DNA of 64,000 nucleotides, from IMG/VR virus record IMGVR_UViG_3300043137_000338; one strand, given 5' to 3'. Of this stretch, positions 1 through 64,000 are shown piece after piece (within the stretch, counting starts at the first letter, position 1; each line of letters starts with the position of its first letter). Under the pieces are notes generated by a model that was not told the origin of the DNA, did not search any database, and saw only the letters and a program-made list of their open reading frames with translations. The DNA is from a virus. The translations under genes were made by a program, and so were the position numbers.

Positions 1-88
1 AGGAACTTAAAGAATATACATATAAATTAAGAAACAATAAAATATCAAAAACTCGTAAAGAAAAAAGATATAATTACAATCAATATAC

Positions 89-1567
89 ATGATAAAAATA
101 GAAAAACTAGATGAAGTTTACGTTAGAGTTTTCTCTGACCCAAGCATAGAACAAGAACTATGCGACTTCTTTACATACGAATATCCTGGAGCCAAATTCA
201 CACCAAAGTTCAAAGCTAGGTTGTGGGATGGCAAAGTTCGCTTGTATGATGCGGTCAGAAAAACATTGTATGTAGGACTAACTTCATACGTCGAAGAATT
301 CGCGCAACGTAATGAGTACGAAGTGCGATACGAAACACCTATGGTTGTAGACAACGGCATCACAGAGAAGATGGTATCTGCTTATGCCAAATCCTTAGAT
401 CCACAGGGTCGCGGCAAACCTATCGAGATTAGAGACTATCAGATCGAAGCGGTGCAAACTGCACTCAATAAAGAACGCACGTTACTTCTTTCACCGACAG
501 CTTCTGGAAAGTCTTTCATCATCTATACCATTATGAGATGGCACACGCAAGCTGGGCGTAAGTGTATAATCATAGTGCCAACCACTTCTCTTGTTGAGCA
601 GTTGTATGCAGACTTTGAAGATTATTCATCAGCGAATCAATGGTCTGTGGCAAACAACTGCCAAAAACTTTACAGCGGATTCACTAAAGATTTCACGCGT
701 TCAGTTCTTATCACTACGTGGCAGTCCATTTATCTACAACCAAAAGCATGGTTCAAACAGTTCGATGTTATTTTCGGAGACGAAGCTCACCAGTTTAAAG
801 CCAAGTCGCTAATCGGCGTAATGGAAAAAATGGACAACATTCGGTATCGTGTTGGCACCACTGGCACCTTAGACAACAAGAAGATTCATCGTCTAGTTCT
901 TGAAGGTGTGTTCGGTAGAATGCATCGCGTCACTACCACCAAGGCACTGATGGACACCGGTAGATTGGTCCAGCTAAATATAACGTGTGTGATTCTTAAG
1001 TACAGCGAAGAAATTCGCAAAGCCAATAAAGCACTAACATACCAGGAAGAAATGGATTGGTTGGTCTCGAATCCAGAACGTAATAAATTTATACGCAATC
1101 TAGCTGTTAGCTCTAAAGGCAATACGCTAGTTCTATTCCAGTTTGTTGAGAAACATGGCAAAGTTCTGTATAAAGCTATACAGGATCGAGTTCATAAGAA
1201 CCGAAAAGTGTTCTTCGTACATGGTGGCACAGATACTGCGGACAGAGAAGCAATCAGACATATCACCGAAAGCGAAGAAGATGCTATCATTGTAGCTTCT
1301 TATGGAACTTTCTCAACAGGAATTAACATTCCATCTATACAAAATGTTATCTTTGCATCTCCAACCAAAAGTAAAATACGCAATCTGCAATCGATAGGGC
1401 GCGGTCTCCGTCTCAATAACGGTAAAACAACATGCAACCTATACGATCTTGCAGATAATCTTCAATGGAAGTCTCATAAAAATCACACACTAAATCACGC
1501 AGCAGAAAGATACAAGATCTATGCTGAAGAACAATTCGACATTAAGTTAGTGGAAGTAAATTTATGA
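89..1567 (+). CDS. uvsW: UvsW DNA/RNA helicase (SF2, DEAH box)
   Basis: Walker A SPTASGKS, DEAH motif FGDEAHQF; the C-terminus EEQFDIKLVEVNL parallels the T4 UvsW end KFNYVMKTVNL; length 492 aa against 503 aa in T4. Confidence 0.9.
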   Translation: MIKIEKLDEVYVRVFSDPSIEQELCDFFTYEYPGAKFTPKFKARLWDGKVRLYDAVRKTLYVGLTSYVEEFAQRNEYEVRYETPMVVDNGITEKMVSAYAKSLDPQGRGKPIEIRDYQIEAVQTALNKERTLLLSPTASGKSFIIYTIMRWHTQAGRKCIIIVPTTSLVEQLYADFEDYSSANQWSVANNCQKLYSGFTKDFTRSVLITTWQSIYLQPKAWFKQFDVIFGDEAHQFKAKSLIGVMEKMDNIRYRVGTTGTLDNKKIHRLVLEGVFGRMHRVTTTKALMDTGRLVQLNITCVILKYSEEIRKANKALTYQEEMDWLVSNPERNKFIRNLAVSSKGNTLVLFQFVEKHGKVLYKAIQDRVHKNRKVFFVHGGTDTADREAIRHITESEEDAIIVASYGTFSTGINIPSIQNVIFASPTKSKIRNLQSIGRGLRLNNGKTTCNLYDLADNLQWKSHKNHTLNHAAERYKIYAEEQFDIKLVEVNL

Positions 1568-2034
1568 TAGATGAAAACGATTTTTTCGTTGCTGTAAAAT
1601 TGATCTCTGGAGAGCACTTACTTGCAATTTTAGTAGACGAAGACGAGGATACCGTGCAATTAAAATATCCAGTCGTCGTTAAGATAACACACCAGATGAT
1701 AGACGATAAGGCAGTGGAGCAAATGACAGCTTCGCCATTATGTCCGTTCTCTGCAGATCCTAACTACTTCTTAGATAGGTATCACGTGATGTATGTGAAA
1801 GAGATGCATCAATTGATGGTCAGCAAGTACATCGCTCTAGTTAAGCCAGCAGAACGTGAAGCATCTGTTTACGAGAATGAAGACGGCGACCTAGAAGAAA
1901 ATCCTATGAGTCTTGAAGAGCTTAGGGATAAATTGAATCGTTTATCTGCTATGGTCGGACTTCCACCGTTAGATGAATTAGATAAAGAAGACTTAGACAA
2001 GTTCTTCATAGAGGGTAACAAAACACTTAATTGA
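1564..2034 (+). CDS. hypothetical protein, acidic C-terminus (uvsW.1-position ORF)
   Basis: ORF overlaps the uvsW stop by 4 nt (translational coupling); no recognisable motif. Confidence 0.5.
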   Translation: MIDENDFFVAVKLISGEHLLAILVDEDEDTVQLKYPVVVKITHQMIDDKAVEQMTASPLCPFSADPNYFLDRYHVMYVKEMHQLMVSKYIALVKPAEREASVYENEDGDLEENPMSLEELRDKLNRLSAMVGLPPLDELDKEDLDKFFIEGNKTLN

Positions 2035-2180
2035 TCACTCATCAAACCCAACATGGGTTATTTTACCCGGCAACCAAAAATAAAGCAAATAAATTTTCTT
2101 GCAACTCCAAGCAGAACATTATTTGCTTTATTTCATTGCATGAGGTATACTTACGTCTATGAACAATAAAAAGGGTTTAC

Positions 2181-2735
2181 ATGGCAGACTATGTTGATAA
2201 TGCTAAATTTTTAGCTGCAATTAAAGAACACAAAGAATTAATTAAGATCGCAGCTGAAACTGGGAAAGAACCTCCAATCATTAGCAATTATATTGGTGAG
2301 TGTATTCTAAAAATAGCCACGCATTTATCATATAAACCAAATTTTATTAATTACTCATATCGCGATGATATGATTCTTGATGGTGTAGAAAATTGCATAC
2401 AATATTTCAATAATTTTGACGCGGATAAGTATAGCAATCCATTTTCTTATTTCACGCAGATAATTTATTACGCCTTCTTGCGCAGGATTCAAAAAGAAAA
2501 GAAACATTCCTACATAAAGAATAAACTAATTCAAGAGATACCGTTTGATGTATTTGCACTACAAGATCAAGATGATATTGGTGATTATAAAAATATGTAT
2601 ATCGATTATATGCAAAGCAATACCTCATTCGATGATTCTTTCTTAACAAAGAAAAAGCCAGCCAAAGCTAAACCAAAAAATCCTTCTCTCAACGATTTTA
2701 TAGAGACTGATACTGATGAGTCAGAACAACAATGA
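2181..2735 (+). CDS. 55: late-transcription sigma factor gp55
   Basis: 184 aa; length and sequence pattern match T4 gp55 (185 aa), including ..NYIGECILKIA.. and ..YSNPFSYFTQIIYYAFLRRIQKEKK.. Confidence 0.8.
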   Translation: MADYVDNAKFLAAIKEHKELIKIAAETGKEPPIISNYIGECILKIATHLSYKPNFINYSYRDDMILDGVENCIQYFNNFDADKYSNPFSYFTQIIYYAFLRRIQKEKKHSYIKNKLIQEIPFDVFALQDQDDIGDYKNMYIDYMQSNTSFDDSFLTKKKPAKAKPKNPSLNDFIETDTDESEQQ

Positions 2736-3900
2736 ATGGGACCCAGTTAATTGGGTGAATCACGTGAATAATAAAAAACAAACCCGTTACGGTTCAAAAA
2801 AGCGAAAAGGTAAACCATCTAAAAAAACTGTAAAGAAATTTACATGGGATGCTCAAGACAATCAATTAAACCTACCACATATTATGCAAACTGAAAATAA
2901 AATCTTTCTTGGTGTTTCGGACTTTGATGATCTGATCACAACTCAAATTCTACAGCGTCGAGTATCTGCAGGTAAGCAGACTGTTCATCGTGAGACTACA
3001 GTTCTGTGTAACCGCGCACGCTGGTCTGAATGGTCTGAGAAACAATTTCAATCTTTCTTTTTTGTACAAGGCAGCGCATCTTCTGGATTCATCATCGAGG
3101 AAGACACTGATAACTATATCACGTACAGTGTGAATAACAACACGACGAGTGTTCGTTGTTTCGGTGATTTGGATTTCGCTGAGTGCATCTTGGATAAGGT
3201 TGAAAATTCTTTTGACATCGTCACCTCGCACATTGAGTGGATCTATTCCGCTGACGGCAACTCGGTCAACGTTCCGTTGAACCGCGAGCGTCTACCTGTT
3301 GCCGAAATGTATCCTTTCCTTAAGGGTGAGTCGCTGGAATCATATTACGAACGTTATATGGCTTCTTCTGCCAACATCCTTCTTTTGATTGGACCTCCTG
3401 GTACTGGCAAGACCACATTCATTCGTGGATTGCTTTCCCACACAGATTCCTCTGCAATGGTTACCTACGACGCAGCTATCCTCGAGAAGGACTATCTGTT
3501 TGCCCGGTTTATTGAAGATGACTGCGCTGTTATGGTTCTCGAAGACAGCGATGCTTTCTTGAAGTCTCGAAGCGATGGCAACACTATGATGCACCGTTTC
3601 CTGAACGTTGGTGATGGTCTGGTTACCACTAAAGGTAAGAAGCTGGTTTTCTCGACTAACCTTCCAAGTATTAATGACATCGACTCTGCTCTAGTTCGCC
3701 CAGGACGCTGCTTCGATGTTATCTCTTTTGACACACTGAACGTTCAAGAAGCTCAAGCCCTGGCAGACAAGTTGAACGTTAAGCTGCCAGTTCGCCCAAG
3801 AGGTAGTGAAACTAAAAATTATTCTATCGCTGAAGTGTTCAATGAACAGACTGTTAATGCAAATAATGCAGCATCTAGAAGGAAGGTTGGGTTCGTTTAA
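2716..3900 (+). CDS. AAA+ ATPase with basic N-terminal tail (function unassigned)
   Basis: Walker A LLIGPPGTGKTT, Walker B VMVLEDSD, arginine finger region VRPGRCFD; occupies the T4 a-gt position between 55 and 47. Confidence 0.6.
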   Translation: MSQNNNEWDPVNWVNHVNNKKQTRYGSKKRKGKPSKKTVKKFTWDAQDNQLNLPHIMQTENKIFLGVSDFDDLITTQILQRRVSAGKQTVHRETTVLCNRARWSEWSEKQFQSFFFVQGSASSGFIIEEDTDNYITYSVNNNTTSVRCFGDLDFAECILDKVENSFDIVTSHIEWIYSADGNSVNVPLNRERLPVAEMYPFLKGESLESYYERYMASSANILLLIGPPGTGKTTFIRGLLSHTDSSAMVTYDAAILEKDYLFARFIEDDCAVMVLEDSDAFLKSRSDGNTMMHRFLNVGDGLVTTKGKKLVFSTNLPSINDIDSALVRPGRCFDVISFDTLNVQEAQALADKLNVKLPVRPRGSETKNYSIAEVFNEQTVNANNAASRRKVGFV

Positions 3901-3965
3901 TTATTATAACCTCGACACTTATTTGAAAAACTAAATTCCCTAAATAAGTGTAGGAGGATATTAAA

Positions 3966-4658
3966 ATGCACATACTTTACATGATTACTTATTTACCACA
4001 CATCGGAACGAGTTACCCGAAATATTATATAGGTTCAAAATATGACTATAAGGGTAACTACTACGGTTCTGTAGACTCTAAACAAATATATGAATACACC
4101 TGCGGTAAATCTTTAAGAGACTGGTGGAAAGAACAAAAACGAAATCCAGAAAATTTTAAATTTGAAATTTTAGCTGAATATAAAGATTTAACTGCTATAC
4201 AGTTGGTTGAGCATGAGCGAGACTTACACATAAAAATGGATGTTCTTTCTGATCAATATTTTAATCATAGTATAGCAACTAAAGGATTTTGTTCAAGGAA
4301 GCGTAGTTTAGAAACTAAAAAAATTGTTTCTAATAAAACCAAACAATATTGGAATTCAGAAGATGGTCTATTAAAGAAAAAGAGATTGTCTGAAAGAAAT
4401 AAAAATTTTCAATCAAATTGGATGTTAGAAAAATGGAAAAATCCTTCAGACGCTATGCTCAATAGATTAGTTCATGGAAGACCCAAAGGATCTAAAGACT
4501 TATCACAGAGAACACCCAGAACTAATATAAAAAAAGTTAAATGTGGTGACGTTTTATATAATGACGCATTTGAAGCTAGTTGCGCTGTAGGAGTACATCC
4601 AGTTTCTATCAGACGTTGGTGTAAAAATAAAATAAATGATTGGAGTTATGTTGAATAA
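3966..4658 (+). CDS. GIY-YIG homing endonuclease (Seg-like)
   Basis: N-terminal YMITYL..KYYIGSK GIY-YIG motif; C-terminal basic/HTH-like tail; inserted between the AAA ATPase and gene 47. Confidence 0.7.
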   Translation: MHILYMITYLPHIGTSYPKYYIGSKYDYKGNYYGSVDSKQIYEYTCGKSLRDWWKEQKRNPENFKFEILAEYKDLTAIQLVEHERDLHIKMDVLSDQYFNHSIATKGFCSRKRSLETKKIVSNKTKQYWNSEDGLLKKKRLSERNKNFQSNWMLEKWKNPSDAMLNRLVHGRPKGSKDLSQRTPRTNIKKVKCGDVLYNDAFEASCAVGVHPVSIRRWCKNKINDWSYVE

Positions 4659-5709
4659 AGTAGCTATAATAACTGATACACACTGGGGCGCCCGCAATGA
4701 CAGCCTAGTTTTTATTGATTTTTTTGATAAATTTTATACTAATATTTTTATACCATTATTAGATGAGCATGAAATAAATACAGTATTAATGTTAGGTGAT
4801 ACATTCGATAGAAGAAAATATACTAATCATATATCTCTACATCATGCAAAAAGAATCTTTTTTGATCCATTGGAAGAACGTGGAATTAATATCCATATGA
4901 TTGTTGGTAATCATGATACCACATACAAGAATACCAATGAAGTTAACTCTCCTGACTTGTTACTACAAGAGTACGGAAACATTAACGTCATATCTAATCC
5001 GGAAACCATCTACATTGATGGCATTCCTATTTGTATGGTTCCTTGGATATGCTCTGACAACTATCAAACAAGTATTGATGTTATGCGAGACACCAAAGCC
5101 GAATTGTGTATGGGGCATTTTGAAATCGCAGGATTTTCTATGTATAGAGGTATGGAATCACATGGTGGACTTTCTAAAGAAATTTTTGATAAATTCGACC
5201 TGGTTTTCTCTGGGCATTATCATCACCGCAACAATAACGGGCATATTCACTATCTCGGGAATCCTTACGAACTCACGTGGCAGGACTATAATGATCCCCG
5301 AGGATTCCACTTGTTTGACCTCGATACAAGAGAGCTCCAGTTTATACAGAATTATTATACAATGTTCCAAAGAATCGAGTATGACGACAAAGATACCGAG
5401 CCAGTCGATCTAGATGCTCTCGATCTAAAGGGTATGTACATTCGCCTCATTGTCGCGAACAAGACAGACTATTATAAATTTGATAAGTTCGTTCAGAAAC
5501 TGTATAATAAGGGATGTAACGAAATAAAGATCATTGAAGATCTTTCTGAATTCGTAGAAGGTGATGTTGGTGAAGAGATTGATCTAGAAGATACTCTATC
5601 TGTTTTGTCGAACTTCATTGATTCTATTGAAACTGATTCTGATAAAGAAGAAATCAAAACTTTTATGAAATCTCTTTACACGGAAGCTATTAATGCGGAG
5701 GTAGTTTGA
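4636..5709 (+). CDS. 47: recombination endonuclease subunit gp47 (Mre11/SbcD-like)
   Basis: Phosphoesterase motifs DTHWG, GDTFD, GNHD and GHYHH; followed by gene 46 as in T4. Confidence 0.88.
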   Translation: MIGVMLNKVAIITDTHWGARNDSLVFIDFFDKFYTNIFIPLLDEHEINTVLMLGDTFDRRKYTNHISLHHAKRIFFDPLEERGINIHMIVGNHDTTYKNTNEVNSPDLLLQEYGNINVISNPETIYIDGIPICMVPWICSDNYQTSIDVMRDTKAELCMGHFEIAGFSMYRGMESHGGLSKEIFDKFDLVFSGHYHHRNNNGHIHYLGNPYELTWQDYNDPRGFHLFDLDTRELQFIQNYYTMFQRIEYDDKDTEPVDLDALDLKGMYIRLIVANKTDYYKFDKFVQKLYNKGCNEIKIIEDLSEFVEGDVGEEIDLEDTLSVLSNFIDSIETDSDKEEIKTFMKSLYTEAINAEVV

Positions 5710-7424
5710 TCACGTTTAAATGTATAGAGTGGATGAATTTTTTATCCACAGGCAACTCTCCCAACAAAGTTTTACTTGACCGTTCTACCACTACTCTTAT
5801 CATCGGTAAGAATGGTGAGGGAAAGAGCACGATTTTAGATGCTCTCTGTTTTGCCTTGTTCGGTAAACCTTTCCGTAACATCAATAAAGGGCAGCTGGTA
5901 AATTCTATCAATGGTAAAAAGTGTCTCGTTACCATTGACTTTGAGATCAACGGTAAAGAATACCAAGTGATCCGCGGCATCAAACCAAATATCTTTGAAA
6001 TCAAAATTGATGGTGTCGTCTTGAACCAGGAAGCTGCTTCTCGTGACTATCAAAAAGTTCTTGAGCAACAAATTCTTCGTTTGAACTATAAGACGTTCAC
6101 TCAAGTCGTTATCTTGGGTAGCGCATCGTTCGTTCCCTTCATGCAATTATCTTCACATCAACGTCGTGAAGTGATTGAGGATATTTTAGATATCCGTATT
6201 TTTTCTGTCATGAATCAGCTTTTAAAGGAAAAATCAATTGAAACGAAATCTGAAATTGAGAGGACCGCACAAGAGATTGACGTCGCGAAGACTAAAGTTG
6301 ATGGACAGAATATTCTCATTAAAACTATTGCAGCTGCCAAGTCAGAAGTTATTGAATCTTTATTATCTAAAATCAAAGATAATAACGAACAAATACTCTC
6401 CAGCGAAAGTGCGGTGGCTGCAACACTTGCTGAGATTACCACACTCCAATCACAGACTCAGGTCAAGAGTAAAATTGATAGTGAACTTAAAAAAGCGACT
6501 GGGATTAAATCTAAAGTCTCTTCCCAACTCGAGCAGTTCGAAGATCAAACTCAATTCTTCAATGAGAATTCAGTATGCCCGTCCTGCACGCAAGGCATTC
6601 CACACACTCATAAAGAAACCATTATCAGTGAGTTGACTACTAAGGTTGCTGTCGAGAACAAACGATTAGCTGATCTTGAAGAAATCCTGAACAAGTTAAA
6701 CGCTGATTTATTGAATGTCAATGAGTTGTTAAAGCAAATAACAGATAAAAATATTACCGTTTCTACATATAATGCCAACATTTCTATGTTGAATAAGATG
6801 AACAAATCTCTTCAAGATGAACTGAATCTCCACAAAGAAGATACTACAAATATTGACGAAGAGAAGCGTAAGTTAAAAGAACTGGCTGCTGATGCCATGT
6901 CTAAAATAAAGTATAAATCTATATTGGCTGAGAAGCGAGATCTAGAAGAAGTTGCTTCTGTTCTCTTAAAGGATAATGGTATTAAGACTGCTATCATTAG
7001 AGAGTATCTTCCTGTTATGAATAAGTTGATCAACAAGTATTTAAACGCGATGGATACTTATATTCACTTTGAATTAGACGAATCTTTTAACGAAAGTATT
7101 AAGTCCAGATTCCGTGATGATTTTACTTATGCTTCCTTTTCGGAAGGTGAGAAAATGAGAATTGATTTAGCAATTCTATTTACTTGGCGTCAAATTGCTA
7201 AGATGAAGAACTCGGTTAATACTAATCTGTTGTTGCTTGATGAGATTTTTGATTCTTCTTTAGACACGGCAGGCACTGATTACTTTGTTAATCTTATGGA
7301 TCAATTTGGTGATAAAACTAATATCTTTGTTATTAGCCATAAAGGTGACCAGTTATTTGATAAGTTTAGATCAACTATTCGATTCGAAAAGCGCAACGAT
7401 TTTTCTGTGATCGCTTCCCCATGA
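5706..7424 (+). CDS. 46: recombination endonuclease subunit gp46 (Rad50/SbcC-like ATPase)
   Basis: Walker A GKNGEGKST, long coiled-coil, central CPSC zinc hook, ABC signature FSEGEKMRIDLA, D-loop LLLDE. Confidence 0.88.
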   Translation: MITFKCIEWMNFLSTGNSPNKVLLDRSTTTLIIGKNGEGKSTILDALCFALFGKPFRNINKGQLVNSINGKKCLVTIDFEINGKEYQVIRGIKPNIFEIKIDGVVLNQEAASRDYQKVLEQQILRLNYKTFTQVVILGSASFVPFMQLSSHQRREVIEDILDIRIFSVMNQLLKEKSIETKSEIERTAQEIDVAKTKVDGQNILIKTIAAAKSEVIESLLSKIKDNNEQILSSESAVAATLAEITTLQSQTQVKSKIDSELKKATGIKSKVSSQLEQFEDQTQFFNENSVCPSCTQGIPHTHKETIISELTTKVAVENKRLADLEEILNKLNADLLNVNELLKQITDKNITVSTYNANISMLNKMNKSLQDELNLHKEDTTNIDEEKRKLKELAADAMSKIKYKSILAEKRDLEEVASVLLKDNGIKTAIIREYLPVMNKLINKYLNAMDTYIHFELDESFNESIKSRFRDDFTYASFSEGEKMRIDLAILFTWRQIAKMKNSVNTNLLLLDEIFDSSLDTAGTDYFVNLMDQFGDKTNIFVISHKGDQLFDKFRSTIRFEKRNDFSVIASP

Positions 7425-7443
7425 CCCTACAGACCGTAGGGTC
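7425..7443 (+). terminator. conserved hairpin GACCCTACAGACCGTAGGGTC followed by a T-run (cassette copy 1)
   Basis: Perfect inverted repeat CCCTAC/GTAGGG followed by TTTTTG; the same hairpin family recurs at least 8 times in the window. Confidence 0.6.
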
Positions 7444-7455
7444 TTTTTGTTCTTA

Positions 7456-7486
7456 GCTTTACTTTTATTCACATCTACAGTATAAT
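7456..7486 (+). promoter_or_regulatory. early sigma70-type promoter (GCTTTACTTTTATTCA..N..TATAAT)
   Basis: -35 TTTACT 7458-7463 and -10 TATAAT 7481-7486, 17-nt spacer; member of the conserved promoter family. Confidence 0.6.
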
Positions 7487-7513
7487 AACTGTATGAACTT
7501 AGGAAAGCTAAAC

Positions 7514-7687
7514 ATGTGGAACGACTTCTCTGACTTTGAGCTCGCTGAACTGGCAGTCTCATACAACTTGCACGACTACGTGAATTTTGGGTCAGACCGT
7601 AGGATCACCAACCGTGTCTACCTCGAGACTCTCATCGAAGAGCACGAGTATTGTCTTGCCTTTAATTCAGACCTGGAGTATACTTGA
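7514..7687 (+). CDS. small hypothetical protein
   Basis: ATG at 7514 preceded by AGGAAAG; an alternative ATG at 7493 would sit at the predicted transcription start (leaderless). Confidence 0.4.
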   Translation: MWNDFSDFELAELAVSYNLHDYVNFGSDRRITNRVYLETLIEEHEYCLAFNSDLEYT

Positions 7688-7690
7688 GCC

Positions 7691-9787
7691 ATGAAACAAA
7701 ACACCTTTGATCTGTCAGCCAAGCTGCTGGCTACCGAGAACATCTCCGTTGTTCGTGCGCCAACTTCCACCGCGTCCTTCGACATTAAGAATCGGACGTT
7801 GACGCTTCCTAATTGGAAAGACACCACGCCGGAGATTGAGTCGATGTTGATCGGACATGAGGTCGGTCACGCTCTGTTCACTGATGTCTCCTACATCAAA
7901 CCCATTAAAGAAAATCCTGCGCTTATGTCGTACATGAACATCCTAGAAGATGTTCGTGTAGAAAAACTGATCAAGCGACTCTATCCGGGTATTCGTAAAA
8001 CGATGACTGAGGGATATCGCCAACTGAATCAGCGAGATTTCTTTGGAATTAAATCTGCGAAGAATCTGAATACCCTGCTTCTGATTGACAAACTCAATCT
8101 TTACTTTAAGGTTGGTTTTGATTGCGGAGTCACGTTCACACCTAAAGAAAAGCAATTCGTTAACCGAGCAGAAAACACCGAGACCATCGACGATATCATC
8201 TCCTTGGCTAACGAGATTAGGGAGTACTCTAAGCATAAGAATGATGCAGATAAACGGGAATTCGATGACGAATTCAGTGGTGATGATTCAGACTACTTCG
8301 ATGATGAAGACGAAGATGATACCGATGAAGAATTCGGTAGCTCTTCTTCCTATGATGATGACGAAGATGATGAAGACGAGTACGATGATGATTCTGATCG
8401 GAAGTCGTCAAGGTCTATTCGCAAACCGAAAATTGAGGAAGAAGATCTGGAAGCCAAGACTGCAGATGCTTTCGATAAAAAACTGGCTTCCTTGGCAGAT
8501 TCTTCTGTTCGGTATACGTATTATGAGTTGGAGTCTCAATATAAAGAAGACCCGATCGTTGGATACAAAACCATCCTGAATGAGACTAAGGAAGTTGATG
8601 AGTATGTGGATTCGATGTATATCTCACAGTTTAAGCAGGAGACTGATCGAGTTGTGAGTTATCTCGTGAAAGAATTCGAGATGCGTAAATCTGCCACGTT
8701 GTACAAACGAGCTCAGACTTCGAAGTCTGGTTCTTTGGATATGGGCAAGGTTTGGTCGTATAAGTTGAACGACGATTTGTTCAAACGTGTCACCACTATT
8801 CCTGCTGGCAAGAACCATGGTATGGTTTTCCTTCTGGATTGGTCTGGTTCTATGATTGATGTTATTCAAGACACTATCAAACAGGTGATTAATCTGGCGA
8901 TGTTTTGCCAGCGTGCCAACATTCCGTATCAGGTGTTTGCATTCACTAGCTATTATAAAGGAGATAATATCTATAAGCCATATTCTCCTGATTCGCTAGC
9001 AGACAAACAAGTGATTTGCAATAATTCTGGCACTTTCAATCTGCTAGAGTTGTTCTCTGATAAAATGTCCTCTGCTGATTTCAATACTATGATTCGTCGG
9101 ACGTTGACTACCTATTCCTTTTTCCGTCAGAAACAGGGCGGATATAGTTTGGGAGGAACTCCTTTGAATGAGGCATTGGTCTATATGTATAATTATATCG
9201 ACAAATTTATCAAGAATCGAAACATCGAGAAAATGACTCTGATCACTCTGACTGATGGAGAGGGTGGAGAGTTGTATTCTAATAAAGGTCGCCTCCAACC
9301 TAACGGATGGGAGCAGGATTCTTTTGGTAGGCATGTTTATTTCAAGAATAAACATTTCGTTCGTGATATTTACACGAAAAAGAATTATGAATTTTCATCT
9401 AACGAAACTGTGCAAACCTGCTCTATTTTGAATATGATTAAGGACCGATACCGAATTAATGTTGTGGGTTTTTACATCTGCAACAATAATTCGGGTGTGA
9501 TTCGAAACGCCATCAACAATAATATTCCAGAGTTTCGTGCTGATATGACGCAAACTATTGTTGACATTCGTAAAGAATTCAAAGAGTTTGGTTATGCATC
9601 TTTGACAAATGCTGGTCGTGACGAATTGTTTTTGGTTCCTGCGAGCTCGACTAAAATTAATGACGGTGAAATTAAAGCTGCTTCTGATATGTCTGCCGCT
9701 GCAATCGCTAGGAATTTCTCGAAATTTATGGGAAATAAAAAGACTTCTCGTGTGCTGCTGAACAAGTTCATCGGGTACGTCGCCTGA
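7691..9787 (+). CDS. von Willebrand factor A domain protein with acidic linker (CobT-like partner of the following AAA ATPase)
   Basis: MIDAS-like DWSGSM, zinc-metallopeptidase-like HEVGHALF near the N-terminus, extreme D/E-rich segment near 8290-8400; immediately followed by a MoxR/CobS-type AAA ATPase. Confidence 0.6.
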   Translation: MKQNTFDLSAKLLATENISVVRAPTSTASFDIKNRTLTLPNWKDTTPEIESMLIGHEVGHALFTDVSYIKPIKENPALMSYMNILEDVRVEKLIKRLYPGIRKTMTEGYRQLNQRDFFGIKSAKNLNTLLLIDKLNLYFKVGFDCGVTFTPKEKQFVNRAENTETIDDIISLANEIREYSKHKNDADKREFDDEFSGDDSDYFDDEDEDDTDEEFGSSSSYDDDEDDEDEYDDDSDRKSSRSIRKPKIEEEDLEAKTADAFDKKLASLADSSVRYTYYELESQYKEDPIVGYKTILNETKEVDEYVDSMYISQFKQETDRVVSYLVKEFEMRKSATLYKRAQTSKSGSLDMGKVWSYKLNDDLFKRVTTIPAGKNHGMVFLLDWSGSMIDVIQDTIKQVINLAMFCQRANIPYQVFAFTSYYKGDNIYKPYSPDSLADKQVICNNSGTFNLLELFSDKMSSADFNTMIRRTLTTYSFFRQKQGGYSLGGTPLNEALVYMYNYIDKFIKNRNIEKMTLITLTDGEGGELYSNKGRLQPNGWEQDSFGRHVYFKNKHFVRDIYTKKNYEFSSNETVQTCSILNMIKDRYRINVVGFYICNNNSGVIRNAINNNIPEFRADMTQTIVDIRKEFKEFGYASLTNAGRDELFLVPASSTKINDGEIKAASDMSAAAIARNFSKFMGNKKTSRVLLNKFIGYVA

Positions 9788-9791
9788 GCGA

Positions 9792-9817
9792 GAAGACCCT
9801 ACAAGGTGTAGGGCTTC
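9792..9817 (+). terminator. hairpin GAAGACCCTACAAGGTGTAGGGCTTC (cassette copy 2)
   Basis: Inverted repeat immediately downstream of the vWA ORF stop. Confidence 0.55.
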
Positions 9818-9826
9818 TTGCATTGC

Positions 9827-9855
9827 TTGACTTTAATTCAGTGTCGCGGTATAAT
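9827..9855 (+). promoter_or_regulatory. early promoter TTGACTTTAATTCA..N..TATAAT
   Basis: -35 TTGACT 9827-9832, -10 TATAAT 9850-9855, 17-nt spacer. Confidence 0.65.
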
Positions 9856-9880
9856 AAGTTTTTACAAGATGGAGTGTGTG

Positions 9881-11056
9881 ATGAGTAAAATTGATAGCGT
9901 GTTTGCGGCTGCGTTCGAGGCTAAACTCTTTGAGTTGTTCCCCGACATCAAGACCAGTGGAACTGTCAAGAGTAAAGAAATCGTTGAAACGATGACTGCA
10001 CTGAATACCAAAAAGAGCCCGCATTGGCTGATGGTTAATCGGTTGTCGCGAGGCATCTATGCGATGCCTGACTCTTCTCCGGATACTACTCAAGAAGTAG
10101 TGGTTCGCATTAAGCCAGAACCACGCAAACCCGAAGTGCGCATTGAGTCGTTTGAAGTTGATTATTCGAATATCGAATCGCTCATTCCTCAGAGGGATCC
10201 GAATTTTGTTCCCTTTGGTAACTACGCAGACCTCGAGAACATTGTCAAGTCTGGTATTTTCTATCCTTGCTACATCAGCGGTCCGACCGGTAACGGTAAG
10301 TCCACCATGATCGAGCAAATTTGCGCCAAGCACAAGCGTCCTCTGATTCGAGTTAACTTGAATATGATGACCGATGAGGAACAACTCATCGGCTCCAAGA
10401 CTCTCGTCGACGGCAACGTGCAGATCGTCGAAGGTCCGGTGCTTATTGCAATGCGCAATGGTACTGCTCTCTTGCTGGATGAAATTGATGCTGGTGCAGC
10501 AAACACTACGCTTTGCCTGCAATCTATCTTGGAAGGTAAGCCATACTACTTCAAGCTGAAGAACGAGATGATCGTTCCTACTCCTGGCTTCAATATCTTT
10601 GCAACTGCAAATACCAAGGGTAAGGGTTCTGACGATGGTCGTTATATCGGTACTAACGTTCTGAACGAAGCATTCTTGGAGCGTTTCGCTGTTACCTTCG
10701 AGCAGGAATATCCCTCTGCTCGGGTAGAAATCAAAATCATTAAGAACCTTATGCAATCTTTCGGATGTGTTGACGATGAGTTCGCAGAGACGCTCGTTAA
10801 GTGGGCTGACGCAATTCGCCGCACTTTCGAGGACGGTGGTGTTGATGAGACGATCACAACTCGCCGTATGATTCATATTGTTCGCGCATATGCGATCTTC
10901 AAGAATCGTGCTAAGGCAATCGAACTGTGCTGCAATCGGTTTGATGCTGCGACTAAGATCGCGTTTAAAGATCTGTTCGAGAAGGTTTCCACACCAGATG
11001 AAACCGATCCTGTGCAAAATCCGATGGAAGCGTCGACCGACGAGGTTCCGTTCTGA
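9881..11056 (+). CDS. MoxR/CobS-like AAA+ ATPase
   Basis: Walker A SGPTGNGKST, Walker B LLLDEID, sensor region; ATG at 9881 with GGAG spacing chosen over the track's 9818 start, which lies upstream of the promoter -10. Confidence 0.7.
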   Translation: MSKIDSVFAAAFEAKLFELFPDIKTSGTVKSKEIVETMTALNTKKSPHWLMVNRLSRGIYAMPDSSPDTTQEVVVRIKPEPRKPEVRIESFEVDYSNIESLIPQRDPNFVPFGNYADLENIVKSGIFYPCYISGPTGNGKSTMIEQICAKHKRPLIRVNLNMMTDEEQLIGSKTLVDGNVQIVEGPVLIAMRNGTALLLDEIDAGAANTTLCLQSILEGKPYYFKLKNEMIVPTPGFNIFATANTKGKGSDDGRYIGTNVLNEAFLERFAVTFEQEYPSARVEIKIIKNLMQSFGCVDDEFAETLVKWADAIRRTFEDGGVDETITTRRMIHIVRAYAIFKNRAKAIELCCNRFDAATKIAFKDLFEKVSTPDETDPVQNPMEASTDEVPF

Positions 11057-11058
11057 TA

Positions 11059-11077
11059 ACCCTACAGACCGTAGGGT
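11059..11077 (+). terminator. hairpin ACCCTACAGACCGTAGGGT (cassette copy 3)
   Basis: Same hairpin as 7425, followed by CTTTACG. Confidence 0.55.
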
Positions 11078-11091
11078 CTTTACGATATCGC

Positions 11092-11120
11092 TTGACTTTA
11101 ATTCACTAATGCGGTATAAT
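11092..11120 (+). promoter_or_regulatory. early promoter TTGACTTTAATTCA..N..TATAAT
   Basis: -35 11092-11097, -10 TATAAT 11115-11120. Confidence 0.65.
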
Positions 11121-11149
11121 TATTTACAAACTTGAAAAGGAAATATATT

Positions 11150-11668
11150 ATGTTGAATTTCGCTGACCTGACCATGGCTCAAAAGAAGCTGATCGTTGCT
11201 TACATCGAGCACACTCCCTCTATTAAGACCAATCCCGAAGTGACGCTCAAACTGGTCCATGCCATCTTTATGGACCTGGCTGAAAAGCGTGAATCTGGGG
11301 GCGTCAAAGTTGGTTACCCGAACTGGCTGTTCCCGACGAATAAGATTTCCCGTGGCTTGTATCAGCTGCCAGTTCCCACTGATGCCGAGCTGTCTCAGTA
11401 CGCTCAGGATTGTGCCGGCAAGTCTGTTAAGGCTCCGAAGGCAGTGGTCGTGAAGGTACCCAAGGCTCCGAAGGTCGTAGTCGCCAAGACTCCCAAGGCA
11501 CCGAAAGCACCTAAGGCACCGAAGGTTGTGCCTGCTACGGAATCTGAGGATGCTCCCGTCGTTAAGAACAAGAATCGTCTCATCGACGCTATCGGTGAGT
11601 CGGCTGCCTACGACGAAGATCTTGAAGACTTCAACGCTATTCTTCGCACTCACGGTATTGAACTTTAA
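11150..11668 (+). CDS. basic protein with (K)APK tandem repeats (histone H1/AlgP-like tail)
   Basis: ATG 11150 preceded by AAAAGGA; repeats VKAPKAVVVKVPKAPKVVVAKTPKAPKAPKAPKVVPA. Confidence 0.55.
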   Translation: MLNFADLTMAQKKLIVAYIEHTPSIKTNPEVTLKLVHAIFMDLAEKRESGGVKVGYPNWLFPTNKISRGLYQLPVPTDAELSQYAQDCAGKSVKAPKAVVVKVPKAPKVVVAKTPKAPKAPKAPKVVPATESEDAPVVKNKNRLIDAIGESAAYDEDLEDFNAILRTHGIEL

Positions 11669-11732
11669 TTATGCGTATGCAGGGGATCCATCTCTCCTGC
11701 ATATTTTATCACTTGATGGACAAGGAAACTAT

Positions 11733-11978
11733 ATGAACTCAAAGCAAGAACTTTTTAGCTATCTAAACACCGGCTCTAGCATCACTGCCAGCCAAATTTC
11801 ACTTTTCTTTGGACTGAAGAACCCTCATGGCGCAATCCATCAATTGCGCGGCGAGGGTCATTGCATTTACAGCAATAAAACTTCTCAGGGTACTGTTAAG
11901 TATCGCATTGGAAAGCCCAGTAAGCGTATGGTCCGCGTGGTCCATGCTGGTCTTGGTACTTATCTTTTCACTGCCTGA
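11733..11978 (+). CDS. small putative DNA-binding protein
   Basis: ATG 11733 preceded by AAGGAAAC; an upstream hairpin GCAGGGGATCCATCTCTCCTGC then ATATTTTAT acts as a terminator for the previous gene; the track ORF 11526..11978 is an out-of-frame extension. Confidence 0.4.
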   Translation: MNSKQELFSYLNTGSSITASQISLFFGLKNPHGAIHQLRGEGHCIYSNKTSQGTVKYRIGKPSKRMVRVVHAGLGTYLFTA

Positions 11979-11983
11979 TAATT

Positions 11984-12328
11984 ATGGCTACTGTAGATGA
12001 CATTAAAGCATCTCAGCTAGCCACTAGCGGTGGGCGAAAGTTTGACGGCGGTAAACTCCGTTATGGTTTGATCCCACCGCTAGCCATGGCAGAGATGGTT
12101 AAGGTTCTCACATTTGGTGCTGAGAAATATGAACCAGACAATTGGAAAGTTGTGCCGGATTCTTTGACTCGATATTTCGATGCAATGGAACGTCATATCT
12201 GGGCGTGGAAAATGGGCGAGGATCTAGATCCAGAATCTGGAATCCATCACCTGGCTCATGCTATGTGTTGTTTGGCTTTCTTGTATGAACATGACGTTTT
12301 ATACTCAAAGGAACCTACTTGTGATTAA
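11984..12328 (+). CDS. MazG-like / DUF550-type nucleotide pyrophosphohydrolase
   Basis: Motifs FDGGKLRYGLIPP and FGAEKYEPDNW typical of phage dNTP pyrophosphohydrolase N-domains (remembered family, not searched). Confidence 0.45.
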   Translation: MATVDDIKASQLATSGGRKFDGGKLRYGLIPPLAMAEMVKVLTFGAEKYEPDNWKVVPDSLTRYFDAMERHIWAWKMGEDLDPESGIHHLAHAMCCLAFLYEHDVLYSKEPTCD

Positions 12329-12329
12329 A

Positions 12330-12497
12330 ATGCTAGTTACATTCATTTGTCTCTGTATTATTTTCTATACTGGGATTGACCTATTTCGTAAATTTTCTAA
12401 CAAAGAACGTTGGAATATCATGAAAACTGCTGCGTATAGTTCGGGTATTGCTGTTCTTGTTGTTTGCTTTTTGTCTATTATTGTTATTTTGTTCTGA
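12330..12497 (+). CDS. small membrane protein
   Basis: 55 aa, two hydrophobic helices; ATG 12330. Confidence 0.4.
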   Translation: MLVTFICLCIIFYTGIDLFRKFSNKERWNIMKTAAYSSGIAVLVVCFLSIIVILF

Positions 12498-12506
12498 AAG
12501 ATTATT

Positions 12507-13304
12507 ATGAATACTTATTTTAAAATTACTGCTGTCGTTGCTGCCCTGGCTCTTGTCACTGGCTGCACCCGTATCGAAACTGGTGAAGTTGGAGTCCGAG
12601 TTGGCTTTGACAAGCAGGTCCAGAGTGGCGAACTGTTGCCTGGATCATTTAATCAGGTGCTGATTGGTGATGTGCTAACGTTTCCTGTCAAGGATGTTAA
12701 TGTCCAGTTGAGCGATATGATGCCGGTTACTTCTGACAATTCTACTATGAAGGACTTTGATGCAGTGGTTGTTTACAACATCAATCCACAAAAAGTGGCT
12801 GAACTGTATTCGACTAAGAACAAAGCATTTCACTCAGAGTTCAAAGGTGACATCTATGTGATGTATAACTACATTGTTCAAAATGCACGTAATGCTATCT
12901 ACAAGGCAGCACGAAAGTACGAAGCACTGGAAATGGCAGACAAGCGTAATGAAATGGAAAGGTTTATTCAAGACGAGATTGTGCGTAACCTGACTGAAGA
13001 AAAGTTGGACGGTTCTATCACTATCAGCCAAGTTTTGATCCGTAACGTAGTTCCCGCAGATTCGGTTGTAGCAAGCTCAAATGAATTGGTCAAGGCTAAG
13101 AACGAACTGAAGCGAAAGGAAGTTGAAGTCAAGACGGCTGAAGCTGAAAGCCGTCGTATGGCAGCACTGGCTAACAACAGCGGTAGTTCTATTGCATTCA
13201 TGCAAGCGCAAGCTATGTTGAACATCTCTGAGGGTATCAAAGCTGGTAAGGTTCAAACTATTGTCGTTCCTAGCAACTTCAATGCACTAATGATGAATAA
13301 GTAA
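12507..13304 (+). CDS. SPFH/band-7 (stomatin/prohibitin-like) lipoprotein
   Basis: Signal peptide with lipobox LVTGC, then an SPFH-like fold with C-terminal coiled coil KAKNELKRKEVEVKTAEAE. Confidence 0.55.
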   Translation: MNTYFKITAVVAALALVTGCTRIETGEVGVRVGFDKQVQSGELLPGSFNQVLIGDVLTFPVKDVNVQLSDMMPVTSDNSTMKDFDAVVVYNINPQKVAELYSTKNKAFHSEFKGDIYVMYNYIVQNARNAIYKAARKYEALEMADKRNEMERFIQDEIVRNLTEEKLDGSITISQVLIRNVVPADSVVASSNELVKAKNELKRKEVEVKTAEAESRRMAALANNSGSSIAFMQAQAMLNISEGIKAGKVQTIVVPSNFNALMMNK

Positions 13305-13317
13305 GAAAGGTAAAATT

Positions 13318-13668
13318 ATGGATTCAGTAAAAATTGATGTGAAGCAACTACTCTCACATCTCATCACAAATCGTGCTAAGCACGTCGTAGACTTCGAAGA
13401 AGCTATGGTTGGATACCGCAAGGCACTGATTGATGCTCTAAATGCAAAATTGAAAGCTGCTAAGAAAGAAGAAGACGTTGAGCATGCTATTCGTGTCGTT
13501 CGCCCAGTATCTTACCTTGAGCACTATGACGAAGCTATCTCTATGCTAGAGTGGACTACTCAGTCTGAAGTGGAACTCGACCGTCTAGAATTCAAGCAGT
13601 ATGTTCTAGACGAGTGGTCTTGGAAACGATCATTCGCAGAAATTTCTGCATCTTACAAATCTAACTAA
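13318..13668 (+). CDS. hypothetical protein
   Basis: ORF with RBS; no motif. Confidence 0.4.
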   Translation: MDSVKIDVKQLLSHLITNRAKHVVDFEEAMVGYRKALIDALNAKLKAAKKEEDVEHAIRVVRPVSYLEHYDEAISMLEWTTQSEVELDRLEFKQYVLDEWSWKRSFAEISASYKSN

Positions 13669-13733
13669 AATAAATTTGCCCCATACTCAGTTCTGGGGTA
13701 TAATTCATCTATCTTTCATTATTAAGGAAACCT

Positions 13734-14396
13734 ATGAAACTATCTAAAGACACCCTAGCCATTTTTAAGAACTTCGCTTCCATCAACAGCAATATCCTGT
13801 TGAAGCCAGGAACGAAGTTGTCAACCATTTCAGCAATGAAGAACGTCATGTCCGATGTTACCATTGCTGAAACTATCCCATCTGAAATTGGTATCTACGA
13901 CCTGAATGAATTCTTGGGTGCAATGTCACTGTTCAGTGACCCTGAACTCGATTTTGCAGAGAAGTATATCAACATCAAAGAGGGTGATGCCAATATCAAG
14001 TTCTATGGTGCGGATGCTTCTGTCTTGACTGTTCCTAGCAAGAGCATCACTTTCCCTGCCAGCGACGTTGACTTTACCTTGACCGCAGCTATGCTAGATA
14101 TGATCCGCCGCACTGCATCTGTTCTTCGCGCTGAAGATTTGTCCATCGTTGGTGACAGTGCTCGCTTGATGCTTCAAGTCGGAGACAAGAAGAATGCAAC
14201 TGGTAACAACTACAACAAGTTGGTTGGAACTACCGATAAATCTTTCCATGTAAACTTGAAGGTTGAAAACCTGAAGATGTTGGCAGGTGACTACGCAGTT
14301 AGCATCTCTAGCAAGAAAATCTCTAGGTTCAAAAGCGTCTCCACTGATTTGGTTTACTACGTAGCTGTTGAGGCAGATTCAACGTTTGACGCTTAA
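13734..14396 (+). CDS. 45: sliding clamp gp45
   Basis: N-terminus MKLSKDT..FKNFASINSNILLKPG nearly identical to T4 gp45 MKLSKDTTALLKNFATINSGIMLKSG; 220 aa. Confidence 0.9.
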   Translation: MKLSKDTLAIFKNFASINSNILLKPGTKLSTISAMKNVMSDVTIAETIPSEIGIYDLNEFLGAMSLFSDPELDFAEKYINIKEGDANIKFYGADASVLTVPSKSITFPASDVDFTLTAAMLDMIRRTASVLRAEDLSIVGDSARLMLQVGDKKNATGNNYNKLVGTTDKSFHVNLKVENLKMLAGDYAVSISSKKISRFKSVSTDLVYYVAVEADSTFDA

Positions 14397-14415
14397 TAAT
14401 TTTTAGACCATTTAT

Positions 14416-14448
14416 GGAGGTTCAATATTGAACCTCCAATTTTTATTA
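14416..14448 (+). terminator. intrinsic terminator GGAGGTTCAATATTGAACCTCC + AATTTTTATTAT
   Basis: 10-bp perfect stem followed by a T-rich tract, between genes 45 and 44. Confidence 0.6.
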
Positions 14449-14462
14449 TGATAGGGTAAGTT

Positions 14463-15413
14463 ATGGAAAATCGTGAAGACCAATTCTTGTGGTGTGAGAA
14501 ATATCGCCCACAGAAGATTAATGACTGTGTTCTGCCGGAATCTCTGAAGAAGACCTTCCGCGAATATGTAGAATCTGGGAACATCCCAAACTTTCTATTC
14601 ACTGGCGGAGCAGGTGTTGGTAAAACCACTGTAGCTAAAGCACTATGTAATGAGATTGGTGCTGAGTACCTGCTCATCAACGGCTCTGATGAAGGTCGTC
14701 ACATTGAAACTGTTCGTCTGAAGATTAAACAGTTTGCCTCCACTGTTTCTCTGACTGATGCTAAGAAAGTTATCATCATGGACGAGGCAGATTATATGAA
14801 TGCCGAAAGCGTTCAACCTGCTTTGCGTGCATTTATTGAAGAGTTTAGCAACAATTGCCGGTTCATCTTTACTTGTAACTTCAAGAACAAGATCATTGCG
14901 CCATTGCATTCTCGTTGTTCTGTCATCGACTTTAAGATTGACGCTGCCGACAAACCTAAGATTGCTTCTAACTTCTATCGTCGCATTGTAGAAATTCTAA
15001 ACAACGAGAACGTCACCTTTGATCAGAAGGTTGTCGCTGAACTTGTCACGAAACACTTCCCAGACTTCCGCCGTATTCTGAACGAGCTTCAGAGGTACTC
15101 GGTTTCTGGTACGATTGATACTGGTATCCTTATCAATCTCGGTGAAGAATCCTTCAAGGAACTGCTCAAGTATATGAAGGAAAAGAACTTCACTGAAGTG
15201 CGCAAGTGGGTTGCCAAGAATAGTGAAGGAGATTCTGCTGCATTGTTCCGTGAGTTTTATGATAAAGCGTTGACTATCATTGAGCCAGCGGGTATTCCTA
15301 CTCTGGTAGTTACCCTTGGTGAATACCAATACAAGGCAGCATTCGTGGCAGACCAAGAAATCAATATCATGGCAGCTATGACTGAGATCATGGCAACTTG
15401 TAAGTTCAAATAA
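14463..15413 (+). CDS. 44: clamp loader large subunit gp44
   Basis: EKYRPQKINDCVLPE and Walker A TGGAGVGKTT, SRC motif HSRCSVIDF; 316 aa against 319 aa in T4. Confidence 0.9.
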   Translation: MENREDQFLWCEKYRPQKINDCVLPESLKKTFREYVESGNIPNFLFTGGAGVGKTTVAKALCNEIGAEYLLINGSDEGRHIETVRLKIKQFASTVSLTDAKKVIIMDEADYMNAESVQPALRAFIEEFSNNCRFIFTCNFKNKIIAPLHSRCSVIDFKIDAADKPKIASNFYRRIVEILNNENVTFDQKVVAELVTKHFPDFRRILNELQRYSVSGTIDTGILINLGEESFKELLKYMKEKNFTEVRKWVAKNSEGDSAALFREFYDKALTIIEPAGIPTLVVTLGEYQYKAAFVADQEINIMAAMTEIMATCKFK

Positions 15414-15417
15414 GTAT

Positions 15418-15738
15418 ATGGAAATCATTCTAGCTTCCATTGTTGCATTTGGCGTTGGCTGGCTTCTTCGTGAGGCATACGCTGTTTATAGAATAAACTC
15501 TCTTATAAATAAGCTAGAATCAGTTGAAGAAAATGAAGAAGCTATACCTCAAGAAGTTTTTCGTATAATTATAGAAAAGCATAATGATATTTTCTTCTGT
15601 TATAGCGCAGAAGATGGCGCGTTTATGGCTCAAGGTAATACTCGAGAAGAATTAGAGGAACACCTTAGAGAGCTTTATCCACATGTAATTATGTTTGGAG
15701 CATCCAATGATAACTTAGAGAATGTGGGATTTAAATGA
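15418..15738 (+). CDS. hypothetical small membrane-anchored protein (inserted between 44 and 62)
   Basis: N-terminal TM helix; not present at this position in T4. Confidence 0.4.
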   Translation: MEIILASIVAFGVGWLLREAYAVYRINSLINKLESVEENEEAIPQEVFRIIIEKHNDIFFCYSAEDGAFMAQGNTREELEEHLRELYPHVIMFGASNDNLENVGFK

Positions 15739-16118
15739 AACCCTTTGACTTTATTAATGCCATAAATACGTCCAAGAAGGATTTGTTTCTAGAGGATCCC
15801 CTTGTCGCTAAGAAAGCATATAGCCCTTGGGTAGTTAATCTCGGATTGTCGTTTTACCATGATACGATCTTTCATGTCAATGAAATGAATAGATTACATC
15901 ACCTTGATAAAGAAAATCAATTTCAATATTTACTAAATAGTATACCTAAAGGGAAACGTTGGAGTGCTTGGCATAAAAAAGACAAGAACTCTGATGATTT
16001 AAACTTGGTTATGGAATATTATGGTTATTCCATCGAAAAGGCGAAAGGTGCTTTAAAAGTTCTTTCGAGTGATCAACTAAAAGTAATAAAAGAAAAACTA
16101 TATAAAGGTGGAAAATGA
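15735..16118 (+). CDS. 62: clamp loader small subunit gp62 (shortened)
   Basis: NSIPKGKRWSAWHK aligns with T4 gp62 AAVPRGKRYGKWAK; 127 aa against 187 aa in T4. Confidence 0.6.
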   Translation: MKPFDFINAINTSKKDLFLEDPLVAKKAYSPWVVNLGLSFYHDTIFHVNEMNRLHHLDKENQFQYLLNSIPKGKRWSAWHKKDKNSDDLNLVMEYYGYSIEKAKGALKVLSSDQLKVIKEKLYKGGK

Positions 16119-16555
16119 CTATCGAAATGATCTACTACGACTGGAAACAAGATTCCATGTTAGAGATTATTCTTCCCGAACCTGACAACTTTTTGAAGGT
16201 TCGTGAAACTCTAACTAGAATCGGAATTGCTTCCAGAAAAGAAAATACATTATACCAATCTTGTCATATCTTACATAAACAAGGTAGGTATTTCATTGTA
16301 CACTTTAAAGAATTGTTTGCTTTAGACGGCAAAGAATCGAACATTTCTTTAGAGGATATCGAGCGTAGAAATGCCATTGCAACTCTGCTTCAGGACTGGG
16401 ATCTTCTAAAGATCGTAGTTGCTGCCAAGGCAGAACCAAAAGCATCTATGTCTCAAATTAAGGTCGTCTCCTATAAAGAGAAGGCAAATTGGCAACTAGT
16501 GCCTAAATATAACATAGGTTCTAAGAAAACTAAATTAGAGGTGAAAAATGATTAA
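16115..16555 (+). CDS. regA: translational repressor RegA
   Basis: PDNFLKVRETLTRIGIASRKENTLYQSCHILHKQGRYFIVHFKE nearly identical to T4 RegA; ..QLVPKYNIG.. conserved. Confidence 0.9.
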   Translation: MTIEMIYYDWKQDSMLEIILPEPDNFLKVRETLTRIGIASRKENTLYQSCHILHKQGRYFIVHFKELFALDGKESNISLEDIERRNAIATLLQDWDLLKIVVAAKAEPKASMSQIKVVSYKEKANWQLVPKYNIGSKKTKLEVKND

Positions 16556-16736
16556 TTTGAATTTGAGTATTGATGAGTGTAATGTTATTCTTCGCTCATT
16601 GGGTAAGGGTTCTTTTGAAGAAGTCGCAGGGCTAATCAATAAGATCAAATCTCAGGGAGAAGCCCAGATTGCAGAAATGGAACAGAAAGCTATGGCAGCT
16701 GATCCAAACGTCATCACAGACGTTCCTACTGAATAA
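16548..16736 (+). CDS. small hypothetical protein
   Basis: 62 aa ORF coupled to regA. Confidence 0.35.
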   Translation: MINLNLSIDECNVILRSLGKGSFEEVAGLINKIKSQGEAQIAEMEQKAMAADPNVITDVPTE

Positions 16737-16966
16737 AATTTCCTCGGGATGGGAAGCTAGGCTGACATCCTAGTAAATATCTGTCAAGATCCACCTTAGG
16801 ACCGTTCGGCGTCAACGGTCAAAGATTTATAGAGGTTTCTATATTTCTTAGGCGCTCGAGCAATTGAACTGCCTCTCGTCAGTAGGCGCTGGATAAAGTA
16901 ACCAGCATTTCACTAACCGCTATGCCTTCGGGATAGCAAATTTAACTCGCTAAATAGGAGAAAACT

Positions 16967-17476
16967 ATGACTGATTTCAACATCGGTAAAATCGCATTTG
17001 GTCCAGCATTCAAGGACTTCGACAGATTCTTCGTAGGGTTTGACGATCAAGTGCATCGCATGCAGAAAATTCATGACGATATCACTAAAAATATCCCCAA
17101 CTATCCTCCATATAACATTCGCAAGAATGGGGAGAACTCTTACACCATTGAAATTGCTGTTGCTGGTTTCGCACAAAACGAGATCGACATCGAGATCGAC
17201 GGAGGTAAGTTGATTGTTAAGGGTAACGTTGCATCGACAGACCCAGAAGATAACTTCTTATTCAAAGGTATTGCTACTCGTGCGTTCACACGTGCGTTTG
17301 CTATCGATGATCAAATCGAAGTTAAAAATGCAGAGCTATTCAATGGTATGCTGAAAATCGCTCTGGAGAGATTTATTCCAGAAGAAAAGAAACCAAAGAA
17401 AATCCCTGTGACTTCTAAAGGTCAAAAACGATTTTTAACTGAGGATGAAAAAGATGAACTGGCTGGCAGACTTTAA
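16967..17476 (+). CDS. small heat-shock protein (Hsp20/alpha-crystallin, IbpA-like)
   Basis: PPYNI..YTIEIAVAGFAQNEIDIE..LIVKG..FLFKGIATRAFTRAFAI..VKNAELFNGMLKIALERFIPEEKKP closely parallels E. coli IbpA (PPYNV..[60 protein letters not shown]). Confidence 0.85.
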   Translation: MTDFNIGKIAFGPAFKDFDRFFVGFDDQVHRMQKIHDDITKNIPNYPPYNIRKNGENSYTIEIAVAGFAQNEIDIEIDGGKLIVKGNVASTDPEDNFLFKGIATRAFTRAFAIDDQIEVKNAELFNGMLKIALERFIPEEKKPKKIPVTSKGQKRFLTEDEKDELAGRL

Positions 17477-17570
17477 TCGTTGGCTTTCTGCTTTTAGGAA
17501 GTATAAAAAAGGGAAAGTTAAATGATTAGGTAATCATAAACATGGGGTCTTCGGACCCCTAAATAATTTT

Positions 17571-17777
17571 ATGATGAAACCTAAATCCCACCAAAACCTA
17601 GTCTCCTTCGTTCCAGTTAGGAGGAATAATTGGGTCATTAAGGTTTCTGTTTTTAAGAATAAAAATGTTTTGGTAGTATCCAGACATTATTTTGATCTAG
17701 ATAAGGTTGAGGTTTATTTCTTTCCCGATCAAGATCTAGCTGCTGATTATATTGAACAACTTGCTGAAAGAGAATAA
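17571..17777 (+). CDS. hypothetical protein
   Basis: ORF only. Confidence 0.3.
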   Translation: MMKPKSHQNLVSFVPVRRNNWVIKVSVFKNKNVLVVSRHYFDLDKVEVYFFPDQDLAADYIEQLAERE

Positions 17778-18071
17778 ATGATTAGAATTTTTAAATTGAT
17801 TACTGGCGAAGAAATTATTAGTAAAGTTACTAGTGGGTCAGAGATTGGATACCATTTAGATAATCCTGCTTCTGTTTTAGTTAAACAAACTAATTCCGGA
17901 ATGGGTATTGCCTTAGCCCCATTCTTACCATATACTAAAGAAGATTTGTATTTATTTAAACATTCAATTGCATTGGAAGGTACTGCCGACGATCAATTAG
18001 CCAATGAATATAATCGTATCTTCGGATCTGGTATCGTTGTAGCTCCTGCGTCTGCCCTGTATACGGGCTAA
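17778..18071 (+). CDS. hypothetical protein
   Basis: ORF only. Confidence 0.3.
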   Translation: MIRIFKLITGEEIISKVTSGSEIGYHLDNPASVLVKQTNSGMGIALAPFLPYTKEDLYLFKHSIALEGTADDQLANEYNRIFGSGIVVAPASALYTG

Positions 18072-18101
18072 CTATGTAGGCTCTCCATACAAGACTACAA
18101 G

Positions 18102-18125
18102 ACCCTACTGAGTGTAGGGTTTTTG
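18102..18125 (+). terminator. hairpin ACCCTACTGAGTGTAGGGT + TTTTT (cassette copy 4)
   Basis: Inverted repeat plus T-run. Confidence 0.6.
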
Positions 18126-18135
18126 CATTTGCGCG

Positions 18136-18164
18136 TTGACTTTAATTCACATCCGCGGTATAAT
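18136..18164 (+). promoter_or_regulatory. early promoter TTGACTTTAATTCA..N..TATAAT
   Basis: -35 18136-18141, -10 18159-18164. Confidence 0.65.
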
Positions 18165-18193
18165 AGCTGTATGATGAGTAAAAAGGAAACGAA

Positions 18194-18430
18194 ATGCAAG
18201 TTGGTAACGTGATCAAGTCCTACGATTTCAACGGTGTTGACAGCTGCTACATGATTGGCAAGATCGTCTCGATCTCTGAGATGGACCGCACGGTTCGCTG
18301 CGAATTCATGGCTCGCGTTTTTGATGATGAAGAAGTCAAGAAAAAGAATCCTGACTTCTTCGTCGCTCCTCTCAACGGCGAAATGTTCAACGATAAACCC
18401 GAGTTCCCGCGTCTCGTCGTGATCGCTTGA
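18194..18430 (+). CDS. hypothetical protein
   Basis: ORF with AAAAGGAAAC RBS. Confidence 0.4.
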   Translation: MQVGNVIKSYDFNGVDSCYMIGKIVSISEMDRTVRCEFMARVFDDEEVKKKNPDFFVAPLNGEMFNDKPEFPRLVVIA

Positions 18431-18431
18431 T

Positions 18432-18614
18432 ATGAAAGCATTTCAAGAAACTACCAAAGACTGGCGAGTTCCAGTCCCGAATCATATCTATTACTTGACT
18501 GACGATAAGAAACGACTGATTGCTTTCTATAACGTCGTCACTAAAACCGTGAAGAAGTTCTCTAAGCCTATGCATTTTGATACTAAGTATCGTACTTTCA
18601 AGGAACTGAAATGA
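18432..18614 (+). CDS. hypothetical protein
   Basis: ORF only. Confidence 0.3.
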   Translation: MKAFQETTKDWRVPVPNHIYYLTDDKKRLIAFYNVVTKTVKKFSKPMHFDTKYRTFKELK

Positions 18615-19918
18615 ATATTAATGATTTTCTAGAATCTCTCGCTGCCAACGCATCTCGCAATTTCAAAATCGAGCAGCTAGAAGCTAACCGTGATAACGAA
18701 ACCCTTCGCGAAGTTATCCGTCTGGCATACTGTCCGTTCACACAATTCTATATCCGTAAGATTCCAAAGTATGATACTCAACATACTATTGGTTGCACTC
18801 TAAATTGGGCACTGGATCGATTGTATGAACTTTCCTCGCGTGAGCGCACAGGAAACGTCGGTATCGAATTTCTTCGATTCATCTTGTCCAGCCTAACTGC
18901 AGATGATGCCAAGGTTATCGAGAAAGTTATCGGGAAAGATCTTCGCGCAGGGTTCTCCGCTAGCACTGCAAACAAAGTTTGGATGGGTCTGGTGCATGAA
19001 TACCCGGTGATGCTTTGCTCTCCCTTTGAGCAGAAGCTAGTCGACAAGATCAAGTTCCCTGCCTATGTTCAGCTAAAGATGGACGGTATGCGTTTCAATG
19101 CCATCGTGCGTAACGGTGCAGTGGAATTCCGTAGCCGAAACGGCAAAGAGATTCAACTTCTGGGTAACTTGGAGCAAGAATTCTTGGCACTTGCTGGCGA
19201 TAGTGATTGTGTGTTCGACGGTGAGCTTATGGTCATGCATCCGGAAGACTTCCAGTTTATGGATCGTCAGACTGGCAATGGAATTCTCAATAAAGCTAAC
19301 AAAGGAACTATCTCTGCTAAAGAAGCAGCCATGGTCCATGCCACGGTTTGGGATATGATTCCTTACATTCTATTTGCAGATGGCTACTGCGCCACTCCCT
19401 ACGCTAAACGATTTTCTGCGTTGTCTGATCTGTTGAACAACACTGATGACCGCAAGAAAAAGATCTGGTTGGTCTCTAACGATCTCGTTGAGAATCAAGA
19501 ACAAGCTAATGCTAAGTTCGAAGAATATCTTGCGAATGGTCTTGAGGGTATTATCCTCAAGGATGGTTCCGGTGTTTGGGAAGATAAACGTGCCAAGCAC
19601 CAGATCAAATTTAAGGGTGAGTTGGAATGTGACCTGAAGATCGTTGGCGTTGAAGAAGGTACTGGTAAGTATGTTGGAATGCTTGGTGCGATTCTTTGCG
19701 AATCCGCGGACGGTGTTGTAAAGACTCGTGTTGGTTCAGGTTTCAACGACGATCAACGCAAGGCACTATTCAAAGAAAACTTACTTGACAAAATCGCTGC
19801 GGTCAAGTATAATTGTCGTATCAAGAACAGGTTGGGTGAAGAATCTTTGTTCCTCCCGATCTTTGTTGAAATTCGCAGCGACAAAGATGTTGCAGACTCT
19901 GATGGAGATATTAAATGA
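18611..19918 (+). CDS. 30: ATP-dependent DNA ligase (gp30-like)
   Basis: Nucleotidyltransferase motif I KMDGMR, motif III FDGEL, motif IV EGIILK, motif V KFK. Confidence 0.8.
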   Translation: MNINDFLESLAANASRNFKIEQLEANRDNETLREVIRLAYCPFTQFYIRKIPKYDTQHTIGCTLNWALDRLYELSSRERTGNVGIEFLRFILSSLTADDAKVIEKVIGKDLRAGFSASTANKVWMGLVHEYPVMLCSPFEQKLVDKIKFPAYVQLKMDGMRFNAIVRNGAVEFRSRNGKEIQLLGNLEQEFLALAGDSDCVFDGELMVMHPEDFQFMDRQTGNGILNKANKGTISAKEAAMVHATVWDMIPYILFADGYCATPYAKRFSALSDLLNNTDDRKKKIWLVSNDLVENQEQANAKFEEYLANGLEGIILKDGSGVWEDKRAKHQIKFKGELECDLKIVGVEEGTGKYVGMLGAILCESADGVVKTRVGSGFNDDQRKALFKENLLDKIAAVKYNCRIKNRLGEESLFLPIFVEIRSDKDVADSDGDIK

Positions 19919-20352
19919 GCTACGATGAGGTTAAGTATGATGAATTCGCTAAGGAAATGGAAACTGAGTATCCTAAAATGTTCGCTGATCCCTATGGTGG
20001 TTTTTCTGTAGGTGCGGGTTGGTGGCAGATTATTAAAAGTCTTTGTATGCGTATTCAGTACTACACAGACTGGAAGAATTCACAATTTGAAAATCACGGT
20101 AGAGGTGCTCCAGTTAAACAGGTTACTGTTCAACAGATCAAAGAGAAGTTTGGTGGGCTTCGCTTCTACTACTCTGGTGGAGATGATGTTGTAGATGGTA
20201 TGATTAGAGTGGCAGAATCTTGGGCAGCAAATACTTGCGAAAATTGCGGCAAGCCAGGTGAGAGTAGAAGCGGTGGGTGGATTCGCACCTTGTGTGACGA
20301 GCATGAAGCTGAGCGTCAAAAATCAATGAAAGAAAGGTTTCCAAATGAATAA
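19915..20352 (+). CDS. hypothetical Cys-rich protein
   Basis: CENCGK..C..H zinc-binding-like cluster. Confidence 0.35.
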   Translation: MSYDEVKYDEFAKEMETEYPKMFADPYGGFSVGAGWWQIIKSLCMRIQYYTDWKNSQFENHGRGAPVKQVTVQQIKEKFGGLRFYYSGGDDVVDGMIRVAESWAANTCENCGKPGESRSGGWIRTLCDEHEAERQKSMKERFPNE

Positions 20353-20617
20353 GTCTTGGGTATTAGTCGAAGCAGTTTCTATGTTTCGTATGCGTTATAT
20401 GGTAGAAGTTCCTGCCGATCATCCAGAGTATGCTTTGGATACTGTAGTTATGCAGGAAGCCAAGGAATTCTCTCAAGAGCATCTTGATGAAACTATCGTT
20501 TCTCACCGCGTTGTTTCTGAAGCTGAAGCTCTGGCTCTTTGTGATGTAGATAATGACTACACTAAAGACTGGTCTCAGGAACAGAAGATGAAAACCTTCT
20601 TCACCCGCGACAAATAG
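20345..20617 (+). CDS. hypothetical protein
   Basis: ORF only. Confidence 0.3.
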   Translation: MNKSWVLVEAVSMFRMRYMVEVPADHPEYALDTVVMQEAKEFSQEHLDETIVSHRVVSEAEALALCDVDNDYTKDWSQEQKMKTFFTRDK

Positions 20618-20627
20618 GAGAATCAAA

Positions 20628-21200
20628 ATTTTTATTTTCGATGTAGAAACCCTTGGCGTTGAATCTAATTCTGTTGTTCTTTCTGCAGCATTGATTTATT
20701 TTGACCCTGAAGAAAAGCCTGACTATCAGAAACTCTTGGATGATGCTATCTTTGTTAAGCTGAATGCCAAAGATCAGATCCAAAGACTCAAACGTAGCGT
20801 TGATGTTGACACGCTTGAGTGGTGGAAGAATCAGCATGAATTTGTTCGTGCTCTTTCATTCGATCCGAAACCCGATGATATGCCAGCTGAAGATGCAATC
20901 ACTGCACTGCACAACTATATGAACAAGTATCCGAATGCAAACAAACATACCATGTGGGCACGAGGTTCTCTTGATCAGTTGGCTATTGATAGCTTGGCAA
21001 GGAAAGTTGACATGCAGCCTATAACGGGGTATAATATGTGGAGAGATATGAGAACAGCAGTTGACCTGCTTAGTGGTTCCAGCAATGGATACTGCGATAT
21101 CGAACACCCAACTTTTAAGAGACACGAAGTCATCAAACACCATCCGGTGCATGACTGTGCTCTCGACGCGATGATGCTGCTATACGGAAAGAGTGCTTAA
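20628..21200 (+). CDS. dexA: exonuclease A DexA (DEDD 3'-5' exonuclease)
   Basis: IFIFDVETLG (exo I), LEWWKNQ and HHPVHDCALDAMMLLYGK match T4 DexA FDFIIDFETMG / TIEWWKNQ / AHDSIHDCAKDILMMKYA; the N-terminal motif lies upstream of the first ATG, so an ATT (20628) or ATC (20622) start after AGGAG is inferred. Confidence 0.65.
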   Translation: MFIFDVETLGVESNSVVLSAALIYFDPEEKPDYQKLLDDAIFVKLNAKDQIQRLKRSVDVDTLEWWKNQHEFVRALSFDPKPDDMPAEDAITALHNYMNKYPNANKHTMWARGSLDQLAIDSLARKVDMQPITGYNMWRDMRTAVDLLSGSSNGYCDIEHPTFKRHEVIKHHPVHDCALDAMMLLYGKSA

Positions 21201-23686
21201 TGAAGTTTTATACAAATGTATATCCACTTGGTAATAGGTTAGCAGTAAGGGGTTATGAAGACGGAATTCCCTTCAACGAAAAGCGCGAATTCTTTCCAAC
21301 CCTCTATGTTCCATCCAAGAAGCCCGACAGTGAATGGCGGACTCTGGATGGAACAGTCGTTGATGAAGTCCATCCTGGAAGTATCCGTGACACGCGTGAG
21401 TTCGTTAAGACTTACGAAGGTGTTGAGGGATTCCAGATCTATGGTAACACCAACTACACTTACCAGTATTTAAGCGATAACTACCAGTCAGATATCCTAT
21501 GGGATATGGATCTGATTCGTGTATTCACATTCGACATTGAAACCAAAACAGAAAACGGTTTCCCAGATATCAAGAATGCCAATGAAGAAGTTATCCTAAT
21601 TACAATCACAGACTCTAAACTCAAAGAGACTATTACGTTTGGTACTAAACCTTACGTGAACAAACACGAAAACGTCCGCTTCATCATGTGTGATAGCGAG
21701 ATCATGTTGTTCCGTGAATTCTTAAACTATTGGTCTAAGAACTACCCTGATGTTATCACTGGATGGAACACTAACCTATTCGACATTCCGTATCTTGTTC
21801 GTCGCATTGAACGAGAACTTGGCGAGAACAGTTCTAACAAACTGTCACCACATGGTATCGTCAATGAGCGTAAGATCTTCATCAAGGGTAATGAAGAGTT
21901 GTCCTATGACATCCAAGGTATTGCACACTTAGATTATCTTGATCTGTATAAGAAGTTTACCTACACGAAGCAAGAGTCTTATCGTCTTGATTATATTGCA
22001 GAGGTTGAACTTGGCGATAACAAGAAAGAGAATCCTGGCGAGGACTTCAAAGACTTCTATACAAACTACTGGCAACAGTTCGTTGATTATAACATTCAAG
22101 ACGTTGCACTGGTTGTTCGTCTAGAAGATAAGATGCGTCTAATTGAACTGTGTTTAACCATGGCATATCAAGCCAAGATCAACTACGAGGACGTCTTCAG
22201 TCCAGTTCGTATGTGGGATGCCATCATCTATAATCACCTGCGTGATGAAGGTATCGTTATTCCCCAGAAGGAATACTCAGGTAAAGATGCTCAGTTCGAA
22301 GGTGCGTTCGTTAAAGATCCACTGATTGGTTTGCATAAGTGGGTTGCTTCCTTTGACTTGAACTCTTTGTACCCTCACTTGATCATGCAGTATAACATGT
22401 CTCCGGAGACTTTGAGCCACGAGAAGATTAGCTGTACAGTGGATAAGCTGCTTAATAAAGAAGTTGATACTTCCTATGCCAAGGAAAAGAACTTAGCATT
22501 GACTGCGAACGGCTGGTGTTATCGTAAAGACGTCAAGGGGTTCTTACCCAAGCTGATGGAAAAGATGTATACTGACCGAAGCAAGTTCAAGAAGCAGATG
22601 TTGAAGATTGAACAGCAGTATGAACACGACAAGAGTAACAACGACCTACGTAAAGAGATATCGCGTCTGAATAATCTGCAGATGGCTATGAAGATTGCAC
22701 TTAACTCAGCTTATGGTGCGCTTGGTAATTCGTACTTTCGTTACTTTGATCTACGGTTAGCTGAAGGTATCACGACTTCGGGTCAACTGTCTATTCGTTG
22801 GATGGCTAATGAATTCAACAAGTACATGGATCGCATCCTGAAGACCAAGGGTAAAGATTACATCATTGCGATTGACACTGACTCGATTTATCTTTCGCTT
22901 GAAGCTCTGGTCGAGCATACCTGTGTTGATAAAACTACTGAGCAAAAGATCAAGTACATGGATAAGATCTGTAATGAGATCTTCCAACCGTTCATCGATG
23001 ATACGTATCAAGAATTGGCTGATTATATGAATGCCTATGATCAGAAGATGCAGATGAAGCGAGAAGTTTTGGCAGACAAGGGTATCTGGACTGCCAAGAA
23101 GCGTTACATTCTGAACGTCCATAACTCTGAAGGTGTGCAGTACGCAAAGCCTAAGATTAAGGTCATGGGTTTGGAGATGGTCAAGTCCTCTACGCCTGCC
23201 GTTATTCGTAAAAAACTTAAAGATTCAATCAACGTTATTCTTGCCGGAGAACAAGAGGTTCTACATAAGTATATTGAGGACTTTAGAACAGAGTTTAATA
23301 AACTAAGTGTTGAACAGATAGCTTTCCCTCGTGGTGTGAATGGTATGAAGCAGTATGCCGGATCTCCTATCTACACAAAGGGTACTCCTATTCATGTTCG
23401 TGGATCGTTGCTGTTTAATCACTATGTGAAGAAGCTATCCCTGGGTAATAAATATCCTCTCATTAGAGACGGTGATAAGATTCGATTCATCTATGTGAAG
23501 AAACCAAATCCATTTCACGAGGATGTTATTTCCTTTAGTCAAGAACTACCCAAGGAATTTAACATACATAAGTATATCGACTATGAACTACAGTTCCAGA
23601 AAACCTTTCTTGATGCACTGTCAACTATTATTGAACCACTTGGTTGGAAAACCGAACAACAATCTTCATTGGAGGACTTCTTTTGA
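21200..23686 (+). CDS. 43: DNA polymerase gp43 (family B)
   Basis: Exo motifs FDIETK and YNIQDV, polymerase motifs DLNSLYP, KIALNSAYG and IDTDS; 828 aa. Confidence 0.9.
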   Translation: MKFYTNVYPLGNRLAVRGYEDGIPFNEKREFFPTLYVPSKKPDSEWRTLDGTVVDEVHPGSIRDTREFVKTYEGVEGFQIYGNTNYTYQYLSDNYQSDILWDMDLIRVFTFDIETKTENGFPDIKNANEEVILITITDSKLKETITFGTKPYVNKHENVRFIMCDSEIMLFREFLNYWSKNYPDVITGWNTNLFDIPYLVRRIERELGENSSNKLSPHGIVNERKIFIKGNEELSYDIQGIAHLDYLDLYKKFTYTKQESYRLDYIAEVELGDNKKENPGEDFKDFYTNYWQQFVDYNIQDVALVVRLEDKMRLIELCLTMAYQAKINYEDVFSPVRMWDAIIYNHLRDEGIVIPQKEYSGKDAQFEGAFVKDPLIGLHKWVASFDLNSLYPHLIMQYNMSPETLSHEKISCTVDKLLNKEVDTSYAKEKNLALTANGWCYRKDVKGFLPKLMEKMYTDRSKFKKQMLKIEQQYEHDKSNNDLRKEISRLNNLQMAMKIALNSAYGALGNSYFRYFDLRLAEGITTSGQLSIRWMANEFNKYMDRILKTKGKDYIIAIDTDSIYLSLEALVEHTCVDKTTEQKIKYMDKICNEIFQPFIDDTYQELADYMNAYDQKMQMKREVLADKGIWTAKKRYILNVHNSEGVQYAKPKIKVMGLEMVKSSTPAVIRKKLKDSINVILAGEQEVLHKYIEDFRTEFNKLSVEQIAFPRGVNGMKQYAGSPIYTKGTPIHVRGSLLFNHYVKKLSLGNKYPLIRDGDKIRFIYVKKPNPFHEDVISFSQELPKEFNIHKYIDYELQFQKTFLDALSTIIEPLGWKTEQQSSLEDFF

Positions 23687-24261
23687 AAAAGCTATCTGAT
23701 TACGTTATGATTCTTGACGACGTATTGAGCGATGAATTATGCAATGAGCTTATTGAAAAATTTGATGCTTCACTAAATGTTGAATCTACAGAAGCTACTT
23801 GGCATGGTTCTTATCAGAAAAGATTCGACGAGTTAAACTTAACTAAAGAAGAAGAATTTCAAGAAAACTGTATAGAGCTCTACACTTTAAGTAAAAATCT
23901 AGTTGAGTTCTATAAAGAAAAATGTGAGATCGAATTCTTCCCAACTAAAATTGGATATGAAGAACTTAGACTTAAGAAGTATAGTGTAAACGATACGGAT
24001 AAGTTTGACTGGCATAGTGACGTTGGAGATTATTCTTCTGCGCGCAGGTTCCTTTCGATGTTCTTTTATCTGAATGATGTTGAAGACGGCGGACAAACGG
24101 TTTTCAATGACTCAAGTTTTTATCCAGAAAAAGATTTGAGTATTAACCCAAGGCGAGGTAGAATAGTAGTATTCCCTCCAATGTGGATGTACCCACACAA
24201 GGCACTTCCACCTATCAGCAACTCAAAATACATACTATCAACGTATTGTCATTACACATAA
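23644..24261 (+). CDS. 2OG-Fe(II) oxygenase (prolyl-4-hydroxylase-like)
   Basis: HxD WHSD..H (PHKAL), jelly-roll pattern; true start may be the ATG at 23707. Confidence 0.6.
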   Translation: MENRTTIFIGGLLLKKLSDYVMILDDVLSDELCNELIEKFDASLNVESTEATWHGSYQKRFDELNLTKEEEFQENCIELYTLSKNLVEFYKEKCEIEFFPTKIGYEELRLKKYSVNDTDKFDWHSDVGDYSSARRFLSMFFYLNDVEDGGQTVFNDSSFYPEKDLSINPRRGRIVVFPPMWMYPHKALPPISNSKYILSTYCHYT

Positions 24262-24269
24262 GGAAACCT

Positions 24270-24518
24270 ATGAGAGTATTAAAATTTAAAGCAGAATGGT
24301 GCGCACCGTGCAAATCGATGACGCAAATTATTAAAAATGCCGGCGATAAAATCACAGTGCCCATTGAAGAAATTGATATTGACCATGACACTGCTGCAGC
24401 ACTGCACTATGGCATTCGTTCCGTGCCCACGATGATCATTGTCAATGAAAACAATGCGGAAGTTAAACGCAAGGTTGGCTCTATGTCAGAAGCCCAGTTG
24501 TTAGAATTTCTTGCATGA
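24270..24518 (+). CDS. thioredoxin
   Basis: WCAPC active site; ATG 24270 preceded by AAGGAAAC. Confidence 0.75.
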   Translation: MRVLKFKAEWCAPCKSMTQIIKNAGDKITVPIEEIDIDHDTAAALHYGIRSVPTMIIVNENNAEVKRKVGSMSEAQLLEFLA

Positions 24519-25066
24519 AAAACATCAGAGTTATTAAGACAGGAATCAATGTCTCTAAGATACTCAAACAGCTAGAACAGTATCCAGAAGATTGGGGTTC
24601 TCAAAAGAAACTCGAAAAAGTTGAGTCCCTTCTAGATCGTGGATACGATGATATTAATGCGGACGTGCTGCAGCTGGTTATTGGTGCAGTACGCGCCGCT
24701 AAAGATTTCGTTGGAGATAGTGAGCTTTCTGTAGCCACACCAGCATATCATCGACACACAGAAATCATTTCTTGGTTAAAGCGAAATAGACTTAACACTT
24801 TCAAACGGTGTGGTTTTTTGTCTCTACCTGTAGGTGGTCATGTTGGTTTACATATCGATGACGGTAGCTACTACCAAACAAAAGATAGATATCATCTATC
24901 AATTCAAGGAACCTATCGTTACCATGTAGGTGACGAATTTGTTGATGTTGAACCTGGTACTCTACTTTGGTTCAACAATAAATTATTACATGGAACAGAA
25001 AACACCGGTGACTGTGTTCGAATAACTTTTGTATTCGATGTTCCTCATTCACGATGGAACCCATAA
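24515..25066 (+). CDS. cupin / Asp-beta-hydroxylase-like protein
   Basis: GGHVGLHID..H..LLHGTEN beta-barrel His cluster. Confidence 0.4.
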   Translation: MKNIRVIKTGINVSKILKQLEQYPEDWGSQKKLEKVESLLDRGYDDINADVLQLVIGAVRAAKDFVGDSELSVATPAYHRHTEIISWLKRNRLNTFKRCGFLSLPVGGHVGLHIDDGSYYQTKDRYHLSIQGTYRYHVGDEFVDVEPGTLLWFNNKLLHGTENTGDCVRITFVFDVPHSRWNP

Positions 25067-25084
25067 ACTAAACTAAGGAATACT

Positions 25085-25993
25085 ATGAGCATACTAGATA
25101 AAATTAAGAAAAATACTACAATTAAAGAAACTGCGATTCTTGCACAATCAAAGTTCTTTCAGAAGAAGGATATGATTCCCACTTCTATTCCCGTAATCAA
25201 CGTCGCACTTTCAGGTCGACTTGACGGTGGATTCGTTCCTGGACTCACGATGTGGGCAGGTCCATCGAAACACTTTAAGACCGCATTCTCTTTGCTGATG
25301 GCAAAGTCATACATGGACAAGTATCCAGAATCAGCTTTGCTGTTCTATGATTCTGAGTTCGGCACTCCACAGTCTTACTTCGATTCGTTTGGTATTGATA
25401 CTTCGCGTGTTGTGCATACTCCAATCATGGACGTTGAACAGTTGAAGTTTGATATCATGCAGCAACTTTCTGTCATCGAGCGTAGTGATAAAATCATGAT
25501 CATCATTGACTCCATTGGTAATCTTGCTTCTAAGAAAGAAGTCGAGGATGCCTTGGACGGTAAGTCGGTTGCCGATATGAGCCGTGCCAAGCAAATGAAG
25601 TCGTTGTTCCGTATGGTAACTCCACACTTGACCATGAAGGATATTCCTATGGTTGTTGTGAACCATACGTATAAAGAAATCGGATTGTATCCAAAGGACA
25701 TCGTTGGTGGTGGTTGTTTGGTTGCAGGCACGAAAATAGAACTATCAGATGGAACATATAAATCTATTGAGGATTTCGTAGTTGGTGATTTAGTTAAAAC
25801 CCTTGATGGTAGCAAAGAAGTAACATATACCTGGAATCCAGAAACACTAGAAGATGGCGAGCCTGAGTGTTTTGAGGTGGAATTTGAAGATGGATATAAG
25901 GTTATTTGTTCAGATAAACACAAATTTTTAATTAATAATGAATGGGTAGAGGCTAAAAATTTGGCTGTTGGTATGGAATCAGCTGAATACTAA
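25085..25993 (+). CDS. uvsX: UvsX recombinase N-terminal extein (aa 1-210) fused to split-intein N-fragment (aa 211-302)
   Basis: FFQKKDMIPTSIPVINVALSGRLDGGFVPGLTMWAGPSKHFKT.. parallels T4 UvsX up to HTY..GGG, then CLVAGTKIELSDG (intein block A) from codon 25715; the ORF stops at 25993 inside the intein. Confidence 0.85.
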   Translation: MSILDKIKKNTTIKETAILAQSKFFQKKDMIPTSIPVINVALSGRLDGGFVPGLTMWAGPSKHFKTAFSLLMAKSYMDKYPESALLFYDSEFGTPQSYFDSFGIDTSRVVHTPIMDVEQLKFDIMQQLSVIERSDKIMIIIDSIGNLASKKEVEDALDGKSVADMSRAKQMKSLFRMVTPHLTMKDIPMVVVNHTYKEIGLYPKDIVGGGCLVAGTKIELSDGTYKSIEDFVVGDLVKTLDGSKEVTYTWNPETLEDGEPECFEVEFEDGYKVICSDKHKFLINNEWVEAKNLAVGMESAEY

Positions 25994-26004
25994 GATTCAA
26001 AATT

Positions 26005-26029
26005 TTATAAATAGTTGTAGGAGGAAACT
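26005..26029 (+). promoter_or_regulatory. T4-type late promoter TATAAATA + AGGAGGAAAC RBS cassette (endonuclease-gene cassette)
   Basis: TATAAATAGTTGTAGGAGGAAACTATG; near-identical cassettes at 58625, 60224 and 61731. Confidence 0.7.
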
Positions 26030-26734
26030 ATGAACTATTATAAAATTTACGAGAACTTAGTTTTAGATGCTAAAACTAATCCAAAACTAGATGACTATAA
26101 GGAATCTCATCATATAATACCTTGTTGTATGGGTGGTGATGACTCTAAAGAGAATCTAGTTCTACTAACTGCAAGACAGCACTATTTGGCGCATTGGTTG
26201 TTGTATAAAATGTATAAAACTAGTAGTCTGGTTCATGCATGGCATTCGATGAGTAGAATTGGGGTTGGTCAAAGCGCCAGATCTATAAATTCTCATTTAT
26301 TTGAATACTGTAAAAAAGAACGTTCAAAAATTCTATCGATACAGTATTCAGGTGAAGGTAACAATTTCTATGGTAAACACCATTCTGAAGAAACTAAACA
26401 GAAATTATCTAATATACATTCTGGAAAGAATTATAGAACTGAAAAACAGATATCTGATTGGGTTGAGATGGTCGCCAAAAAACCGAAATCTAATGAACAT
26501 AGAGAGAAGATCGGAAAGAAGGGTCTTAGAATGTTACAAAATGTGCATACTAAAGAAATAATTAGAGTATCAATTTCTGATGGTAGATTTAATTGTTCCG
26601 ATTGGGTTAACCCAAGAAAATTGAAACCCGAACAGAAATATAAATGTTCTCATTGTGATACTGTGACGACTGCCTCTAATATAAAAAGATGGCATAATGA
26701 TAAATGTAAAAGGAAACCGCAAAATGAAAATTAA
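26030..26734 (+). CDS. free-standing HNH homing endonuclease inside the uvsX intein
   Basis: HNH motif ESHHIIPCCMGGDDSKENLVLLTARQHYLAH, NUMOD-like NFYGKHHSEETKQKLS; own promoter and RBS. Confidence 0.8.
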   Translation: MNYYKIYENLVLDAKTNPKLDDYKESHHIIPCCMGGDDSKENLVLLTARQHYLAHWLLYKMYKTSSLVHAWHSMSRIGVGQSARSINSHLFEYCKKERSKILSIQYSGEGNNFYGKHHSEETKQKLSNIHSGKNYRTEKQISDWVEMVAKKPKSNEHREKIGKKGLRMLQNVHTKEIIRVSISDGRFNCSDWVNPRKLKPEQKYKCSHCDTVTTASNIKRWHNDKCKRKPQNEN

Positions 26735-27260
26735 ATCGATAACACCTGTTGGTAAAAAGAAGGTATATGACATTTCAGTAAAGGATGTTGAACATTATGT
26801 GTTAGAAAATGGAGTAGTTACTCATAACACTGGTTCTTACTACTCTGCTGACAATATCTTCATTCTTGGTCGTCAACAAGAAAAAGACGGAACTGAAATT
26901 GTTGGTTACAACTTTATCATCAACGTAGAAAAGAGTCGTTATGTTCGTGAGAAATCTAAAATACCTGTTAGCGTATCTTTTGACGGCGGCATTAGCCGTT
27001 GGTCTGGCTTACTTGACATTGCTCTAGAATCTGGACATGTCGTTAAACCAAGCAATGGATGGTACAGCAAAGTAGATCAAGATGGCGTTGTTGAAGATAA
27101 AAAGTATCGTCTGAAGGATACCGATAGCAAAGACTTCTGGCTTCCAATTATTCAGCAAAAGACTTTCTCTGAGTTTGTTAAAAATAAGTATCAAGTTTCG
27201 ACTTCAGAAATTATGAAGGGTGAAGACATTGATGCTGAACTTGCGTTGATTGGAGACTAA
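26724..27260 (+). CDS. uvsX: split-intein C-fragment (35 aa) fused to UvsX C-terminal extein
   Basis: KVYDISVKDVEHYVLENGVVTHN (intein blocks F/G) then TGSYYSADNIFILGRQQEKDGTEIVGYNFIINVEKSRYVREKSK.. which continues the T4 UvsX sequence TGPMYSADTVFIIGKRQIKDG..; ATG 26724 with AAAGGAAAC. Confidence 0.85.
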   Translation: MKIKSITPVGKKKVYDISVKDVEHYVLENGVVTHNTGSYYSADNIFILGRQQEKDGTEIVGYNFIINVEKSRYVREKSKIPVSVSFDGGISRWSGLLDIALESGHVVKPSNGWYSKVDQDGVVEDKKYRLKDTDSKDFWLPIIQQKTFSEFVKNKYQVSTSEIMKGEDIDAELALIGD

Positions 27261-27262
27261 TT

Positions 27263-27631
27263 ATGTATGAAGTTCCAGATGATTGGGAACTTCCGCCGCA
27301 TCAAGTTGTTAAACACAAAGATGCGGTTGGAGTTGATGCGATAAAGTTGCTCGCCGAGCCATATTCAGGTATAATAGTGTCTTACGGTAAGGTGTCTTTT
27401 GATACGATCCGAGGCGACGCTGACGAAGAGCATGTGACGATGAAGTTTGACTACACGATGCATGAATCTGCTGGGAAAGACTTCACAGCAAAACAGTTAA
27501 AAGACTTCGAAGTGTACTTGGGTGAATTTCTAAGAGATCTTATCATTTACGGTATCAAAGAAAATAATATAGCATATACAGGCGGTGTTGATGACTCTAG
27601 AGAAAACGATTCTTTCAAATCTCATCAATAA
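27263..27631 (+). CDS. hypothetical protein (gene 40 position between uvsX and 41)
   Basis: 122 aa; T4 gp40 is 120 aa at the same position; no sequence motif checked. Confidence 0.35.
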   Translation: MYEVPDDWELPPHQVVKHKDAVGVDAIKLLAEPYSGIIVSYGKVSFDTIRGDADEEHVTMKFDYTMHESAGKDFTAKQLKDFEVYLGEFLRDLIIYGIKENNIAYTGGVDDSRENDSFKSHQ

Positions 27632-28988
27632 TGAGGAGTATTGCAGAAAGGTAGTTCCACATCTTAAGAAAGAATACTTTGCGGATCGCAAAGATGCTAT
27701 GATCGCAAGTCTTGTTGTTTCCTTCTTCACGAAGTACAATAAGACAGCATCTACAGAAATTCTGGCTATTGAGATCGCCAACCTCAAGGGGTTGACTGAC
27801 AAAGAAGTCCCAGAATATACTGAATATCTTCAAAGTCTAAACACTCAAGAAAAGAACCAAGAATGGCTGCTTGAGCAAACAGAGCAATTCTGTAAAGACC
27901 GAGCAGTTTACAACGCCATTCTTGCTTCCATTAAAATCATTGAAGGAAAAGACCAAGTCCACAGTAAGGATGCGATCCCTTCATTGTTGTCTGAAGCACT
28001 TGGCACTTGCTTTGACAATCACATTGGTCATGATTACATTGAGAATGCTGAGGAACGATTTGACTTCTATAACAGAATAGAAGAAAAGATTCCGTTCGAT
28101 TTGGAGATGTTTAACCTTATCACTAAAGGTGGTCTGTCTCGTAAAACTCTAAACATTGCGCTTGCCGGCACTGGTGTTGGTAAGTCTTTGTTCATGTGTC
28201 ACGTGGCAGCTGGTGCACTAACCAAGGGTAGAAATGTCTTATACATAACTATGGAAATGGCTGAGGAGCGCATCGCAGAACGTATTGACGCGAATCTCTT
28301 GAACCTGACCATGGATGAATTGAAGGTTGTTGATAGAGAAGTCTTCAATACGCGTATTGGTAAAATCGCTAAAAAGACTCAAGGTAAGCTAATCGTCAAA
28401 GAGTATCCTACTGCATCAGCGCACGCTGGACATTTCCGTGCCTTGTTAGAAGAGCTAAAGCTAAAGCGAGAATTCATCCCTGACATTATCATGATCGACT
28501 ATTTAAACATCTGCGCTTCTCAACGTATGAAGCAGGGAGCGAATGTAAATTCTTATACATATGTAAAGGCAATCGCTGAAGAGCTTCGTGGTCTGGCAGT
28601 AGAGTACAACGTTCCGATTATTTCGGCAACTCAAACTACCAGAGGTGGTTTCACGAATAGCGATCCAGGATTGGAAGATACTTCAGAATCATTCGGCTTG
28701 CCTGCCACTGCTGACTTTATGTTTGCCTTGGTATCAAACGAAGAACTTGAGCAGTTGAATCAGATCATCGTTAAGCAATTGAAGAACCGTTACAATGATC
28801 TGAACTACTATAAGAGATTTGTTCTTGGTATTGATCGCTCGAAGATGAAACTCTATGATGTTGAGATTTCTGCTCAAGAAGGTTTGTCCGACGCAGGTAA
28901 ACGAAGCCATGATGACGGTCCGATGTTTGATAAGAGTGAATTCGGTAAACGGTTGAAGACAGATGGCTACGAAGGTTTTAAGTTCTAA
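27591..28988 (+). CDS. 41: replicative DNA helicase gp41 (DnaB-like)
   Basis: Walker A LAGTGVGKS, YITMEMAEERIAERIDANLL and the VKAIAEELRGLAVEYNVPIISATQ arginine-finger region parallel T4 gp41; intact, no intein. Confidence 0.88.
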   Translation: MTLEKTILSNLINNEEYCRKVVPHLKKEYFADRKDAMIASLVVSFFTKYNKTASTEILAIEIANLKGLTDKEVPEYTEYLQSLNTQEKNQEWLLEQTEQFCKDRAVYNAILASIKIIEGKDQVHSKDAIPSLLSEALGTCFDNHIGHDYIENAEERFDFYNRIEEKIPFDLEMFNLITKGGLSRKTLNIALAGTGVGKSLFMCHVAAGALTKGRNVLYITMEMAEERIAERIDANLLNLTMDELKVVDREVFNTRIGKIAKKTQGKLIVKEYPTASAHAGHFRALLEELKLKREFIPDIIMIDYLNICASQRMKQGANVNSYTYVKAIAEELRGLAVEYNVPIISATQTTRGGFTNSDPGLEDTSESFGLPATADFMFALVSNEELEQLNQIIVKQLKNRYNDLNYYKRFVLGIDRSKMKLYDVEISAQEGLSDAGKRSHDDGPMFDKSEFGKRLKTDGYEGFKF

Positions 28989-28998
28989 GGAGAATTAT

Positions 28999-30300
28999 AT
29001 GGTAAAGGTTATTGTCGCTGATAGAAAACATGATTGCACTCATTTGTTGGGTCAATTTCTAGACGAGTCTCACTACGATGTTCTGTTGGAAGAAGATTGT
29101 GATGTGTACGCTCCGCCAGAATATGGTGATTCGATTGAGAATAAGGACGAGCGTAGAATCATCATGAAGTTTCGCAAGAACTTCTTCACCAAAGAACAGC
29201 AGGATGCTGCCTATGCAGGTCTACGTGAAGCTGCCATCGAAACTCAGAACAGAGGTTTGGCTGCAGGTCCGCGTGCTGATAAGTTAGGCAATCGCGATTG
29301 GGTCACTGAGTATGAGTATGACATGGTTGACTATTTTCTCAAGCCAACTGGTAACCTGTTCGGCGAAGATCCAGTAGAAGAAATTCGTAAGAAGCATGCT
29401 TCTAAGAAAGGTGTCATCTCGAATCGTTCCAATGTATGGTCCATTGACCGTGTTCAGAAAGATAAGTTCAACTTTGAAGCATGGGTAGATGCCACTAAAA
29501 TTCTTTCCGAGGATGAGCAGATTGCTTCCGCCAAGTACGTGGCTGAGAAACTGATCTGCGCCACCACCTATGCTAACTCTGTTAACTCTGGTATTGCTGG
29601 TTGGTTCGATCGCTATCCACGCATCCCTTATGGTCGCGCCACTTCTTATACTCAGAAGAATCCTGAGAAGTTTGCCATGGCTTTTCCTTTCCTACAAACC
29701 CTTGCTGCTGGATTTAAAGATTTGCTCCCATGGCGTTATGGGAATCAAATGGAAGCTGCTTCGAAGATTGATAAGCAATTCCTGGTTCCTGGAACACCAT
29801 TCACCACTGTAACTGTTAACAAAACTTTCCGCACAGCTGCTCACTACGATGCCGGTGACTTGACTAGCGGGTTGTCTAACTTGTTGACTCTATCCAACGA
29901 TGGTCGTTACAGCGGTGCTTACCTTGTTGCACCTGAGTATCGTGTAGCTGTTAACGTTCGTCCCGGTGATTTGCTTCTGATCAACAACCATGAAGTTATG
30001 CACGGAAATACTCCTATCGTCTGTCAAGAAGGTTCTGAGCGTATTTCGCTTGTGGTTTACTTCCGTGAGAAGATGCTTGAGCTCGGTACTAAGGAATATG
30101 AAGACTGTCGATTTGACTTTGTTGAATCTCGTCGTCTAAATAAAGAACATCCAGAGTGGCGTCCACTCTGGAATGGTGTTGGTTCTGGTATGTGGGAAAG
30201 CCAAGACTGGTATGACTACCTAGAATCGAAGATGGGAACTACTGTTTTGCAGAAGTATCATCCAGACTCTGTTAAATCTTCGCTTGAAGACTTCTTTTAA
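28999..30300 (+). CDS. 2OG-Fe(II) dioxygenase-like protein (possible nucleic-acid base oxygenase)
   Basis: HxD AAHYDAGD and distal His NNHEVMHGNTPI; ATG 28999 with AAGGAG. Confidence 0.45.
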   Translation: MVKVIVADRKHDCTHLLGQFLDESHYDVLLEEDCDVYAPPEYGDSIENKDERRIIMKFRKNFFTKEQQDAAYAGLREAAIETQNRGLAAGPRADKLGNRDWVTEYEYDMVDYFLKPTGNLFGEDPVEEIRKKHASKKGVISNRSNVWSIDRVQKDKFNFEAWVDATKILSEDEQIASAKYVAEKLICATTYANSVNSGIAGWFDRYPRIPYGRATSYTQKNPEKFAMAFPFLQTLAAGFKDLLPWRYGNQMEAASKIDKQFLVPGTPFTTVTVNKTFRTAAHYDAGDLTSGLSNLLTLSNDGRYSGAYLVAPEYRVAVNVRPGDLLLINNHEVMHGNTPIVCQEGSERISLVVYFREKMLELGTKEYEDCRFDFVESRRLNKEHPEWRPLWNGVGSGMWESQDWYDYLESKMGTTVLQKYHPDSVKSSLEDFF

Positions 30301-30314
30301 ACTGAAAGATAATT

Positions 30315-31661
30315 ATGAAAATTTTAATGGTAATGCATACGTTCAATAACTTCGGTGGTATCATCAATCACTGTGAACATTTGATGGCTGGTTTAAAAGA
30401 GCTTGGTCACGAAGTTAACTTTGCATATTTGAAGGGTAATAAAACTGTTCGCCCAGTTCAGATTCCTGAAACGCTGGGTGAAGGATGGGAGATTGGTGTT
30501 GGCTCAGGTTATCCTGTCCACCAGGGTGATGGTTGGATGGCACCTTACTACTCTTACAAAGTTAAAGAGTCTATCAATAAATTCGTTGAGGATGCTAACA
30601 AACATGACATCGTAATCTGGCAATCTATCTTTGGATTTAAGAACAAAGACACTGAGAAAGATGTCAACTGGCTGCCGATGATCGAGAAGGTTAAAGCGAA
30701 ACAAGTTGCCATTATTCATGACGGTAATCTGAAGAAGTTGTATACTTGGATTCAATTGTTCGAACAACATTTTGCAGGTCTGGCATGTGTGCATCCTGCA
30801 GCGTATGATTCAGCTGACTTCATGAACGTTCCGCGTGCAATGATTCTGAACCCACAAGACATCGCTGGTATTCCTGAGACTCCAAGATATGCTGGTCGTG
30901 AGAACAAGATCCTTTCTATTCAAACATTCAAGCGTTGGAAGCGTGTTGATGACTTAGTTCGTGCAGTTCCACACATGCCAATGGTTAAAACTCTGGTAGG
31001 TGGTTATGGTATGGAAGCTGCATACATGATGTCCAAGGAAAAGTGTAAGGAAGAATACTACTGTACGAAGGAGTATGATCCAGATGCAACTGACAAAATG
31101 TTGGGTAAGCGTATCTGGGAAAATGCTGAAAACTCTGGCACCTTCGACTACCTTGGCTTTATCTCTGGCGGTAAGCGTGATGAGATCCTAACTACATCTA
31201 AATTTCTTGTAGATCCAAGCTGGTCAAATACCTATGGCGAGCATTTCAACCGTGTGGTGATTGATGCCATGCGTATTGGTACTGTTCCCATTGCAATTAA
31301 CTACGGTGTTTCCAACAACGAAGAAGGTAATGGAGTTGTTCTAAAGGCAGGTATCAATTATTGTATGTTGAAGCGTTCTTATACACCAAGACAATACGCT
31401 GAAAAAATCACAGAGTACTGCGATATGAGCCCAGAAGCATACAAACAGATTCAGTTGAACAACTATGAACTGATTAAACAGTTTGATCGTAAGGTGATCG
31501 CTCAGCACTATGTCGATCTCGCAATGGGTAAGCAAACTGGTTATCTAAATGAATTGAAGACCAAATCTAATCACGACCCTAAGCTGCCAAAGCTGGCTCG
31601 TAAAATGTTTGATGAACACTTTGAAGATAACACTGTAGATCTAGAATCTTTCTTTGGTTGA
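30315..31661 (+). CDS. GT-B fold glycosyltransferase (GT4-like)
   Basis: N-terminal MKILMVMHTFNNFGG..HEV motif and C-terminal E..E nucleotide-sugar motif NTYGEHFNRVVIDAMRIGTVPIA. Confidence 0.65.
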   Translation: MKILMVMHTFNNFGGIINHCEHLMAGLKELGHEVNFAYLKGNKTVRPVQIPETLGEGWEIGVGSGYPVHQGDGWMAPYYSYKVKESINKFVEDANKHDIVIWQSIFGFKNKDTEKDVNWLPMIEKVKAKQVAIIHDGNLKKLYTWIQLFEQHFAGLACVHPAAYDSADFMNVPRAMILNPQDIAGIPETPRYAGRENKILSIQTFKRWKRVDDLVRAVPHMPMVKTLVGGYGMEAAYMMSKEKCKEEYYCTKEYDPDATDKMLGKRIWENAENSGTFDYLGFISGGKRDEILTTSKFLVDPSWSNTYGEHFNRVVIDAMRIGTVPIAINYGVSNNEEGNGVVLKAGINYCMLKRSYTPRQYAEKITEYCDMSPEAYKQIQLNNYELIKQFDRKVIAQHYVDLAMGKQTGYLNELKTKSNHDPKLPKLARKMFDEHFEDNTVDLESFFG

Positions 31662-31703
31662 AATGTGACCTAAATACATGATGCAGACATATGGATTGGA
31701 ATC

Positions 31704-32618
31704 ATGGCAACAGCAAATACAATACTATCAGATATCAATGAAATCTACACTGGCTACGTTCTAAACGGAAACGAATGGTACGACAACGCTGCTAAACAGC
31801 AATTTAACGAGAGATGCAAACAAGCAAATGCTGATGAAGTAGCTGATGCTATTGGTAAATCTGCAGTGATGGCAGAAGAATTCATTAAGTGGGCGAAACA
31901 AAATGGATATAAGACTCCAATAGTAGGGGTCTGGTGGACTGCTCGTCCAGGTTCTATGGCTGATGCCTTTGGAGAACCAGTCGATCAGAAGAAAAATCCT
32001 ACAGACATCTTAGTTAAATTTAACTCTGGTCCATCTAAAGGATTCCTCGGTCTGTCAGCTAAAGCTACTCAAGGCAAAGGTGATATCGGATTTAAGAATC
32101 CAGGTGTTGGAACTGTTGATAGAAACCTTGGACTTAAACTTGGTGAAGAATATAAGAATCAGTTGGCGCAAACAATTAAAAAGTTTAATCTTCCTCCATC
32201 TGACACTCTGAGAAAACCATATATTCGAGAAAATCCTGGAATTAAAAAACAGACTGAAGAGATCGGTGTAAAGGTTTTAGCAGCTATGCGTGATGTTATG
32301 ATGCTGCGTTTACAGAAAATGAAACAACCCGAGCTAAAGAAATATCTGCTATCAGATTGGATGGATGCTGAAGTTATATCTCCTCCCTATATTAAAGTTA
32401 CTGGTCAAGGGAACAAAGCACCATATAAAGCAATGGTTATGGATCCAATTAATAATCCAAAACTAGATGCTCTTAGTAAATACGATATCAAGTTAGAGAT
32501 CGTTGGTAATGAATCAATCGGTGTATCTGCTGGTAGTAAAAAGATAATGAAGATTCGATTTAAATTTGAATCTGAAAAGATGGCATCATCAGTAAAGTTG
32601 TCCGGAGACCCCTGGTAA
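31704..32618 (+). CDS. hypothetical protein
   Basis: ORF only. Confidence 0.35.
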   Translation: MATANTILSDINEIYTGYVLNGNEWYDNAAKQQFNERCKQANADEVADAIGKSAVMAEEFIKWAKQNGYKTPIVGVWWTARPGSMADAFGEPVDQKKNPTDILVKFNSGPSKGFLGLSAKATQGKGDIGFKNPGVGTVDRNLGLKLGEEYKNQLAQTIKKFNLPPSDTLRKPYIRENPGIKKQTEEIGVKVLAAMRDVMMLRLQKMKQPELKKYLLSDWMDAEVISPPYIKVTGQGNKAPYKAMVMDPINNPKLDALSKYDIKLEIVGNESIGVSAGSKKIMKIRFKFESEKMASSVKLSGDPW

Positions 32619-32638
32619 ACCCTACTGAGAGTAGGGTT
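32618..32638 (+). terminator. hairpin AACCCTACTGAGAGTAGGGTT (cassette copy 5)
   Basis: Inverted repeat directly after the stop codon. Confidence 0.55.
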
Positions 32639-32643
32639 ATCGC

Positions 32644-32672
32644 TTGACTTTAATGCAACAAAGAGGTAAAAT
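32644..32672 (+). promoter_or_regulatory. early promoter TTGACTTTAATGCA..N..TAAAAT (leaderless start for the next gene)
   Basis: -35 32644-32649, -10 TAAAAT 32667-32672; the ATG at 32679 sits at the predicted +1. Confidence 0.55.
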
Positions 32673-32678
32673 AACGGT

Positions 32679-33914
32679 ATGAAGTTGAAAAGTTTAAAGA
32701 CCTACATAGTCGAGGAAAAGAACACCCACATGGAACACCTCGAGGACCTAGTCTTCAACGAAGGTGTAGCTGGCACTCGCAAGGCGATCAACTTCCTACG
32801 TGACCTCCGTGACATGCTTGCAGGCAACTCTGCTTCCAAAGTAACTGCCACTGTGAAGTGGGACGGCGCACCAGCTATCTTTGCTGGTATTGATCCAAGA
32901 GACGGAAAGTTCTTCGTAGCTAAGAAGGGTATCTTCAATAAAGAGCCTAAAGTTTATAAGACTTCAGCCGAGATTGATGCTGAGTTGTCTGGAGATCTAG
33001 CCGATAAATTCAAGATCGCTCTCTCTGAATTCTCAAAGCTAGGCATCAAGTCTGGTGTTTATCAAGGTGACCTTATGTTCACTGACGATAAAAAGATCGA
33101 GATCATCGACGATGAGAAGTATGTTACCTTTCATCCAAACACTATCGTTTATGCCATTCCTTACTCTAGCGAGTTAGGTGCTAAGATTCGTTCTGCCAAG
33201 ATCGGTATCGTTTGGCATACTACCTACGAAGGTAAGTCTTTTGAGACTATGTCTGCTTCCTTTGGTAAAGGTATCGTTGAGAAGTTCAAGGATGTTTCTA
33301 GCATCTGGATGGACGACGCTAACTATAAAGACTACTCTGGTACTGCTACTTTCACTAAGTCAGAGACTGCTGCAGTAACTAAAATGCTTTCCGATGTTGG
33401 TTCTATGTTTCAAGCTACGAACCCTCTAACTCTCAATGCAATATCTAGAGACGAAGATCTATTGATGCAGGTTAAAACCTACAACAACTCCAAGATCAAA
33501 GCCAATACTCCTATCACTGATATCAATGCGCATGTCACTGGGCTTTTCGACTACATTCATGATAAGTTCCAGAAGGAAATCGAGTCCAAGAAAACTCAAA
33601 AGGGTAAAGACGTTCAAGAAGAAAAGCGTAAGAAGATTCTAGCTTTCTTCGCTAATCATGATAAACGTGAGATCGTTAAGATCTTTGAGATAGCTGAGAA
33701 GCTAACCACTATCAAAGAAATGATCATCAACAAGATGAACGAAGCTGGACATATCTCCACGTTCATCAAGACTTCTTCTGGATTCAAAGTTACTGGAGTA
33801 GAAGGTTTTGTTGCCATTGATCACCTATCCGGCGGCGCTGTTAAGATCGTCAATCGTATGGAATTTAGCAAGGCTAACTTCTCTTCTGAAGTAATTAAAG
33901 GGTGGCAAAGATGA
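32679..33914 (+). CDS. putative covalent nucleotidyltransferase (RNA/DNA ligase-like, KxDG)
   Basis: VKWDGAPAIF motif-I-like lysine and downstream DG/K motifs; weak. Confidence 0.35.
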   Translation: MKLKSLKTYIVEEKNTHMEHLEDLVFNEGVAGTRKAINFLRDLRDMLAGNSASKVTATVKWDGAPAIFAGIDPRDGKFFVAKKGIFNKEPKVYKTSAEIDAELSGDLADKFKIALSEFSKLGIKSGVYQGDLMFTDDKKIEIIDDEKYVTFHPNTIVYAIPYSSELGAKIRSAKIGIVWHTTYEGKSFETMSASFGKGIVEKFKDVSSIWMDDANYKDYSGTATFTKSETAAVTKMLSDVGSMFQATNPLTLNAISRDEDLLMQVKTYNNSKIKANTPITDINAHVTGLFDYIHDKFQKEIESKKTQKGKDVQEEKRKKILAFFANHDKREIVKIFEIAEKLTTIKEMIINKMNEAGHISTFIKTSSGFKVTGVEGFVAIDHLSGGAVKIVNRMEFSKANFSSEVIKGWQR

Positions 33915-36241
33915 AAAAATTTACAGAATATAAAGAGAAACAAAACATTATTCCTGAGGAAGTTAAAACTCCAAAACCACAAAACATTGAGCTACTAGAA
34001 TCTTTTTCTAATAACTACAAAAAATTCAGTGATGCTATCGAAAAAGCTGAACTACTAGAGTCTTTCTTCAATGGCGGAGATAGTTCAGTAATAATGCAGC
34101 GTGATGAGATAGAACAATTATTTCTATCTCACTTATTGGTTGTCAATGAAAATATAGAATATCTTAAAAAAGATCTAACTAAAATTAACGAATCTGATAT
34201 GAATCTTCTATCAGATTTAATACAACATGTTGATAAAAAAACTAATAAAATTATTAGATATATTAATGAAGAAGTTCCAAAAAATAAAAAGAAAATTATT
34301 GAGACAGAATTCAACATTAATAAAGCACTTTCTTTAACTAAGAAACATGTAGATGAACTACAGGAATTTGTAGATTCAGAAACTGATATATTCAATAATT
34401 TAAATTCTAAGATTGATTATATTAATGAATTAGTAGAAAGTAATAAAAATAAGTTAATTGAAACAGAATTTAATACCAATAAAGCTCTTTCTTTAAATAC
34501 TGAAGCATTAAAGAATACCGAAACTAAACTAGAAAAACTAGAGTCAGTTGTAGAAGCAGAATCCCATAATCTAAATCTTCTTAGTGTTAAACTACAAGAA
34601 GCTAGTGAATTAACTGCAACAAATAAAGAAACTTTACTAACTGATATTAAATATCTATATTTCGATATAGAATCTGTTGGAACTAAAGTTAAGTCTTTGT
34701 CTGAAAAATATGATAATTCTATAACGCCATTTTTAGATAAAATTAATAAGTTTCAAGAAAAAATTGATACTATTAATAGCGTAAATGAAGAATATAACAA
34801 AACAATAGATAAAACTAAGAAAGAAATAGTTGAGACTATTAGAGAAGTAAATTCTATTTTTATCAATTCAAAGTACGATGAATTAGATACTAAGATAGAT
34901 AAAGTTAATAAGTTATATGAAGAATTAAATACAGTTAACGTTGTTAAGGCTAAGCTGAATGAGGTAACTCCTCCTGCAGCATCTCCAGTACAACCTTATA
35001 TCCAAAGTCAAGAGATAGTTGGATTAAACAATAAGATTAAATTCCTAGAAAGAGCCATTAGTAGAATTGCTGCTACTGGTCCAGGTTCAGGTGAAGTTAA
35101 TTTAAGATGGTTAGATGACGTTGATAGGGCAACAATTGGTGATGGTAAGTATCTAAACTATAACGCTACAACTAAGAAGTTTCAGTTCTCTACTGTTAGT
35201 GGTGGAACTGGTGGATCTTTCTCTGGTTCTTATAATGACTTAACTGATAAACCTACAATACCAGCTGCTCAAGTTAATAGTGACTGGAATGCAGTTAGTG
35301 GGTTAGCTCAGATTTTAAACAAACCAACTTTGTTTAGTGGTTCTTATACAGACTTAACTAACAAGCCAAGTATTCCTAGCTTGACTGGATATGCTACAGA
35401 AACATATGTTGGAACAGCAATTTCTAATTTAGTTAATACTGCTCCTGCTACACTCGATACACTAAATGAGCTTGCTGCCGCGCTGGGAAATGATGCTAAC
35501 TTTTCTACCACAATTGCAACTACCTTAGGAAATAAAGCAGATAAAACTGAACTATTTTCTCGTGCCTATGCTGACTTGACAGGTAAACCTACTCTATTCT
35601 CTGGTGCCTATGCTGACCTGACTGGTAAGCCAACTTTGGGAACTATCAGTTCTCAGAGCGATTCTAGCGTAAGTATTACTGGTGGCTCGATAAACGGAAC
35701 GACCGTAGGTGCTACAACTCCAGCCACAGGATCATTCACTACTCTGATTGGCGGCGCAGGGTCTGCAAATTATGTACAAGTAGTCGGCGCAGCAGCAGCA
35801 GGAATTCCTGTTATATCTGCTCAGGGTTCTGATACAAACATTAACTTAACCCTAACACCAAAAGGTACGGGTCGTGTGATTGTTACGACTGGTATTAAAG
35901 CGCGTGTTAATTCAATTGCCGTTGCTGCAGGCACAACTTCACAAAGTTGGACTAGTGATTCCTACGATCAGTACAATTTAACTTTGTCTAACACAGCAAC
36001 ATTGACGATTGGCTTAGATACTGGAGTTCCTACAGACGGACAGAAAATGATGTTCCGCATTAAAGATGATGGAACAGTTCGCAATATTGCTTGGACTACT
36101 AGCGGAACCAACTGTTTTAGAGTTGTTGGAACAACACTGCCTACATCAACGACTACTATTAACAAACTAACTTATGTTGGTTGTGTTTATAATGCCGCAG
36201 ACTCTCGCTGGGATGTAATTGCAGTTGGTCAGGAAGCGTAA
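33902..36241 (+). CDS. fibrous protein: coiled-coil N-half with internal duplications, C-half with phage tail-fibre repeats (YxDLTxKPT)
   Basis: Repeats SGSYNDLTDKPTIP, SGSYTDLTNKPSIP, RAYADLTGKPTLF and SGAYADLTGKPTLG; duplicated IETEFNxNKALSL blocks. Confidence 0.6.
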   Translation: MAKMKKFTEYKEKQNIIPEEVKTPKPQNIELLESFSNNYKKFSDAIEKAELLESFFNGGDSSVIMQRDEIEQLFLSHLLVVNENIEYLKKDLTKINESDMNLLSDLIQHVDKKTNKIIRYINEEVPKNKKKIIETEFNINKALSLTKKHVDELQEFVDSETDIFNNLNSKIDYINELVESNKNKLIETEFNTNKALSLNTEALKNTETKLEKLESVVEAESHNLNLLSVKLQEASELTATNKETLLTDIKYLYFDIESVGTKVKSLSEKYDNSITPFLDKINKFQEKIDTINSVNEEYNKTIDKTKKEIVETIREVNSIFINSKYDELDTKIDKVNKLYEELNTVNVVKAKLNEVTPPAASPVQPYIQSQEIVGLNNKIKFLERAISRIAATGPGSGEVNLRWLDDVDRATIGDGKYLNYNATTKKFQFSTVSGGTGGSFSGSYNDLTDKPTIPAAQVNSDWNAVSGLAQILNKPTLFSGSYTDLTNKPSIPSLTGYATETYVGTAISNLVNTAPATLDTLNELAAALGNDANFSTTIATTLGNKADKTELFSRAYADLTGKPTLFSGAYADLTGKPTLGTISSQSDSSVSITGGSINGTTVGATTPATGSFTTLIGGAGSANYVQVVGAAAAGIPVISAQGSDTNINLTLTPKGTGRVIVTTGIKARVNSIAVAAGTTSQSWTSDSYDQYNLTLSNTATLTIGLDTGVPTDGQKMMFRIKDDGTVRNIAWTTSGTNCFRVVGTTLPTSTTTINKLTYVGCVYNAADSRWDVIAVGQEA

Positions 36242-37224
36242 TGACGCAAACAGTAACTACCCTAGACAACGGTGATAAACAGATCATAATTACAGGCACA
36301 GAAACTTGGACATTCCCTCCAGACTGGAATGATTACGCGAATAAGATTGAAGCATATGGTGCTGGCGGTAATGGTGCTGCGGGGTTGTCAAGTCGCAGCG
36401 GTGGTGGTGGTGGTGGCGGAGCCTACACACGTATAAGCAATATTCCTATAAAATTATATTCTCAAACCCCTAATCCCATAGACGGTCAACCCACAGCAAT
36501 AATAAGTCCAATAAACACCACTAACAGCAGTGTTGGTGGGTTTAATTTTACATTTTTTACACTATTTACAACAGATGCTGATGGTACAGCTGTGTTGTAC
36601 TATAATGGGGTAGGATGTTATCCCGGAGCATCCGCAACTGGAACTAATGGTGGGTTTGGTGGTGGATCAACAGATAATACTCCCGTTGAAGTATACTATC
36701 AAAATAATCGTATATCTTATCCAAAACTTGTTTATAGTCAATCTAGCGGTGGAAATGGTCGTACAAGCACTACAGCAGCTGGCGGTGGCGGCGGCGGCGC
36801 TGCAGGTCCAAATGGTGCGGGTGGTGCAGGCGGCACAAATACCACTACTCTTGGAACCACAGGGCGTGGTGGTGGTGGTGGTAACGGGGGTACTGCAGGG
36901 TCAAGTACTGCAGCCACTGCTGGCACTGCTGGAACCGGTGCCGGTGCAGGGGGTACAGGAGGTGCTGCAAGTACCTCTGGAACTGCAGGCGGAGGGATAA
37001 CTGTTACAGCGACTACCACTGTATTTTCTGGTGGTGGTGGTGGAGGTGCCGGCGATGGCACTACCACTACTACAGGTGGTGCTGGCGGTTTATACGGTGG
37101 TGGCGGAGGCGGTGGAGCTTCTTCTACTATTTCTACTGGTGGTTTAGGATCGATTGGTGCTTTGATCATCACCTATACTCCCATTGTTGTATCTGCTTCT
37201 AATAAGTTTTTTCTAATGTTTTAA
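36241..37224 (+). CDS. glycine-rich fibre-associated protein
   Basis: Poly-Gly/Ala/Thr low-complexity runs; the alternative-frame ORFs 36647..37000(+) and 36738..37172(-) are low-complexity artefacts. Confidence 0.45.
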   Translation: MTQTVTTLDNGDKQIIITGTETWTFPPDWNDYANKIEAYGAGGNGAAGLSSRSGGGGGGGAYTRISNIPIKLYSQTPNPIDGQPTAIISPINTTNSSVGGFNFTFFTLFTTDADGTAVLYYNGVGCYPGASATGTNGGFGGGSTDNTPVEVYYQNNRISYPKLVYSQSSGGNGRTSTTAAGGGGGGAAGPNGAGGAGGTNTTTLGTTGRGGGGGNGGTAGSSTAATAGTAGTGAGAGGTGGAASTSGTAGGGITVTATTTVFSGGGGGGAGDGTTTTTGGAGGLYGGGGGGGASSTISTGGLGSIGALIITYTPIVVSASNKFFLMF

Positions 37225-37278
37225 TGCATCTTGAAAATTTAAAATGACTAAATAATAGTATTACAGTCATTTTTATAG

Positions 37279-39054
37279 ATGGATAACATGAAAAGATACA
37301 AACAGCTAATAAAAGAATTACCTTCAAAATCGGTAGTATTCGCCTTTGGACGATTCAATCCTCCAACAATTGGCCATGAGCTACTCGTCAAAGCCGTTAA
37401 AAAATTAGCATCCGCTCAGGGTGCTGATCATGCCATTTATGCATCTCGTTCGAATGATGCAAAGAAAAATCCTCTCCCTGTAGACAAAAAGGTTCACTAT
37501 CTGAACCTTATGTTCCCACACACGCATTTCATTGCTGCCGATGCCAATGTTCGTACTTTTATCGAGGCTGCTAAAGAGCTAAACAAGAAGTATAAGAACA
37601 TCACTATGGTCGCCGGCAGCGACCGTATATCTGAATACGTAAAAATTCTAAACAAATACAACGGTACAGAGTTTCACTTTGATACCGTTCAAGTCATTTC
37701 GGCAGGCGAAAGAGATCCAGATGCCGATGATGCTTCTGGAATGTCTGCATCTAAGATGCGCGCTCTGGCAGAGAAAGGTGACTACGCTACTTTCAAGAGT
37801 GGTCTGCCTTCTTCGCTTAGAGACATTGATGGTCGTCGTCTAATGAACGACATTAGAATCGGTATGGGTCACGCTCCAATTAAGGAACATGTTTCTCTGG
37901 TTAAAAATGAACTCCGCGAGAAGTATTTCCGTGAAGAGATCTTCAACATTGGAGACATCGTTGAGTCTGCAGGAGTTCATTACACTATTATTAAGCGTGG
38001 AACTAATCACCTACTGGTTAAAGAAGATTCTGGCAAACTTGTTTCCAAGTGGATACACGAAGTTACCTTAGTTGAAGAGTTGTCCACTAAGACTTTAAAA
38101 ACTTCTGATAAAATCAAAGTAGCTCGAATCATTGCTACCATGTTAGGGAACGAAGATGCTGAGTCGATGAGTTCTCCAGAGCAGTTAGTCAATAACGCTC
38201 TTCGTAAAATTAACAGCAAACCACTCAACGCTGAAGCTCTAAAGATCTTATCCAAGATGCTTGAGCTTGCCACTGAAGTTGGTATTTCTTACGACGCACA
38301 CTTAAAGCCACACGGTATTAAAGAAGCTGCTATCAAGTTTGATAAGAAAGCTCCCGAGATGGCTGATGATTCCAAGATGCTTGGTGTTCCTGATCAATCA
38401 AACAACGCATTCTCCAATGCAACAATAGCTGCCATGACCAAGAGCAAGCTAGTTGGTACTATCAAAGGTCCAAAGAAAGCTACCACGGTCAAGGAAGAAG
38501 CTGATGACATCGACATGAGTGCATACGACACTCATAACGACATTGATCATGCAGATATTTCTGAGGAAGATATTGACGCCATGATTGATACTCTATCTGA
38601 TGAAGACTTCTATGATGCATACGATGAAGATGAACTGTGTGTCATCGACGACGAAAGCGGAGAAGAATTGCCAGACGATGGTATGAACGAAGCTGCACTA
38701 ATGGAAGTTCTTTCTCGTGCAGAACGTATCCGCGCCAAAGTTCGCATGGCAAAGACAAAAGCTAAACGTGAACGCTCTGCTAGAATAGCATTGAAGCGTT
38801 ACTCAAACACTGCAACTATCAACAAACGTGCCCGCCGCATGGCTGTAAAGTTATTCAAGCAGCGTCTTGTTCGCGGGCGTGATGTCGCTAAATTGTCTGT
38901 TGGTGAGAAGGAAAGAATTGAAGCTACTCTGGCTAAGAGAAAAGACGTTCTAACCCGCATCGCAACTAAGATGGTGCCAAGAATCAAGAAGATGGAAAAG
39001 GCTAGACTTAGCCACAGCAAATATACTCAGAGCAGCACACCTGTCGCAATTTAA
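37279..39054 (+). CDS. nucleotidyltransferase (HxGH) domain protein with acidic and basic C-terminal extension
   Basis: FGRFNPPTIGHELLV cytidylyl/adenylyltransferase signature. Confidence 0.5.
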   Translation: MDNMKRYKQLIKELPSKSVVFAFGRFNPPTIGHELLVKAVKKLASAQGADHAIYASRSNDAKKNPLPVDKKVHYLNLMFPHTHFIAADANVRTFIEAAKELNKKYKNITMVAGSDRISEYVKILNKYNGTEFHFDTVQVISAGERDPDADDASGMSASKMRALAEKGDYATFKSGLPSSLRDIDGRRLMNDIRIGMGHAPIKEHVSLVKNELREKYFREEIFNIGDIVESAGVHYTIIKRGTNHLLVKEDSGKLVSKWIHEVTLVEELSTKTLKTSDKIKVARIIATMLGNEDAESMSSPEQLVNNALRKINSKPLNAEALKILSKMLELATEVGISYDAHLKPHGIKEAAIKFDKKAPEMADDSKMLGVPDQSNNAFSNATIAAMTKSKLVGTIKGPKKATTVKEEADDIDMSAYDTHNDIDHADISEEDIDAMIDTLSDEDFYDAYDEDELCVIDDESGEELPDDGMNEAALMEVLSRAERIRAKVRMAKTKAKRERSARIALKRYSNTATINKRARRMAVKLFKQRLVRGRDVAKLSVGEKERIEATLAKRKDVLTRIATKMVPRIKKMEKARLSHSKYTQSSTPVAI

Positions 39055-39063
39055 GGAGATAGT

Positions 39064-39510
39064 ATGAATGAACTAACAGCAGCAATGAAGATTTTACTGG
39101 CGAACAATTTCGTCATGTACTTCAAAGCTCAATCTTATCACTGGAACATCGAGGGAATTATGTTCTCCCAATACCACGATTTCTTTGGCGATTTATACAA
39201 CGACATTTACGGTGCCATTGATCCGACTGCTGAAGAGTTACGTGCTTTAGATGCATATGCTCCCATTAGCTTGATGGAGCTTTATGCGTATAAAACTCTA
39301 GAGGAAGATTCTGCTCGTCCAGTTCTGATCATTGATATGCTGTCTAATCTAATGACTGCAAACAATATTCTTATTGAAAGCCTAAATAAAGTATTCAGCC
39401 TCGGAACGGCAGCAAACAATCAAGGTCTTTGTAATTTTATTGCAGACAGACTAGACAAACATAAGAAACATGCATGGCAGCTACGTGCTTCCATGAAAAA
39501 CATAGGGTAA
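39064..39510 (+). CDS. hypothetical protein
   Basis: ORF with GGAG RBS. Confidence 0.35.
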   Translation: MNELTAAMKILLANNFVMYFKAQSYHWNIEGIMFSQYHDFFGDLYNDIYGAIDPTAEELRALDAYAPISLMELYAYKTLEEDSARPVLIIDMLSNLMTANNILIESLNKVFSLGTAANNQGLCNFIADRLDKHKKHAWQLRASMKNIG

Positions 39511-39514
39511 TACT

Positions 39515-42067
39515 ATGAAATCTTTTAGAGAACTAATGGAAAAAGAGGAGTTAACTCGCTCTGACTATAAGCTCACTCCCTCTGGTCGTAAGACACACAA
39601 GTACATCACTATGAATTCTGCTGTAGATGGTGAAGAGGAAAAAGAACAAGAGGAAAAAGACGAAGAGGAAAATCGTAAAATGAAATCTGTTAAAGAAGAA
39701 GTATCAGATGTTGCTACTATATATAAAAAGATTGCAGTAAAACATTTAAAAGACATGATGTCAAAAAATGTAACACAAGCACAAAAAATACATGCAAAGA
39801 AAATGCATGCACGTGCTTTAGAAGCATCCAAGATGAGTAATCATACAGATGCGTTGAATCACTATCGTGGTATGAAAGAACAAGCTCCAGTTGCTCCAAC
39901 TCTAGATAAAAAATATATCAAAGGTACGCCAGAGAATAAAGCATACAAGGCATCCAAGAAGCCAATCAATAGCGTTCCAACTAATAAGATGAAAGAAGAA
40001 ACTGAAGAACAAGCTGCTGATCGTAAGAAGCAGCTGAAGAAGTTCAAAGATCTTATGACTCCTGGTCAGAGCGAAGTTGTGACAGAAGCTCTAGACACCT
40101 ACGAGATGGCTACTGCGCATAAGGATAAAGCATCTAAAGCACTAGAGACTAGTGACATGTCTGCATTCCACCACCATATGTCTAACCACCACGAATCTAT
40201 GGGTCAGTGGCACGAATCTAAAGGTCGTCATTCTTCAGCAGATCGTGAGTATGCCAAGGCAGAAGATCATCACGAAAAGAGTCTTACAGCGAGTACTATG
40301 AAAAAAGAATCTGCTGCATGCCCACTTTGTAACGATGATCCTTGCGTATGTGATGACGCTCATGGGTTTGTTTCTGAGGGGATCACTTATCACCCTAACA
40401 AATCTAGTTATGGAAACAGAACTAGTGCTGGGCATACGTATGTTGGACATACAACCAACACAGATGGAACCAAACATTCTAACATCATGAAACATAAGAA
40501 TGGTAAGTATTTTGCTGCCGGTGGTAGTTCTACTCACCCAGTTAAAAGTACTACGTTCCATGACACACCAGAAGAAGCTGCTCAAGGAAAGAAGGCATCT
40601 ATGAAAGAAGAAGTTGAACTAGACGAAGCAATCAAAATTGGTTCTAAAGTAAAGATCCATGCTCCAGGTAAAGACTATCATGATCAACAAGGTTATGTTG
40701 GCGAGATTCGTCATGGTTTATATAAAGGCGCACCAAAGACTTATACTGTAGATTATGGTGATAGTAAGTCTATTCAACTTCGCAAGAACAATGTTAAACT
40801 CCATAAAGAAGAAGTTGAACTAAACGAAGTCAATCACCGCGAGTTTGCTCAAGCCAGCAAGATGCACCCAACCATGGCTAAGTTTATGACCAAGGGTAAA
40901 GAAATGGATTTCTATCACTCTAAGACCGGTGATAAAATCTCTGGAGTTGTAACTAAGAATGATGGTAAAGCTATTCACCTTCAAGCAAACAAAGGTGGTA
41001 AAATCGGTGGTGGAGAAACACACAAGTTTGCCGTAAGTAAAAATCTCGGCGGCGAAATGCATGAAGAAGCCGAACTAGACGAAGTGTTGGATCCATCTAT
41101 GGGTGCTGGTGAATACATCAATGACTTCCAAAAATCAAAAGCACCACAATTTAAAAACAAATCTAAGGAGAAACGACGTATGATGGGAATTGCTGCATAC
41201 TTACAGGCTAAACGCGCTGTTAAAGAAGAACTTCAAGGTAAACAACATAAACTTGATAAAAACAAGAATGGTAAACTAGATGCCGATGACTTTAAGAAAC
41301 TTCGTACAGAAGAAGAAATCATTGAAGAAATCATTGACGAAGGCGATGAATTAAATATCCGCCATCAAGTAGTTCTTAATAAGACACCTGCCGGAAAGGC
41401 ACGTGAGGTTAAACGCAATCGTGAGCACTTAAAGATGCAGATGAAAGCGACTAAGAGTATGGGTGGTCTCGCTGGTCCTAAAGGTAAATTGCCAGAAGAA
41501 GTTGAAGAGTTAGATGACTTCGAGTATACAGATACAGAAATTCTAGAAGGACGCATTACTGCTCGTAAGCATGGTGGTAATGATGATTATAGTTGGGCTG
41601 TATTCGTTGATGGTCATCCTGCAGTTACCGGGCTATCTAAAAGAGAAGTGCCATACCATAAGGAAAGAGCAGCTGCTGCATTAAAATCGCGATCTGACGA
41701 AAATAAGCCAAAGCCTAAGCCACCTGTGAAAGAAGGCAGAGAAATGCTGACCTACAGAGAATTCATGGAAGCTACTTGGCCAGATTACTCAAAGGACAAT
41801 AGCGATAAACGATTCACTGGTGCTGGCGCAAGACACGACATCAAAGATACAGGCAAGGGTGTTATTGCTACTCGTCGTTTCGATAAGAGCTCAGAAACTG
41901 CTGCTGAACCAACTAAGACTGCAGAGCCACCAGTAAAGCGTGGTCGCGGTCGTCCAGCTGGAACTACTGGCACTACATATAAAGCTCGTACTGCTGAAGT
42001 AGCAGCTGCGGCAAGAGCCAAAGCTGCTGCAACTAAAGCAGCAAATAAAAATAAAAAGGGAGAATAA
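39515..42067 (+). CDS. large lysine-rich repeat protein
   Basis: Recurrent KEEVELDEA and KEEVELNEV blocks, His-rich segments, C-terminal AT-hook-like KRGRGRPAG. Confidence 0.4.
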   Translation: MKSFRELMEKEELTRSDYKLTPSGRKTHKYITMNSAVDGEEEKEQEEKDEEENRKMKSVKEEVSDVATIYKKIAVKHLKDMMSKNVTQAQKIHAKKMHARALEASKMSNHTDALNHYRGMKEQAPVAPTLDKKYIKGTPENKAYKASKKPINSVPTNKMKEETEEQAADRKKQLKKFKDLMTPGQSEVVTEALDTYEMATAHKDKASKALETSDMSAFHHHMSNHHESMGQWHESKGRHSSADREYAKAEDHHEKSLTASTMKKESAACPLCNDDPCVCDDAHGFVSEGITYHPNKSSYGNRTSAGHTYVGHTTNTDGTKHSNIMKHKNGKYFAAGGSSTHPVKSTTFHDTPEEAAQGKKASMKEEVELDEAIKIGSKVKIHAPGKDYHDQQGYVGEIRHGLYKGAPKTYTVDYGDSKSIQLRKNNVKLHKEEVELNEVNHREFAQASKMHPTMAKFMTKGKEMDFYHSKTGDKISGVVTKNDGKAIHLQANKGGKIGGGETHKFAVSKNLGGEMHEEAELDEVLDPSMGAGEYINDFQKSKAPQFKNKSKEKRRMMGIAAYLQAKRAVKEELQGKQHKLDKNKNGKLDADDFKKLRTEEEIIEEIIDEGDELNIRHQVVLNKTPAGKAREVKRNREHLKMQMKATKSMGGLAGPKGKLPEEVEELDDFEYTDTEILEGRITARKHGGNDDYSWAVFVDGHPAVTGLSKREVPYHKERAAAALKSRSDENKPKPKPPVKEGREMLTYREFMEATWPDYSKDNSDKRFTGAGARHDIKDTGKGVIATRRFDKSSETAAEPTKTAEPPVKRGRGRPAGTTGTTYKARTAEVAAAARAKAAATKAANKNKKGE

Positions 42068-42069
42068 AA

Positions 42070-43335
42070 ATGTCACTTTGGGGAAATCAAGACTCTAAAA
42101 CAGCAAGCGGAACTATCGCTATCAACGGCACGACTGGTGCTGTTACTGGTTCTAGCACTACTTTCACTTCACAAGCTAAAGTCGGTAACTTCATTCGCGT
42201 TAGTGGTGAAGATTATCAAATCGTAGCAATCGCATCTGATACAGCAGCAACGGTTAGAGCAGGAACTGCTGGCGCAACAATGACTACTGTTAGCTCTGGA
42301 ACATCTTATACTCTATCTGAGAAACCAGCATTCATCAGCATCAACGGTAATGCAGGCACTTCGACATCTGTTTTTGGTGTTGATGCCACTGAAATTTCTG
42401 CCGGTGGAGACAACGTCACTGAAGTTGGCGTTGGTAATGCTGGAACAAGATATAAAACTGCTCCAGCTGTAACTTTCTCTGGCGGTGGCGGATCTTCTGC
42501 TGCAGCCACTGCTACTGTGACTGGCGGTGCCGTTACTGCAATCACTGTAACTAACGTTGGTTCTGCCTATACTTCAGTTCCTACAGTTACTGTTGCAAAA
42601 CCAACTCGTGTAATTCCTACTTCTGGCGTTGACACTTCTCTTGAACAGTACACTTATGCAACACACGGTTTAGTTGCTGGTGATGTTGTAAAGTATAACA
42701 ATGGCGGCAGCACTTCTATTACAGGATTGACTTCTGGCAATACATACTACGTTTCTGCTCTTGGTCTAGCAGCTAACACTTTCCGTGTTGCTCCTACTGC
42801 CGGTGATGCTGCTGCTCGCACAGCATTATCTACAGTTGCTATTTCTGGCACCGCTGGTCAATTCACTTGCGTCGGTGGAACTCTGGCTGTTGGTGATCAC
42901 GTTTCTGTTTCTGGTACTTTAACTGGCACTGGAACTATCACTGGTTACACTACTCCAAAGATCTATGAAGTTTCTGCAGTCACTGGCACTTCTCCAAGTG
43001 TGACTGGTTTCACTTTGACCAACGAAGATACTACTGCAATCGTTACTACTGCTGGAACAACTGTTGGTTTGACTTTCACTCCATACACACTCGTTATTAT
43101 CACTGCTACTGGTAACAATGCACAGTACTTTGAACTTCAAGCTACCGATGATCAAGCGACAGCTACTGCTGATCTTGGTTCTGGTCCCGGCGGAACTACT
43201 CTAACCCATGCTGGATGGGTTCGTCGTACTGTTGGTTATGGTGGTCGCGCTGGTCGTGTATTCACTGAAACTTTAGTTGCCATGGGATCTATCACTGGCG
43301 ACCAATCTGACGATATTCAATATCCGGATGCTTAA
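42070..43335 (+). CDS. Ser/Thr/Gly/Ala-rich beta-rich surface protein (Ig-like/fibre?)
   Basis: Low-complexity TGxT repeats; followed by a strong terminator. Confidence 0.35.
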   Translation: MSLWGNQDSKTASGTIAINGTTGAVTGSSTTFTSQAKVGNFIRVSGEDYQIVAIASDTAATVRAGTAGATMTTVSSGTSYTLSEKPAFISINGNAGTSTSVFGVDATEISAGGDNVTEVGVGNAGTRYKTAPAVTFSGGGGSSAAATATVTGGAVTAITVTNVGSAYTSVPTVTVAKPTRVIPTSGVDTSLEQYTYATHGLVAGDVVKYNNGGSTSITGLTSGNTYYVSALGLAANTFRVAPTAGDAAARTALSTVAISGTAGQFTCVGGTLAVGDHVSVSGTLTGTGTITGYTTPKIYEVSAVTGTSPSVTGFTLTNEDTTAIVTTAGTTVGLTFTPYTLVIITATGNNAQYFELQATDDQATATADLGSGPGGTTLTHAGWVRRTVGYGGRAGRVFTETLVAMGSITGDQSDDIQYPDA

Positions 43336-43340
43336 TAAAT

Positions 43341-43362
43341 GGGGATTCGTCCCCATTTTTAT
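43341..43362 (+). terminator. intrinsic terminator GGGGATTCGTCCCC + ATTTTTATTAT
   Basis: 5-bp GC stem with UUCG loop and T-run. Confidence 0.7.
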
Positions 43363-43367
43363 TATAC

Positions 43368-43751
43368 ATGATCAAACATCCCCTAAGTGAATCGACTTTT
43401 TTATTATGCGCAATGCATAATTACAGTAATGTTCAATGTTATACTTTAGATGAATTTGAAGAAGATTTAAAAAGATTTTTATACCTAAAGAAATTATTCA
43501 GTAGGTATAAAACATCAGGAGAGCTTAAAGAACGACTTATATTAAACCATATAATCGTTCTTTATAATTTATTTGATGATGTAGCAACTTCAATGTTATT
43601 CTATAAGATAGACAAGGAACATTGGAATTCTCTGATAACATTTCTTATCTTTTTAAATAGAATGCCAGAATCTATTCCAGAATATGGCATCGTGACATCT
43701 GATTATGCACTAGACGAAACTGTGATAGAAGTTTTAAGGAAAATTAAATGA
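43368..43751 (+). CDS. hypothetical protein
   Basis: ORF only. Confidence 0.3.
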   Translation: MIKHPLSESTFLLCAMHNYSNVQCYTLDEFEEDLKRFLYLKKLFSRYKTSGELKERLILNHIIVLYNLFDDVATSMLFYKIDKEHWNSLITFLIFLNRMPESIPEYGIVTSDYALDETVIEVLRKIK

Positions 43752-44269
43752 GCATATTAGTAGACAACTTAATAGCGTATCGTGTTCTTTCAATGCTTGT
43801 ACAGTCATTTGAAGATACTGCTGCATATAAACTAGGAATAATAGATGCAAAGGGTATGAACATTAAGAAGTCTAGCACGTTCAATTCTTCCGATGAACGT
43901 GATTCCTATACTTATCTGCATCGTTTAGTTTTCAACATGAAGAAGATTCTGAATAAACTTCCTGGTGGTGAATCGAAACTAAAGAGTTTAATTGCTGCAT
44001 TATTTCTTGTTAAAGAGTATTATAACAGTCAAGATAAGACAACTTCCTTAATGGAGTCTAGATATTTTGATATCTTAGAGCAAGTAGAATCTGGTATTAT
44101 TCTAGTCGAAGAAGAAATTGCAGTTAAAAAATTCTTTGATGAAGAAGGTGAAGGTGGTATCGCCAATGTTACTGGTGCTGCGGTCTCAACTAATGAGCCA
44201 AAGATTGATAAGAAAAATATCAAGAAATACCAGAAGATGAATCGTCGCTCTAAACCATTAGGAGTTTAA
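43748..44269 (+). CDS. hypothetical protein
   Basis: ORF only. Confidence 0.3.
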   Translation: MSILVDNLIAYRVLSMLVQSFEDTAAYKLGIIDAKGMNIKKSSTFNSSDERDSYTYLHRLVFNMKKILNKLPGGESKLKSLIAALFLVKEYYNSQDKTTSLMESRYFDILEQVESGIILVEEEIAVKKFFDEEGEGGIANVTGAAVSTNEPKIDKKNIKKYQKMNRRSKPLGV

Positions 44270-44272
44270 GCG

Positions 44273-44863
44273 ATGTGGCTACTTGAATGGTTACCAACTT
44301 GGGTATTTCACTTGGCAGTTTTATCAGGATTGCTAGGTTTAATCGTAGCTAAGTTCTTCAGCTATATCACATTCATTAGAACATACGCATTGCCAATAAA
44401 TTTATTGGCATTCTTTGTATTAGTCTTTGGTGTGTATATGGAAGGTAGTATTTCCAATCAAGAAGCATGGGAAGCTAAGATAGCTACTGCGAAACTAGAA
44501 GCAGAAAAGAAAGAAACTGCTGCTGCAGAAACCACTATCAAGGTAGTAACTAAATATATCAAACAAATAGAAGTTGTTAAGGAGAAAGGTAATGAGATCA
44601 TTAAGCAAGTTCCAACTTACATCACTAAAGCTGATGATGCCAGTTGTTCTGTGCCTAATGGTTTCGTCATGCTCCACGACAGTGCCAGTCGAAATGAAGT
44701 TCCCGACACCACCAGAGCTCCTGATGAAGGAGCCTCCAAAATTAAAATCTCTGGAGTTGCCGAAACAGTAATTGATAACTACACGACCTATTACCAAGTA
44801 AGTGAGCAATTAAAAGCTCTCCAACAATGGGTTAAAGAACAACAGAACAACTATAATAAGTGA
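44273..44863 (+). CDS. membrane protein with periplasmic coiled coil (spanin/Rz-like?)
   Basis: Two N-terminal TM helices, coiled coil, conserved ..ALQQWVKEQ.. end. Confidence 0.35.
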   Translation: MWLLEWLPTWVFHLAVLSGLLGLIVAKFFSYITFIRTYALPINLLAFFVLVFGVYMEGSISNQEAWEAKIATAKLEAEKKETAAAETTIKVVTKYIKQIEVVKEKGNEIIKQVPTYITKADDASCSVPNGFVMLHDSASRNEVPDTTRAPDEGASKIKISGVAETVIDNYTTYYQVSEQLKALQQWVKEQQNNYNK

Positions 44864-44873
44864 GCTTTATCCC

Positions 44874-45227
44874 ATGGAAACAGAAAGAATAGCTAAATTG
44901 GAAGCACAAGTCGAAGGTATCAAAGAAGACGTCAAAGACCTTAAAGCAGACGTCAAAGAGGTCCACTCTCGTATAACTACTGGCAATCGTGAAATTATCG
45001 ATAAGATCAGTGAGATGGATAATAGAATCGAAGCAAAGCTAAGCTCATCGGCAAAATCAGCAAAAGATCAACACGAAGAAATTCAAAAAGAAATTCAAAA
45101 AGATATCAGAGATATCTCTAGGCGCGTCAATGCTCTTGAAAAGTGGCGTTGGATGATTGTTGGTGGTGCCATCGTTGTGGGTTACTTAGTCGGACACTTA
45201 GAGTTCTTTGCAAACATTGTAAAATAA
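44874..45227 (+). CDS. coiled-coil protein with C-terminal TM anchor
   Basis: C-terminal WRWMIVGGAIVVGYLVGHL. Confidence 0.35.
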   Translation: METERIAKLEAQVEGIKEDVKDLKADVKEVHSRITTGNREIIDKISEMDNRIEAKLSSSAKSAKDQHEEIQKEIQKDIRDISRRVNALEKWRWMIVGGAIVVGYLVGHLEFFANIVK

Positions 45228-45280
45228 ATTTGCTTTTAACCTCACTTTAGGGTATAATCAATGCTCTAACGTGAGGTTGT

Positions 45281-46306
45281 ATGCTATACATTGATACAAA
45301 ATTTGCAGCGATCCTTGGTTCCCGTCTAAAGAACTTCAAGCAGAAAGCTGATTATCTATGGAACTACTCTTGTCCTGTTTGTGGCGATAGTTCTAAGAAT
45401 AAACTAAAGGCACGCGGATACATATTTCGTCGCAGCACAGAACTTCTGTGTAAGTGCCACAACTGCAGTTATTCTACTAATCTTGGTAATCTTATCAAGT
45501 ATGTTGATCCTAATCTATACAATGAATATGTGCTAGATCGTTACAAAGGTGGCGCTTCTAAGTACACTGATCACAAAAATGCAGGCGCAATTCTTCCTGC
45601 GCAAACTCCCACGAAAGATTTACTTGAGGATGACATCCTAAGTAGCATCACACGCATAGATTTGCTCTCTGAGAATCATCCTGCAGTTAAATTGGTTTTG
45701 AAGCGGAAAATTCCAAAGAACAAGTGGCATCTTCTTTACTTTGCACCGAAGTTTAAGAAGTATACCAATTCTGTAGTTCCAAAATTCAGAGAACCTTTCG
45801 TTGATGATCATCCAAGAATGATCATCCCATTGTTCACTTCTGCTGGCAAGTGTTTTGCTTTTCAGGGTAGAGCATATGGTCCAGAGGAACCTAAGTATTA
45901 CATCATTAAGGTTGATGAGACTCAAGAAAAGATTTTTGGTCTAGACCGCATTGATTACAGCAAACATATCTATGTGGTCGAAGGTCCGATCGATTCTCTA
46001 TTTCTACCAAACTGTATTGCAGTATCTGGTTCTAGCTTTGATACACCCACAGTTCGACAGATCATGACCAACTGCACCATTGTTATGGATAACGAACCGC
46101 GCAATAAGGATATCGTTAAGCAGATGAAGAAATATATAGATCTCGGTTATAGTGTTTGTATGTATCCAGATACTGTAGTTGAGAAGGACATAAATGATAT
46201 GGTCTTGTCTGGGCGCACTCAAGAACAGATTTTAGAGTTAATAAATACGAATACCTTCACAGGTATGGAAGCGCAATTGAAATTTACGAAATGGAGTAAA
46301 GTATGA
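45281..46306 (+). CDS. 61: DNA primase gp61
   Basis: N-terminal zinc ribbon CPVCGD..CKCHNC, TOPRIM-like ..VVEGPIDSLF..; 341 aa against 342 aa in T4. Confidence 0.8.
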   Translation: MLYIDTKFAAILGSRLKNFKQKADYLWNYSCPVCGDSSKNKLKARGYIFRRSTELLCKCHNCSYSTNLGNLIKYVDPNLYNEYVLDRYKGGASKYTDHKNAGAILPAQTPTKDLLEDDILSSITRIDLLSENHPAVKLVLKRKIPKNKWHLLYFAPKFKKYTNSVVPKFREPFVDDHPRMIIPLFTSAGKCFAFQGRAYGPEEPKYYIIKVDETQEKIFGLDRIDYSKHIYVVEGPIDSLFLPNCIAVSGSSFDTPTVRQIMTNCTIVMDNEPRNKDIVKQMKKYIDLGYSVCMYPDTVVEKDINDMVLSGRTQEQILELINTNTFTGMEAQLKFTKWSKV

Positions 46307-46986
46307 AAGTAAGAATTATTAGTTATAGTAAGCCTTCTCGTGAGATGTACGATGAAGGTTTAACTGATGTGCAGGAATTGATTGCGTTTTGTGCCAGAGT
46401 CAGTAACCCAAGCAACCAGTTTAACATGGAAACTTCTGAGAAACTGATCAAGTATCTGATCAAACATCAGCACTGGTCACCCCTAGAAATGGTGTCTGCA
46501 TGTTTAGAAATCGAAACCACTCGTGATATTGCTCGCCAGATTCTACGTCATCGCAGCTTTTCCTTTCAAGAATTCTCTCAACGTTATGCTGATCCAACCA
46601 AGGATCTTTCATTCGTTACGCGTGAAGCTCGACTGCAAGATACTAAGAATCGTCAAAACAGTATCGATCTGGATATGACATCCGAAGATGATCGGTTTCT
46701 CGTTGCAGATTGGAAGCGCCGACAACAAGAAGTTATTGAACTTGCTAAGGAGCATTATACTTGGGCAGTTGAAGCTGGTATCGCAAAAGAACAAGCGAGA
46801 GCAGTTCTACCAGAAGGTTTAACTGTATCGCGGATGTATATGAATGGCACGCTGCGTAGCTGGATTCACTATATGGAACTGCGCGCTGGTGTTGAGACAC
46901 AAAAAGAACATAGAGAAATCGCGCTTGAATGCGCAAAAATTATCGCTGAGGTATTTCCCTTGGCAAATGATATTGTACAAAAATAA
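46303..46986 (+). CDS. thyX: flavin-dependent thymidylate synthase ThyX
   Basis: ThyX signature RHRSFSFQEFSQRY. Confidence 0.85.
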   Translation: MKVRIISYSKPSREMYDEGLTDVQELIAFCARVSNPSNQFNMETSEKLIKYLIKHQHWSPLEMVSACLEIETTRDIARQILRHRSFSFQEFSQRYADPTKDLSFVTREARLQDTKNRQNSIDLDMTSEDDRFLVADWKRRQQEVIELAKEHYTWAVEAGIAKEQARAVLPEGLTVSRMYMNGTLRSWIHYMELRAGVETQKEHREIALECAKIIAEVFPLANDIVQK

Positions 46987-46999
46987 GAACGGAGAAACA

Positions 47000-48790
47000 A
47001 TGGAAGAAGTAATTCATGGAATTAAGGTAGACTATTCAAGGGATAGTCTATTTGATGAACTAGGCAAGACTCGACTTAAAGAATCTTACATGAAGGATGA
47101 TGAGGTTTCACCTCAAGAAAGGTTTGCTTATGTATCATCAAAATTCGGGAGCAATCCAGAGCACGCGCAGAGGCTATATGAATACTCCAGTCTTCATTGG
47201 CTCTCTTATTCTACTCCCATTCTTTCTTTTGGTCGTAGTAAGCGTGGTCTGCCTATTTCATGTTTTCTTAACTTCATTGAAGATACTGCAGAAGGTCTAG
47301 TTAACAATCTATCTGAAACTAACTGGCTATCGATGTTGGGGGGTGGTGTTGGTATTGGCTTCGGCATTCGCTCAGCTGATGATAAGTCTACTGGAGTTAT
47401 GCCTCACTTGAAGATGTATGATGCTTCCTCGTTGGCGTATCGTCAGGGGCGCACTCGTCGTGGTTCTTATGCTGCATACTTGGACATTTCTCATCCTGAT
47501 ATTATTCAGTTCTTGGATATGCGCAAGCCTACTGGCGACCAGAATATGCGCACGCTGAATCTGCATCATGGCATTAATATTCCTGACGCATTCATGCAGT
47601 TGATTGAGAATGCCATGTTGAATCCAGATGCTGATGATTCTTGGGACTTAATTGATCCAGCTTCTCATGAAGTTCGTGAGACAGTTTCTGCCAAGGAACT
47701 TTGGATGAAGATTCTTGAGATGCGTATGCAAACTGGAGAACCTTATCTGCACTTCATTGATGAGTCTAATCGTAAACTTCCTCAGTGGCTAAAGAATAAA
47801 GGTTTAAAGGTTCACCAGTCTAATCTGTGTTCAGAAATCATTCTTCCCACCGATAAAGATCGTACAGCTGTATGTTGTTTGTCGTCAGTGAATTTAGAAT
47901 ACTACGATGACTGGAAGAATCATCCTACCTTTCTCCGCGATATTGCTGAAATGCTTGATAATGTGTTGCAGTATTTCATTGATAACGCTCCTGATAGCAT
48001 TTCGCGTGCAAGGTATTCTGCCAGTCGCGAGCGCAGCATTGGTGTTGGTGCTTTAGGTTGGCACGCATATCTACAGAAGAACAACCTTCCATGGGAATCT
48101 GCAATCGCAGCTGGTAAAAATAAACAAATCTTTTCAAGTATCAGAAAGAAATTAGATGAAGCCAATAAAGCACTTGGAACTGAGAGAGGTGAGGCGCCTG
48201 ATGCTGAAGGCACTGGCAATCGTTTCAGCCATCTCATGGCAATTGCTCCCAATGCTAGTTCTTCCATTCTTATGGGCAATACCTCTCCTTCTATTGAACC
48301 TTATCGGGCTAACGCTTATCGGCAAGACACTTTGTCAGGCTCTTCATTAAATAAGAATAAGTTCCTCGATCAGCTACTCCGTAGCAAAGGTATTTCTGAC
48401 GATGAGCTTGCATCCATTTGGTCCAACATTATTGCCAGCGATGGTTCTGTTCAACAATTGGAAATTCTAACTGAATGGGAACGTGACGTATTCAAGACTT
48501 CCATGGAAATTGATCAGCGTTGGGTTATTCAACACGCTGCAGATCGTCAAGACTATATTGATCAAGCTCAGTCTCTAAACGTATTCTTCCGCCCTGACAG
48601 TAACATTAAATATATCCATGCTGTTCACTTTCAAGCATGGAAGCAAGGTTTGAAGACTATGTACTACTGCCGTAGTGATAAGATCGCCAAGGCAGATAAG
48701 GTCGCTAAGCGTATTGAACGTGAAGTTATTAAAGAAATCGACCTACAAGCACTTGCCGGCGGTGATGAATGTTTAGCCTGTCAAGGCTAA
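47000..48790 (+). CDS. nrdA: ribonucleotide reductase alpha subunit NrdA (no ATP cone)
   Basis: Catalytic motifs ..NLCSEI.. and ..PNASSSILMGNTSPSIEP.., C-terminal CLAC thiol pair; ATG 47000 with GGAGAAAC. Confidence 0.85.
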   Translation: MEEVIHGIKVDYSRDSLFDELGKTRLKESYMKDDEVSPQERFAYVSSKFGSNPEHAQRLYEYSSLHWLSYSTPILSFGRSKRGLPISCFLNFIEDTAEGLVNNLSETNWLSMLGGGVGIGFGIRSADDKSTGVMPHLKMYDASSLAYRQGRTRRGSYAAYLDISHPDIIQFLDMRKPTGDQNMRTLNLHHGINIPDAFMQLIENAMLNPDADDSWDLIDPASHEVRETVSAKELWMKILEMRMQTGEPYLHFIDESNRKLPQWLKNKGLKVHQSNLCSEIILPTDKDRTAVCCLSSVNLEYYDDWKNHPTFLRDIAEMLDNVLQYFIDNAPDSISRARYSASRERSIGVGALGWHAYLQKNNLPWESAIAAGKNKQIFSSIRKKLDEANKALGTERGEAPDAEGTGNRFSHLMAIAPNASSSILMGNTSPSIEPYRANAYRQDTLSGSSLNKNKFLDQLLRSKGISDDELASIWSNIIASDGSVQQLEILTEWERDVFKTSMEIDQRWVIQHAADRQDYIDQAQSLNVFFRPDSNIKYIHAVHFQAWKQGLKTMYYCRSDKIAKADKVAKRIEREVIKEIDLQALAGGDECLACQG

Positions 48791-48913
48791 TATGTGAGGG
48801 ATCAAAGGACATGGGGTTGTTTCCGTCGATACTAGCCCATGGCGTGCATTTGAACACGTTGAACGATTAGAACATATTTGCAAGATAGTGCTAGTATCAA
48901 ATAAAGGATAAAA

Positions 48914-49261
48914 ATGAAATTCTTATTTTTTAGAGCCTCGTGGTGTGGTCCATGCAATCGATCAGCACCAGCTGTTTATGAATTATTTGATGAAAATGCT
49001 GGTGTTCGAGAAAACTTTACACTTGAAATAATTGATATAGATGAACAACCAGAATTTGCTTCAAGAATGGGCATTCGTGGTCTTCCTAGTTTTGTTATCT
49101 TAGATGACAATGGAAAAGAGAGATCTCGTCGTGTTGGTGCTATGACTAAGTATAAATTAGCTGAATGGTTAGAGACCGACTTCAATTCAACTTTAACACT
49201 GGCATTAAAAGCTCCATTAGCAATGATACAATCATTAATGTCAGATAAATGTAAATTATAA
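48914..49261 (+). CDS. thioredoxin/glutaredoxin-like protein (NrdC-like)
   Basis: WCGPC active site. Confidence 0.7.
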   Translation: MKFLFFRASWCGPCNRSAPAVYELFDENAGVRENFTLEIIDIDEQPEFASRMGIRGLPSFVILDDNGKERSRRVGAMTKYKLAEWLETDFNSTLTLALKAPLAMIQSLMSDKCKL

Positions 49262-49304
49262 TTTTAAGGAAACCTATGTTAACAAATGAAAAGGAAATGG
49301 TATT

Positions 49305-49604
49305 ATGAGCGTAGATAACGAAATGCTTGGAAGTATTTGCACTTTTGCTGGAACTTATGCACCGACTGGGTATCAAGACTGCGATGGTAGATTAATGTCG
49401 ATCGCCAGTAACAATGCATTGTATGCTATTATTGGAACCATATATGGTGGCGATGGCAAGACAACATTCGCTTTGCCAGATCTAAGACCAATGGGTAAAG
49501 ATGGGCAACCAGATACTGGTCATAACCGTAGAGTTGATTGGGCTACTCTTGGTTTACCAAGACAAATTATTTGTGTAGCAGGCATCTGGCCAAGTCGTCC
49601 ATAA
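49305..49604 (+). CDS. phage tail-collar-domain protein
   Basis: ..TFALPDLRPMG.. tail collar signature. Confidence 0.5.
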   Translation: MSVDNEMLGSICTFAGTYAPTGYQDCDGRLMSIASNNALYAIIGTIYGGDGKTTFALPDLRPMGKDGQPDTGHNRRVDWATLGLPRQIICVAGIWPSRP

Positions 49605-49605
49605 T

Positions 49606-50592
49606 ATGATCGCAAAAATAAAAAGTAGATTAACAGACGAACGTACATCGTTCAAACCATTTAACTATCCATGGGCATATGATGCTTGGTTGAAGCACGA
49701 ACAATCCCACTGGCTTCATACAGAAGTTCCAATGGCTGAGGACGTTAAGCAGTGGAAGAAACAGTTGACTAAAGAGGAACAACAGTTCTTAACAAATATC
49801 TTCCGTTTCTTCACGCAAGGCGACATTGACGTTGCTGGCGGATACGTGACTAACTATCTTCCACATTTCCCTCAACCAGAAATCCGTATGATGCTTCTTG
49901 GGTTTGCTGCTCGTGAAGCATTGCATATCGCTGCTTACTCGCACTTGATTGAGACTCTTGGACTTCCTGAGTCAACTTATAATCAGTTTCTTGAGTATCA
50001 AGAGATGAGAGACAAGCACGATTATGTCACTGAGCTCAGTTCAAAAAACGGAACTCTTGAGTCTACTGCAACACATATTGCAGTATTCTCAGCGTTCACC
50101 GAAGGTATGCAACTGTTTAGTAGCTTTATTATGCTTTTGAACTTCCCTCGTCATGGATTGATGAAGGGTATGGGACAGATCGTTACTTGGTCCATTGTTG
50201 ATGAAACTCAACATGCTGAGAACATGATTCGTCTTTTCAAAGAATTCATCAAGGAAAATCCTGAGATCTGGAACGATAGTCTAAAGAGCAAAATCTATAC
50301 TATCGCTGAGAAGATGGTTGAGCTTGAAGATAAGTTCATTGACCTTTCATTCGCTGGATCAGACATGCGAGATTTAACTACAGAAGAAGTGAAGAAGTAC
50401 ATTCGTTACATTGCTGATCGTCGTCTTATTTCTCTTGGTATGAAGGGTATCTTCAAGGTTAAAAAGAATCCACTGCCATGGGTTGAGGAAATGATCAATG
50501 CACCTGTGCATGGAAATTTCTTTGAAAACAGAGTTACAGACTATGCAAAGGGTGCTCTGTCTGGTTCTTGGGATGATGTATGGGCTAAATAA
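49606..50592 (+). CDS. nrdB: ribonucleotide reductase beta subunit NrdB
   Basis: Di-iron ligands ..FAAREALH.. and ..DETQHAEN.., tyrosyl radical region. Confidence 0.85.
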   Translation: MIAKIKSRLTDERTSFKPFNYPWAYDAWLKHEQSHWLHTEVPMAEDVKQWKKQLTKEEQQFLTNIFRFFTQGDIDVAGGYVTNYLPHFPQPEIRMMLLGFAAREALHIAAYSHLIETLGLPESTYNQFLEYQEMRDKHDYVTELSSKNGTLESTATHIAVFSAFTEGMQLFSSFIMLLNFPRHGLMKGMGQIVTWSIVDETQHAENMIRLFKEFIKENPEIWNDSLKSKIYTIAEKMVELEDKFIDLSFAGSDMRDLTTEEVKKYIRYIADRRLISLGMKGIFKVKKNPLPWVEEMINAPVHGNFFENRVTDYAKGALSGSWDDVWAK

Positions 50593-50615
50593 GAAGATTT
50601 CAATAAAGGAACCAT

Positions 50616-50765
50616 ATGGTAACAAGACACTTCGAATGCGAGCAGTGCCAAGCTCGCGGTAAAATTACACTAAAGGGCGAGGATCTACAACAATCAGATG
50701 TTGTATATTGTCCAGTATGTTCAGCCGATATCTATGAGCCAGAGGAGCTTGACGAGGAAGAATAA
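50616..50765 (+). CDS. small zinc-ribbon protein (49 aa)
   Basis: CEQC..(19)..CPVC; not in the ORF track (<60 aa). Confidence 0.4.
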   Translation: MVTRHFECEQCQARGKITLKGEDLQQSDVVYCPVCSADIYEPEELDEEE

Positions 50766-50775
50766 ATAGTTCACT

Positions 50776-51201
50776 ATGTGGACTTATAATACTGAAACAA
50801 TTGAAACTCTTCCTGAAGACTGCGTCGGATTCGTATATATGATTACGAATCTGACGAATAGTCGCATGTATATAGGTAAAAAACTTTCCAAATTTTCAAA
50901 GACTACATATAAAACTGTAACTCTTAAGAATGGAACCAAGAAGAAAAAGAAGATCAAATCTAAGATAGATTCTGATTGGATGGAGTATTATGGGTCAAGT
51001 ATTGAACTAAATAAAGATGTAGAATCTTTTGGGAAGGAAAACTTCACCCGAGAGATTCTATTTTTCTGCAAATCAAAAGCGGAATGCTCATATGTCGAAG
51101 CCAGAGAGCAATTTTCCCGCAGAGTTCTTGAAAGTGATACATATTATAATGGGCAAATAAGTTGCAGAATTCATAAGTCTCATATAAAAGGAAAACTATA
51201 A
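50776..51201 (+). CDS. GIY-YIG homing endonuclease (short Seg-like)
   Basis: GFVYMITNLTNSRMYIGK GIY-YIG motif; preceded by AATAAATAG late-promoter-like sequence. Confidence 0.7.
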   Translation: MWTYNTETIETLPEDCVGFVYMITNLTNSRMYIGKKLSKFSKTTYKTVTLKNGTKKKKKIKSKIDSDWMEYYGSSIELNKDVESFGKENFTREILFFCKSKAECSYVEAREQFSRRVLESDTYYNGQISCRIHKSHIKGKL

Positions 51202-51980
51202 TGCTATCATTTTCACAATATCTTAAAGAAGAAAATGTTTCAGAAGGTGAACGCGGTCTCTGGGATAACATCCATGCCAAACGTAAACGAATCAAAGCTG
51301 GATCTGGTGAGCGTATGCGTAAACCTGGAAGCAAAGGTGCGCCAACTTCTGCAGCGATTAAAGCATCTCAAGAATCTTTTGAATACACATTCAACATGCT
51401 GGAAGAAGCTGCAAAAGCAATCGACCAAGGCGAGTATGACTACGAAGGTCAAATGGCTAGAACGCAGCTGCAAACTATCTGTCGCAATTCGAAAGATTTA
51501 ATTGACATGTTGTCTGATGATGACAATATGCCTGAGTGGGTTCAATCTAAAATCACGCTAGCGCAAGATTATATTAGTTCAGTCAGAGACTATTTAAAAT
51601 CTAGAGAAGAACTAGATGAGCAGTTCGATATTATTGAAGAATTTGTTGAAGAACTATCAATTAAATATGATATCCACTCTGACGAAATTTGGGAAGATTT
51701 TGACGACGAAGAACTTTATGAAGCTGCAGTAGATGCTAAAGGTTATAAGAGTTCTACTGGTGGCTTGACTCAAAAGGGTCGCGATCATTATAACAACCAA
51801 AGTGGTGGGAATTTAAAGGCACCTGTCACAACTCCACCATCAAAACTAAAAGCTGGAAGCAAAGCAGCCAATCGTCGCAAGTCTTTCTGTGCCAGAATGT
51901 CTGGTGTTGAAGGTCCGATGAAGAAGCCTAACGGAGAACCATCTCGAAAGGCACTTGCATTACGTAAATGGAATTGTTAA
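51201..51980 (+). CDS. hypothetical basic protein
   Basis: ORF only. Confidence 0.3.
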   Translation: MLSFSQYLKEENVSEGERGLWDNIHAKRKRIKAGSGERMRKPGSKGAPTSAAIKASQESFEYTFNMLEEAAKAIDQGEYDYEGQMARTQLQTICRNSKDLIDMLSDDDNMPEWVQSKITLAQDYISSVRDYLKSREELDEQFDIIEEFVEELSIKYDIHSDEIWEDFDDEELYEAAVDAKGYKSSTGGLTQKGRDHYNNQSGGNLKAPVTTPPSKLKAGSKAANRRKSFCARMSGVEGPMKKPNGEPSRKALALRKWNC

Positions 51981-52967
51981 ATGGTTTACTTGCTATTCGC
52001 AACAGCATTTGGATTGTCAGGTGTTGCTGCCTATTATTCGATAATGGGTCTTGTAGCTATTTTCGCAGCTGCACCGATTCCAATTTTAGTCATGGGCTCT
52101 CTATTAGAGGCATCTAAGTTAGTTGTAGCATCTTGGTTATATCGCTCTTGGAAAGAAATTCCAATTTTAATGAAGGCATACTTCACTACTGCCCTTGTAA
52201 TTTTGATGATGTTGACATCAATGGGAATTTTTGGATATCTCTCCAAGGCACACTTAGACCAAGCAGTTCCTTCGGGTGAAGTAGCAGCAAAGCTAGCTCT
52301 CTTAGATGAGAAGATTAAAACTGAAAAAGATAATGTAGACGTAGCTCGAAAACAAATCAAGCAACTTGATCTACAGGTTGACCAAACTATTGGGCGAAGC
52401 GACGACTCCAAGGGTGTCGAACGATCTTTACAGATTAGAAAGTCTCAACAGAAGGAAAGAGCCACAATTCTGGCTGATATTGGAACAGCGCAGGCTAAAA
52501 TCACCAAATTAAATGAAGAACGAGCACCCATTGCATCTGAAGTTCGCAAGGTCGAGGCTGAGGTTGGTCCAATTAAATACATTGCTGCGCTTATTTACAG
52601 TGATTCAACTGACACAAACACGCTTGAATCTGCAGTTCGTATTGTTATCTTATTAATCGTATGTGTATTTGACCCACTGGCAGTTTTACTTCTAATTGCA
52701 GCAAACTGGCAGCTTAACAGGGAATCTCTTGTTAAAGATGTAATAAATCCACAAATAACAGATGCTGTAACGCAAGTCGCACCACCGGCACCAGATAATG
52801 CAGCCGAGGTTCCACCAGAACCTGAAGAACATATTATAAGCACAGTTTCCACAGAAACAATAAATTCTCCGCAAGAAAATAATTATACTGAGGAATATCC
52901 TCCTTGGGACGATCGTCCCAAGAAACCTATAACTTATGACTCGGTTGGTAGAAGAATCACGCCTTAA
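51981..52967 (+). CDS. membrane protein with coiled-coil
   Basis: Multiple TM helices. Confidence 0.35.
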   Translation: MVYLLFATAFGLSGVAAYYSIMGLVAIFAAAPIPILVMGSLLEASKLVVASWLYRSWKEIPILMKAYFTTALVILMMLTSMGIFGYLSKAHLDQAVPSGEVAAKLALLDEKIKTEKDNVDVARKQIKQLDLQVDQTIGRSDDSKGVERSLQIRKSQQKERATILADIGTAQAKITKLNEERAPIASEVRKVEAEVGPIKYIAALIYSDSTDTNTLESAVRIVILLIVCVFDPLAVLLLIAANWQLNRESLVKDVINPQITDAVTQVAPPAPDNAAEVPPEPEEHIISTVSTETINSPQENNYTEEYPPWDDRPKKPITYDSVGRRITP

Positions 52968-53021
52968 ATTGTAAAAAACCTAAATAATTGTAAATCCTAT
53001 AACAATTATAAGGGGATACAA

Positions 53022-53477
53022 GTGTCAACACAAGAACAAGATATTGATAAATTATCAAAAGAAGTAGACAAACTTAAAGAATCATATAGTGCTTCGAGTA
53101 GTAAAGGATCTTTAGTTGAAAAGATAACCTTTGCTGGTATACCAATCATGTTTTCATGCATAGTATATCTAATGTCTGCTCTTAGTAACACTAGTCATGA
53201 TCTTACGATTTTGCAGGGTAAAATCAATGTAGTCGTGAATTCAGAAAATAAAGCAATTCCACCACAAGGTACTACCATTGAGATGGAAAGAATCAGAGAA
53301 GAATCTGCATTGGCGAGAGCATCTATGACTTTAGAACGTACTAAAGATATGGCAGCTTTAAGGGAAGAAGCCGCTTTAGGTAGGGCAAAAGTTCGTGAAG
53401 ATTCAGCACTGGCACGTGCAGATTTAGATAGTCGCATCGATTTACTAGAATACAAAGTATTCGGTAAAGTTAGATAA
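53022..53477 (+). CDS. membrane protein
   Basis: TM helix; ..ALARA.. repeats. Confidence 0.3.
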   Translation: MSTQEQDIDKLSKEVDKLKESYSASSSKGSLVEKITFAGIPIMFSCIVYLMSALSNTSHDLTILQGKINVVVNSENKAIPPQGTTIEMERIREESALARASMTLERTKDMAALREEAALGRAKVREDSALARADLDSRIDLLEYKVFGKVR

Positions 53478-53500
53478 ACACACTCTAAGCTCACACTCAA

Positions 53501-53525
53501 GACCCTACTGTCAGTAGGGTCTTTT
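53501..53525 (+). terminator. hairpin GACCCTACTGTCAGTAGGGTC + TTTT (cassette copy 6)
   Basis: Inverted repeat plus T-run. Confidence 0.6.
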
Positions 53526-53534
53526 CACATTTAG

Positions 53535-53563
53535 TTGACTTTAAAGCGCAGTCGGTGTAAAAT
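53535..53563 (+). promoter_or_regulatory. early promoter TTGACTTTAAAGCG..N..TAAAAT
   Basis: -35 53535-53540, -10 TAAAAT 53558-53563. Confidence 0.55.
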
Positions 53564-53592
53564 AACGGTGTTGGGTTTGATTAGGAACACTT

Positions 53593-53757
53593 ATGAAAAC
53601 AGATAAATTTGATCTAAAGGTAAAGGTTGAGTATAATAAACCTCGTGACCTTGTTGCTAAGGACTTGCATACGCCTAAGTATCGTATGCGTGTAGTTGAT
53701 AGCAAAGTCTCATTTCAACGTAAATCTAAACACAAGAAGGATCTATATGAGTATTAA
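53593..53757 (+). CDS. small basic protein (54 aa)
   Basis: ATG 53593; overlaps the start of the next ORF (ATGA coupling). Confidence 0.35.
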   Translation: MKTDKFDLKVKVEYNKPRDLVAKDLHTPKYRMRVVDSKVSFQRKSKHKKDLYEY

Positions 53758-53992
53758 TTTTGAACGTACACATGTTGCTAATGATGTTGCAACTACACTA
53801 TCTCTGAAAGCTCTACCTTATGATACGGTTGAGTTTAAACTCTCACGTAAAGTATTGGATAGTGATGGTTGCATTATTCAAGAAACTGAAACTAAGATGT
53901 ATCCTTCTCCTGAGGCATTGAAAGAAATGATGCTGCCATTTATTAACCATTTGAAAGAATTTTACAATGAAGACCAATCTGGAACGATTTAA
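53748..53992 (+). CDS. hypothetical protein
   Basis: ATG 53748. Confidence 0.35.
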
Positions 53993-54254
53993 TGAACTAC
54001 AACCCTGGGCAATCGAAAATTTGCGTTCTCTTGCAGAAGGATGCACTGTCGTTTTTACCAAGCAAGACGGAACAGAACGAAAAATGCGATGCACACTCAA
54101 CCCAGCTAGCATCCCACAAGAAAGCCAGCCAAAAACCGATGGCGAAGAAGCTACCAGCACTCCTGGACCGACGATTCGGGTCTTTGACTTAGACAAGCAA
54201 CAGTGGCGCTCGTTCCGCTGGGAATCTGTCAAGCAGTTCACTCCATGCATGTAA
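53967..54254 (+). CDS. hypothetical protein
   Basis: ORF only. Confidence 0.3.
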   Translation: MKTNLERFNELQPWAIENLRSLAEGCTVVFTKQDGTERKMRCTLNPASIPQESQPKTDGEEATSTPGPTIRVFDLDKQQWRSFRWESVKQFTPCM

Positions 54255-54279
54255 AAGCCCTACGAAGTGAAGGGGCTTT
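54254..54279 (+). terminator. hairpin AAGCCCTACGAAGTGAAGGGGCTT (cassette copy 7)
   Basis: Imperfect inverted repeat of the same family. Confidence 0.5.
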
Positions 54280-54305
54280 ACTTTAATTCATCTTCAGAGT
54301 AAAAT
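54277..54305 (+). promoter_or_regulatory. early promoter TTTACTTTAATTCA..N..TAAAAT
   Basis: -35 54277-54282, -10 54300-54305. Confidence 0.55.
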
Positions 54306-54330
54306 AGTCTTTAACTTGATGAGGTCACCT

Positions 54331-55428
54331 ATGCAAAACACTGCTAAACGTCGCGAAAAAGCTCACCGTATCTTCGCTAAGAAGGATATCGAGCCCACGC
54401 TGGCTCTGGATTCTTATAACAAAGATCTGGTGTTGGCACTGAATTGGTACAATGCTAATTCTACCGATAAGGATCGCCGTAAGTGGGTGTTGCAGTATCT
54501 GGTCACGCACAACCTGAAGACTGCAGTTATTCCTCTGAATTCTGCCACGGACTTTGAACTGCGCTCGTTGGCATTTCTGTGTCGTCTTTCTATGCGTGAT
54601 CAAGTCCTTCGCGAAAACGAGGATAATCACATCACTCGGATCATCAAGGAGCTCTCTGTCAAGTACAAGAAAACCAAGGCAGTTGCCAAGGTAGTTGTTG
54701 CGGAAACTCCAAAGGTTTCTATTCAAGATCGTATGGCAGAGAGTGCTTCCAAGCATGCCGCGGAGATTGATGCAGCCATTGATGATTTTGTCAAGGAAAA
54801 GAAAGAATTCTCTGCCAAGCAATACCTGAAGTCTTACCATATTTCTTCTCCGGTGGCAAAGCGCATCGGCGAGAAGTATACGCGTCTGGTTGCTGAGTTG
54901 CAGGAAGCTGTCGCTGGTACTGACGCTCAGTTGGTTGAGGGTTACAAGCATCTCCCAAAGCGTGATTTGAAGAAGTTCCTGGCTTTCGTTGTGTCAATCG
55001 TTGAAGACTGCACGCAACAAGTCCAGTCTGCCAAGGCTGTTCGCGCTCCTCGTGTGCGTAAACCGCAGCCTGCTTCAAAGATCACTGCCAACGTTAAGTA
55101 CATGAAGGAATTCACTGAGTTGGGGTTGAAGTCGGTTAAGCCTGAGACTATGGTTGGAACTGATGAAGTTTGGGTGTACAACACCAAGTACCGTCGTGTC
55201 ACTGTCTACAAGGCAGAGTCGGGAACTTTGTCTGTTCGCGGTACGACTATCCTTGGATTTGATATCAAGGAATCCAAGGTGATGACCGTGCGTAAGCCTG
55301 AAGAATTCTTCAAGGGTTTGGTTATGGGTAAACGTGCGCTGGGTGCTGCTTTGAAGAAGTTGACTTCTAAGCCTGCTGTGCCCAATGGTCGTATTAATGA
55401 AGAAACTATTATTCTGGGAGCGTTTTGA
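54331..55428 (+). CDS. hypothetical protein upstream of rnh
   Basis: ATG 54331 with GAGG RBS. Confidence 0.4.
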   Translation: MQNTAKRREKAHRIFAKKDIEPTLALDSYNKDLVLALNWYNANSTDKDRRKWVLQYLVTHNLKTAVIPLNSATDFELRSLAFLCRLSMRDQVLRENEDNHITRIIKELSVKYKKTKAVAKVVVAETPKVSIQDRMAESASKHAAEIDAAIDDFVKEKKEFSAKQYLKSYHISSPVAKRIGEKYTRLVAELQEAVAGTDAQLVEGYKHLPKRDLKKFLAFVVSIVEDCTQQVQSAKAVRAPRVRKPQPASKITANVKYMKEFTELGLKSVKPETMVGTDEVWVYNTKYRRVTVYKAESGTLSVRGTTILGFDIKESKVMTVRKPEEFFKGLVMGKRALGAALKKLTSKPAVPNGRINEETIILGAF

Positions 55429-56318
55429 TGATTTTGGTTGATTATAGTCAGGTATCTCTGGCAGCTATTCTTACCTTTCAACGAGAATTGAAAGGTAATG
55501 AAGCTGAGGTTATTAATCTTATTCGTCACGTTACACTTTCTACCATCAAGTCCTTCAAGAAGAAGTATGGTAAAGAGTATGGTGAAGTTGTAATCTGTTG
55601 TGATGGTCGTAAGTACTGGCGCCGAGATTTCTTTGAATACTACAAAGCTGGACGTAAGAAGGCACGCGAGAATTCAGATCTGGATTGGACGCTGATCTTT
55701 GACACACTTTCTGATATGCGTGCTGATTTGATTGAGCACTTCCCTTATCGTGTTATTCACGTTGAACGTGCAGAAGCAGATGACATTATTGCTGTCATGG
55801 CTAAGTGGACACAAACCAATGCGTTGGTTCAGCAGGGTTTGATGGAAGATCCGCAGAAGGTTCTTATTCTTTCTTCAGATGGAGATTTCTTCCAACTGCA
55901 AAAATTTGATAACGTGAGCCAGTGGTCACCGATGCAGAAAAAGTACATCAAGGTTACTAAGAAAGAACTGCACGAGAAAATTATCACCCATATCGTTAAA
56001 GCTAGTGACGATGGTATTCCAAACATCCTAAGTAAAGATGATGTCTTTGTTAAAGGTGAGCGTCAGAAATCTGTTTCTCAGAAACGACTTGACGAATTCC
56101 TTGAGATTGGTTTCGCTGCATGTAAGAACGATGAAGAACGTCGTAATTGGCATCGGAATCAGACTCTGGTTGATTTTGAATTCATTCCCGAAGATCTTTC
56201 AAAAGAAATCACCACTGCATATCTAAATAACAAACCAAAGGGTGATCGCATGTCGGTCATGAACTATCTAATTAACAAAAAGTGTCGACTGCTTTTGAAC
56301 GATATTGAGGATTTCTGA
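55425..56318 (+). CDS. rnh: RNase H / 5'-3' exonuclease (FEN family)
   Basis: ..ICCDGRKYWRRDFFEYYKAGRKKARE.. and ..ERAEADDIIAV.. parallel T4 RNase H ..LCIDNAKSGYWRRDFAYYYKKNRGKAREE..KYEADDHIAV.. Confidence 0.85.
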   Translation: MMILVDYSQVSLAAILTFQRELKGNEAEVINLIRHVTLSTIKSFKKKYGKEYGEVVICCDGRKYWRRDFFEYYKAGRKKARENSDLDWTLIFDTLSDMRADLIEHFPYRVIHVERAEADDIIAVMAKWTQTNALVQQGLMEDPQKVLILSSDGDFFQLQKFDNVSQWSPMQKKYIKVTKKELHEKIITHIVKASDDGIPNILSKDDVFVKGERQKSVSQKRLDEFLEIGFAACKNDEERRNWHRNQTLVDFEFIPEDLSKEITTAYLNNKPKGDRMSVMNYLINKKCRLLLNDIEDF

Positions 56319-56797
56319 TGACAAAATATATTACTGAAATGCTAACCGAGATTAATAACAACCCAAAGATTGCTTCTAAGTATAAAGAGAATGCATCTTT
56401 GCAATTCGTTTTCGAGTTTGCATTTAATCCAGCTAGAAAGTTTCTCCTTCCGGAAGGTGATCCTCCATTTAAGAAAGACGCTGCTCCAATTGGTATGAGC
56501 CCAGCTAATTTACATATGGAAGTTAAGAAATTCTATATCTTTACTAGAAAAGATTTAACTCAAGTTCGCAGAGAATCTCTTTTTATTAATCTTCTAGAAA
56601 GCGTGCACCCTACCGAGGCAGCGTTGCTCATGGCAGTCAAAGACCAGGACCTTCCAAGGCTCTACCCGAACCTGACGCACAGAACCCTGTACGACGCTGG
56701 CTTCGTGCAATCGACGCCTCCAGCGACCCCTACAGCCCCTGCAAAGAAGGCTGCCAAGGTAAAAAACGAGGTGACACTGCCTGGAGCCCAAGTCTAG
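56318..56797 (+). CDS. hypothetical protein
   Basis: ORF only. Confidence 0.3.
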   Translation: MTKYITEMLTEINNNPKIASKYKENASLQFVFEFAFNPARKFLLPEGDPPFKKDAAPIGMSPANLHMEVKKFYIFTRKDLTQVRRESLFINLLESVHPTEAALLMAVKDQDLPRLYPNLTHRTLYDAGFVQSTPPATPTAPAKKAAKVKNEVTLPGAQV

Positions 56798-56838
56798 TGG
56801 GAAATAACCCTCCGGAGCGAGGGGTTATTTGGAAGGTG

Positions 56839-56868
56839 TTGACTTTAATTCGCTCCTGGAGTATAATA
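56839..56868 (+). promoter_or_regulatory. early promoter TTGACTTTAATTCG..N..TATAAT
   Basis: -35 56839-56844, -10 56863-56868; preceded by hairpin AAATAACCC..GGGGTTATTT 56802-56830. Confidence 0.6.
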
Positions 56869-56897
56869 GCTGTAAGAAAGTTAAAAAGGAACCCGAA

Positions 56898-57218
56898 GTG
56901 AAGAAAGTCTTTTTGATCGCCGCTGTTGCTGTCGCCTCTGTTGGTATTTTGGCATCGGCACCTGCTTGTGCTCAAAATCATAGGCACCAGCACCATAACG
57001 GAACTCGTGATATTATTATCGGTACCGTTATCGGTGGTGTTGTGACCGGAGTTATTATGAACTCGCAGCGCGGTCAAGTTATCGTACAACCGCAAGTTGT
57101 ATATCAGCCTGAGCCGATGCCTGTTTATCAACCTGCACCAAAACAGTACTGTGAAGTAAAATTCATTCAAGATCAATTTGGTCAGGTTCGCGAATTTACT
57201 GCTTGCTACTATCGCTAA
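56898..57218 (+). CDS. small secreted His-rich protein
   Basis: GTG 56898 after AAAGGA; signal peptide KKVFLIAAVAVASVGILASAPACAQ; HRHQHH. Confidence 0.45.
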   Translation: MKKVFLIAAVAVASVGILASAPACAQNHRHQHHNGTRDIIIGTVIGGVVTGVIMNSQRGQVIVQPQVVYQPEPMPVYQPAPKQYCEVKFIQDQFGQVREFTACYYR

Positions 57219-57219
57219 T

Positions 57220-57657
57220 ATGAAACAGAAATGGATTGATGCATTCATGGATACTGCTGAGCGTTTTGCTCAGCTGAGTTCTGCCACCAGGTTGAAGGTG
57301 GGTGCAGTGGTAGTCCAAGAAAACCGTATAATCTCCATCGGCTATAATGGAATGCCAGCTGGCTGGAGTAATGAGTGTGAAGAAGAAATTGTTGTCGATG
57401 TCGACGACAAGTGGTTGGTAACATTGAAAACAAAAGATGAGGTTATTCATGCAGAAGCTAATGCAATTCTCAAGTTGGCACGCGATGGTGAACGAGGCAC
57501 TGGCGCCAGCATATTCATCACTCATGCTCCTTGCATCAACTGTGCTAAGTTGGTCTACGGCGCTGGAATCAAGAACGTTTACTACCGTAACAGCTACCGT
57601 GACACCGCTGGTGAAGACTTTCTGGTGAAGTGCGAAATAAATGTTGAAAAAACTTGA
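57220..57657 (+). CDS. cd: dCMP deaminase
   Basis: Zinc-binding HAEANAI..HAPCINCAKL; ATG 57220. Confidence 0.85.
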   Translation: MKQKWIDAFMDTAERFAQLSSATRLKVGAVVVQENRIISIGYNGMPAGWSNECEEEIVVDVDDKWLVTLKTKDEVIHAEANAILKLARDGERGTGASIFITHAPCINCAKLVYGAGIKNVYYRNSYRDTAGEDFLVKCEINVEKT

Positions 57658-57682
57658 CTTTAAACGAAAATCGCTGTATAAT
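57654..57682 (+). promoter_or_regulatory. early promoter TTGACTTTAAACGA..N..TATAAT driving a non-coding transcript
   Basis: -35 57654-57659, -10 57677-57682. Confidence 0.6.
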
Positions 57683-57688
57683 AACGCT

Positions 57689-57919
57689 AAATAGATGATA
57701 AGGCATAGTCTTATCAAACCAAGGAATCAATTGCAAATGTCGTGTCTCTTATCCAGAAAACATCTACCTCTATCAAATAGAGTCTGGACAGGCGCACGCC
57801 CACAATCAGGAAATGTATTTGCGATTGAGTATGATGTTGAGGGTTTTGGTAAGAAGACGTAACGGTCTTACTTAATTTTACCAAAACCCTCGGAGATGAA
57901 AGTCTCTCGAGGGTTTTTT
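57689..57919 (+). ncRNA. candidate ~230-nt structured small RNA ending in an intrinsic terminator
   Basis: No ORF; long hairpin 57839-57890 (GAGGGTTTTGGTAAG..CTTACTTAATTTTACCAAAACCCTC) overlapping the terminator hairpin 57887-57913 + TTTTTTGTTTT. Confidence 0.45.
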
Positions 57920-57954
57920 GTTTTACCCCTACAGACTGTAGGGTCTTATGAAGT

Positions 57955-58011
57955 GCTTTACTTTAATTCACTTCTGAAGTAAAATAGGTGCTTAGGTTGA
58001 GTGAAGAGGTT
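57955..58011 (+). repeat. 57-nt promoter repeat unit copy A (GCTTTACTTTAATTCACTTCTGAAGTAAAATAGGTGCTTAGGTTGAGTGAAGAGGTTG)
   Basis: Near-identical units at 58042, 62806 and 62889; each holds a -35/-10 promoter and a conserved leader. Confidence 0.7.
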
Positions 58012-58041
58012 GTTCTGTTCTTCGCTTAGCTTGAAAGAAGT

Positions 58042-58098
58042 GCTTGACTTTAATTCAGGTTTGAAGTAAAATAGGTGCTTACGTTGAATGGCAACGGC
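58042..58098 (+). repeat. 57-nt promoter repeat unit copy B
   Basis: -35 TTGACT 58044-58049, -10 TAAAAT 58067-58072. Confidence 0.7.
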
Positions 58099-58170
58099 TG
58101 TTTGACTAAAGATCTTTAACAATTTGCGTACCAATTTATGAGACTGACTGCTTCGGTAGTCAGTCTATGT

Positions 58171-58243
58171 ACCCTCTTAGCCAAGCTGGTAAGGCATCGG
58201 ATTTTGATTCCGACATGCGGTGGTTCGAATCCATCAGGGGGTG
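58171..58243 (+). tRNA. tRNA-Gln (UUG)
   Basis: Cloverleaf by hand: acceptor ACCCTCT/AGGGGGT, anticodon loop TTTTGAT, T-loop TTCGAAT, CCA encoded. Confidence 0.75.
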
Positions 58244-58337
58244 CCATATTAAAACATATTATCTGAGTACAAGGCTCAGTGCTACGAAGCAAAATGTCTA
58301 GCAAGCCTCAAGAGGAAGCTATAGTGTGTTTTAATAT

Positions 58338-58398
58338 GGGAGTATGGCGCAGCGGACTTTTAATCCGTTGGTCGAGGGTTCGAATCCCTCTGCTCCTA
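58338..58398 (+). ncRNA. 61-nt tRNA-like element lacking a D-arm (anticodon-loop-like CTTTTAA)
   Basis: Acceptor GGGAGTA/TGCTCCT, anticodon-like arm, T-arm GAGGG TTCGAAT CCCTC and ACCA, but only 7 nt where the D-arm should be. Confidence 0.4.
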
Positions 58399-58416
58399 CC
58401 AAACGAGTTCTTAGGT

Positions 58417-58487
58417 GTGACTATGATGTAGCGGTAGCATCAGAGATTGTGATTCTCTTTGTATGGGTTCAACTCCCATTAGTCACC
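58417..58487 (+). tRNA. tRNA-His (GUG)
   Basis: Acceptor GTGACTA/TAGTCAC, anticodon loop TTGTGAT. Confidence 0.65.
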
Positions 58488-58501
58488 CCTAAGAATTTTA
58501 T

Positions 58502-58574
58502 GCAACTTTAGCTGATGTGGTCATAGCGGTGGTTTGAAGAGCCATTGAAGCAGGTTCGATCCCTGCAGGTTGCA
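58502..58574 (+). tRNA. tRNA-Phe (GAA)
   Basis: Acceptor GCAACTT/AGGTTGC, anticodon loop TTGAAGA, T-loop TTCGATC, CCA encoded. Confidence 0.7.
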
Positions 58575-58582
58575 CCAATAAT

Positions 58583-58620
58583 TCCCGGTTAGCTCAAAGG
58601 TAGAGCATACGACTGATTTA
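58583..58620 (+). pseudogene. truncated tRNA 5' half (acceptor + D-arm + 5' anticodon stem, anticodon-loop start CTGAT), interrupted by the endonuclease cassette
   Basis: TCCCGGT TA GCTC AAAGGTA GAGC A TACGA CTGAT.. runs straight into TTTTATAAATAG; no matching 3' half found downstream. Confidence 0.5.
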
Positions 58621-58624
58621 TTTT

Positions 58625-58651
58625 TATAAATAGATATAGGAGGAAACAACT
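58625..58651 (+). promoter_or_regulatory. late promoter TATAAATA + AGGAGGAAAC cassette
   Basis: TTTTTATAAATAGATATAGGAGGAAACAACTATG. Confidence 0.7.
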
Positions 58652-59254
58652 ATGTTTATTTGTAAATACTGTAGTAAAGATTGCAACAAAAGGTCACATA
58701 AAAATCATGAATTAAGGTGTCCTAAAAATGCAAACAGGGAATATAAAAATGGAATGTTAGGTAAGAAGGGTAGTAATCAATACACAAAATCAAAATCATT
58801 GTGTATTGAGCCGCCAGTATATGACAGATCTAACTGGAAAAGAGGTGGGGCAGCAGCTTGGTCTACCGAAGAAAGATCAGAAAATGCTAAAAAGCAAGGG
58901 TTCGGTGGTTATAGAGAAAACGCTGGTAACTCGAAGAAGTTTCGAGTTATTGACTCGTTTGGAAAAGAAACTACACTTCAAAGTTCTTATGAATTTAGGT
59001 GTAGTGAGATTTTAAATGAACTTGGTATAAAATGGATTAGACCTAAAGCGTTGAAATATGATAATAGGAATTACTTTGCAGATTTTTATCTTCCAGATTT
59101 AGATATCTGGCTTGACCCAAAGAATAGCTATAAAGCAAAACATGACGAAGAAAAGATAAGAAAGGTCATTGAGCAAAACTCTGTTAGATTGTTTGTTCTT
59201 CTGGAACACCAGCTATCTAAAGAATATATTGGGAGATTAGCTGAGACGGATTAG
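58652..59254 (+). CDS. putative homing endonuclease (Cys-rich N-terminus, PD-(D/E)XK/Vsr-like C-terminus)
   Basis: CKYCSKDC..H..C zinc motif; ..FADFYLPDLDIWLDPK.. nuclease-like core; uses the shared endonuclease-gene cassette. Confidence 0.45.
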   Translation: MFICKYCSKDCNKRSHKNHELRCPKNANREYKNGMLGKKGSNQYTKSKSLCIEPPVYDRSNWKRGGAAAWSTEERSENAKKQGFGGYRENAGNSKKFRVIDSFGKETTLQSSYEFRCSEILNELGIKWIRPKALKYDNRNYFADFYLPDLDIWLDPKNSYKAKHDEEKIRKVIEQNSVRLFVLLEHQLSKEYIGRLAETD

Positions 59255-59355
59255 CAGTGTCTTGATAAGGCACAGAGGTTGGATCGTTACCAACATCTTC
59301 TACCAGTAGATTAGTAAGACAGAGGATCGTTACCTCTACTGGGAACCAGATTTAT

Positions 59356-59426
59356 GCGGGATTAGTTTAGTGGTAAAACGTCATCCTTCCAAGTTGAAGT
59401 TGCGAGTTCGATTCTCGCATCCCGCT
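59356..59426 (+). tRNA. tRNA-Gly (UCC)
   Basis: Acceptor GCGGGAT/ATCCCGC, anticodon loop CTTCCAA, CCA encoded. Confidence 0.75.
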
Positions 59427-59635
59427 CCAGTTTTAGGATCATTTCAGCAAACTTAAAAACTTTCTTTTATCCAGAAACTAAAAAGTTGATCCTGTTATTT
59501 TCAATTCCGCAGAACCCGAGCATGGTGCATGGGCTTGACTGTTAATCAATGTTTAGCTGGGATCGTTACCCAGATGCGGAGCCAAATATCGCCTTGACTG
59601 ATGGCGTACAATGAGATAAGTAATCAGTCACCTAT

Positions 59636-59707
59636 GCCTCGTTAACTCAGCGGTAGAGTGTCTCCCTTACAAGGAGAAGGTCGGCGGTTCGAACCCGTCA
59701 CGAGGTA
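59636..59707 (+). tRNA. tRNA-Val (UAC)
   Basis: Acceptor GCCTCGT/ACGAGGT, anticodon loop CTTACAA, T-loop TTCGAAC, CCA encoded. Confidence 0.7.
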
Positions 59708-59716
59708 CCAAATTTC

Positions 59717-59790
59717 GCGTCTTTAGCACAACTGGATAGTGCACTGGGCTACGAACTCAGAGGTTGGGGATTCGAATTCCTCAGGACGCA
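59717..59790 (+). tRNA. tRNA-Arg (ACG)
   Basis: Acceptor GCGTCTT/AGGACGC, anticodon loop CTACGAA, CCA encoded. Confidence 0.7.
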
Positions 59791-59800
59791 CCAAACAAAT

Positions 59801-59889
59801 GGAAAGTAATGCAGCGGGGTTGGTCCTGCGACCAGCCTTGAAAACTGGGTTCTCAGAAATGGGATGGGGTTCGACTCCTCTGCTTTCCG
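59801..59889 (+). tRNA. tRNA-Ser (UGA), type II
   Basis: Acceptor GGAAAGT/GCTTTCC, anticodon arm CCAGC CTTGAAA ACTGG, long variable arm, CCA encoded. Confidence 0.7.
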
Positions 59890-59898
59890 CCAAATTAT

Positions 59899-59981
59899 GG
59901 AGTGAATGGAACAATGGTGTTCTAGCTGGCTGTAACCCAGTGGCACTTCGGTGCAGGTAGGTTCGATCCCTACTCACTTCA
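59899..59981 (+). tRNA. tRNA-Tyr (GUA), type II
   Basis: Anticodon arm GCTGG CTGTAAC CCAGT, variable hairpin GCAC TTCG GTGC, CCA encoded. Confidence 0.65.
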
Positions 59982-59990
59982 CCAAGTTTT

Positions 59991-60098
59991 AGGATACTTA
60001 CAGCAAAACTAACTCAAACGTTAGGTAACTGGTTCGACTCCAGTTTCACGCAATAGCGCGAATAGCTCATTCGGTAGAGCAGACGAAGAAAGTATCCT
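59991..60098 (+). ncRNA. circularly permuted tRNA-like element closed by a 9-bp inverted repeat
   Basis: Order is anticodon-like hairpin, T-arm ACTGG TTCGACT CCAGT, 3' acceptor TTCACGC-A, 3-nt spacer, 5' acceptor GCGCGAA, D-arm TA GCTC ATTCGGTA GAGC; flanked by AGGATACTT (59991-59999) and AAGTATCCT (60090-60098). Confidence 0.4.
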
Positions 60099-60108
60099 GT
60101 TATTCAAT

Positions 60109-60193
60109 GGAAGCGTGGCAGAGTGGTCTATTGTATCTGTCTAGAAAGCAGCCGACTCGAAAGGGTCCGTGAGTTCGAATCTCACCGCTTCCT
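60109..60193 (+). tRNA. type II tRNA (Ser-like), anticodon loop CUAGAAA (nominal anticodon AGA; identity uncertain)
   Basis: Acceptor GGAAGCG/CGCTTCC, D-loop GAGTGGTCTAT, variable hairpin GACTC GAAA GGGTC, T-loop TTCGAAT. Confidence 0.5.
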
Positions 60194-60223
60194 CCCTTGA
60201 GTTGATGTCAAGACTCGAACTTT

Positions 60224-60249
60224 TATAAATAGTTACATAGGAGGAAACT
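60224..60249 (+). promoter_or_regulatory. late promoter TATAAATA + AGGAGGAAAC cassette
   Basis: CTTTTATAAATAGTTACATAGGAGGAAACTATG. Confidence 0.7.
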
Positions 60250-60876
60250 ATGTACTATACTGTTTATAAAATAACGAATCGAATCAATGGTAAGATCTAT
60301 ATTGGATCACATAAAACCAAAGATTTGAATGACAATTATATGGGTTCTGGAAAGTATCTTAAATACTCTCAAGAGAAGCATGGTATAGAAAATTTTACCA
60401 AAGAAATTCTTTTTGTTTTTGATACTCCAGAACTTATGTACGCAAAAGAAGCTGAGATTGTTAATGATGAATTCCTTGCTGAAGAAAATACATACAATCT
60501 AAAGCTAGGTGGATATGGTGGGTTTGATTATCTAAATGCTTGGAAGGAAAATCCGACACATTCTGCTGACCATTACTTAAAGATGTCTTTGCGATTGAAA
60601 GAAAAATATCCAAATAGTCCTATGTACGGACGTAAACATTCTGAAGATTCTAAAAGTAAAAACAGTCAATCTAATCTTGGTAATCAAAGGTTTCTTGGGC
60701 GTAAACATTCTGACGAAACTAAACAAAAAATGCGCTATAGCGCATTGGAAAAACATAGTAAAGATAAAAATTCGCAGTTCGGAACTATGTGGATAACCGA
60801 TGGTTTGGAAAACAAAAAGATCAATAAACTACACGAAATTCCTGATGGTTGGCGTCGTGGTAGAGTGATAAATTAA
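60250..60876 (+). CDS. GIY-YIG homing endonuclease (SegB-like, in tRNA cluster)
   Basis: YKITNRINGKIYIGSHK GIY-YIG motif, repeated NUMOD3-like GRKHSEDSK / GRKHSDETK. Confidence 0.8.
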   Translation: MYYTVYKITNRINGKIYIGSHKTKDLNDNYMGSGKYLKYSQEKHGIENFTKEILFVFDTPELMYAKEAEIVNDEFLAEENTYNLKLGGYGGFDYLNAWKENPTHSADHYLKMSLRLKEKYPNSPMYGRKHSEDSKSKNSQSNLGNQRFLGRKHSDETKQKMRYSALEKHSKDKNSQFGTMWITDGLENKKINKLHEIPDGWRRGRVIN

Positions 60877-60902
60877 GTATCTTCGCATACTTCAGATGGG
60901 TC

Positions 60903-60931
60903 TTGACTTTTGATGAATTGTGTAGTAGAAT
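60903..60931 (+). promoter_or_regulatory. sigma70-type promoter TTGACT..N18..TAGAAT
   Basis: Preceded by hairpin AAGTATCTTCGCATACTT 60876-60893. Confidence 0.45.
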
Positions 60932-61038
60932 AGAAACATATGAATATGAATGGGAAGAACAAGAACTTGTTCTTTCGTTGATTAACAAATGGAGAAACGG
61001 TGATCGATTCTCTGCTAATGATTATAGGAGGAAGTCAC

Positions 61039-61618
61039 ATGCCAGCAGTATTTTTAGTATCTGACACACACTTTCGGGCATAGTGGAGTATGCAGATTCA
61101 CTGAGGCAGACGGAGTGACTAAGATTCGACCGTGGACTGATCCAGAAGAAATGGATGAGGAAATGGTCAAGCGATGGAACGAAACCGTCAAGCCAAACGA
61201 CAAGGTTTATCACTTAGGTGACGTTGTCATTAACCGCAAGTCGTTAAGTATTATGAGCCGGTTAAATGGTGACAAGGTTCTGATCAAGGGTAACCATGAC
61301 ATCTTCAAGTTAGAGGAATATACTCAATACTTCAGAGACATTCGTGGTAGTCATGTGATGAACGGTATGATTTTAACTCATATCCCTCTGCATCCAAGAC
61401 AATTATATCGTTTCGGTACTAACATTCATGGTCACTTACATACCAATCGTGTTATGTTTGACGACAAGGAAATGGGTGAGATTATCGATCCGCGTTACTT
61501 CTGTGTTTGCGTTGAACAAACAGATTTTCGCCCTATCTTATTTGAAGACGTAATTAAGCGTATCAAAGAACAGGGTGGTACCGTGGGTTTCAAGAACGGT
61601 AATGGTCCAGTGATGTAA
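61039..61618 (+). pseudogene. calcineurin-like metallophosphoesterase interrupted by a +1 frameshift at UUU CGG G (61072-61078)
   Basis: Frame 1 gives MPAVFLVSDTHF then R A stop; frame +1 continues GHSGV.. and carries GNHD and GHLH motifs; removing C61075 restores DTHFGH. Confidence 0.6.
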
Positions 61619-61730
61619 GAATTGGAAGATGATCTCGGTGCTTCCGTTCTCCCGAGTTAGAATAACTGATATCGTTTCAGTAAGACGGAGCCAAATTTAG
61701 GAGGATTACGGTTTCGTAAACTGTTATTTT

Positions 61731-61767
61731 TATAAATAGATGTATACTAATTATAAGGAGAAACAGT
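61731..61767 (+). promoter_or_regulatory. late promoter TATAAATA + AAGGAGAAAC cassette
   Basis: TTTTTATAAATAGATGTATACTAATTATAAGGAGAAACAGTATG. Confidence 0.65.
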
Positions 61768-62181
61768 ATGAATACTAACGAAAAGGGTGTCCGTGGTTTA
61801 ATTAAAGTAATTGACGATCTACAGAGCAATGGTTATTATGTATTTAATGCATTCGATGATCATTCTCCTGTGGATGTTATAGCGATGGATAAAACTGGAA
61901 AAACATTCAGGATTCAGATAAAGTATCGTCAAGCCACTGTAAAAAAGAACAAAGGCAACACATACAATCTTGGAGCGTTTTCCATAGTTAATTCTAAAAA
62001 AATTGAAATAGATCGTAGTTTAATCGATGGATGGGCAGTATATATGGCAGACGATAATAAAGTTGTGTATATTCCTGTTAAATCTATGGAAGGTAAAAAA
62101 GAAACTACGTTATATGGTAGTGAAGTTTATGGAGAGTTGACAGAGTGGCAATGTGCTGGTTTGCTAAACCAAGACCACTGA
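61768..62181 (+). CDS. putative PD-(D/E)XK-like nuclease (mobile endonuclease candidate); its last 51 nt are the 5' part of tRNA-Ser
   Basis: ..DVIAMDK..FRIQIK.. D..(D/E)xK-like core; the C-terminal residues ..YGELTEWQCAGLLNQDH are encoded by the tRNA-Ser(GCU) acceptor, D and anticodon arms. Confidence 0.45.
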   Translation: MNTNEKGVRGLIKVIDDLQSNGYYVFNAFDDHSPVDVIAMDKTGKTFRIQIKYRQATVKKNKGNTYNLGAFSIVNSKKIEIDRSLIDGWAVYMADDNKVVYIPVKSMEGKKETTLYGSEVYGELTEWQCAGLLNQDH

Positions 62182-62217
62182 GTAATCGGTGCAAGCGTTC
62201 GATCCGCTTACTCTCCG
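62131..62217 (+). tRNA. tRNA-Ser (GCU), type II
   Basis: Acceptor GGAGAGT/ACTCTCC, anticodon arm CTGGT TTGCTAA ACCAA, T-arm AAGCG TTCGATC CGCTT, CCA encoded. Confidence 0.7.
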
Positions 62218-62228
62218 CCAAGAAGTAT

Positions 62229-62317
62229 ACCTCGATAGTTTAACGGTAAAACGGCGGATTTATATCCCGTAAGCAACAGATAATTGGTTCATCCGAGTTC
62301 GATTCTCGGTCGAGGTA
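62229..62317 (+). tRNA. 89-nt tRNA-like gene, anticodon loop TTTATAT (UAU, Ile/AUA) with 22-nt variable region
   Basis: Acceptor ACCTCGA/TCGAGGT, D-arm GTTT AACGGTA AAAC, T-arm CCGAG TTCGATT CTCGG, CCA encoded; extra length unexplained. Confidence 0.45.
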
Positions 62318-62325
62318 CCATATAT

Positions 62326-62399
62326 GCCCTGGTGACGGAATTGGTATACGTGCTTGACTCAAAATCAAGATTTTGTGGGTTCGAGTCCCACCTGGGGCA
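62326..62399 (+). tRNA. tRNA with anticodon CAA (nominally Leu) but a short type I variable loop
   Basis: Acceptor GCCCTGG/CTGGGGC, anticodon arm CTTGA CTCAAAA TCAAG, T-loop TTCGAGT, CCA encoded. Confidence 0.5.
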
Positions 62400-62411
62400 C
62401 CAAAGATGTGC

Positions 62412-62440
62412 TTGACTTTAAATCAAGTCTCATGTATAAT
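62412..62440 (+). promoter_or_regulatory. early promoter TTGACTTTAAATCA..N..TATAAT inside the tRNA cluster
   Basis: -35 62412-62417, -10 62435-62440. Confidence 0.6.
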
Positions 62441-62452
62441 AGCTGTATGAAA

Positions 62453-62533
62453 GCGAGAGTGGTGTAATGGCAGCCACAGGAGACTTAAAATCTCCCGCCG
62501 AAAGGCATGCGGGTTCGAGTCCCGCCTCTCGCA
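62453..62533 (+). tRNA. tRNA-Leu (UAA), type II
   Basis: Acceptor GCGAGAG/CTCTCGC, anticodon arm GGAGA CTTAAAA TCTCC, variable arm CGCCGAAAGGCATG, CCA encoded. Confidence 0.8.
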
Positions 62534-62545
62534 CCAAAGAATTTT

Positions 62546-62618
62546 CTGGCGTTCGTATAATGGATTAATACAGTGCTCTTCTAAAGCACGAATAGGGGTT
62601 CGATTCCCTTACGCCGGA
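62546..62618 (+). tRNA. tRNA-Arg (UCU)
   Basis: Anticodon arm GTGCT CTTCTAA AGCAC, T-loop TTCGATT, CCA encoded. Confidence 0.7.
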
Positions 62619-62628
62619 CCAGATTGAT

Positions 62629-62702
62629 GGGCTTCTAGCTCATGTTGGTTAGAGCAGCGAACTCATAATTCGTTGGTGCCGAGTTCGACTCTCGGGGAGC
62701 CC
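62629..62702 (+). tRNA. tRNA-Met/Ile2 (CAU)
   Basis: Acceptor GGGCTTC/GGAGCCC, D-arm TA GCTC ATGTTGGTTA GAGC, anticodon loop CTCATAA, CCA encoded. Confidence 0.75.
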
Positions 62703-62717
62703 ACCATAGAAATGTAT

Positions 62718-62792
62718 GTACGAGTGGCAGAGTGGTCAAATGCAACGGATTGCAAATCCGTAAAGTCGTGAGTTCGAATCTCACCTTGTACT
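62718..62792 (+). tRNA. tRNA-Cys (GCA)
   Basis: Anticodon arm ACGGA TTGCAAA TCCGT, T-loop TTCGAAT, CCA encoded. Confidence 0.65.
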
Positions 62793-62805
62793 CCAAAAAT
62801 TAGTG

Positions 62806-62862
62806 CTTGACTTTAATTCGCTTCTGTAGTAAAATAGGTGCTTAGGTTGAGTGAAGAAGTTG
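62806..62862 (+). repeat. 57-nt promoter repeat unit copy C
   Basis: GCTTGACTTTAATTCGCTTCTGTAGTAAAATAGGTGCTTAGGTTGAGTGAAGAAGTTG. Confidence 0.7.
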
Positions 62863-62888
62863 ATGTTGTTGGTTAGTTGCTACGAAGT

Positions 62889-62940
62889 GCTTGACTTTAA
62901 TTCGCTTCTGTAGTAAAATAGGTGCTTAGGTTGATTAGGA
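62889..62940 (+). repeat. 57-nt promoter repeat unit copy D (leader runs into the RBS of the next ORF)
   Basis: Identical to copy C through AGGTGCTTAGGTTGA, then TTAGGAGC. Confidence 0.7.
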
Positions 62941-62946
62941 GCTTAT

Positions 62947-63177
62947 ATGGGAATGATGAAAAACCTGGTTATTGACATCCAAGAATCTATTGAGCTTGGC
63001 GATGATTTTGACGAGATCGCTGATCGCTTTAATGTTAGCTTGGCTGATGTTGAAGCAATTGCTGATGCGATGGATTCTAGCTATGATGAATCAATGGACG
63101 GTGATCATGATTCTGCAATGGCTTCTGCTGGTTTTGGAACCGATGAAGATTACGGTTACGCTGGCGAAGATTTCTGA
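62947..63177 (+). CDS. small highly acidic protein
   Basis: 76 aa, D/E-rich; TAGGAG RBS. Confidence 0.45.
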   Translation: MGMMKNLVIDIQESIELGDDFDEIADRFNVSLADVEAIADAMDSSYDESMDGDHDSAMASAGFGTDEDYGYAGEDF

Positions 63178-63264
63178 AGCCCTCTCTGAGTCTTTACGTA
63201 AAGTCGGAAGCCTGAGGCACTAAGAAGGTTTGGATGTTTTTCCTCACACAAAAACATCCGTTAT

Positions 63265-63337
63265 GCTCTGTTCGTCTAACGGTTAGGACGCTGCCCTTTC
63301 AAGGCGGAAACGAGGGGTTCGATTCCCCCACGGAGTA
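63265..63337 (+). tRNA. tRNA-Glu (UUC)
   Basis: D-arm GTCT AACGGTTA GGAC, anticodon arm CTGCC CTTTCAA GGCGG, CCA encoded; preceded by hairpin GGATGTTTTT..AAAACATCC 63231-63259. Confidence 0.65.
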
Positions 63338-63347
63338 CCAGAATTTT

Positions 63348-63419
63348 GGGCTGATAGTGATAATGGGAGCACAGGGGCTTTGCAAGCCTTTAGTCGGGGT
63401 TCGATCCCCCGTCGGTCCA
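63348..63419 (+). tRNA. tRNA-Ala (UGC)
   Basis: Anticodon arm GGGGC TTTGCAA GCCTT, T-loop TTCGATC, CCA encoded. Confidence 0.65.
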
Positions 63420-63427
63420 CCAAATAT

Positions 63428-63499
63428 GCGTTGTAAACTTTGATGATGAAGTCCCGGCTCTTAACCGGCGAGAAGAAAGTTTGACTCTTTCACGACGCA
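63428..63499 (+). tRNA. tRNA-Lys (CUU), atypical T-loop TTTGACT
   Basis: Acceptor GCGTTGT/ACGACGC, anticodon arm CCGG CTCTTAA CCGG, CCA encoded. Confidence 0.5.
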
Positions 63500-63512
63500 C
63501 CAAGTTTTCAAT

Positions 63513-63586
63513 CCGAGTGTAGCGCAGTCTGGTAGCGCATCTGCTTTGGGAGCAGGAGGTCGTAGGTTCGAATCCTACTACTCGGA
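63513..63586 (+). tRNA. tRNA-Pro (UGG)
   Basis: D-arm TA GCGC AGTCTGGTA GCGC, anticodon arm TCTGC TTTGGGA GCAGG, CCA encoded. Confidence 0.75.
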
Positions 63587-63674
63587 CCACAGTTTTTAGG
63601 ATAGTTTCTGCAAATTATACAGACTACTCAAATTGGATTGTCTTAGTCGACAACACTATCCTGTTGTATTTAAT

Positions 63675-63756
63675 GGAGATGAAGCATCAATGGTGATGCA
63701 GTGGACTGTAAATCCGCCGCCCTCGGGCACGACTGGTTCGATCCCAGTAATCTCCA
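63675..63756 (+). tRNA. second tRNA-Tyr-like (GUA), type II
   Basis: Acceptor GGAGATG/AATCTCC (one mismatch), anticodon arm GTGGA CTGTAAA TCCGC, variable hairpin GCCC TC GGGC, CCA encoded. Confidence 0.55.
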
Positions 63757-63766
63757 CCAAGTTTAT

Positions 63767-63838
63767 GGCTCGTTCGTATAAAGGTTATTACTTCGGATTG
63801 TCTATCCGATTATGGGAGTTCGATTCTCCCACGAGTCG
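63767..63838 (+). tRNA. tRNA-Asp (GUC)
   Basis: Anticodon arm TCGGA TTGTCTA TCCGA, T-loop TTCGATT, CCA encoded. Confidence 0.7.
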
Positions 63839-64000
63839 CCAAGTTTTGTAAGTGTAGATGTTGAGAAAGCATAGCCTCGAAAACTATGTGAGTTTACGGT
63901 TCGAGTCCGACAACACGGTAACAAACATGTATCAACTATTACTACGTACCTCTAACCCTAACGTATACAGGGCGAAATGGTAGCGAATGAGAGAGGCGCT

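Follow-up and report, generated by a model that had tools for sequence, protein, structure and literature searches.

Polymerase-type C-terminal tails on a TET/JBP-family dioxygenase and a GT-B glycosyltransferase suggest clamp-tethered thymine hypermodification in an uncultured T4-like phage

Introduction

If a phage modifies the bases of its DNA after replication, how are the enzymes brought to that DNA, and when? Hypermodification of thymine started by TET/JBP enzymes has only recently been demonstrated in phages, and one subclass of these thymine dioxygenases needs a ParB-like activator. Here we describe a stretch of 64,000 nucleotides (IMG/VR record IMGVR_UViG_3300043137_000338; hereafter the window) in which a sequence-only reading had proposed an oxygenase and a glycosyltransferase (GT) as a candidate module for the hydroxylation and glycosylation of DNA bases. 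The locus offers a testable alternative, visible in its sequence, for how such enzymes could reach their substrate: recruitment by the sliding clamp of the replisome.

Results

Setting of the gene pair

The source of the window is an uncultured T4-like myovirus. Megablast of the dioxygenase and GT genes against 50,697 phage records gave no match. The phage is without a close cultured relative, and its gp43 is ~55% identical to cyanomyovirus gp43. The relevant features are:

2181-2735, + strand: gp55 late sigma factor (phrog_234, E = 9e-58), with SLNDFI near its C terminus (2685-2702)
13734-14396, + strand: gp45 sliding clamp (Pfam gp45-slide_C and DNA_PPF), the proposed docking platform
14463-15413 and 15735-16118: clamp loader (Pfam AAA, Gp44_lid; phrog_225)
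18611-19918: ATP-dependent DNA ligase (Pfam)
21200-23686, + strand: gp43 DNA polymerase (Pfam DNA_pol_B), with the tail ...QQSSLEDFF at 23663-23683 as the reference clamp-binding tail
27585-28988, + strand: gp41 replicative helicase (Pfam DnaB_C); the dioxygenase start lies 10 nt further on
28999-30300, + strand: TET/JBP-family (5mYOX) Fe(II)/2-oxoglutarate (2OG) dioxygenase, 433 aa (Pfam Tet_JBP), a predicted thymine-C5-methyl hydroxylase on DNA
29842-29850, + strand: HxD iron ligands H282-Y-D284, invariant, aligning with TET2 HRD
30001-30042, + strand: distal iron ligand H335 and 2OG-binding R348 (RISLVVYFR), aligning with TET2 HATTP...RISLVFY
30277-30297, + strand: dioxygenase tail SSLEDFF, predicted gp45 sliding-clamp-binding epitope
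30315-31661, + strand: GT-B (GT4-like) glycosyltransferase, 448 aa (Pfam PF00534), whose predicted target is a hydroxymethyl base in DNA
31638-31658, + strand: GT tail DLESFFG, predicted clamp-binding epitope
31704-32618, + strand: 304-aa protein, family unassigned, in a variable slot between GT and DUF6267, outside the module assignment
32679-33914: DUF6267 protein (Pfam), downstream of the 304-aa gene
46303-46986, + strand: thyX, an ORF with the RHRxxxxxxxS ThyX motif only
57178-57657, + strand: dCMP deaminase cd, an ORF with the HAE...PCxxC motif only

The 433-aa ORF with its AAHYDAGD and NNHEVMHGN motifs is where the sequence-only reading had placed it on the + strand, and the GT4-like gene said to follow it directly begins 14 nt past its stop codon. 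The pair had also been set within the replication module, between the helicase and a ligase-like gene. gp41 does lie directly upstream, but the ligase-like neighbor is not supported: the next genes encode the 304-aa protein and then the DUF6267 protein, neither with a ligase signature. The ligase reading was rejected, as DUF6267 is without a ligase domain and the true ligase gene is at 18611-19918. On the + strand, no terminator-like sites are listed at the gp41/dioxygenase and dioxygenase/GT junctions, and scanning the surroundings of the module for promoters and terminators gave no signal above shuffled expectation. gp41 and the module are probably co-transcribed.

A TET/JBP-family dioxygenase

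For the dioxygenase, we preferred the 433-aa start over a 445-aa start at 28963 because the ATG at 28999 is preceded, at a distance of 7 nt, by an AAGGAG ribosome-binding site and homologs share the start MVKVIV. The protein scores 88.7 bits with Pfam Tet_JBP (PF12851; gathering score 34.9, E = 3.3e-25), and the match extends over profile positions 12-164 of 164. As both proteins of the pair have Pfam matches above the gathering score and many database homologs (2583 for the dioxygenase, 286 for the GT), neither is a chance ORF. H282, D284 and H335 are invariant in all three homolog alignments, including one of 68 homologs down to 27% identity; R348 is invariant in two and at least 90% conserved in that third one. 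The TET2 counterparts of the triad and the arginine are H1382, D1384, H1881 and R1896.

Structure searches agree on the family, which the earlier reading had left open. In a sequence profile search of the PDB, TET2 was the best match, aligned over both catalytic halves. An AlphaFold run with 71 homologs, all at least 72% identical, reached a pLDDT of 51; the model used, with the S-CBWM1 subfamily added, has a pLDDT of 87.9, and the model of a 287-aa phage TET/JBP protein superposes on it with a TM-score of 0.90. When TET/JBP was weighed against AlkB/P4H folds with Foldseek, the top 26 PDB matches were all TET2, CcTet, NgTET1 or CMD1 (E 4e-11 to 2e-8), and FTO/AlkB followed clearly lower, at about 2e-5. 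The closest solved structures are all 5-methylcytosine (5mC) dioxygenases and no JBP catalytic domain is among the PDB matches, so the structural matches do not separate thymine from 5mC enzymes. Family, fold and catalytic residues of the dioxygenase are established; DNA as its substrate and thymine as its base are what we infer from the sequence evidence. Pfam found neither the J-DNA-binding domain of JBP1 nor the SNF2 ATPase domain of JBP2 in the 433-aa protein. Some phage homologs bear the label "SNF2 DNA repair protein," a legacy annotation.

A GT-B glycosyltransferase linked to the dioxygenase

The C-terminal domain of the GT matches Pfam Glycos_transf_1 (PF00534; 36.8 bits, cut-off 26.4, E = 3.6e-9), and an N-terminal Glyco_transf_4 match of 15.6 bits is below threshold. 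The GT has an invariant variant motif, E309-x7-D317, opposite the E-x7-E region of GlgA in a weak match (E about 0.3-0.5); GlgA was the only PDB match found with a profile; a single-sequence search of the PDB found none, no solved DNA glycosyltransferase was matched by the GT sequence, and NCBIfam gave nothing useful. The GT is also without a match to PF20691 (TAGT), the TAGT matches being confined to sister loci L005/L006 and S-CBWM1. In databases, the GT is annotated as "involved in cell wall biosynthesis."

The two genes travel together. Of the GT loci, 73 have 1.5 kb or more of sequence upstream; in 71 of them a dioxygenase homolog is adjacent, at several genome positions, and in 39 of the 71 the gap is 3-70 bp. 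As gp41 is upstream in only 32 of 57 loci, the pair moves as a unit. The remaining two GT loci have no dioxygenase gene within 5 kb, and there the GT follows gp23, the major capsid gene. In relatives 67-95% identical, the slot after the dioxygenase holds GATase_6 (59 loci), an amino-acid:DNA transferase (AADT; PF18724, 40), P-loop nucleotide kinase 3 (PF18751, 29) or a TAGT (PF20691, 5). These are known enzymes of 5-hydroxymethyluracil (5hmU)-based thymidine hypermodification and the base-J GT family, and in this lineage a conserved dioxygenase is followed by one or another of several exchangeable tailoring cassettes, the GT among them. Together with the linkage, the sister genes largely bear out the proposal of a hydroxylation-glycosylation module. 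More distant dioxygenase homologs lie beside a TAGT and sugar-nucleotide genes in S-CBWM1 and beside UDP-galactopyranose mutase in C48C1; in DLP6, whose enzyme is 50% identical to that of the window, and in Cr30 there is no adjacent GT.

Thymine or cytosine

Which base would be modified? We found no C5-methyltransferase (C5-MT) motif in the 64-kb window, no C5-MT among its Pfam-scanned ORFs, none in the cassette families scanned across about 170 loci, and none in 10 kb further upstream, which brings the sequence inspected in this phage to about 74 kb, its genome being 139 kb or longer. Nor was a hydroxymethylase found in the window. Since no C5-MT was found, conversion of thymine to 5hmU is likely the first step. 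The phage 5mYOX literature infers a thymine substrate in the same way, and thymine oxidation has been shown (PMC8989533, PMC13229309, PMC8256090); in that literature, 5mC dioxygenases of phages have a C5-MT as immediate neighbor and thymine dioxygenases lack one. The basis of selectivity for thymine over 5mC is unexplained (Burke et al., 2021, PMC8256090), and TET89 acts on both. The earlier claim that the phage carries cd and thyX holds by ORF and signature motifs; as ThyX gives ordinary dTMP, any 5hmU must arise after replication.

No ParB_N match was found among the scanned window ORFs with Pfam, a scan that very divergent ParB-like activators could escape, and a 431-aa protein of five sister loci has a weak ParB_N match (E = 0.0037). 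Some ParB-less clade-C1 phage 5mYOXs are inactive on both thymine and 5mC in E. coli.

A polymerase-type tail on both enzymes

The last seven residues of the dioxygenase, SSLEDFF, are identical to those of gp43 from the same window. The codons differ, and a recent DNA copy as the source of the identity was rejected. In the model the tail is a low-confidence, flexible end. A strict form of the tail is present in 83/88 dioxygenases, 40/42 gp43 proteins, 5/5 GTs, 5/5 TAGTs and 31/32 GNAT-like proteins across loci, against 4 of 939 other (background) ORFs. It was also found in 116 of 120 close dioxygenase homologs, in none of 44 S-CBWM1-type homologs and in 82 of 120 GT homologs, the non-strict GT tails that were printed being DLESLFG-type variants; in this looser sense the tail is kept by essentially all GT homologs. 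Even the GT of the two loci that lack a dioxygenase gene carries a polymerase-type tail.

In T4, gp43 ends in ...SLDFLFG and gp55 in ...PSLDFLYEAND (common SLDFL[FY]), and this tail is an established, interchangeable gp45-binding epitope (PMC2988020); the spacing in the window's lineage differs by one residue from T4 SLDFLF. As the dioxygenase and GT end in the gp43 epitope, both are predicted, by sequence and by analogy with T4, to dock on gp45. T4 α-GT binds gp45 experimentally (PMC13216743, confirming Sommer 2004). Neither it nor β-GT has an SLDFL-type tail, so the tail is not general to DNA glycosyltransferases. In the literature searched, we did not find DNA-base-modifying enzymes with a clamp epitope.

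Discussion

We propose that the locus is a two-enzyme post-replicative module that hydroxylates and then glycosylates thymine, with the enzymes docked on gp45 near the fork, a reading to which we give a probability of roughly 65%. The dioxygenase, using Fe(II), 2OG and O2, would hydroxylate the C5-methyl group of thymine in polymerized DNA to yield 5hmU. The GT-B enzyme would then move a sugar from a host-supplied NDP-sugar to the new hydroxyl, giving an O-glycosyl-5hmU that resembles base J; if this GT4-like enzyme is retaining, the linkage would be α, unlike the β linkage of base J. Judging from the tails and from T4 biochemistry, both enzymes are predicted to sit on gp45 and to act behind the fork, on duplex that has just been replicated, the module being expressed alongside the replication genes. 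A likely purpose would be to shield phage DNA from host nucleases.

The shared tail suggests that hypermodification is clamp-tethered and coupled to replication. In a broader form of this idea, for which we see even chances, the gp45 clamp would be a tool-belt for hypermodification throughout a large uncultured T4-like lineage, coupling both hydroxylation and decoration to replication, as the epitope is present on the thymine dioxygenase, the GT-B enzyme, TAGT, the GNAT-like protein and some amino-acid:DNA transferases. The replication clamp would tether DNA as the ParB-type CTP clamp does for ParB-dependent phage thymine dioxygenases, and such tethering could explain why ParB-less enzymes expressed alone in E. 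coli are inactive.

How might the module work otherwise? The tail may be a proteolysis signal, a contact for another replisome partner (gp32, gp59) or simply a C terminus typical of the lineage, with the enzymes reaching DNA unaided. We consider this unlikely, although clamp binding in this lineage is argued from motif identity, the spacing is one residue off that of T4 and characterized phage 5mYOXs act on DNA without a clamp: the cognate gp43 has the identical tail and the cognate gp55 a similar one, two classes whose tails bind gp45 in T4, and the tail is rare among other ORFs (4/939) and absent from S-CBWM1-type homologs (0/44). It is improbable, to a greater degree, that a C5-MT elsewhere in the phage or in the host makes 5mC, which the dioxygenase would oxidize to 5hmC for glycosylation, as happens in characterized phage C5-MT/5mYOX/GT clusters. 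That the nearest solved structures are 5mC dioxygenases would fit this pathway, but a PDB match set without a JBP catalytic domain does not discriminate between the two bases. Characterized phage GT-B enzymes so far act on 5hmC, TET89 takes both bases and our C5-MT search covered roughly half of the genome; on the other side, phage 5mC dioxygenases have a neighboring C5-MT, which was found neither in the window nor in the cassette families scanned across about 170 loci, and the kinase and AADT of the sister cassettes are 5hmU-specific machinery.

Slightly less probable again is that the dioxygenase makes 5hmU or further oxidized forms while the GT is a mere neighbor that modifies, for example, a virion protein, a host envelope component or a small molecule. 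The cell-wall annotation, the similarity to generic GT4/GT5 enzymes, the two loci in which the GT follows the capsid gene and the lone dioxygenases of DLP6 and Cr30 are consistent with such a role. However, the linkage of 97% holds across loci that are divergent and at several positions in the genome, TAGT or the AADT cassette takes the place of the GT in sister loci, and the polymerase-type tail, kept even in the two loci without the dioxygenase, makes sense only on a DNA-directed enzyme. As for the oxygenase, we think it very improbable that it acts on RNA, such as the phage tRNAs, or on protein. There are 20 tRNA genes in the window, nucleic-acid oxygenases of the AlkB/FTO type come second among the structural neighbors and one PHROG relative bears a tRNA-enzyme annotation, but by sequence and by structure alike the best matches are without exception DNA 5-methylpyrimidine dioxygenases, set apart by a clear gap in score, and the replication-module setting, the clamp tail and the DNA-specific partner enzymes of sister phages also argue for DNA.

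How does the proposed thymine module compare with known systems? The window dioxygenase shares its TET/JBP fold, catalytic residues and lack of a neighboring C5-MT with phage thymine dioxygenases of 5mYOX clades C1/C2 (O'Toole 2026, PMC13229309; Burke 2021, PMC8256090; Lee 2021, PMC8989533), and its extended C terminus with their ParB-dependent subclass, although no ParB-like activator was detected by Pfam among the scanned window ORFs. Its partner is a GT, with GATase, P-loop kinase and amino-acid:DNA transferase in sister loci. It is larger than those enzymes (433 aa against about 290-300 aa), has extra N-terminal residues and a long insertion of helices and, unlike them, is embedded in a T4-like replication module; a polymerase-type clamp tail is unmentioned in the three reports. 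Phage thymine dioxygenases, demonstrated in 2021-2026, are a known kind; what appears to be new is the polymerase-type tail on the dioxygenase and the GT.

Kinetoplastid base J follows the same two-step logic, with JBP1/JBP2 converting thymine to 5hmU before a glucosyltransferase (JGT) acts. JGT is a GT-A enzyme of the TAGT family, which sister phages carry, whereas the window GT is GT-B and GT4-like, with an α linkage plausible in place of β-glucosyl, and the extra domains of JBP1 and JBP2 are absent. The phage C5-MT/5mYOX/GT clusters of Pyle et al. (2023, 10.1101/2023.12.21.572611) also combine post-replicative hydroxylation with direct glycosylation of DNA, using GT-A or GT-B enzymes that were drawn from GT families of the cell envelope, but they require an adjacent C5-MT and target cytosine. 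T4 likewise adds a sugar to a 5-hydroxymethylpyrimidine in DNA that has already been replicated, although its hmC is installed before replication by dCMP hydroxymethylase and its α-GT and β-GT belong to other families than the window GT. In the T4 gp45 ligands gp43, gp55 and gp33, a short hydrophobic-acidic motif lies at the C terminus or close to it, as it does in gp43, gp55, the dioxygenase and the GT of the window; known ligands with this epitope are replication and transcription proteins, whereas the last two are predicted DNA-base modifiers.

If clamp docking occurs, hypermodification would be tied mechanistically to replication, a coupling for which the PCNA-DNMT1 link of eukaryotes is an analog, and seemingly dead phage 5mYOXs may become active in heterologous screens supplied with the cognate clamp and loader. 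It would also mean that an abundant environmental lineage (thousands of contigs) probably has base-J-like or amino-acid-decorated thymines, with relevance to restriction evasion, to bias in long- and short-read sequencing and to enzyme discovery, such as new 5hmU glycosyltransferases for epigenomic tagging.

Finally, we note the 304-aa protein encoded behind the GT, which had no match in Pfam, PHROG, NCBIfam or the PDB. It has a D...SxK pattern, for which we considered, and do not claim, a PD-(D/E)xK nuclease. In locus L007, this slot is occupied by a different, 343-aa gene, though the flanking genes are 97-99% identical.

The oxygenase is a TET/JBP-family enzyme

Both open reading frames (ORFs) claimed in the sequence-only reading are present:

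28999-30300, + strand: 433-aa TET/JBP-family Fe(II)/2-oxoglutarate (2OG) dioxygenase (TET)
30315-31661, + strand: 448-aa GT-B (GT4-like) glycosyltransferase (GT)

The ATG at 28999 follows an AAGGAG ribosome-binding site at a distance of 7 nt and matches the N terminus of TET homologues. The HxD...H motifs quoted for TET are real: H282, D284 and H335 never vary, even in alignments that include homologues of 27% identity, and R348 is fully or almost fully conserved (≥90%). TET scores 88.7 bits against the Pfam model Tet_JBP (PF12851; threshold 34.9), TauD-type Pfam models score below threshold, and the best match of the TET family profile among all PDB sequences is TET2, aligned across both halves (HxD and H...R). 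With a shallow alignment, AlphaFold modeled TET at a pLDDT of 51; after the S-CBWM1 subfamily was added to the alignment, pLDDT was 87.9 and pTM 0.75. The top 26 matches in a Foldseek search of the PDB with the TET model were TET2, CcTet, NgTET1 and CMD1 (E = 4e-11 to 2e-8), with FTO/AlkB next at ~2e-5. Thus, the Pfam, profile and Foldseek results do not place the oxygenase in a protein-hydroxylase or small-molecule clade, the alternative that the sequence-only reading had raised.

Since a 287-aa phage TET/JBP protein from a set of predicted viral structures superposes on the TET model with a TM score of 0.90, the 433-aa enzyme appears, as modeled, to be the usual phage core, enlarged by N-terminal and helical inserts and extended at its C terminus. 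Many homologues (A1, the TET homologue alignment, columns ~58-75; P0002, P0047, P0085, P0090 and Cr30) carry a ~14-17-residue Cys-rich insertion after residue 40, with the pattern C..C...C..C, possibly a zinc ribbon; TET of the window lacks it. The deposited homologues H1, H2, H5 and H7 (DLP6, Cr30, S-CBWM1 and HTVC112P) carry the name "SNF2 DNA repair protein," a misleading label, as no SNF2 domain is present, and one that probably goes back to JBP2.

TET and GT are linked across phages

GT matches Glycos_transf_1 above the Pfam threshold, and signals for an N-terminal GT4 domain are weak. E309-x7-D317 is invariant and aligns to the E-x7-E region of glycogen synthase in a weak match (E ~0.3-0.5). 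By sequence, GT appears to be a divergent GT-B enzyme, and GT4 membership suggests a retaining mechanism, in which case the sugar would be expected in alpha linkage. We found 286 GT homologues, with identity down to 56% among those listed.

Of the GT-homologue loci, 73 offer 1.5 kb or more of upstream sequence, and a TET homologue is present in 71 of them. The two genes lie 3-70 bp apart in 39 of these 71, and most others have one small gene between; TET lies downstream of GT in five loci. As the gp41 helicase gene is upstream in only 32/57 loci, the pair occupies several genome positions. In the two loci without a TET homologue, GT directly follows the major capsid gene. In one of these two, locus L157 (4472-5851), where GT comes after gp23, the gene downstream of GT has a weak match (E = 1.5e-5, below threshold) to GmrSD_N, a family of nucleases targeting glucosylated DNA.

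In Synechococcus phage S-CBWM1, a distant TET homologue is followed by TAGT, a HAD phosphatase, a glucose-1-phosphate thymidylyltransferase and an APH-type kinase, and in phage C48C1 by an uncharacterized protein and UDP-galactopyranose mutase. Together with the TET-GT linkage, these neighborhoods make glycosylation downstream of TET a recurrent theme.

The pair lies among the replication genes of a T4-like phage

The window comes from a T4-like myovirus, and nearly every gene is on the + strand.

Gene order in the window
First block: UvsW, gp55, gp47/46, CobS
Next: gp45 clamp and gp44/62 loader (13734-16118), RegA
Next: ATP-dependent DNA ligase (18611-19918), gp43 polymerase
Next: two small 2OG oxygenases, fractured UvsX
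Next: gp41 helicase, TET, GT
Downstream: structural-like genes, primase, thyX, ribonucleotide reductase, RNase H, cd, block of 20 tRNAs

We found no cultured phage close to this one at the DNA level; its gp43 is ~55% identical to cyanomyovirus gp43. JGI contigs (64 kb and, as Ga0377190_000067, 139 kb) carry the same genes. gp41 and TET are 10 nt apart and TET and GT 14 nt, and the scan lists no terminator-like site on the + strand between gp41 and TET or between TET and GT. Co-expression of these three genes with the replication genes is likely.

The neighbor of GT that the sequence-only reading called ligase-like is actually a 304-aa protein without a detectable family, followed by a DUF6267 protein; the true ligase is the gene at 18611-19918.

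Other TET loci carry thymidine-modification cassettes

The database contains 2583 TET homologues; among the best 120, identity is never below 70% and lengths run from 432 to 460 aa. TET relatives occur in at least 586 IMG/VR stretches. A survey of the 80 closest TET loci and three long contigs revealed the recurrent order gp41, TET, variable cassette, DUF6267.

Cassette families in the surveyed TET loci
GATase_6: 59 loci
Amino-acid:DNA transferase (AADT), PF18724: 40 loci
238-aa HExxH protein: 36 loci
GNAT-like, ~219 aa: 32 loci
P-loop nucleotide kinase 3: 29 loci
335-aa uncharacterized protein with HAD-like protein: 7 loci
TAGT, PF20691: 5 loci
GT-B of the window: 1/80 loci

The kinase and transferase set is the established machinery for 5-hydroxymethyluracil (5hmU)-based thymidine hypermodification, and the base-J glucosyltransferase belongs to the TAGT family. 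The window contains no homologues of the other cassette genes, leaving GT as its sole tailoring enzyme.

The 238-aa protein (L004 12728-13444 and 35 other loci, cluster C2) has a HELIHxxQ (HExxH-like) motif and no Pfam family; it goes with the AADT, TAGT and 335-aa cassette types and is absent from the window and from locus L007. The slot between cassette and DUF6267 is hypervariable (window 31704-32618; L007, L005, L088 and L089). It holds the 304-aa protein in the window and an unrelated 343-aa protein in L007, whose GT and DUF6267 on either side match those of the window at 99% and 97% identity, and proteins of 308, 406, 438 or 458 aa in other loci. Several slot proteins share a D...(S/H)xK pattern reminiscent of PD-(D/E)xK nucleases.

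Thymine is the favored substrate

If TET acts on DNA, is its substrate thymine or 5-methylcytosine (5mC)? Selectivity between the two is not readable from sequence (Burke et al., PMC8256090). We saw no signature of a C5-cytosine methyltransferase in the 64-kb window, among the scanned cassette families or in the next 10 kb upstream on the 139-kb contig; the window and these 10 kb cover about half of the genome. The phage does encode thyX and cd, as the sequence-only reading had stated, and no hydroxymethylase was found. Because of these features and the thymidine-specific sister cassettes, we favor conversion of T to 5hmU. Lee et al. (PMC8989533) concluded likewise from metagenomic contigs that carry a TET_JBP gene in place of dUMP hydroxymethylase, and phage TET/JBP-type 5-methylpyrimidine dioxygenases (5mYOXs) without a neighboring C5-cytosine methyltransferase oxidize T to 5hmU experimentally (O'Toole et al., PMC13229309).

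TET, GT and the polymerase share a C-terminal tail

TET ends in ...VKSSLEDFF and gp43 of the window in ...QQSSLEDFF. A recent DNA copy is ruled out as the source of the identical tails, since the codons differ. GT ends in ...VDLESFFG, and the late sigma factor gp55 (phrog_234, E = 9e-58) contains ...NPSLNDFIETD... near its end; the T4 tails are ...KASLDFLFG for gp43 and ...PSLDFLYEAND for gp55. In T4, these two tails are established ligands of the gp45 sliding clamp and can stand in for each other (PMC2988020). We clustered every ORF in 89 loci and the window all against all and scored a strict tail, L-x-x-F-[FL]-x(0-2) at the C terminus.

ORFs with the strict tail
TET: 83/88
gp43: 40/42
GT-B of the window: 5/5
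TAGT: 5/5
GNAT-like cassette protein: 31/32
AADT: 8/40 (commonest other tails GLE[MNA]F)
All other ORFs: 4/939

Among the four background ORFs, two are short, lie at the end of a contig, have gp43-like tails and may be fragments of gp43. In a large database, 116/120 TET homologues and 82/120 GT homologues have the strict tail, the printed GT exceptions being DLESLFG-type variants; in the S-CBWM1-type TET subfamily the count is 0/44. The tail is the low-confidence end of the TET model and is presumably flexible.

A clamp-associated DNA glycosyltransferase has precedent, as T4 alpha-GT binds gp45 experimentally (PMC13216743); T4 alpha-GT is without an SLDFL-type motif. In the part of the literature covered by our searches, no paper describes this epitope in TET/JBP enzymes or in the proteins that partner them. 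In Stenotrophomonas phage DLP6, a 287-aa hypothetical protein (L001 5057-5920, AAY80_028) two genes upstream of the TET homologue has the clamp-type tail ...DLSSFFN and may be another clamp-tethered enzyme.

A proposed model for clamp-tethered hypermodification

We propose that clamps left on DNA after fork passage would recruit the two enzymes in turn. With Fe(II), 2OG and O2, TET would oxidize T to 5hmU, which GT would then turn into glycosyl-hmU with a host NDP-sugar. The analysis shows enzyme family, fold and catalytic residues, along with the TET-GT linkage and the common tail; a DNA substrate, T as the target base, the sugar and docking on the clamp are inferred. As far as genomics can reach, the data support a hydroxylation-glycosylation module, and we put the probability of the full two-step DNA pathway on thymine at roughly 0.65; tethering of the enzymes by the clamp seems about equally probable.

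Hypermodification initiated by phage TET/JBP enzymes is already known, with predictions going back to 2013 and demonstrations dating from 2021-2026. Several features mark the present locus as a distinct variant: a larger enzyme, a position inside a T4-like phage's replication module, a GT-B enzyme instead of TAGT, and a predicted clamp-binding tail of the polymerase type on the oxygenase and its DNA-directed partners. Moreover, although the published 5mYOX subclass linked to GATase, kinase and AADT depends on a ParB-like activator (PMC13229309), Pfam detected none among the scanned ORFs of the window. The replication clamp may supply an equivalent tethering function, which, if true, could explain why some ParB-less enzymes are inactive when expressed alone in E. 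coli.

Other features of the window

UvsX (25085-27260), which is uninterrupted in relatives (351-359 aa), is fractured. Its N-terminal part closes with a Hint-like block (CLVAGTKIELSDG...) and is followed by a free-standing NUMOD3 homing endonuclease ORF (26030-26734) and a third ORF that begins with an intein C-terminal block (...VVTHNT) before the UvsX C terminus. The layout resembles a split intein into which a homing endonuclease has been inserted. The two small 2OG-Fe(II)/cupin oxygenases between gp43 and UvsX (23644-24261 and 24515-25066), of the P4H-like 2OG-FeII_Oxy_3 and Asp/Arg-hydroxylase types, are unrelated to TET and lack the clamp tail.

In 33902-37224, a 779-aa protein with a repeated (S/A)Y(A/T)DLT(G/N)KP(T/S)(L/I) unit and no Pfam match is followed by an extremely Gly-, Thr- and Ala-rich 327-aa protein; both are probably fiber-like structural proteins adjoining the replication module. 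The 20-tRNA block (58171-63841) includes a 92-nt "tRNA-Ile(tat)" call and is interspersed with a 200-aa Cys-rich ORF (58652-59254), a GIY-YIG/NUMOD3 endonuclease (60250-60876) and a PD-(D/E)XK protein (61768-62181). Further homing-endonuclease-like genes lie upstream of gp47 (a phrog_314 member, 3966-4658) and after nrdB (SegE-type GIY-YIG, 50776-51201); counting those in UvsX and the tRNA block, mobile endonucleases are unusually abundant in the window.

Follow-up and report, generated by a model that had tools for sequence, protein, structure and literature searches.

A putative leader-peptide attenuator with a peptide of all 20 amino acids in front of the tRNA genes of an uncultured T4-like phage

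A transcription unit that directly precedes the tRNA genes of a T4-like myovirus known from metagenomes alone is, on the balance of sequence comparison and folding models, rather probably a ribosome-mediated transcription attenuator of the leader-peptide type heading the tRNA operon. The unit lies in a stretch of 64,000 nucleotides (the window) of IMG/VR record IMGVR_UViG_3300043137_000338, on the plus strand, as do all features described below. It consists of an early promoter, a short ORF and two mutually exclusive hairpins, the second of which is an intrinsic terminator. This anatomy is conserved in relatives, the frame of the ORF is conserved, the encoded peptide contains every amino acid about once, the two hairpins form a thermodynamic switch and the unit invariably stands before the tRNA array. 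Because a conserved peptide of all 20 amino acids ends inside a hairpin that competes with the terminator, the unit is probably a translation-sensing switch on transcription into the phage tRNA genes. To our knowledge, these would be the first tRNA genes under leader-peptide attenuation. The hairpins are kept in >100 uncultured T4-like phage contigs, which come from freshwater samples; among cultured phages there was no DNA match to the phage and, by tblastn, no match to the peptide. As the relatives share descent, counts over them are not counts of independent events.

Transcription of the unit is predicted to start at ~57689 from a sigma70/T4-early-type promoter (TTGACT-17-TATAAT, 57654-57682), which the preliminary description had recognized and which matches the consensus at 11 of 12 positions and has homologues at the equivalent place in relatives. 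Its -35 box overlaps the TGA stop codon of the upstream dCMP-deaminase gene (57178-57657). Two promoters are present in many relatives, of which the proximal gives a near-leaderless mRNA and the distal a 5′ UTR that lacks a well-placed Shine-Dalgarno (SD) sequence. In the MFE fold, the 5′ UTR of the window contains a hairpin of 9 bp with an AUA loop (57696-57716), and a similar hairpin is found in the SD-type relatives L051, L056 and L082.

The preliminary description saw no ORF in the roughly 230 nt that follow the promoter. This was wrong: a 55-aa ORF lies at 57695-57862, the conserved part of which begins at ATG 57737 and comprises 41 codons and a TAA stop codon (57737-57862; MSCLLSRKHLPLSNRVWTGARPQSGNVFAIEYDVEGFGKKT), contains all 20 amino acids and terminates (57860-57862) inside the long hairpin described below. 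An SD-like AAGGA (57721-57725) lies 11 nt 5′ of the ATG and recurs at the equivalent place in 13 of 46 relatives. The remainder mostly have a -10 box 6-9 nt 5′ of the leader ATG, which suggests a leaderless mRNA. The leader transcript thus appears to hold a short ORF with start signals, either an SD or a nearby -10 box, and a retained frame. The frame is kept in all relatives: it is open in 40 of 40 distinct relatives, against 2.8-3.4 stops in each of the other two sense frames, and the distance from the ATG to the first arm of the hairpin equals 2 mod 3 in 41 of 46 relatives, at nine lengths from 86 to 125 nt. The leader frame has a pN/pS of 0.72, and the two shifted sense frames have values of 0.97 and 1.19. 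An antisense frame that is often open (pN/pS 0.77) was rejected as a shadow frame, being neither a pangram nor preceded by a promoter and running opposite to every neighboring gene.

Residues L10, P11, W17, R21 and the GFGK end of the peptide are well conserved, as is the motif HLPL..GW..R..AIE.D. In several clades the C-terminus of the peptide is frameshifted, yet the RNA arms remain complementary. In 37 of 46 relatives the codon adaptation of the leader, calculated with leave-one-locus-out weights, falls below the 5th percentile of neighboring genes; shared ancestry accounts for much of the codon bias that remains. Exact complements of the phage's own anticodons show no enrichment among leader codons and are if anything depleted (0.16-0.42, vs 0.29-0.46 in phage genes). 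Comparison of the peptide with Pfam and PHROGs gave no family match and a single-sequence search of a big protein database gave no candidates; a profile search of the protein database recovered leader homologues annotated only as "hypothetical protein". When RNAalifold was run on a codon-guided alignment, no consensus structure that could act as a pause hairpin or anti-antiterminator was obtained within the ORF body. Many relatives, though not all, have a small hairpin around the LPL..GW codons.

In composition, the leader peptide is a pangram. All 20 amino acids are present in 27 of 40 distinct peptides (32-48 aa), and another 12 have 19. The complete set was likewise found in 36 of 48 peptides of the protein-database set and in 31 of 44 new elements recovered by an independent terminator-anchored scan. 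The background rate is 0.44% for 41-aa windows cut from the phages' proteins and 0.7% for random peptides with the leaders' own composition. Shuffling within alignment columns gave 3.8 ± 1.75 such peptides (maximum 12 in 2000 shuffles), compared with the 27 observed. Singleton residues are kept while their position shifts: His occurs exactly once in 40 of 40 peptides (4 different positions), Cys exactly once in 36 of 40 (12 position patterns) and Tyr exactly once in 38 of 40 (6 position patterns). The pangram is confined to the sense frame. The leader has no run or enrichment of regulatory codons and instead offers each of the 20 amino acids about one codon; in 27 of 40 peptides the set is already complete 5′ of the first arm of the hairpin (arm A). 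Just 1-4 codons separate arm A from the single Asp upstream of it, and often from Glu or Tyr. A ribosome stalled at one of these late codons may already cover the arm and favor termination, which counts against the attenuator model.

The long hairpin, which we call the antiterminator, occupies 57839-57891 (ΔG -25.8 kcal/mol, z = -5.9) and is composed of arms 57839-57852 and 57878-57891 and an apical stem. It was recognized in the preliminary description, where its end was placed at 57890; the hairpin is real and conserved, and its end is at 57891. Its 5′ arm coincides with leader codons 35-39 (E G F G K), and the apical stem-loop contains the stop codon. Across relatives the hairpin is 49-58 nt long, with a mean ΔG of -22.5 kcal/mol and a mean z of -6.4, and the apical stem varies in sequence while its pairing is always retained. 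The intrinsic terminator (57887-57924) has an 11-bp stem with one bulge and a GAAA loop (57887-57913), followed by the U-run U6GU4 (57914-57924). The terminator had been proposed with this stem; it is kept in relatives, and its ΔG is -16.6 kcal/mol, or -21.0 kcal/mol with the A/U extension. It stands between the leader ORF and the tRNA array, as a terminator in an attenuator should. The CCCTC bases common to the antiterminator 3′ arm and the 5′ half of the terminator had been correctly noted, one base off (57886-57890 for 57887-57891). The A-run at 57883-57886 can pair with either partner.

A large phage lineage retains the two hairpins together with their overlap. In relatives, 90.4% of cells are paired in the antiterminator helix and 92.7% in the terminator helix, against 26-69% with the partner slid. 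Covariation across related phages, pointed to in the preliminary description as a check, was found in the terminator (4 pairs) and is limited in the antiterminator helix, the 5′ arm of which is also coding. Compensated antiterminator variants include L075 (GG to AA with CC to UU), T3/A3 indels and L005/L006. Several relatives have an A.C or C.A mismatch at a Gly third position; a reading of GGT/GGA and TTACC/TTCCC as compensatory at that position was withdrawn, since the pair table gives an A.C or C.A mismatch or a bulge.

As in ribosome-mediated attenuators, the two folds compete, with CCCTC (57887-57891) and the A-run belonging to both. Free RNA is predicted to adopt the antiterminator for 42 of 46 relatives and the full terminator for 4 of 46; the mean ΔG in 37 relatives is -22.5 kcal/mol for the antiterminator vs -13.2 kcal/mol for the terminator. 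When 31 nt around the stop codon were masked to represent a ribosome footprint, the terminator was predicted to form in all 46. In relatives, the stop codon is always followed by the common A-run after 19-27 nt and by the end of the U-run after 54-62 nt. Geometry and thermodynamics together thus predict that the position of the ribosome on the leader ORF can select the fold. The likely effector is the ribosome, because the 5′ arm of the antiterminator is made up of the last codons of the ORF; this the preliminary description had missed, but its reading of the hairpins as an antiterminator/terminator switch is supported and strengthened by their conserved mutual exclusion and by the place of the unit, always at the head of a tRNA array. 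RNAalifold on the alignment favors the terminator. The divergent L005 and L006 have a weak antiterminator (-15.2 vs -12.4 kcal/mol), and their global fold keeps the terminator.

The proposed regulated target is the tRNA array, which begins with tRNA-Gln (58171-58246) and extends beyond 63841. For the 58 first-set loci, an array in range always has the unit directly 5′ of it, and array-less loci have no unit. It is also directly 5′ of the array, with no tRNA upstream, in 38 of 38 testable new elements. Of the 50 first-set loci with a downstream tRNA, 49 have tRNA-Gln as the first tRNA after the unit, as do 38 of 38 testable new elements. For 13 of the 34 distinct spacers of the first set and 23 of the 38 new elements, the distance from the U-run to tRNA-Gln is 33-54 nt and includes no promoter. 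A promoter scan of these 33-54-nt spacers found none, and the best candidate found by hand (L047 type) matches at 7 of 12 positions and would start inside boxA. Such relatives are in the majority: an rrn-type boxA but no promoter stands between their terminator and tRNA-Gln, and read-through appears, from the sequence, to be the only visible route to tRNA transcription. The window and a large minority of relatives have strong promoters between terminator and tRNAs, and an attenuator there could only add to tRNA transcription and not gate it.

From these observations we infer that the leader ORF is translated, that the position of the ribosome controls termination and that the signal is the supply of aminoacyl-tRNA. 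In the proposed mechanism, the early promoter would start an mRNA for an ORF of ~40 codons that contains every amino acid about once. The last five codons would serve as arm A of a very stable hairpin, and arm B would also be the 5′ half of the terminator B:C. With a ribosome close behind RNA polymerase, on the last codons or the stop codon, A would be buried and B, at least 15 nt past the stop codon, would be free to pair with C, so that transcription would stop at the U-run. If the ribosome were absent, late or stalled at a hungry codon 5′ of A, A:B would form once B emerged; being ~9 kcal/mol more stable than B:C, it would preclude the terminator, and the polymerase would run on into boxA and the tRNA array. 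On balance, slow decoding would yield more phage tRNA. We suggest more tentatively, and would not give it an even chance, that the leader is a universal sensor of decoding capacity, a test track with one codon per amino acid, on which depletion of any single charged tRNA would hold up the ribosome, lead to the antiterminator and switch on the near-complete phage tRNA array for on-demand replacement. Such depletion could be caused by codon-usage mismatch, starvation, host anticodon nucleases or other tRNA-cleaving defenses.

The unit might alternatively be an ordinary small early gene for a micro-protein of ~40 aa, in which the terminator ends the mRNA, the long hairpin is an mRNA-stabilizing or RNase III processing structure, the overlap has no regulatory role and read-through is leakage. 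The conserved residues of the peptide (L10, P11, W17, R21 and the GFGK end), a leader pN/pS <1 and annotation of the ORF as a hypothetical protein by gene callers all fit such a gene. A nearly perfect 20-bp hairpin is also long enough for RNase III. Self-contained small early genes with their own promoter and terminator abound in T4-type genomes (PMC4122927). A functional protein fold, however, predicts neither one copy of each amino acid nor retained singletons that shift position, and it does not account for clades in which the C-terminus is frameshifted while the arms stay complementary. Codon adaptation below the 5th percentile of neighboring genes (37 of 46 relatives) and the lack of a Pfam or PHROG family match also speak against it. 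Where the spacers are promoter-less (13 of 34; 23 of 38), the promoter before the ORF would be left as the sole promoter of the tRNA array, and the hairpin is predicted to block the gene's own terminator unless a ribosome removes it. We consider the small-gene explanation unlikely.

The ORF and the switch could instead serve another signal: nascent-peptide arrest by a specific factor or small molecule, initiation frequency (free ribosomes) or promoter choice (a leaderless P2 vs an untranslated P1), general aminoacyl-tRNA supply not being sensed. Such a signal would fit the conservation of HLPL..GW..R..AIE.D, the pair of promoters in many relatives, one giving a near-leaderless mRNA and the other a 5′ UTR without a well-placed SD, and the lack of a match between leader codons and phage anticodons. 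Known arrest peptides rely on residues beside the peptidyl-transferase center, whereas the C-terminal residues of the leader are the least constrained at the peptide level, and an arrest motif leaves the all-20 composition with its moving singletons unexplained; we regard a different signal as improbable. Least probable by far, and hardly tenable, is that the ~230-nt transcript is a non-coding sRNA, as the preliminary description had suggested, or a riboswitch or protein-controlled attenuator that works without translation. Such an RNA would accord with the unit's own promoter and terminator and with the z-score of the whole leader RNA (-5.5). RNAalifold, however, finds no conserved structure in the 5′ two-thirds, indels in the region are multiples of three, the pangram is present in one frame only and an SD or leaderless start is conserved, so that the non-coding body free of coding constraints that is expected of a trans-acting sRNA is absent. 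Rfam scans gave no family at the gathering threshold, the best being His_leader (18.4 bits vs a gathering score of 49), to which the terminator part alone aligns. A small ORF with a conserved frame and a body devoid of conserved RNA structure thus argues against a non-coding unit.

Classical attenuators (trpL, hisL, pheL/pheM, thrL, leuL and ilvL) control amino-acid and aminoacyl-tRNA synthetase operons, and starvation leads to read-through. Their leaders have runs of one or a few regulatory codons and four segments (1:2, 2:3, 3:4), and they show "superattenuation" when untranslated. The phage unit shares with them a leader ORF, mutually exclusive hairpins, an intrinsic terminator and, in the model, a fold set by ribosome position; it differs in having three segments (A:B, B:C), predicted read-through when untranslated and tRNA genes as its target. 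One codon of each amino acid in place of codon runs is the main departure and resembles whiB7. The mycobacterial whiB7 uORF attenuator appears to be the closest analogue. There, efficient translation of the uORF leads to the terminator and stalling to the antiterminator (PMC10274678). The M. smegmatis whiB7 uORF encodes 19 of the 20 amino acids and so reports a shortage of many different ones (PMC10274678). Both have a short upstream ORF followed by an intrinsic terminator with a competing antiterminator. The two are unrelated in sequence, and whiB7 is bacterial and the phage unit viral; the target of whiB7 is a transcription factor for stress and antibiotic tolerance, that of the phage unit tRNA genes. 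Also unlike whiB7, the all-20 content of the phage unit is near-universal in an ORF of ~40 codons, and the stop codon falls within the antiterminator. In antibiotic-responsive leaders of the vmlR, bmrCD and msrD type, a uORF senses slowed translation and flips a terminator to an antiterminator (PMC9226507). Their triggers are ribosomes stalled by a drug at specific peptide motifs, and their targets are resistance genes of Firmicutes and Actinobacteria; neither a pangram nor a phage context is involved.

Phage tRNA arrays are usually viewed as constitutive helpers in codon usage or as spares against tRNA-cleaving host defenses. A conserved attenuator, if confirmed, would mean that phages gauge translation speed and supply tRNAs on demand, with a peptide containing every amino acid once as the sensor and transcription into the tRNA array as the output. 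One of each amino acid in ~40 codons is a simple, searchable rule that could find general translation sensors elsewhere, and the compact design (~190 nt) could serve as a synthetic reporter of decoding stress.

Downstream of the terminator, an rrn-type boxA-like site (GATCTTTAACA, 58111-58121) matches the consensus GYTCTTTAANA (PMC5725501) at 10 of 11 positions, and 28 of the first 80 loci have a perfect match at the homologous place, immediately 5′ of the first tRNA. Such a box also heads the long untranslated units of rrn, suhB and CRISPR arrays (PMC5725501), boxA and antitermination of CRISPR arrays being the subject of a preprint (10.1101/405316). In sequence, the phage site is thus a candidate Nus-factor boxA at the 5′ end of an untranslated unit, and it suggests that phages borrow the host's antitermination machinery for rRNA so that polymerase can traverse long tRNA arrays that are not translated. 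Because it is 3′ of the terminator, it cannot suppress it, and we regard it as a neighbor of the putative attenuator and not as part of the switch. Between the terminator and boxA, the window contains a PeSL-like cassette (57927-58072) that is absent from most relatives and consists of a small hairpin (57927-57943) and tandem early promoters (57957-57985 and 58044-58072). In some relatives a CCCTAC-N5-GTAGGG hairpin with TTGACT/TTTACT promoters follows the terminator once or twice. PeSL cassettes of T4-type phages, with which the comparison is by description only, pair a stem-loop with an early promoter behind it, occur repeatedly and differ in presence from one relative to another (PMC2839356, PMC4122927). 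A UUCG-capped hairpin (58141-58166) between boxA and the first tRNA is optional, occurring in some relatives only.

The stop codon (TGA) of the dCMP-deaminase gene (57178-57657) is overlapped by the -35 element of a promoter, TTGACT-17-TATAAT (57654-57682, 11/12 match), which is followed by a predicted 9-bp hairpin (57696-57716), AAGGA (57721-57725) and a leader ORF of 41 codons (ATG at 57737, TAA at 57860-57862). The end of the ORF lies within a long hairpin (57839-57891, ΔG -25.8 kcal/mol, z = -5.9), in which GAGGGTTTTGGTAA (57839-57852, arm A) pairs with TTACCAAAACCCTC (57878-57891, arm B) and an apical stem joins the two. Arm B is also the 5′ half of an intrinsic terminator (57887-57913; 11 bp, one bulge, GAAA loop, ΔG -16.6 kcal/mol), whose 3′ half (segment C) precedes the U-run TTTTTTGTTTT (57914-57924). 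CCCTC at 57887-57891 is common to both hairpins, and the A-run at 57883-57886 can likewise be claimed by either of them. The preliminary description was correct in reporting two overlapping hairpins, both of which were located and their ΔG computed, and a shared CCCTC, although it set these bases one position too far left; its statement that the transcript holds no ORF does not stand, as the ORF list of the window includes the 57737-57862 frame.

The window, which stems from an uncultured T4-like myovirus, carries genes for a T4-type family-B DNA polymerase (55% identical to cyanomyovirus polymerases), ribonucleotide reductase, helicases and other replication functions, and no cultured phage matched the region at the DNA level. 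Searching IMG/VR with the deaminase yielded 80 related loci (first set) on contigs as long as about 170 kb; in about 58 of these loci, the last 110-170 nt of the unit are 70-80% identical. An independent second scan used the terminator core as its sole anchor and added 44 distinct elements.

Among 37 distinct relatives, the long hairpin spans 49-58 nt with ΔG between -20 and -27 kcal/mol (averages: ΔG -22.5, z -6.4), and the terminator averages -13.2 kcal/mol. The apical stem of the long hairpin varies in sequence, with pairing always kept. Of the cells in alignment A1, 90.4% were paired for the 14 outer base pairs of the long hairpin and 92.7% for the terminator pairs, versus 26-69% for a control with slid partners. 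Covariation across related phages is clear for the terminator (CCCTCG/CGAGGG, CCCTCT/AGAGGG, CCCCG/CGGGG). The long hairpin has thinner support, since its 5′ arm is also protein-coding: a change of GG to AA is paired with CC to UU in loci L075 and L077, some clades have three T and three A in place of four of each, both arms are re-written in loci L005 and L006, and the arms remain complementary where a one-base change frameshifts the peptide C-terminus (GGLAS[RT], VRVRQVN), but an A.C or C.A mismatch is tolerated at the Gly third position, which argues against clean covariation there. L005 and L006 carry a divergent version in which the antiterminator is weak (about 5600-5920; peptide MMKHIPTIRTSNPLLCGLENSYLDLGVRVS, arms GCTGAT/ATCAGC, CCCTC overlap unchanged). 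In these two loci a 15-codon ORF led by a Shine-Dalgarno sequence follows the terminator, the first tRNA is tRNA-Met instead of tRNA-Gln, and boxA is absent.

Folding of RNAs from 46 relatives, each running from the ATG through the terminator stem, produced the complete terminator in 4/46 when the RNA was free and in 46/46 when 31 nt around the stop codon were held single-stranded to mimic a terminating ribosome. In every case, 19-27 nt separate the stop codon from the shared A-run downstream, and the U-run ends 54-62 nt past the stop, so that a ribosome at the stop covers arm A and leaves arm B exposed.

In all relatives, one frame stays open between a conserved ATG and a stop inside the long hairpin; the other two sense frames contain a mean of 2.8-3.4 stop codons. 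Spacing between the ATG and the hairpin arm takes nine values (86-125 nt) and is 2 mod 3 in 41/46 relatives; thus, indel lengths in the ORF are multiples of three. The start signal is AAGGA 8-11 nt 5′ of the ATG in some relatives and, in others, a -10 box 6-9 nt 5′ of it, a spacing that would yield a leaderless mRNA. The peptide sequence is under weak selection (pN/pS = 0.72 in frame, compared with 0.97 and 1.19 when the sense frame is shifted, and 0.77 in the matching antisense shadow frame). The leader peptide had no Pfam or PHROG family match, and a profile search with it recovered 52 clusters, all unnamed or hypothetical protein. The conservation of the frame, together with the lack of a consensus RNA structure in the ORF body, argues against the small RNA that had been proposed as one identity of the unit.

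All 20 amino acids are represented among the 41 residues of the window peptide, MSCLLSRKHLPLSNRVWTGARPQSGNVFAIEYDVEGFGKKT. The same holds for 27 of 40 distinct peptides (32-48 aa) from the first set (19 amino acids in 12, 18 in one), 36 of 48 database clusters (19 in 11, 18 in one) and 31 of the 44 elements from the terminator-anchored scan (19 in 13, 18 in none), counts that overstate the number of independent events because the sequences are related by descent. Median pairwise identity is nonetheless only 49%. By comparison, all 20 occur in only 0.44% of 41-aa windows from these phages' own proteins and in only 0.7% of random peptides with the leaders' pooled composition, and the other five reading frames give a mean of 15.9-17.5 distinct residues. 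Shuffling residues within alignment columns (2000 shuffles), a procedure that does not preserve phylogeny, gave 3.8 ± 1.75 complete peptides (maximum 12) versus 27 observed; conserved columns alone are therefore insufficient. Rare residues are held at one copy though their positions shift: exactly one His in 40/40 peptides (4 positions, e.g. MQKH versus MHKQ), one Cys in 36/40 (12 position patterns) and one Tyr in 38/40 (6 position patterns), with one Trp and one Asp each in 39/40. Each relocation of a singleton, of which many were seen, requires one gain and one loss. The set of 20 is already complete upstream of the hairpin arm in 27/40 peptides, and the GGFGK encoded by the arm contributes no new amino acid. 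The sole Asp, and in many cases Glu or Tyr, sits 1-4 codons upstream of arm A, on the border of the zone where a stall would still free this arm.

Leader codons are rarely used by the phage family, with codon adaptation below the 5th percentile of neighboring genes in 37/46 relatives (3.8% for the window leader alone). Across all relatives, NNA and NNG codons are strongly preferred and NNC avoided: shares in leaders versus the phages' genes are 0.52 versus 0.09 for GCG among Ala codons, 0.83 versus 0.33 for GAG and 0.45 versus 0.14 for ATA, and TTC and TAC are never used in leaders. This bias partly reflects shared ancestry. Codons exactly complementary to the phage's own anticodons were not over-represented in the leaders.

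More than 20 tRNA genes follow in the window, from 58171 onward. In the first set, the unit lies directly 5′ of the array in every locus with the array in range, the array opens with tRNA-Gln, no tRNA occurs upstream of the unit, and loci without a tRNA array had no unit. In the second scan, tRNA-Gln was found ≤400 nt downstream in 38/38 elements with enough downstream DNA, at only 34-54 nt in 23/38. In relatives with so short a distance from the U-run to tRNA-Gln, no sigma70-type promoter fits between them; the array's only visible promoters thus precede the small ORF, and transcription has to cross the terminator. One or two additional early promoters, each behind a small hairpin, follow the terminator in the window and in a large minority of relatives. 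In the window (57927-58090), the hairpin CCCTACAGACTGTAGGG precedes two tandem early-promoter modules of ~87 nt (promoters at 57957-57985 and 58044-58072); with promoters placed there, the attenuator's effect on tRNA transcription can be no more than modulation. Many relatives have the same hairpin-plus-promoter module 5′ of the leader ORF, and most lack it after the terminator. By description, these modules look like the mobile promoter-stem-loop (PeSL) cassettes known from T4-type phages (PMC2839356, PMC4122927). In locus L047, a promoter-like TTGATA-17-TAGATT (4681-4709, 9/12) lies within the last leader codons and arm A; a transcript begun there would be without arm A and should always be terminated.

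From the anatomy, conservation and thermodynamics of the switch, we infer that the ORF is translated, that the ribosome controls termination, and the physiological signal. A ribosome close behind the polymerase would occupy arm A as arm B and then segment C emerge, allowing B:C pairing and ending transcription, in the window as an mRNA of ~230 nt. With the ribosome missing, late or stalled, arm A would be free, the far more stable A:B hairpin would form first and the polymerase would continue. Since every amino acid has one codon in the ORF 5′ of arm A, the ribosome should be held up whenever any one charged tRNA runs short, and the output would be transcription of a near-complete set of tRNA genes. 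The attenuator envisaged in the preliminary description is supported by the conserved overlapping hairpins, the folding with a masked stop codon and the fixed place before the tRNA array. Ribosome-mediated attenuation is already known, and the proposed logic is that of the mycobacterial whiB7 uORF, which in M. smegmatis encodes 19 of 20 amino acids (PMC10274678). In contrast, the classical trp, his and phe attenuators have four segments and a run of regulatory codons and super-attenuate when untranslated, whereas the phage unit has three segments, no such run and is proposed to read through. In the literature searched, no attenuation of a phage tRNA operon by a leader peptide with all 20 amino acids was found.

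A perfect GYTCTTTAANA, the boxA consensus of rRNA operons (PMC5725501), lies just 5′ of the first tRNA in 28 of the first 80 loci. The window has GATCTTTAACA (58111-58121, 10/11 match); one such match in 64 kb is roughly the chance expectation, so the weight rests on conserved position (homologous sites in L002, L007, L019, L020, L025, L033-L039, L043, L044, L048, L050-L052, L055, L056, L058, L059, L065, L066, L068, L074, L075 and L077-L079). An rrn-type boxA at this place suggests Nus-factor antitermination of the tRNA operon. Such a putative site, heading a long untranslated array, would shield it from Rho, as a preprint on boxA and CRISPR-array antitermination (10.1101/405316) suggests for the latter arrays; being placed after the terminator, it cannot be the means of overcoming that terminator.

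Between boxA and tRNA-Gln, the window has a perfect 11-bp hairpin with a UUCG tetraloop (58141-58166); hairpins of this type, differing in sequence, occur in only some relatives (e.g. L027, L080, L070, L010, L081). Rfam detected tRNA-like genes missed by ARAGORN at 58338-58398, which reads as tRNA-Lys (anticodon loop CTTTTAA), 59801-59888, which scores on the tRNA-Sec model only (33.9 bits) and is probably a tRNA with a long variable arm, and 63675-63756. Inside the array, 60020-60088 weakly matches YrlA (Y RNA-like; 30.7 bits versus a gathering score of 69, E = 0.0014) and is probably a tRNA-like module. The ARAGORN tRNA-Ile at 62229-62320 is unusual in both length (92 nt) and anticodon (TAT) and may be a mis-assigned long-arm tRNA or a tRNA with an insertion. 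Homing-endonuclease-like ORFs also lie within the array at 58652-59254 (weak resolvase/endonuclease match) and 60250-60876 (PHROG homing endonuclease match), and a phosphoesterase-like ORF is at 61115-61618.

Follow-up and report, generated by a model that had tools for sequence, protein, structure and literature searches.

A free-standing endonuclease cassette that probably destroys a phage tRNA-Ile(GAT) gene and carries its replacement

Half a tRNA gene that runs straight into an endonuclease gene raises a simple question: what became of the tRNA? Such an arrangement is found in a tRNA cluster of the IMG/VR virus record IMGVR_UViG_3300043137_000338, of which a stretch of 64,000 nucleotides (the window) was analysed. 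The initial annotation of the window described a 5´ tRNA half without a 3´ counterpart and offered two readings, namely disruption of a target site by insertion of an endonuclease gene or the relic of an intron-borne insertion. The features of the locus are given in Table 1. The surrounding tRNA cluster has a mosaic make-up and further tRNAs in it are damaged, e.g. a tRNA-Lys with a deleted D arm; a neighbouring ORF (60250-60876) matches GIY-YIG in a domain search, and a second nuclease ORF of the window is located at 61768.

Table 1. Features of the split tRNA-Ile(GAT) locus (window coordinates) and two further tRNA alleles.
Feature	Position	Strand	Sequence	Basis
tRNA-Phe(GAA), upstream neighbour	58502..58577	+		ARAGORN; Rfam 57 bits
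Orphan 5´ half of resident tRNA-Ile(GAT), positions 1-36, ending with the anticodon GAT	58583..58617	+		Sequence, nhmmer, BLAST
17-bp hairpin, promoter region with start-codon region	58623..58666	+		Folding, MFE
T4-type late promoter motif	58625..58632	+	TATAAATA	Direct reading
Shine-Dalgarno, ATG 8 nt downstream	58638..58643	+	AGGAGG	Direct reading
200-aa endonuclease ORF, N-terminal CCHC zinc finger, C-terminal PD-(D/E)XK-like nuclease domain	58652..59254	+		ORF list
Complete cassette-borne tRNA-Ile(GAT), CCA encoded	59231..59305	+		ARAGORN; Rfam
Right junction	59306..59311	+	GTAGAT	Direct reading; compared with empty-site allele ...GAT AA TCGTA AGAC...
Orphan 3´ remnant of resident tRNA-Ile(GAT), positions 39-76 with C40->A	59312..59348	+		nhmmer, 3´-half profile
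tRNA-Gly(TCC), downstream neighbour	59356..59429	+		ARAGORN; Rfam 69.9 bits
Intact resident-type tRNA-Ile(GAT), L186 allele			ACCCGGTTAGCTCAAAGGTAGAGCATACGACTGATAATCGTAAGACC...
tRNA-Arg allele of RB10-type Tequatrovirus			CGAGGCATAGCTC...

The upstream orphan reads TCCCGGT TA GCTC AAAGGTA GAGC A TACGA CT GAT and comprises the acceptor 5´ strand, the D arm, the 5´ strand of the anticodon stem and the loop through the anticodon. Over profile positions 1-35 it matches (nhmmer, E=7e-10) a profile made from the tRNA-Ile(GAT) genes of related phages, 28 intact copies in all, and BLAST homology to the tRNA-Phe plus tRNA-Ile of many related loci ends exactly at 58617. The 5´ half previously placed at 58583-58620 is thus real, with bounds 58583-58617, and it abuts the late-promoter cassette and the 200-aa ORF just as had been annotated. 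Only 5 nt separate it from tRNA-Phe. Consisting of positions 1-36 only, it is called as a gene neither by ARAGORN (introns up to 900 nt allowed) nor by Rfam.

A 3´ half is also present, contrary to the earlier statement that none lies downstream. It reads TAGTA AGAC AGAGG ATCGTTA CCTCT ACTGGGA A CCA, i.e. position 39 onwards, the variable loop, the T arm, the acceptor 3´ strand, A and CCA, and its match to the 3´-half profile begins at 59317 (nhmmer, E=1e-8). The strings originally sought were ACCGGGA and TCGTA; the actual ones are ACTGGGA and TAGTA. ACTGGGA forms 7/7 pairs with TCCCGGT of the 5´ orphan (one of them G-T) and does not pair with the cassette tRNA. No tRNA can be made by joining the orphan halves: A37 and A38 would be absent from it, and its anticodon stem would hold a G-A mismatch. 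ARAGORN, with introns up to 900 nt permitted, did not join them either; at a lowered threshold it calls a tRNA from artificially joined halves at nearly any junction, a test that is too permissive.

Between both halves lies a complete tRNA-Ile(GAT), on which the initial annotation was silent. It scores 41.5 bits with the Rfam tRNA model (RF00005, threshold 29), and its first 24 nt are at the same time the final 7 codons plus stop of the endonuclease ORF. The allele differs from the resident halves; the anticodon loop is the same as the resident's. The locus is nested in the order 5´ orphan, ORF, inner tRNA, 3´ orphan, and a cassette of ~690 bp interrupts the resident gene in its anticodon loop, between T36 and position 39. 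Non-coding space flanking the ORF amounts to 34 nt before and 57 nt after it, 51 of the latter belonging to the inner tRNA. At the right junction, GAT may represent a 3-nt repeat of the anticodon. Judged from its sequence, the resident tRNA-Ile(GAT) gene is dead, and its function is evidently supplied by the cassette copy.

The 200-aa ORF has 300 homologues at E≤1e-5. C4, C7, H19 and C23 of the zinc finger and E114, D144, D155 and K157 are invariant. The latter set (E114, D144, D155-P-K157) fits the PD-(D/E)XK pattern E ... D ... (D/E)-x-K. An AlphaFold2 model reaches a pLDDT of 84 (>90 for residues 95-200), and its best Foldseek matches are Bax1, the R2 restriction-like endonuclease, PvuRts1I, T7 endonuclease I and Vsr, with probabilities up to 1.0 but weak E values (4e-3 to 0.1). 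Searches of the protein against Pfam, NCBIfam and PDB sequences returned no significant family, and no GIY-YIG domain matched at E≤0.1; there is a match to phrog_9019 'Holliday junction resolvase' (2e-6), and distant homologues show sub-threshold Pfam matches to Phage_endo_I and NUMOD3. By the core alpha-beta-beta-beta-alpha-beta fold and the motif that define the superfamily, the modelled product is a zinc finger joined to a PD-(D/E)XK-like nuclease.

The leader of the ORF carries its own control signals. The TATAAATA motif, which from knowledge of T4 we take to work as a late promoter, stands at the equivalent place in most homologous cassettes. The leader hairpin is far more stable than expected (MFE -16 kcal/mol, z=-5.4, 0/200 shuffles as good) and is predicted to place the Shine-Dalgarno in its loop and the ATG in its stem; equivalent hairpins are predicted in many homologous leaders, e.g. 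L082, L083, L109 and L110. The predicted hairpin agrees with the late-only translational control that PMC2330249 describes for T4 I-TevI, I-TevII, I-TevIII and MobE. T4 homing endonucleases are typically controlled in this manner, by a late promoter together with a hairpin that sequesters the start codon (PMC2330249).

What does the site look like without the cassette? All 47 related loci lacking the ORF contain one intact tRNA-Ile(GAT) each, 34 of them within 1-10 nt after tRNA-Phe, and the nuclease is encoded in none of the 47 (tblastn). The metagenomic empty-site allele of L186, L188 and L189 reads ACCCGGTTAGCTCAAAGGTAGAGCATACGACTGAT, then AA, then TCGTAAGAC..., and is identical to the 5´ orphan at positions 2-36; from the anticodon onwards it runs GAT, AA, TCGTA. 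An intact tRNA-Ile(GAT) thus occupies the same slot after tRNA-Phe in ORF-less relatives, the comparison that the initial annotation had proposed, and this supports its first reading, disruption of a target site by insertion of an endonuclease gene. When the region was compared with 50,697 phage genomes by megablast, short tRNA matches alone came up, and an exact-pattern scan of viral contigs for the orphan found nothing. One locus, L187, shares 98.5% identity with the window, starting at the 5´ end of the orphan (58573-59904), but its upstream tRNA-Phe allele is unalignable, a comparison that argues for mobility of the cassette.

The architecture recurs. Among 36 non-redundant loci whose nuclease is at least 49% identical, 31 ORFs end 10-53 nt inside a tRNA-Ile(GAT), and in one further locus the ORF ends inside an anticodon variant. 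Upstream orphans, detected with nhmmer profiles in place of a noisy D-arm regex, are present in 22 of the 36 loci, plus ~10 more recognised by eye; they typically end in C or T, TGAT, followed by CT. Dozens of loci whose resident alleles differ have their left junction directly behind position 36. Both orphans are kept in five loci (the window, L082, L083, L093 and L147), where the acceptor strands pair 7/7 in each case and pairing with the cassette tRNA is seen for neither orphan. Each pair would therefore derive from one once-intact gene, and since all five alleles are different, insertion into different resident alleles is implied.

The inner tRNAs look like genuine tRNAs. Fifteen distinct cassette tRNAs fold into a cloverleaf in which 19/21 pairs covary, and on this covariation they are evidently selected as tRNAs. 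The sole systematic difference seen between orphans and cassette tRNAs concerns the D arm: GCTCA..GGTAGAGC occurs in 13/17 orphans vs 1/30 cassette tRNAs (Fisher p=2e-7, the counts not being phylogenetically independent), and some orphans, e.g. those of L125 and L138, have a D arm of the cassette type. By sequence comparison, the complete replacement tRNA in the insert is the central feature of the cassette, and its architecture recurs as a trait of the family.

Distant homologues, 31-35% identical, show the same design at different tRNAs. The ORF of Tequatrovirus vB_Eco_F25 reaches 38 nt into tRNA-Arg(TCT), spanning its positions 1-38 with the stop TAA in the anticodon loop, and the upstream orphan stops after TCT; homology of this tRNA-Arg to other T4-like tRNA-Arg genes begins only at ~position 21-31. 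The ORF occurs in 5 of 443 T4-like phages sharing the F25 flanks. In Kuttervirus PhaxI, ORF and tRNA-Met share 10 nt and a piece of an orphan lies upstream, and in Stenotrophomonas Bhz51 the ORF extends 33 nt into tRNA-His. In cultured phages the design is repeated at tRNA-Arg(TCT) and probably at tRNA-Met. It recurs in many phages and on three tRNA species.

The cassette is thus probably a free-standing, intron-less homing endonuclease gene that destroys its target tRNA gene and carries a replacement. Its presence/absence polymorphism includes an intact target, and neither intron nor intein surrounds the ORF. Late in infection, the nuclease would cut the intact tRNA-Ile(GAT) genes of co-infecting cassette-free phages, presumably near the anticodon loop. 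The break would be repaired from the cassette-bearing genome with the orphan halves and flanks as homology arms, and the repair would copy the nuclease gene along with the replacement tRNA; the cassette's own tRNA gene, despite its identical anticodon loop, would escape cutting. Free-standing homing endonucleases often cut away from their own gene, so the nuclease target could also lie elsewhere than in the resident tRNA-Ile(GAT).

Four other explanations were weighed. The 3´ orphan is missing from most family members (nhmmer), and the ancestral event may therefore have been a duplication of a 5´ half and not the insertion of a whole tRNA. In this scenario the mobile unit comprises the promoter, the ORF and recoded positions 1-36, fused to the resident 3´ half, and the 3´ orphan of the window is a secondary feature. 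The solitary 5´ orphan of most family members agrees with it, as does vB_Eco_F25 with its ORF-covered tRNA-Arg positions and the late onset of homology. We nevertheless regard it as unlikely: in all five loci with two orphans a matched 3´ half belongs to the inner tRNA itself, and that of the resident gene survives apart from it, and the 3´ halves of cassette tRNAs travel with nuclease type across loci. Tandem 3´ halves, moreover, are direct repeats that are readily deleted, which can explain their absence elsewhere.

Alternatively, the endonuclease might be a mere passenger, with the orphans produced by ordinary recombination or deletion among tandem tRNA genes and the ORF settled in the gap. 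A mosaic cluster with a D-arm-less tRNA-Lys would be suitable ground for such events, and the T-arm and acceptor repeats common to tRNA genes favour illegitimate recombination. Neither accounts for the nested order with a whole tRNA between two orphans, or for a left junction at one and the same nucleotide in dozens of loci and again in the tRNA-Arg(TCT) case; related ORF-less loci, furthermore, have no such orphans after tRNA-Phe. We consider this scenario improbable.

A spliced tRNA, with the halves as exons and the ~690-nt insert as a group I intron carrying the endonuclease ORF, is already largely refuted and has very little probability left. Some bacterial tRNA group I introns do sit at a similar place, directly after the anticodon. 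The insert follows U36, a 5´ splice site requires U, G 59309 could act as the terminal guanosine, and the acceptor strands of the halves are complementary. Yet Rfam covariance models find no intron family, with its conserved ribozyme core (P3-P9), at E≤10 in 58480-59640 nor at E≤0.05 in 7 related loci. The 34 nt from the splice point to the ATG are taken up by the late promoter and the Shine-Dalgarno, and of the 57 nt after the stop all except 6 fall within a complete tRNA. The joined product would suffer from the defects described above, in L082 and L083 only 2/5 anticodon-stem pairs would form, and most family members have no 3´ half to splice to. A complete tRNA-Ile(GAT) inside the 'intron' also makes splicing needless. 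A relic of an intron-borne insertion, the second reading of the initial annotation, is likewise unsupported by the intron search and by these short flanks. The initial annotation had held that a matching 3´ half joinable by a group I intron fold would overturn the fragment reading; the half is there, and it is not joinable.

Excision of the insert from the RNA, whether by the nuclease or by enzymes of the host, with joining by a phage RNA ligase, or assembly of the halves in trans, has the least chance of all. The restriction-endonuclease-like fold class includes tRNA-splicing endonucleases, many T4-like phages encode RNA repair enzymes, and the orphan acceptor strands are still perfectly complementary in five loci. 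But the conserved E/D/D-x-K set is that of DNA nucleases, the fold matches are DNA enzymes, L082 and L083 offer no way of restoring the anticodon stem, most loci lack the 3´ orphan, and a replacement tRNA with the same anticodon is always present.

How does the cassette compare with known systems? SegB of phage T4 is a free-standing GIY-YIG homing endonuclease in a tRNA gene cluster, which targets tRNA-gene DNA and spreads together with adjoining tRNA genes by intron-less homing (PMC2330249; PMC13096335). The cassette likewise places a free-standing endonuclease gene within a T4-like tRNA cluster. In contrast to SegB, its protein has a PD-(D/E)XK-like fold in place of GIY-YIG. SegB is described in PMC13096335 as recognising a T-loop motif common to many tRNAs without isotype preference, whereas the nuclease family of the window keeps, in each clade, to a single tRNA species and to its anticodon loop. 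Within the available text of the SegB literature, neither a split tRNA nor an ORF-tRNA overlap was found.

Aeh1 nrdA/mobE are reportedly 'genes in pieces', split by insertion of a free-standing endonuclease gene. 'Fractured genes' with split inteins (PMC2677866) form a comparable case. There, as here, an intron-less endonuclease gene splits a host gene in two; the pieces remain functional in those systems, as subunits or by split-intein ligation, whereas at the cassette loci they are dead and a whole replacement is brought. Group I introns with homing endonucleases in the anticodon loops of bacterial tRNAs are reviewed in PMC3984707. They share with the cassette a mobile endonuclease gene in a tRNA anticodon loop, but undo the damage by RNA self-splicing, while the cassette has no ribozyme and supplies a second gene copy at the DNA level. 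I-Ssp6803I, located in tRNA-fMet, is also a PD-(D/E)XK enzyme. Integrase/att elements insert in tRNA genes and restore them, and part of the tRNA is then found repeated at the element's other end. As in the cassette, the element supplies sequence that keeps a functional tRNA, but through a tyrosine or serine integrase and with duplication of the same tRNA's 3´ part; the cassette has no integrase, the orphan that it always keeps is a 5´ half and the supplied tRNA is another allele. Integrase-mediated insertion was accordingly rejected, the single ORF of the insert being the nuclease and the retained repeat a 5´ half and not a tRNA 3´ end. A literature search, with most subscription journals outside its scope, returned no description of a split tRNA plus a replacement copy beside a homing endonuclease.

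The 'home-and-rescue' and 'cleave-and-rescue' drives, in which engineered Cas9 is used in animals to destroy the wild-type copy of a needed gene and the nuclease is tightly linked to a cleavage-resistant rescue copy, follow the same logic; the cassette is natural, protein-guided and at home in a phage, and the resistance of its rescue copy is presumed. Tentatively, and with more doubt than confidence, we suggest that these cassettes could be a natural 'cleave-and-rescue' drive on tRNA genes, with the nuclease and a cleavage-resistant rescue tRNA welded together by their overlap. If so, maturation of the rescue tRNA by RNase P would sever the nuclease mRNA upstream of the stop codon and limit expression, and through repeated invasions, including those of earlier rescue alleles (the L125 and L138 orphans), tRNA alleles would turn over in the tRNA clusters of phages. 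What is diverse and odd about phage tRNAs would then in part be a by-product of endonuclease conflict and not of translation needs.

The reading of the cassette as an endonuclease gene with a replacement tRNA is directly testable, because coliphages and Salmonella phages in culture have homologues (Tequatrovirus vB_Eco_F25, Kuttervirus PhaxI). For annotation, too, the cassettes are of consequence: standard tools miss or mis-call several atypical tRNAs as well as the orphan halves and the overlaps of ORF and tRNA. Mobile endonuclease genes usually spare their host, either by sitting between genes or inside a self-splicing intron or intein. The cassette looks like a third way, in which the gene is broken and a spare is brought along. 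This would account for the orphan tRNA halves of phage tRNA clusters and for tRNA alleles there that are duplicated or unusual, and it would be a natural counterpart to engineered rescue-type gene drives.

The region under study belongs to an uncultured T4-like phage and contains its tRNA cluster, with 20 tRNA genes called by ARAGORN and Rfam across 58171-63841. A dCMP-deaminase-like gene (57178-57657) lies upstream, and no close relative of the cluster was present among 50,697 deposited phage genomes. The initial annotation correctly described a 5' tRNA half followed by a late-promoter cassette and a 200-codon endonuclease ORF, as borne out by the sequence and the ORF list. Its statement that no 3' half lies downstream does not hold, and the complete inner tRNA-Ile(GAT) was absent from its account. 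The 5' half (5' orphan) spans tRNA position 1 to the anticodon (position 36; GAT, Ile), and the 3' orphan comprises the 3' part of a tRNA starting at the 3' strand of the anticodon stem. The 3' acceptor strand ACTGGGA pairs 7/7 with the upstream TCCCGGT (one G-T) and is unpaired with GGGAGAT of the inner tRNA. Profiles derived from the intact tRNA-Ile(GAT) genes of related phages (28 genes) matched both orphans, the 5' one at E=7e-10 and the 3' one at E=1e-8. These matches and the coordinates therefore give a nested order of 5' orphan, promoter plus ORF plus whole tRNA-Ile, and 3' orphan. Searched alone, the inner tRNA scored 41.5 bits in Rfam (threshold 29); the 24 nt at its 5' end, GGGAGATTAGCTGAGACGGATTAG, double as the final seven codons and stop of the ORF (...G R L A E T D *). 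Across 15 distinct cassette tRNAs a single cloverleaf is kept, with compensatory changes in 19 of 21 pairs and almost none broken; by this pattern the inner tRNA gene is functional.

Features of the split tRNA-Ile locus and recurrent motifs of the cluster (window positions)
Feature	Position	Remarks
tRNA-Phe(GAA)	58502-58577	5 nt before the 5' orphan
5' orphan of tRNA-Ile	58583-58617	TCCCGGT TA GCTC AAAGGTA GAGC A TACGA CT GAT
TTA TTTT, then TATAAATA	58625-58632 (TATAAATA)	after the 5' orphan; T4-type late-promoter motif
AGGAGG (Shine-Dalgarno)	58638-58643	
Nuclease ORF	58652-59254	200 codons
Inner tRNA-Ile(GAT)	59231-59305	complete, encoded CCA; ARAGORN
Spacer GTAGAT		6 nt, between inner tRNA and 3' orphan
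3' orphan	59312-59348	TAGTA AGAC AGAGG ATCGTTA CCTCT ACTGGGA A CCA
Unusual T-arm GGATCGTTACC	59281-59291, 59324-59334, 59560-59570	29 sites in related loci
Motif AGTTTTAGGAT..CAGCAAA	59430-59460, 59985-60010	also L055 9378 and L086 3496 (related loci)

Relatives without the ORF were taken from 80 viral-contig loci carrying the dCMP-deaminase gene (protein 66-97% identical). None of the 80 contains the nuclease gene; 47 have a single intact tRNA-Ile(GAT), located 1-10 nt 3' of tRNA-Phe in 34 of them. Alignments (BLAST) of tRNA-Phe plus tRNA-Ile from many ORF-less loci to the window end exactly at 58617. Scanning metagenome contigs with the orphan sequence yielded loci L186, L187, L188 and L189. 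L186, L188 and L189 carry an empty-site allele, ACCCGGTTAGCTCAAAGGTAGAGCATACGACTGAT AA TCGTA AGAC CAAGG ATCGTTA CCTTG ACTGGGT ACCA, identical to the 5' orphan over positions 2-36; relative to this allele, A37 and A38 are missing from the window, which also shows C40->A. L187 matches window 58573-59904 at 98.5% identity over 1332 nt, a stretch that takes in the orphan, the cassette and the tRNAs downstream, whereas its upstream tRNA-Phe (L187 1-106 vs window 58480-58572) is a different, unalignable allele, with the recombination (mosaic) boundary at the 5' end of the orphan. Thus one cassette occurs in two backgrounds.

Public data hold 300 homologues of the nuclease at E<=1e-5, nearly all of them metagenomic proteins. 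Genomic contexts were taken for 3 homologues and then for 14 and 80 viral-contig loci, and recurrence was assessed in a non-redundant set of 36 loci encoding a nuclease with at least 49% identity to that of the window. The ORF ends 10-53 nt within a complete tRNA-Ile(GAT) in 31 of the 36, and in one further locus within a tRNA variant with anticodon ATC. An upstream orphan 5' half was detected in 22/36 (nhmmer, E<=0.01) and by eye in about ten more, typically ending in ...[C/T]TGAT directly before CT.., TATAAATA and a Shine-Dalgarno sequence. The variable C-terminal tails of the family (..RLAE[T/M]D, ..LCS) are translated tRNA 5' ends. The cassette architecture is a family trait.

Five loci (the window, L082, L083, L093 and L147) keep both orphans, with acceptor pairs TCCCGGT/ACTGGGA, ACCCGGT/ACTGGGT, ACCCGCA/TGTGGGT, TGGCGCA/TGTGCCA and ACTTGCT/AGCAAGT; each pairs 7/7, all differ, and none of the five fits the cassette tRNA. 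Since dead halves are unable to co-evolve, each orphan pair comes from a separate intact gene, and the cassette must therefore have invaded different resident tRNA alleles. The D arm is the single systematic difference between orphans and cassette tRNAs: GCTCA..GGTAGAGC is found in 13/17 orphans vs 1/30 cassette tRNAs (p=2e-7, from related samples and with exceptions). In L125 and L138 the orphan 5' half has the D arm GTTAAAAAGTATAAC, near the cassette-typical GTTAAATGGTATAAC; the invaded gene may there have been a rescue allele from an earlier round. The L096-L100 cassette lineage has an inner tRNA (L096 1859-1932) with the anticodon loop TTATCAA (ATC), vs TTGATAA (GAT) in other cassette tRNAs; its body is still tRNA-Ile-like, and the upstream orphan ends TTGGG.

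A CCHC zinc finger (C4, C7, H19, C23) as well as E114, D144 and D155-P-K157 are kept in 37/37 aligned members of the nuclease family. The AlphaFold2 model has a mean pLDDT of 84 (>90 over residues 100-190), and its best Foldseek matches among solved structures, with weak E-values, are Bax1, the R2 retrotransposon restriction-like endonuclease, PvuRts1I, T7 endonuclease I and Vsr, all PD-(D/E)XK enzymes acting on DNA. PHROGs annotates the protein as 'Holliday junction resolvase' (2e-6), and distant homologues give sub-threshold Pfam matches to Phage_endo_I, NUMOD3 and C2H2 zinc-finger. A 17-bp hairpin is predicted at 58623-58666, in which the TATAAATA region pairs with the start-codon region (MFE -16 kcal/mol, z=-5.4; 0/200 shuffles as stable); equivalents are predicted in many homologous leaders. 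Two sigma-70-like promoters (TTTACT/TTGACT-17-TAAAAT), ~87 nt apart and by eye in a direct repeat of the same length, lie upstream of the cluster (57930-58075), and read-through transcripts would therefore bear the closed hairpin. Transcripts from the late promoter would be without its 5' arm. Late-only translation by such a hairpin is the scheme described, in the discussion of PMC2330249, for I-TevI/II/III and MobE, and we infer it for the window nuclease.

The best-fitting account is most likely homing of the nuclease into tRNA-Ile(GAT) with a linked replacement tRNA. The late-made nuclease would cleave intact copies of the tRNA-Ile(GAT) gene close to the anticodon loop in co-infecting relatives, while sparing the cassette's own tRNA gene. 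Repair would copy the cassette from the donor, homology being provided by the two orphan halves and the tRNA genes that flank them. Bases near the junction would be co-converted and distal ones (acceptor ends) retained, which fits the matched acceptor strands and mismatched anticodon stems. The recipient would lose its tRNA-Ile gene and gain the nuclease gene plus the linked replacement.

In a variant model the recoded 5' half alone moves, fusing to the resident 3' half. It fits Tequatrovirus vB_Eco_F25 and the numerous loci that lack a 3' orphan, but not the window. The F25 homologue (31% identical, annotated 'endonuclease I') extends 38 nt into tRNA-Arg(TCT), with its stop TAA in the anticodon loop; the upstream orphan ..GGTAGAGCAGTCAACTTCT stops directly after the anticodon and is closer to the RB10-type tRNA-Arg than to the T4-type tRNA-Arg downstream. 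Only 5 of 443 T4-like phages with the same flanks have an F25-type ORF, the ORF-less ones having segB or nothing at the site. Among distant homologues in other cultured phages, the Kuttervirus PhaxI ORF shows a 10-nt overlap with tRNA-Met and has an orphan piece GGCCCCGTAGCTCAGTGGTTAGAGCAGAC upstream, and the Stenotrophomonas phage Bhz51 ORF, which is unannotated, extends 33 nt into tRNA-His.

An intron in the tRNA gene is rejected, and the relic of an intron-borne insertion considered in the initial annotation is not supported: intron families were absent from 58480-59640 (Rfam, E<=10) and from seven related cassette loci (E<=0.05), non-coding space is little (34 nt before the ATG, taken up by promoter and ribosome-binding site; 57 nt past the stop, 51 nt of them inner tRNA), the halves are unjoinable (no proper anticodon arm in the window, at most 2/5 anticodon-stem pairs in L082 and L083), and a same-anticodon tRNA within the insert makes splicing pointless. 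The 3' orphan is missing from most related cassettes.

The cluster shows further oddities. The T-arm GGATCGTTACC, with T-loop ATCGTTA (A54/T58 instead of T54/A58), is common to both tRNA-Ile copies and tRNA-Asn; because DNA recognition by SegB-type endonucleases is directed at the canonical T-loop motif (PMC2330249), this T-arm could be an escape variant. This cryptic tRNA-Asn(GTT) (59506-59584) was called only at a lowered ARAGORN threshold, being missed by default ARAGORN and the Rfam gathering run; an unannotated 85-nt stretch in Acinetobacter Lazarusvirus phages, e.g. KARL-1, is 92% identical, with compensatory changes in acceptor and anticodon stems. The D arm of tRNA-Lys(UUU) (58338-58401; Rfam 53.7 bits with a gap, not called by ARAGORN) is 11 nt short; relatives L008, L037 and L040 have the full arm GCGCAGCGGTAGCGC, and the missing nucleotides were apparently deleted between GCGCAGCGG repeats. 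The cluster has three nuclease ORFs, each of a different family. One (61768-62181; Pfam PDDEXK_5, region 61720-62220), unrelated to the 200-codon ORF, extends 51 nt into tRNA-Ser(GCT) (62131-62220); its leader (ACTGTTATTTTTATAAATAGATGTATA) is nearly identical to that of the 200-codon ORF, L083 1632-2083 has the same type of overlap, and inspection by eye recognised no orphan tRNA-Ser half beside it. The third, at 60250-60876, encodes a Seg-like homing endonuclease with GIY-YIG and NUMOD3 matches; it has tRNA-Ser(AGA) on one side and a metallophosphatase gene on the other. An intergenic motif (table) is repeated after several tRNA genes in the window and related phages. At 60020-60090 a T-arm/acceptor-like GGTTCGACTCCAGTTTCACGCA followed by a 5'-half-like GCGCGAATAGCTCATTCGGTAGAGCAGACGA was seen by eye, and no tool called a complete tRNA there.

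Where endonuclease insertion splits a protein gene, the pieces still work; in tRNA genes with group I introns the damage is undone by splicing, and integrases rebuild the 3' end of the tRNA they insert into. An intron-less nuclease gene splitting a tRNA gene and overlapping a same-anticodon replacement was not found in the literature searched. SegB is an endonuclease that resides within T4-like tRNA clusters and acts on them (PMC2330249; PMC13096335). SegB is a GIY-YIG enzyme, whereas the window nuclease gave no GIY-YIG or HNH signal; SegB targets a common T-loop motif without preferring any isotype, and the passages covered in both papers do not report it splitting a tRNA, whereas the window cassette splits tRNA-Ile.
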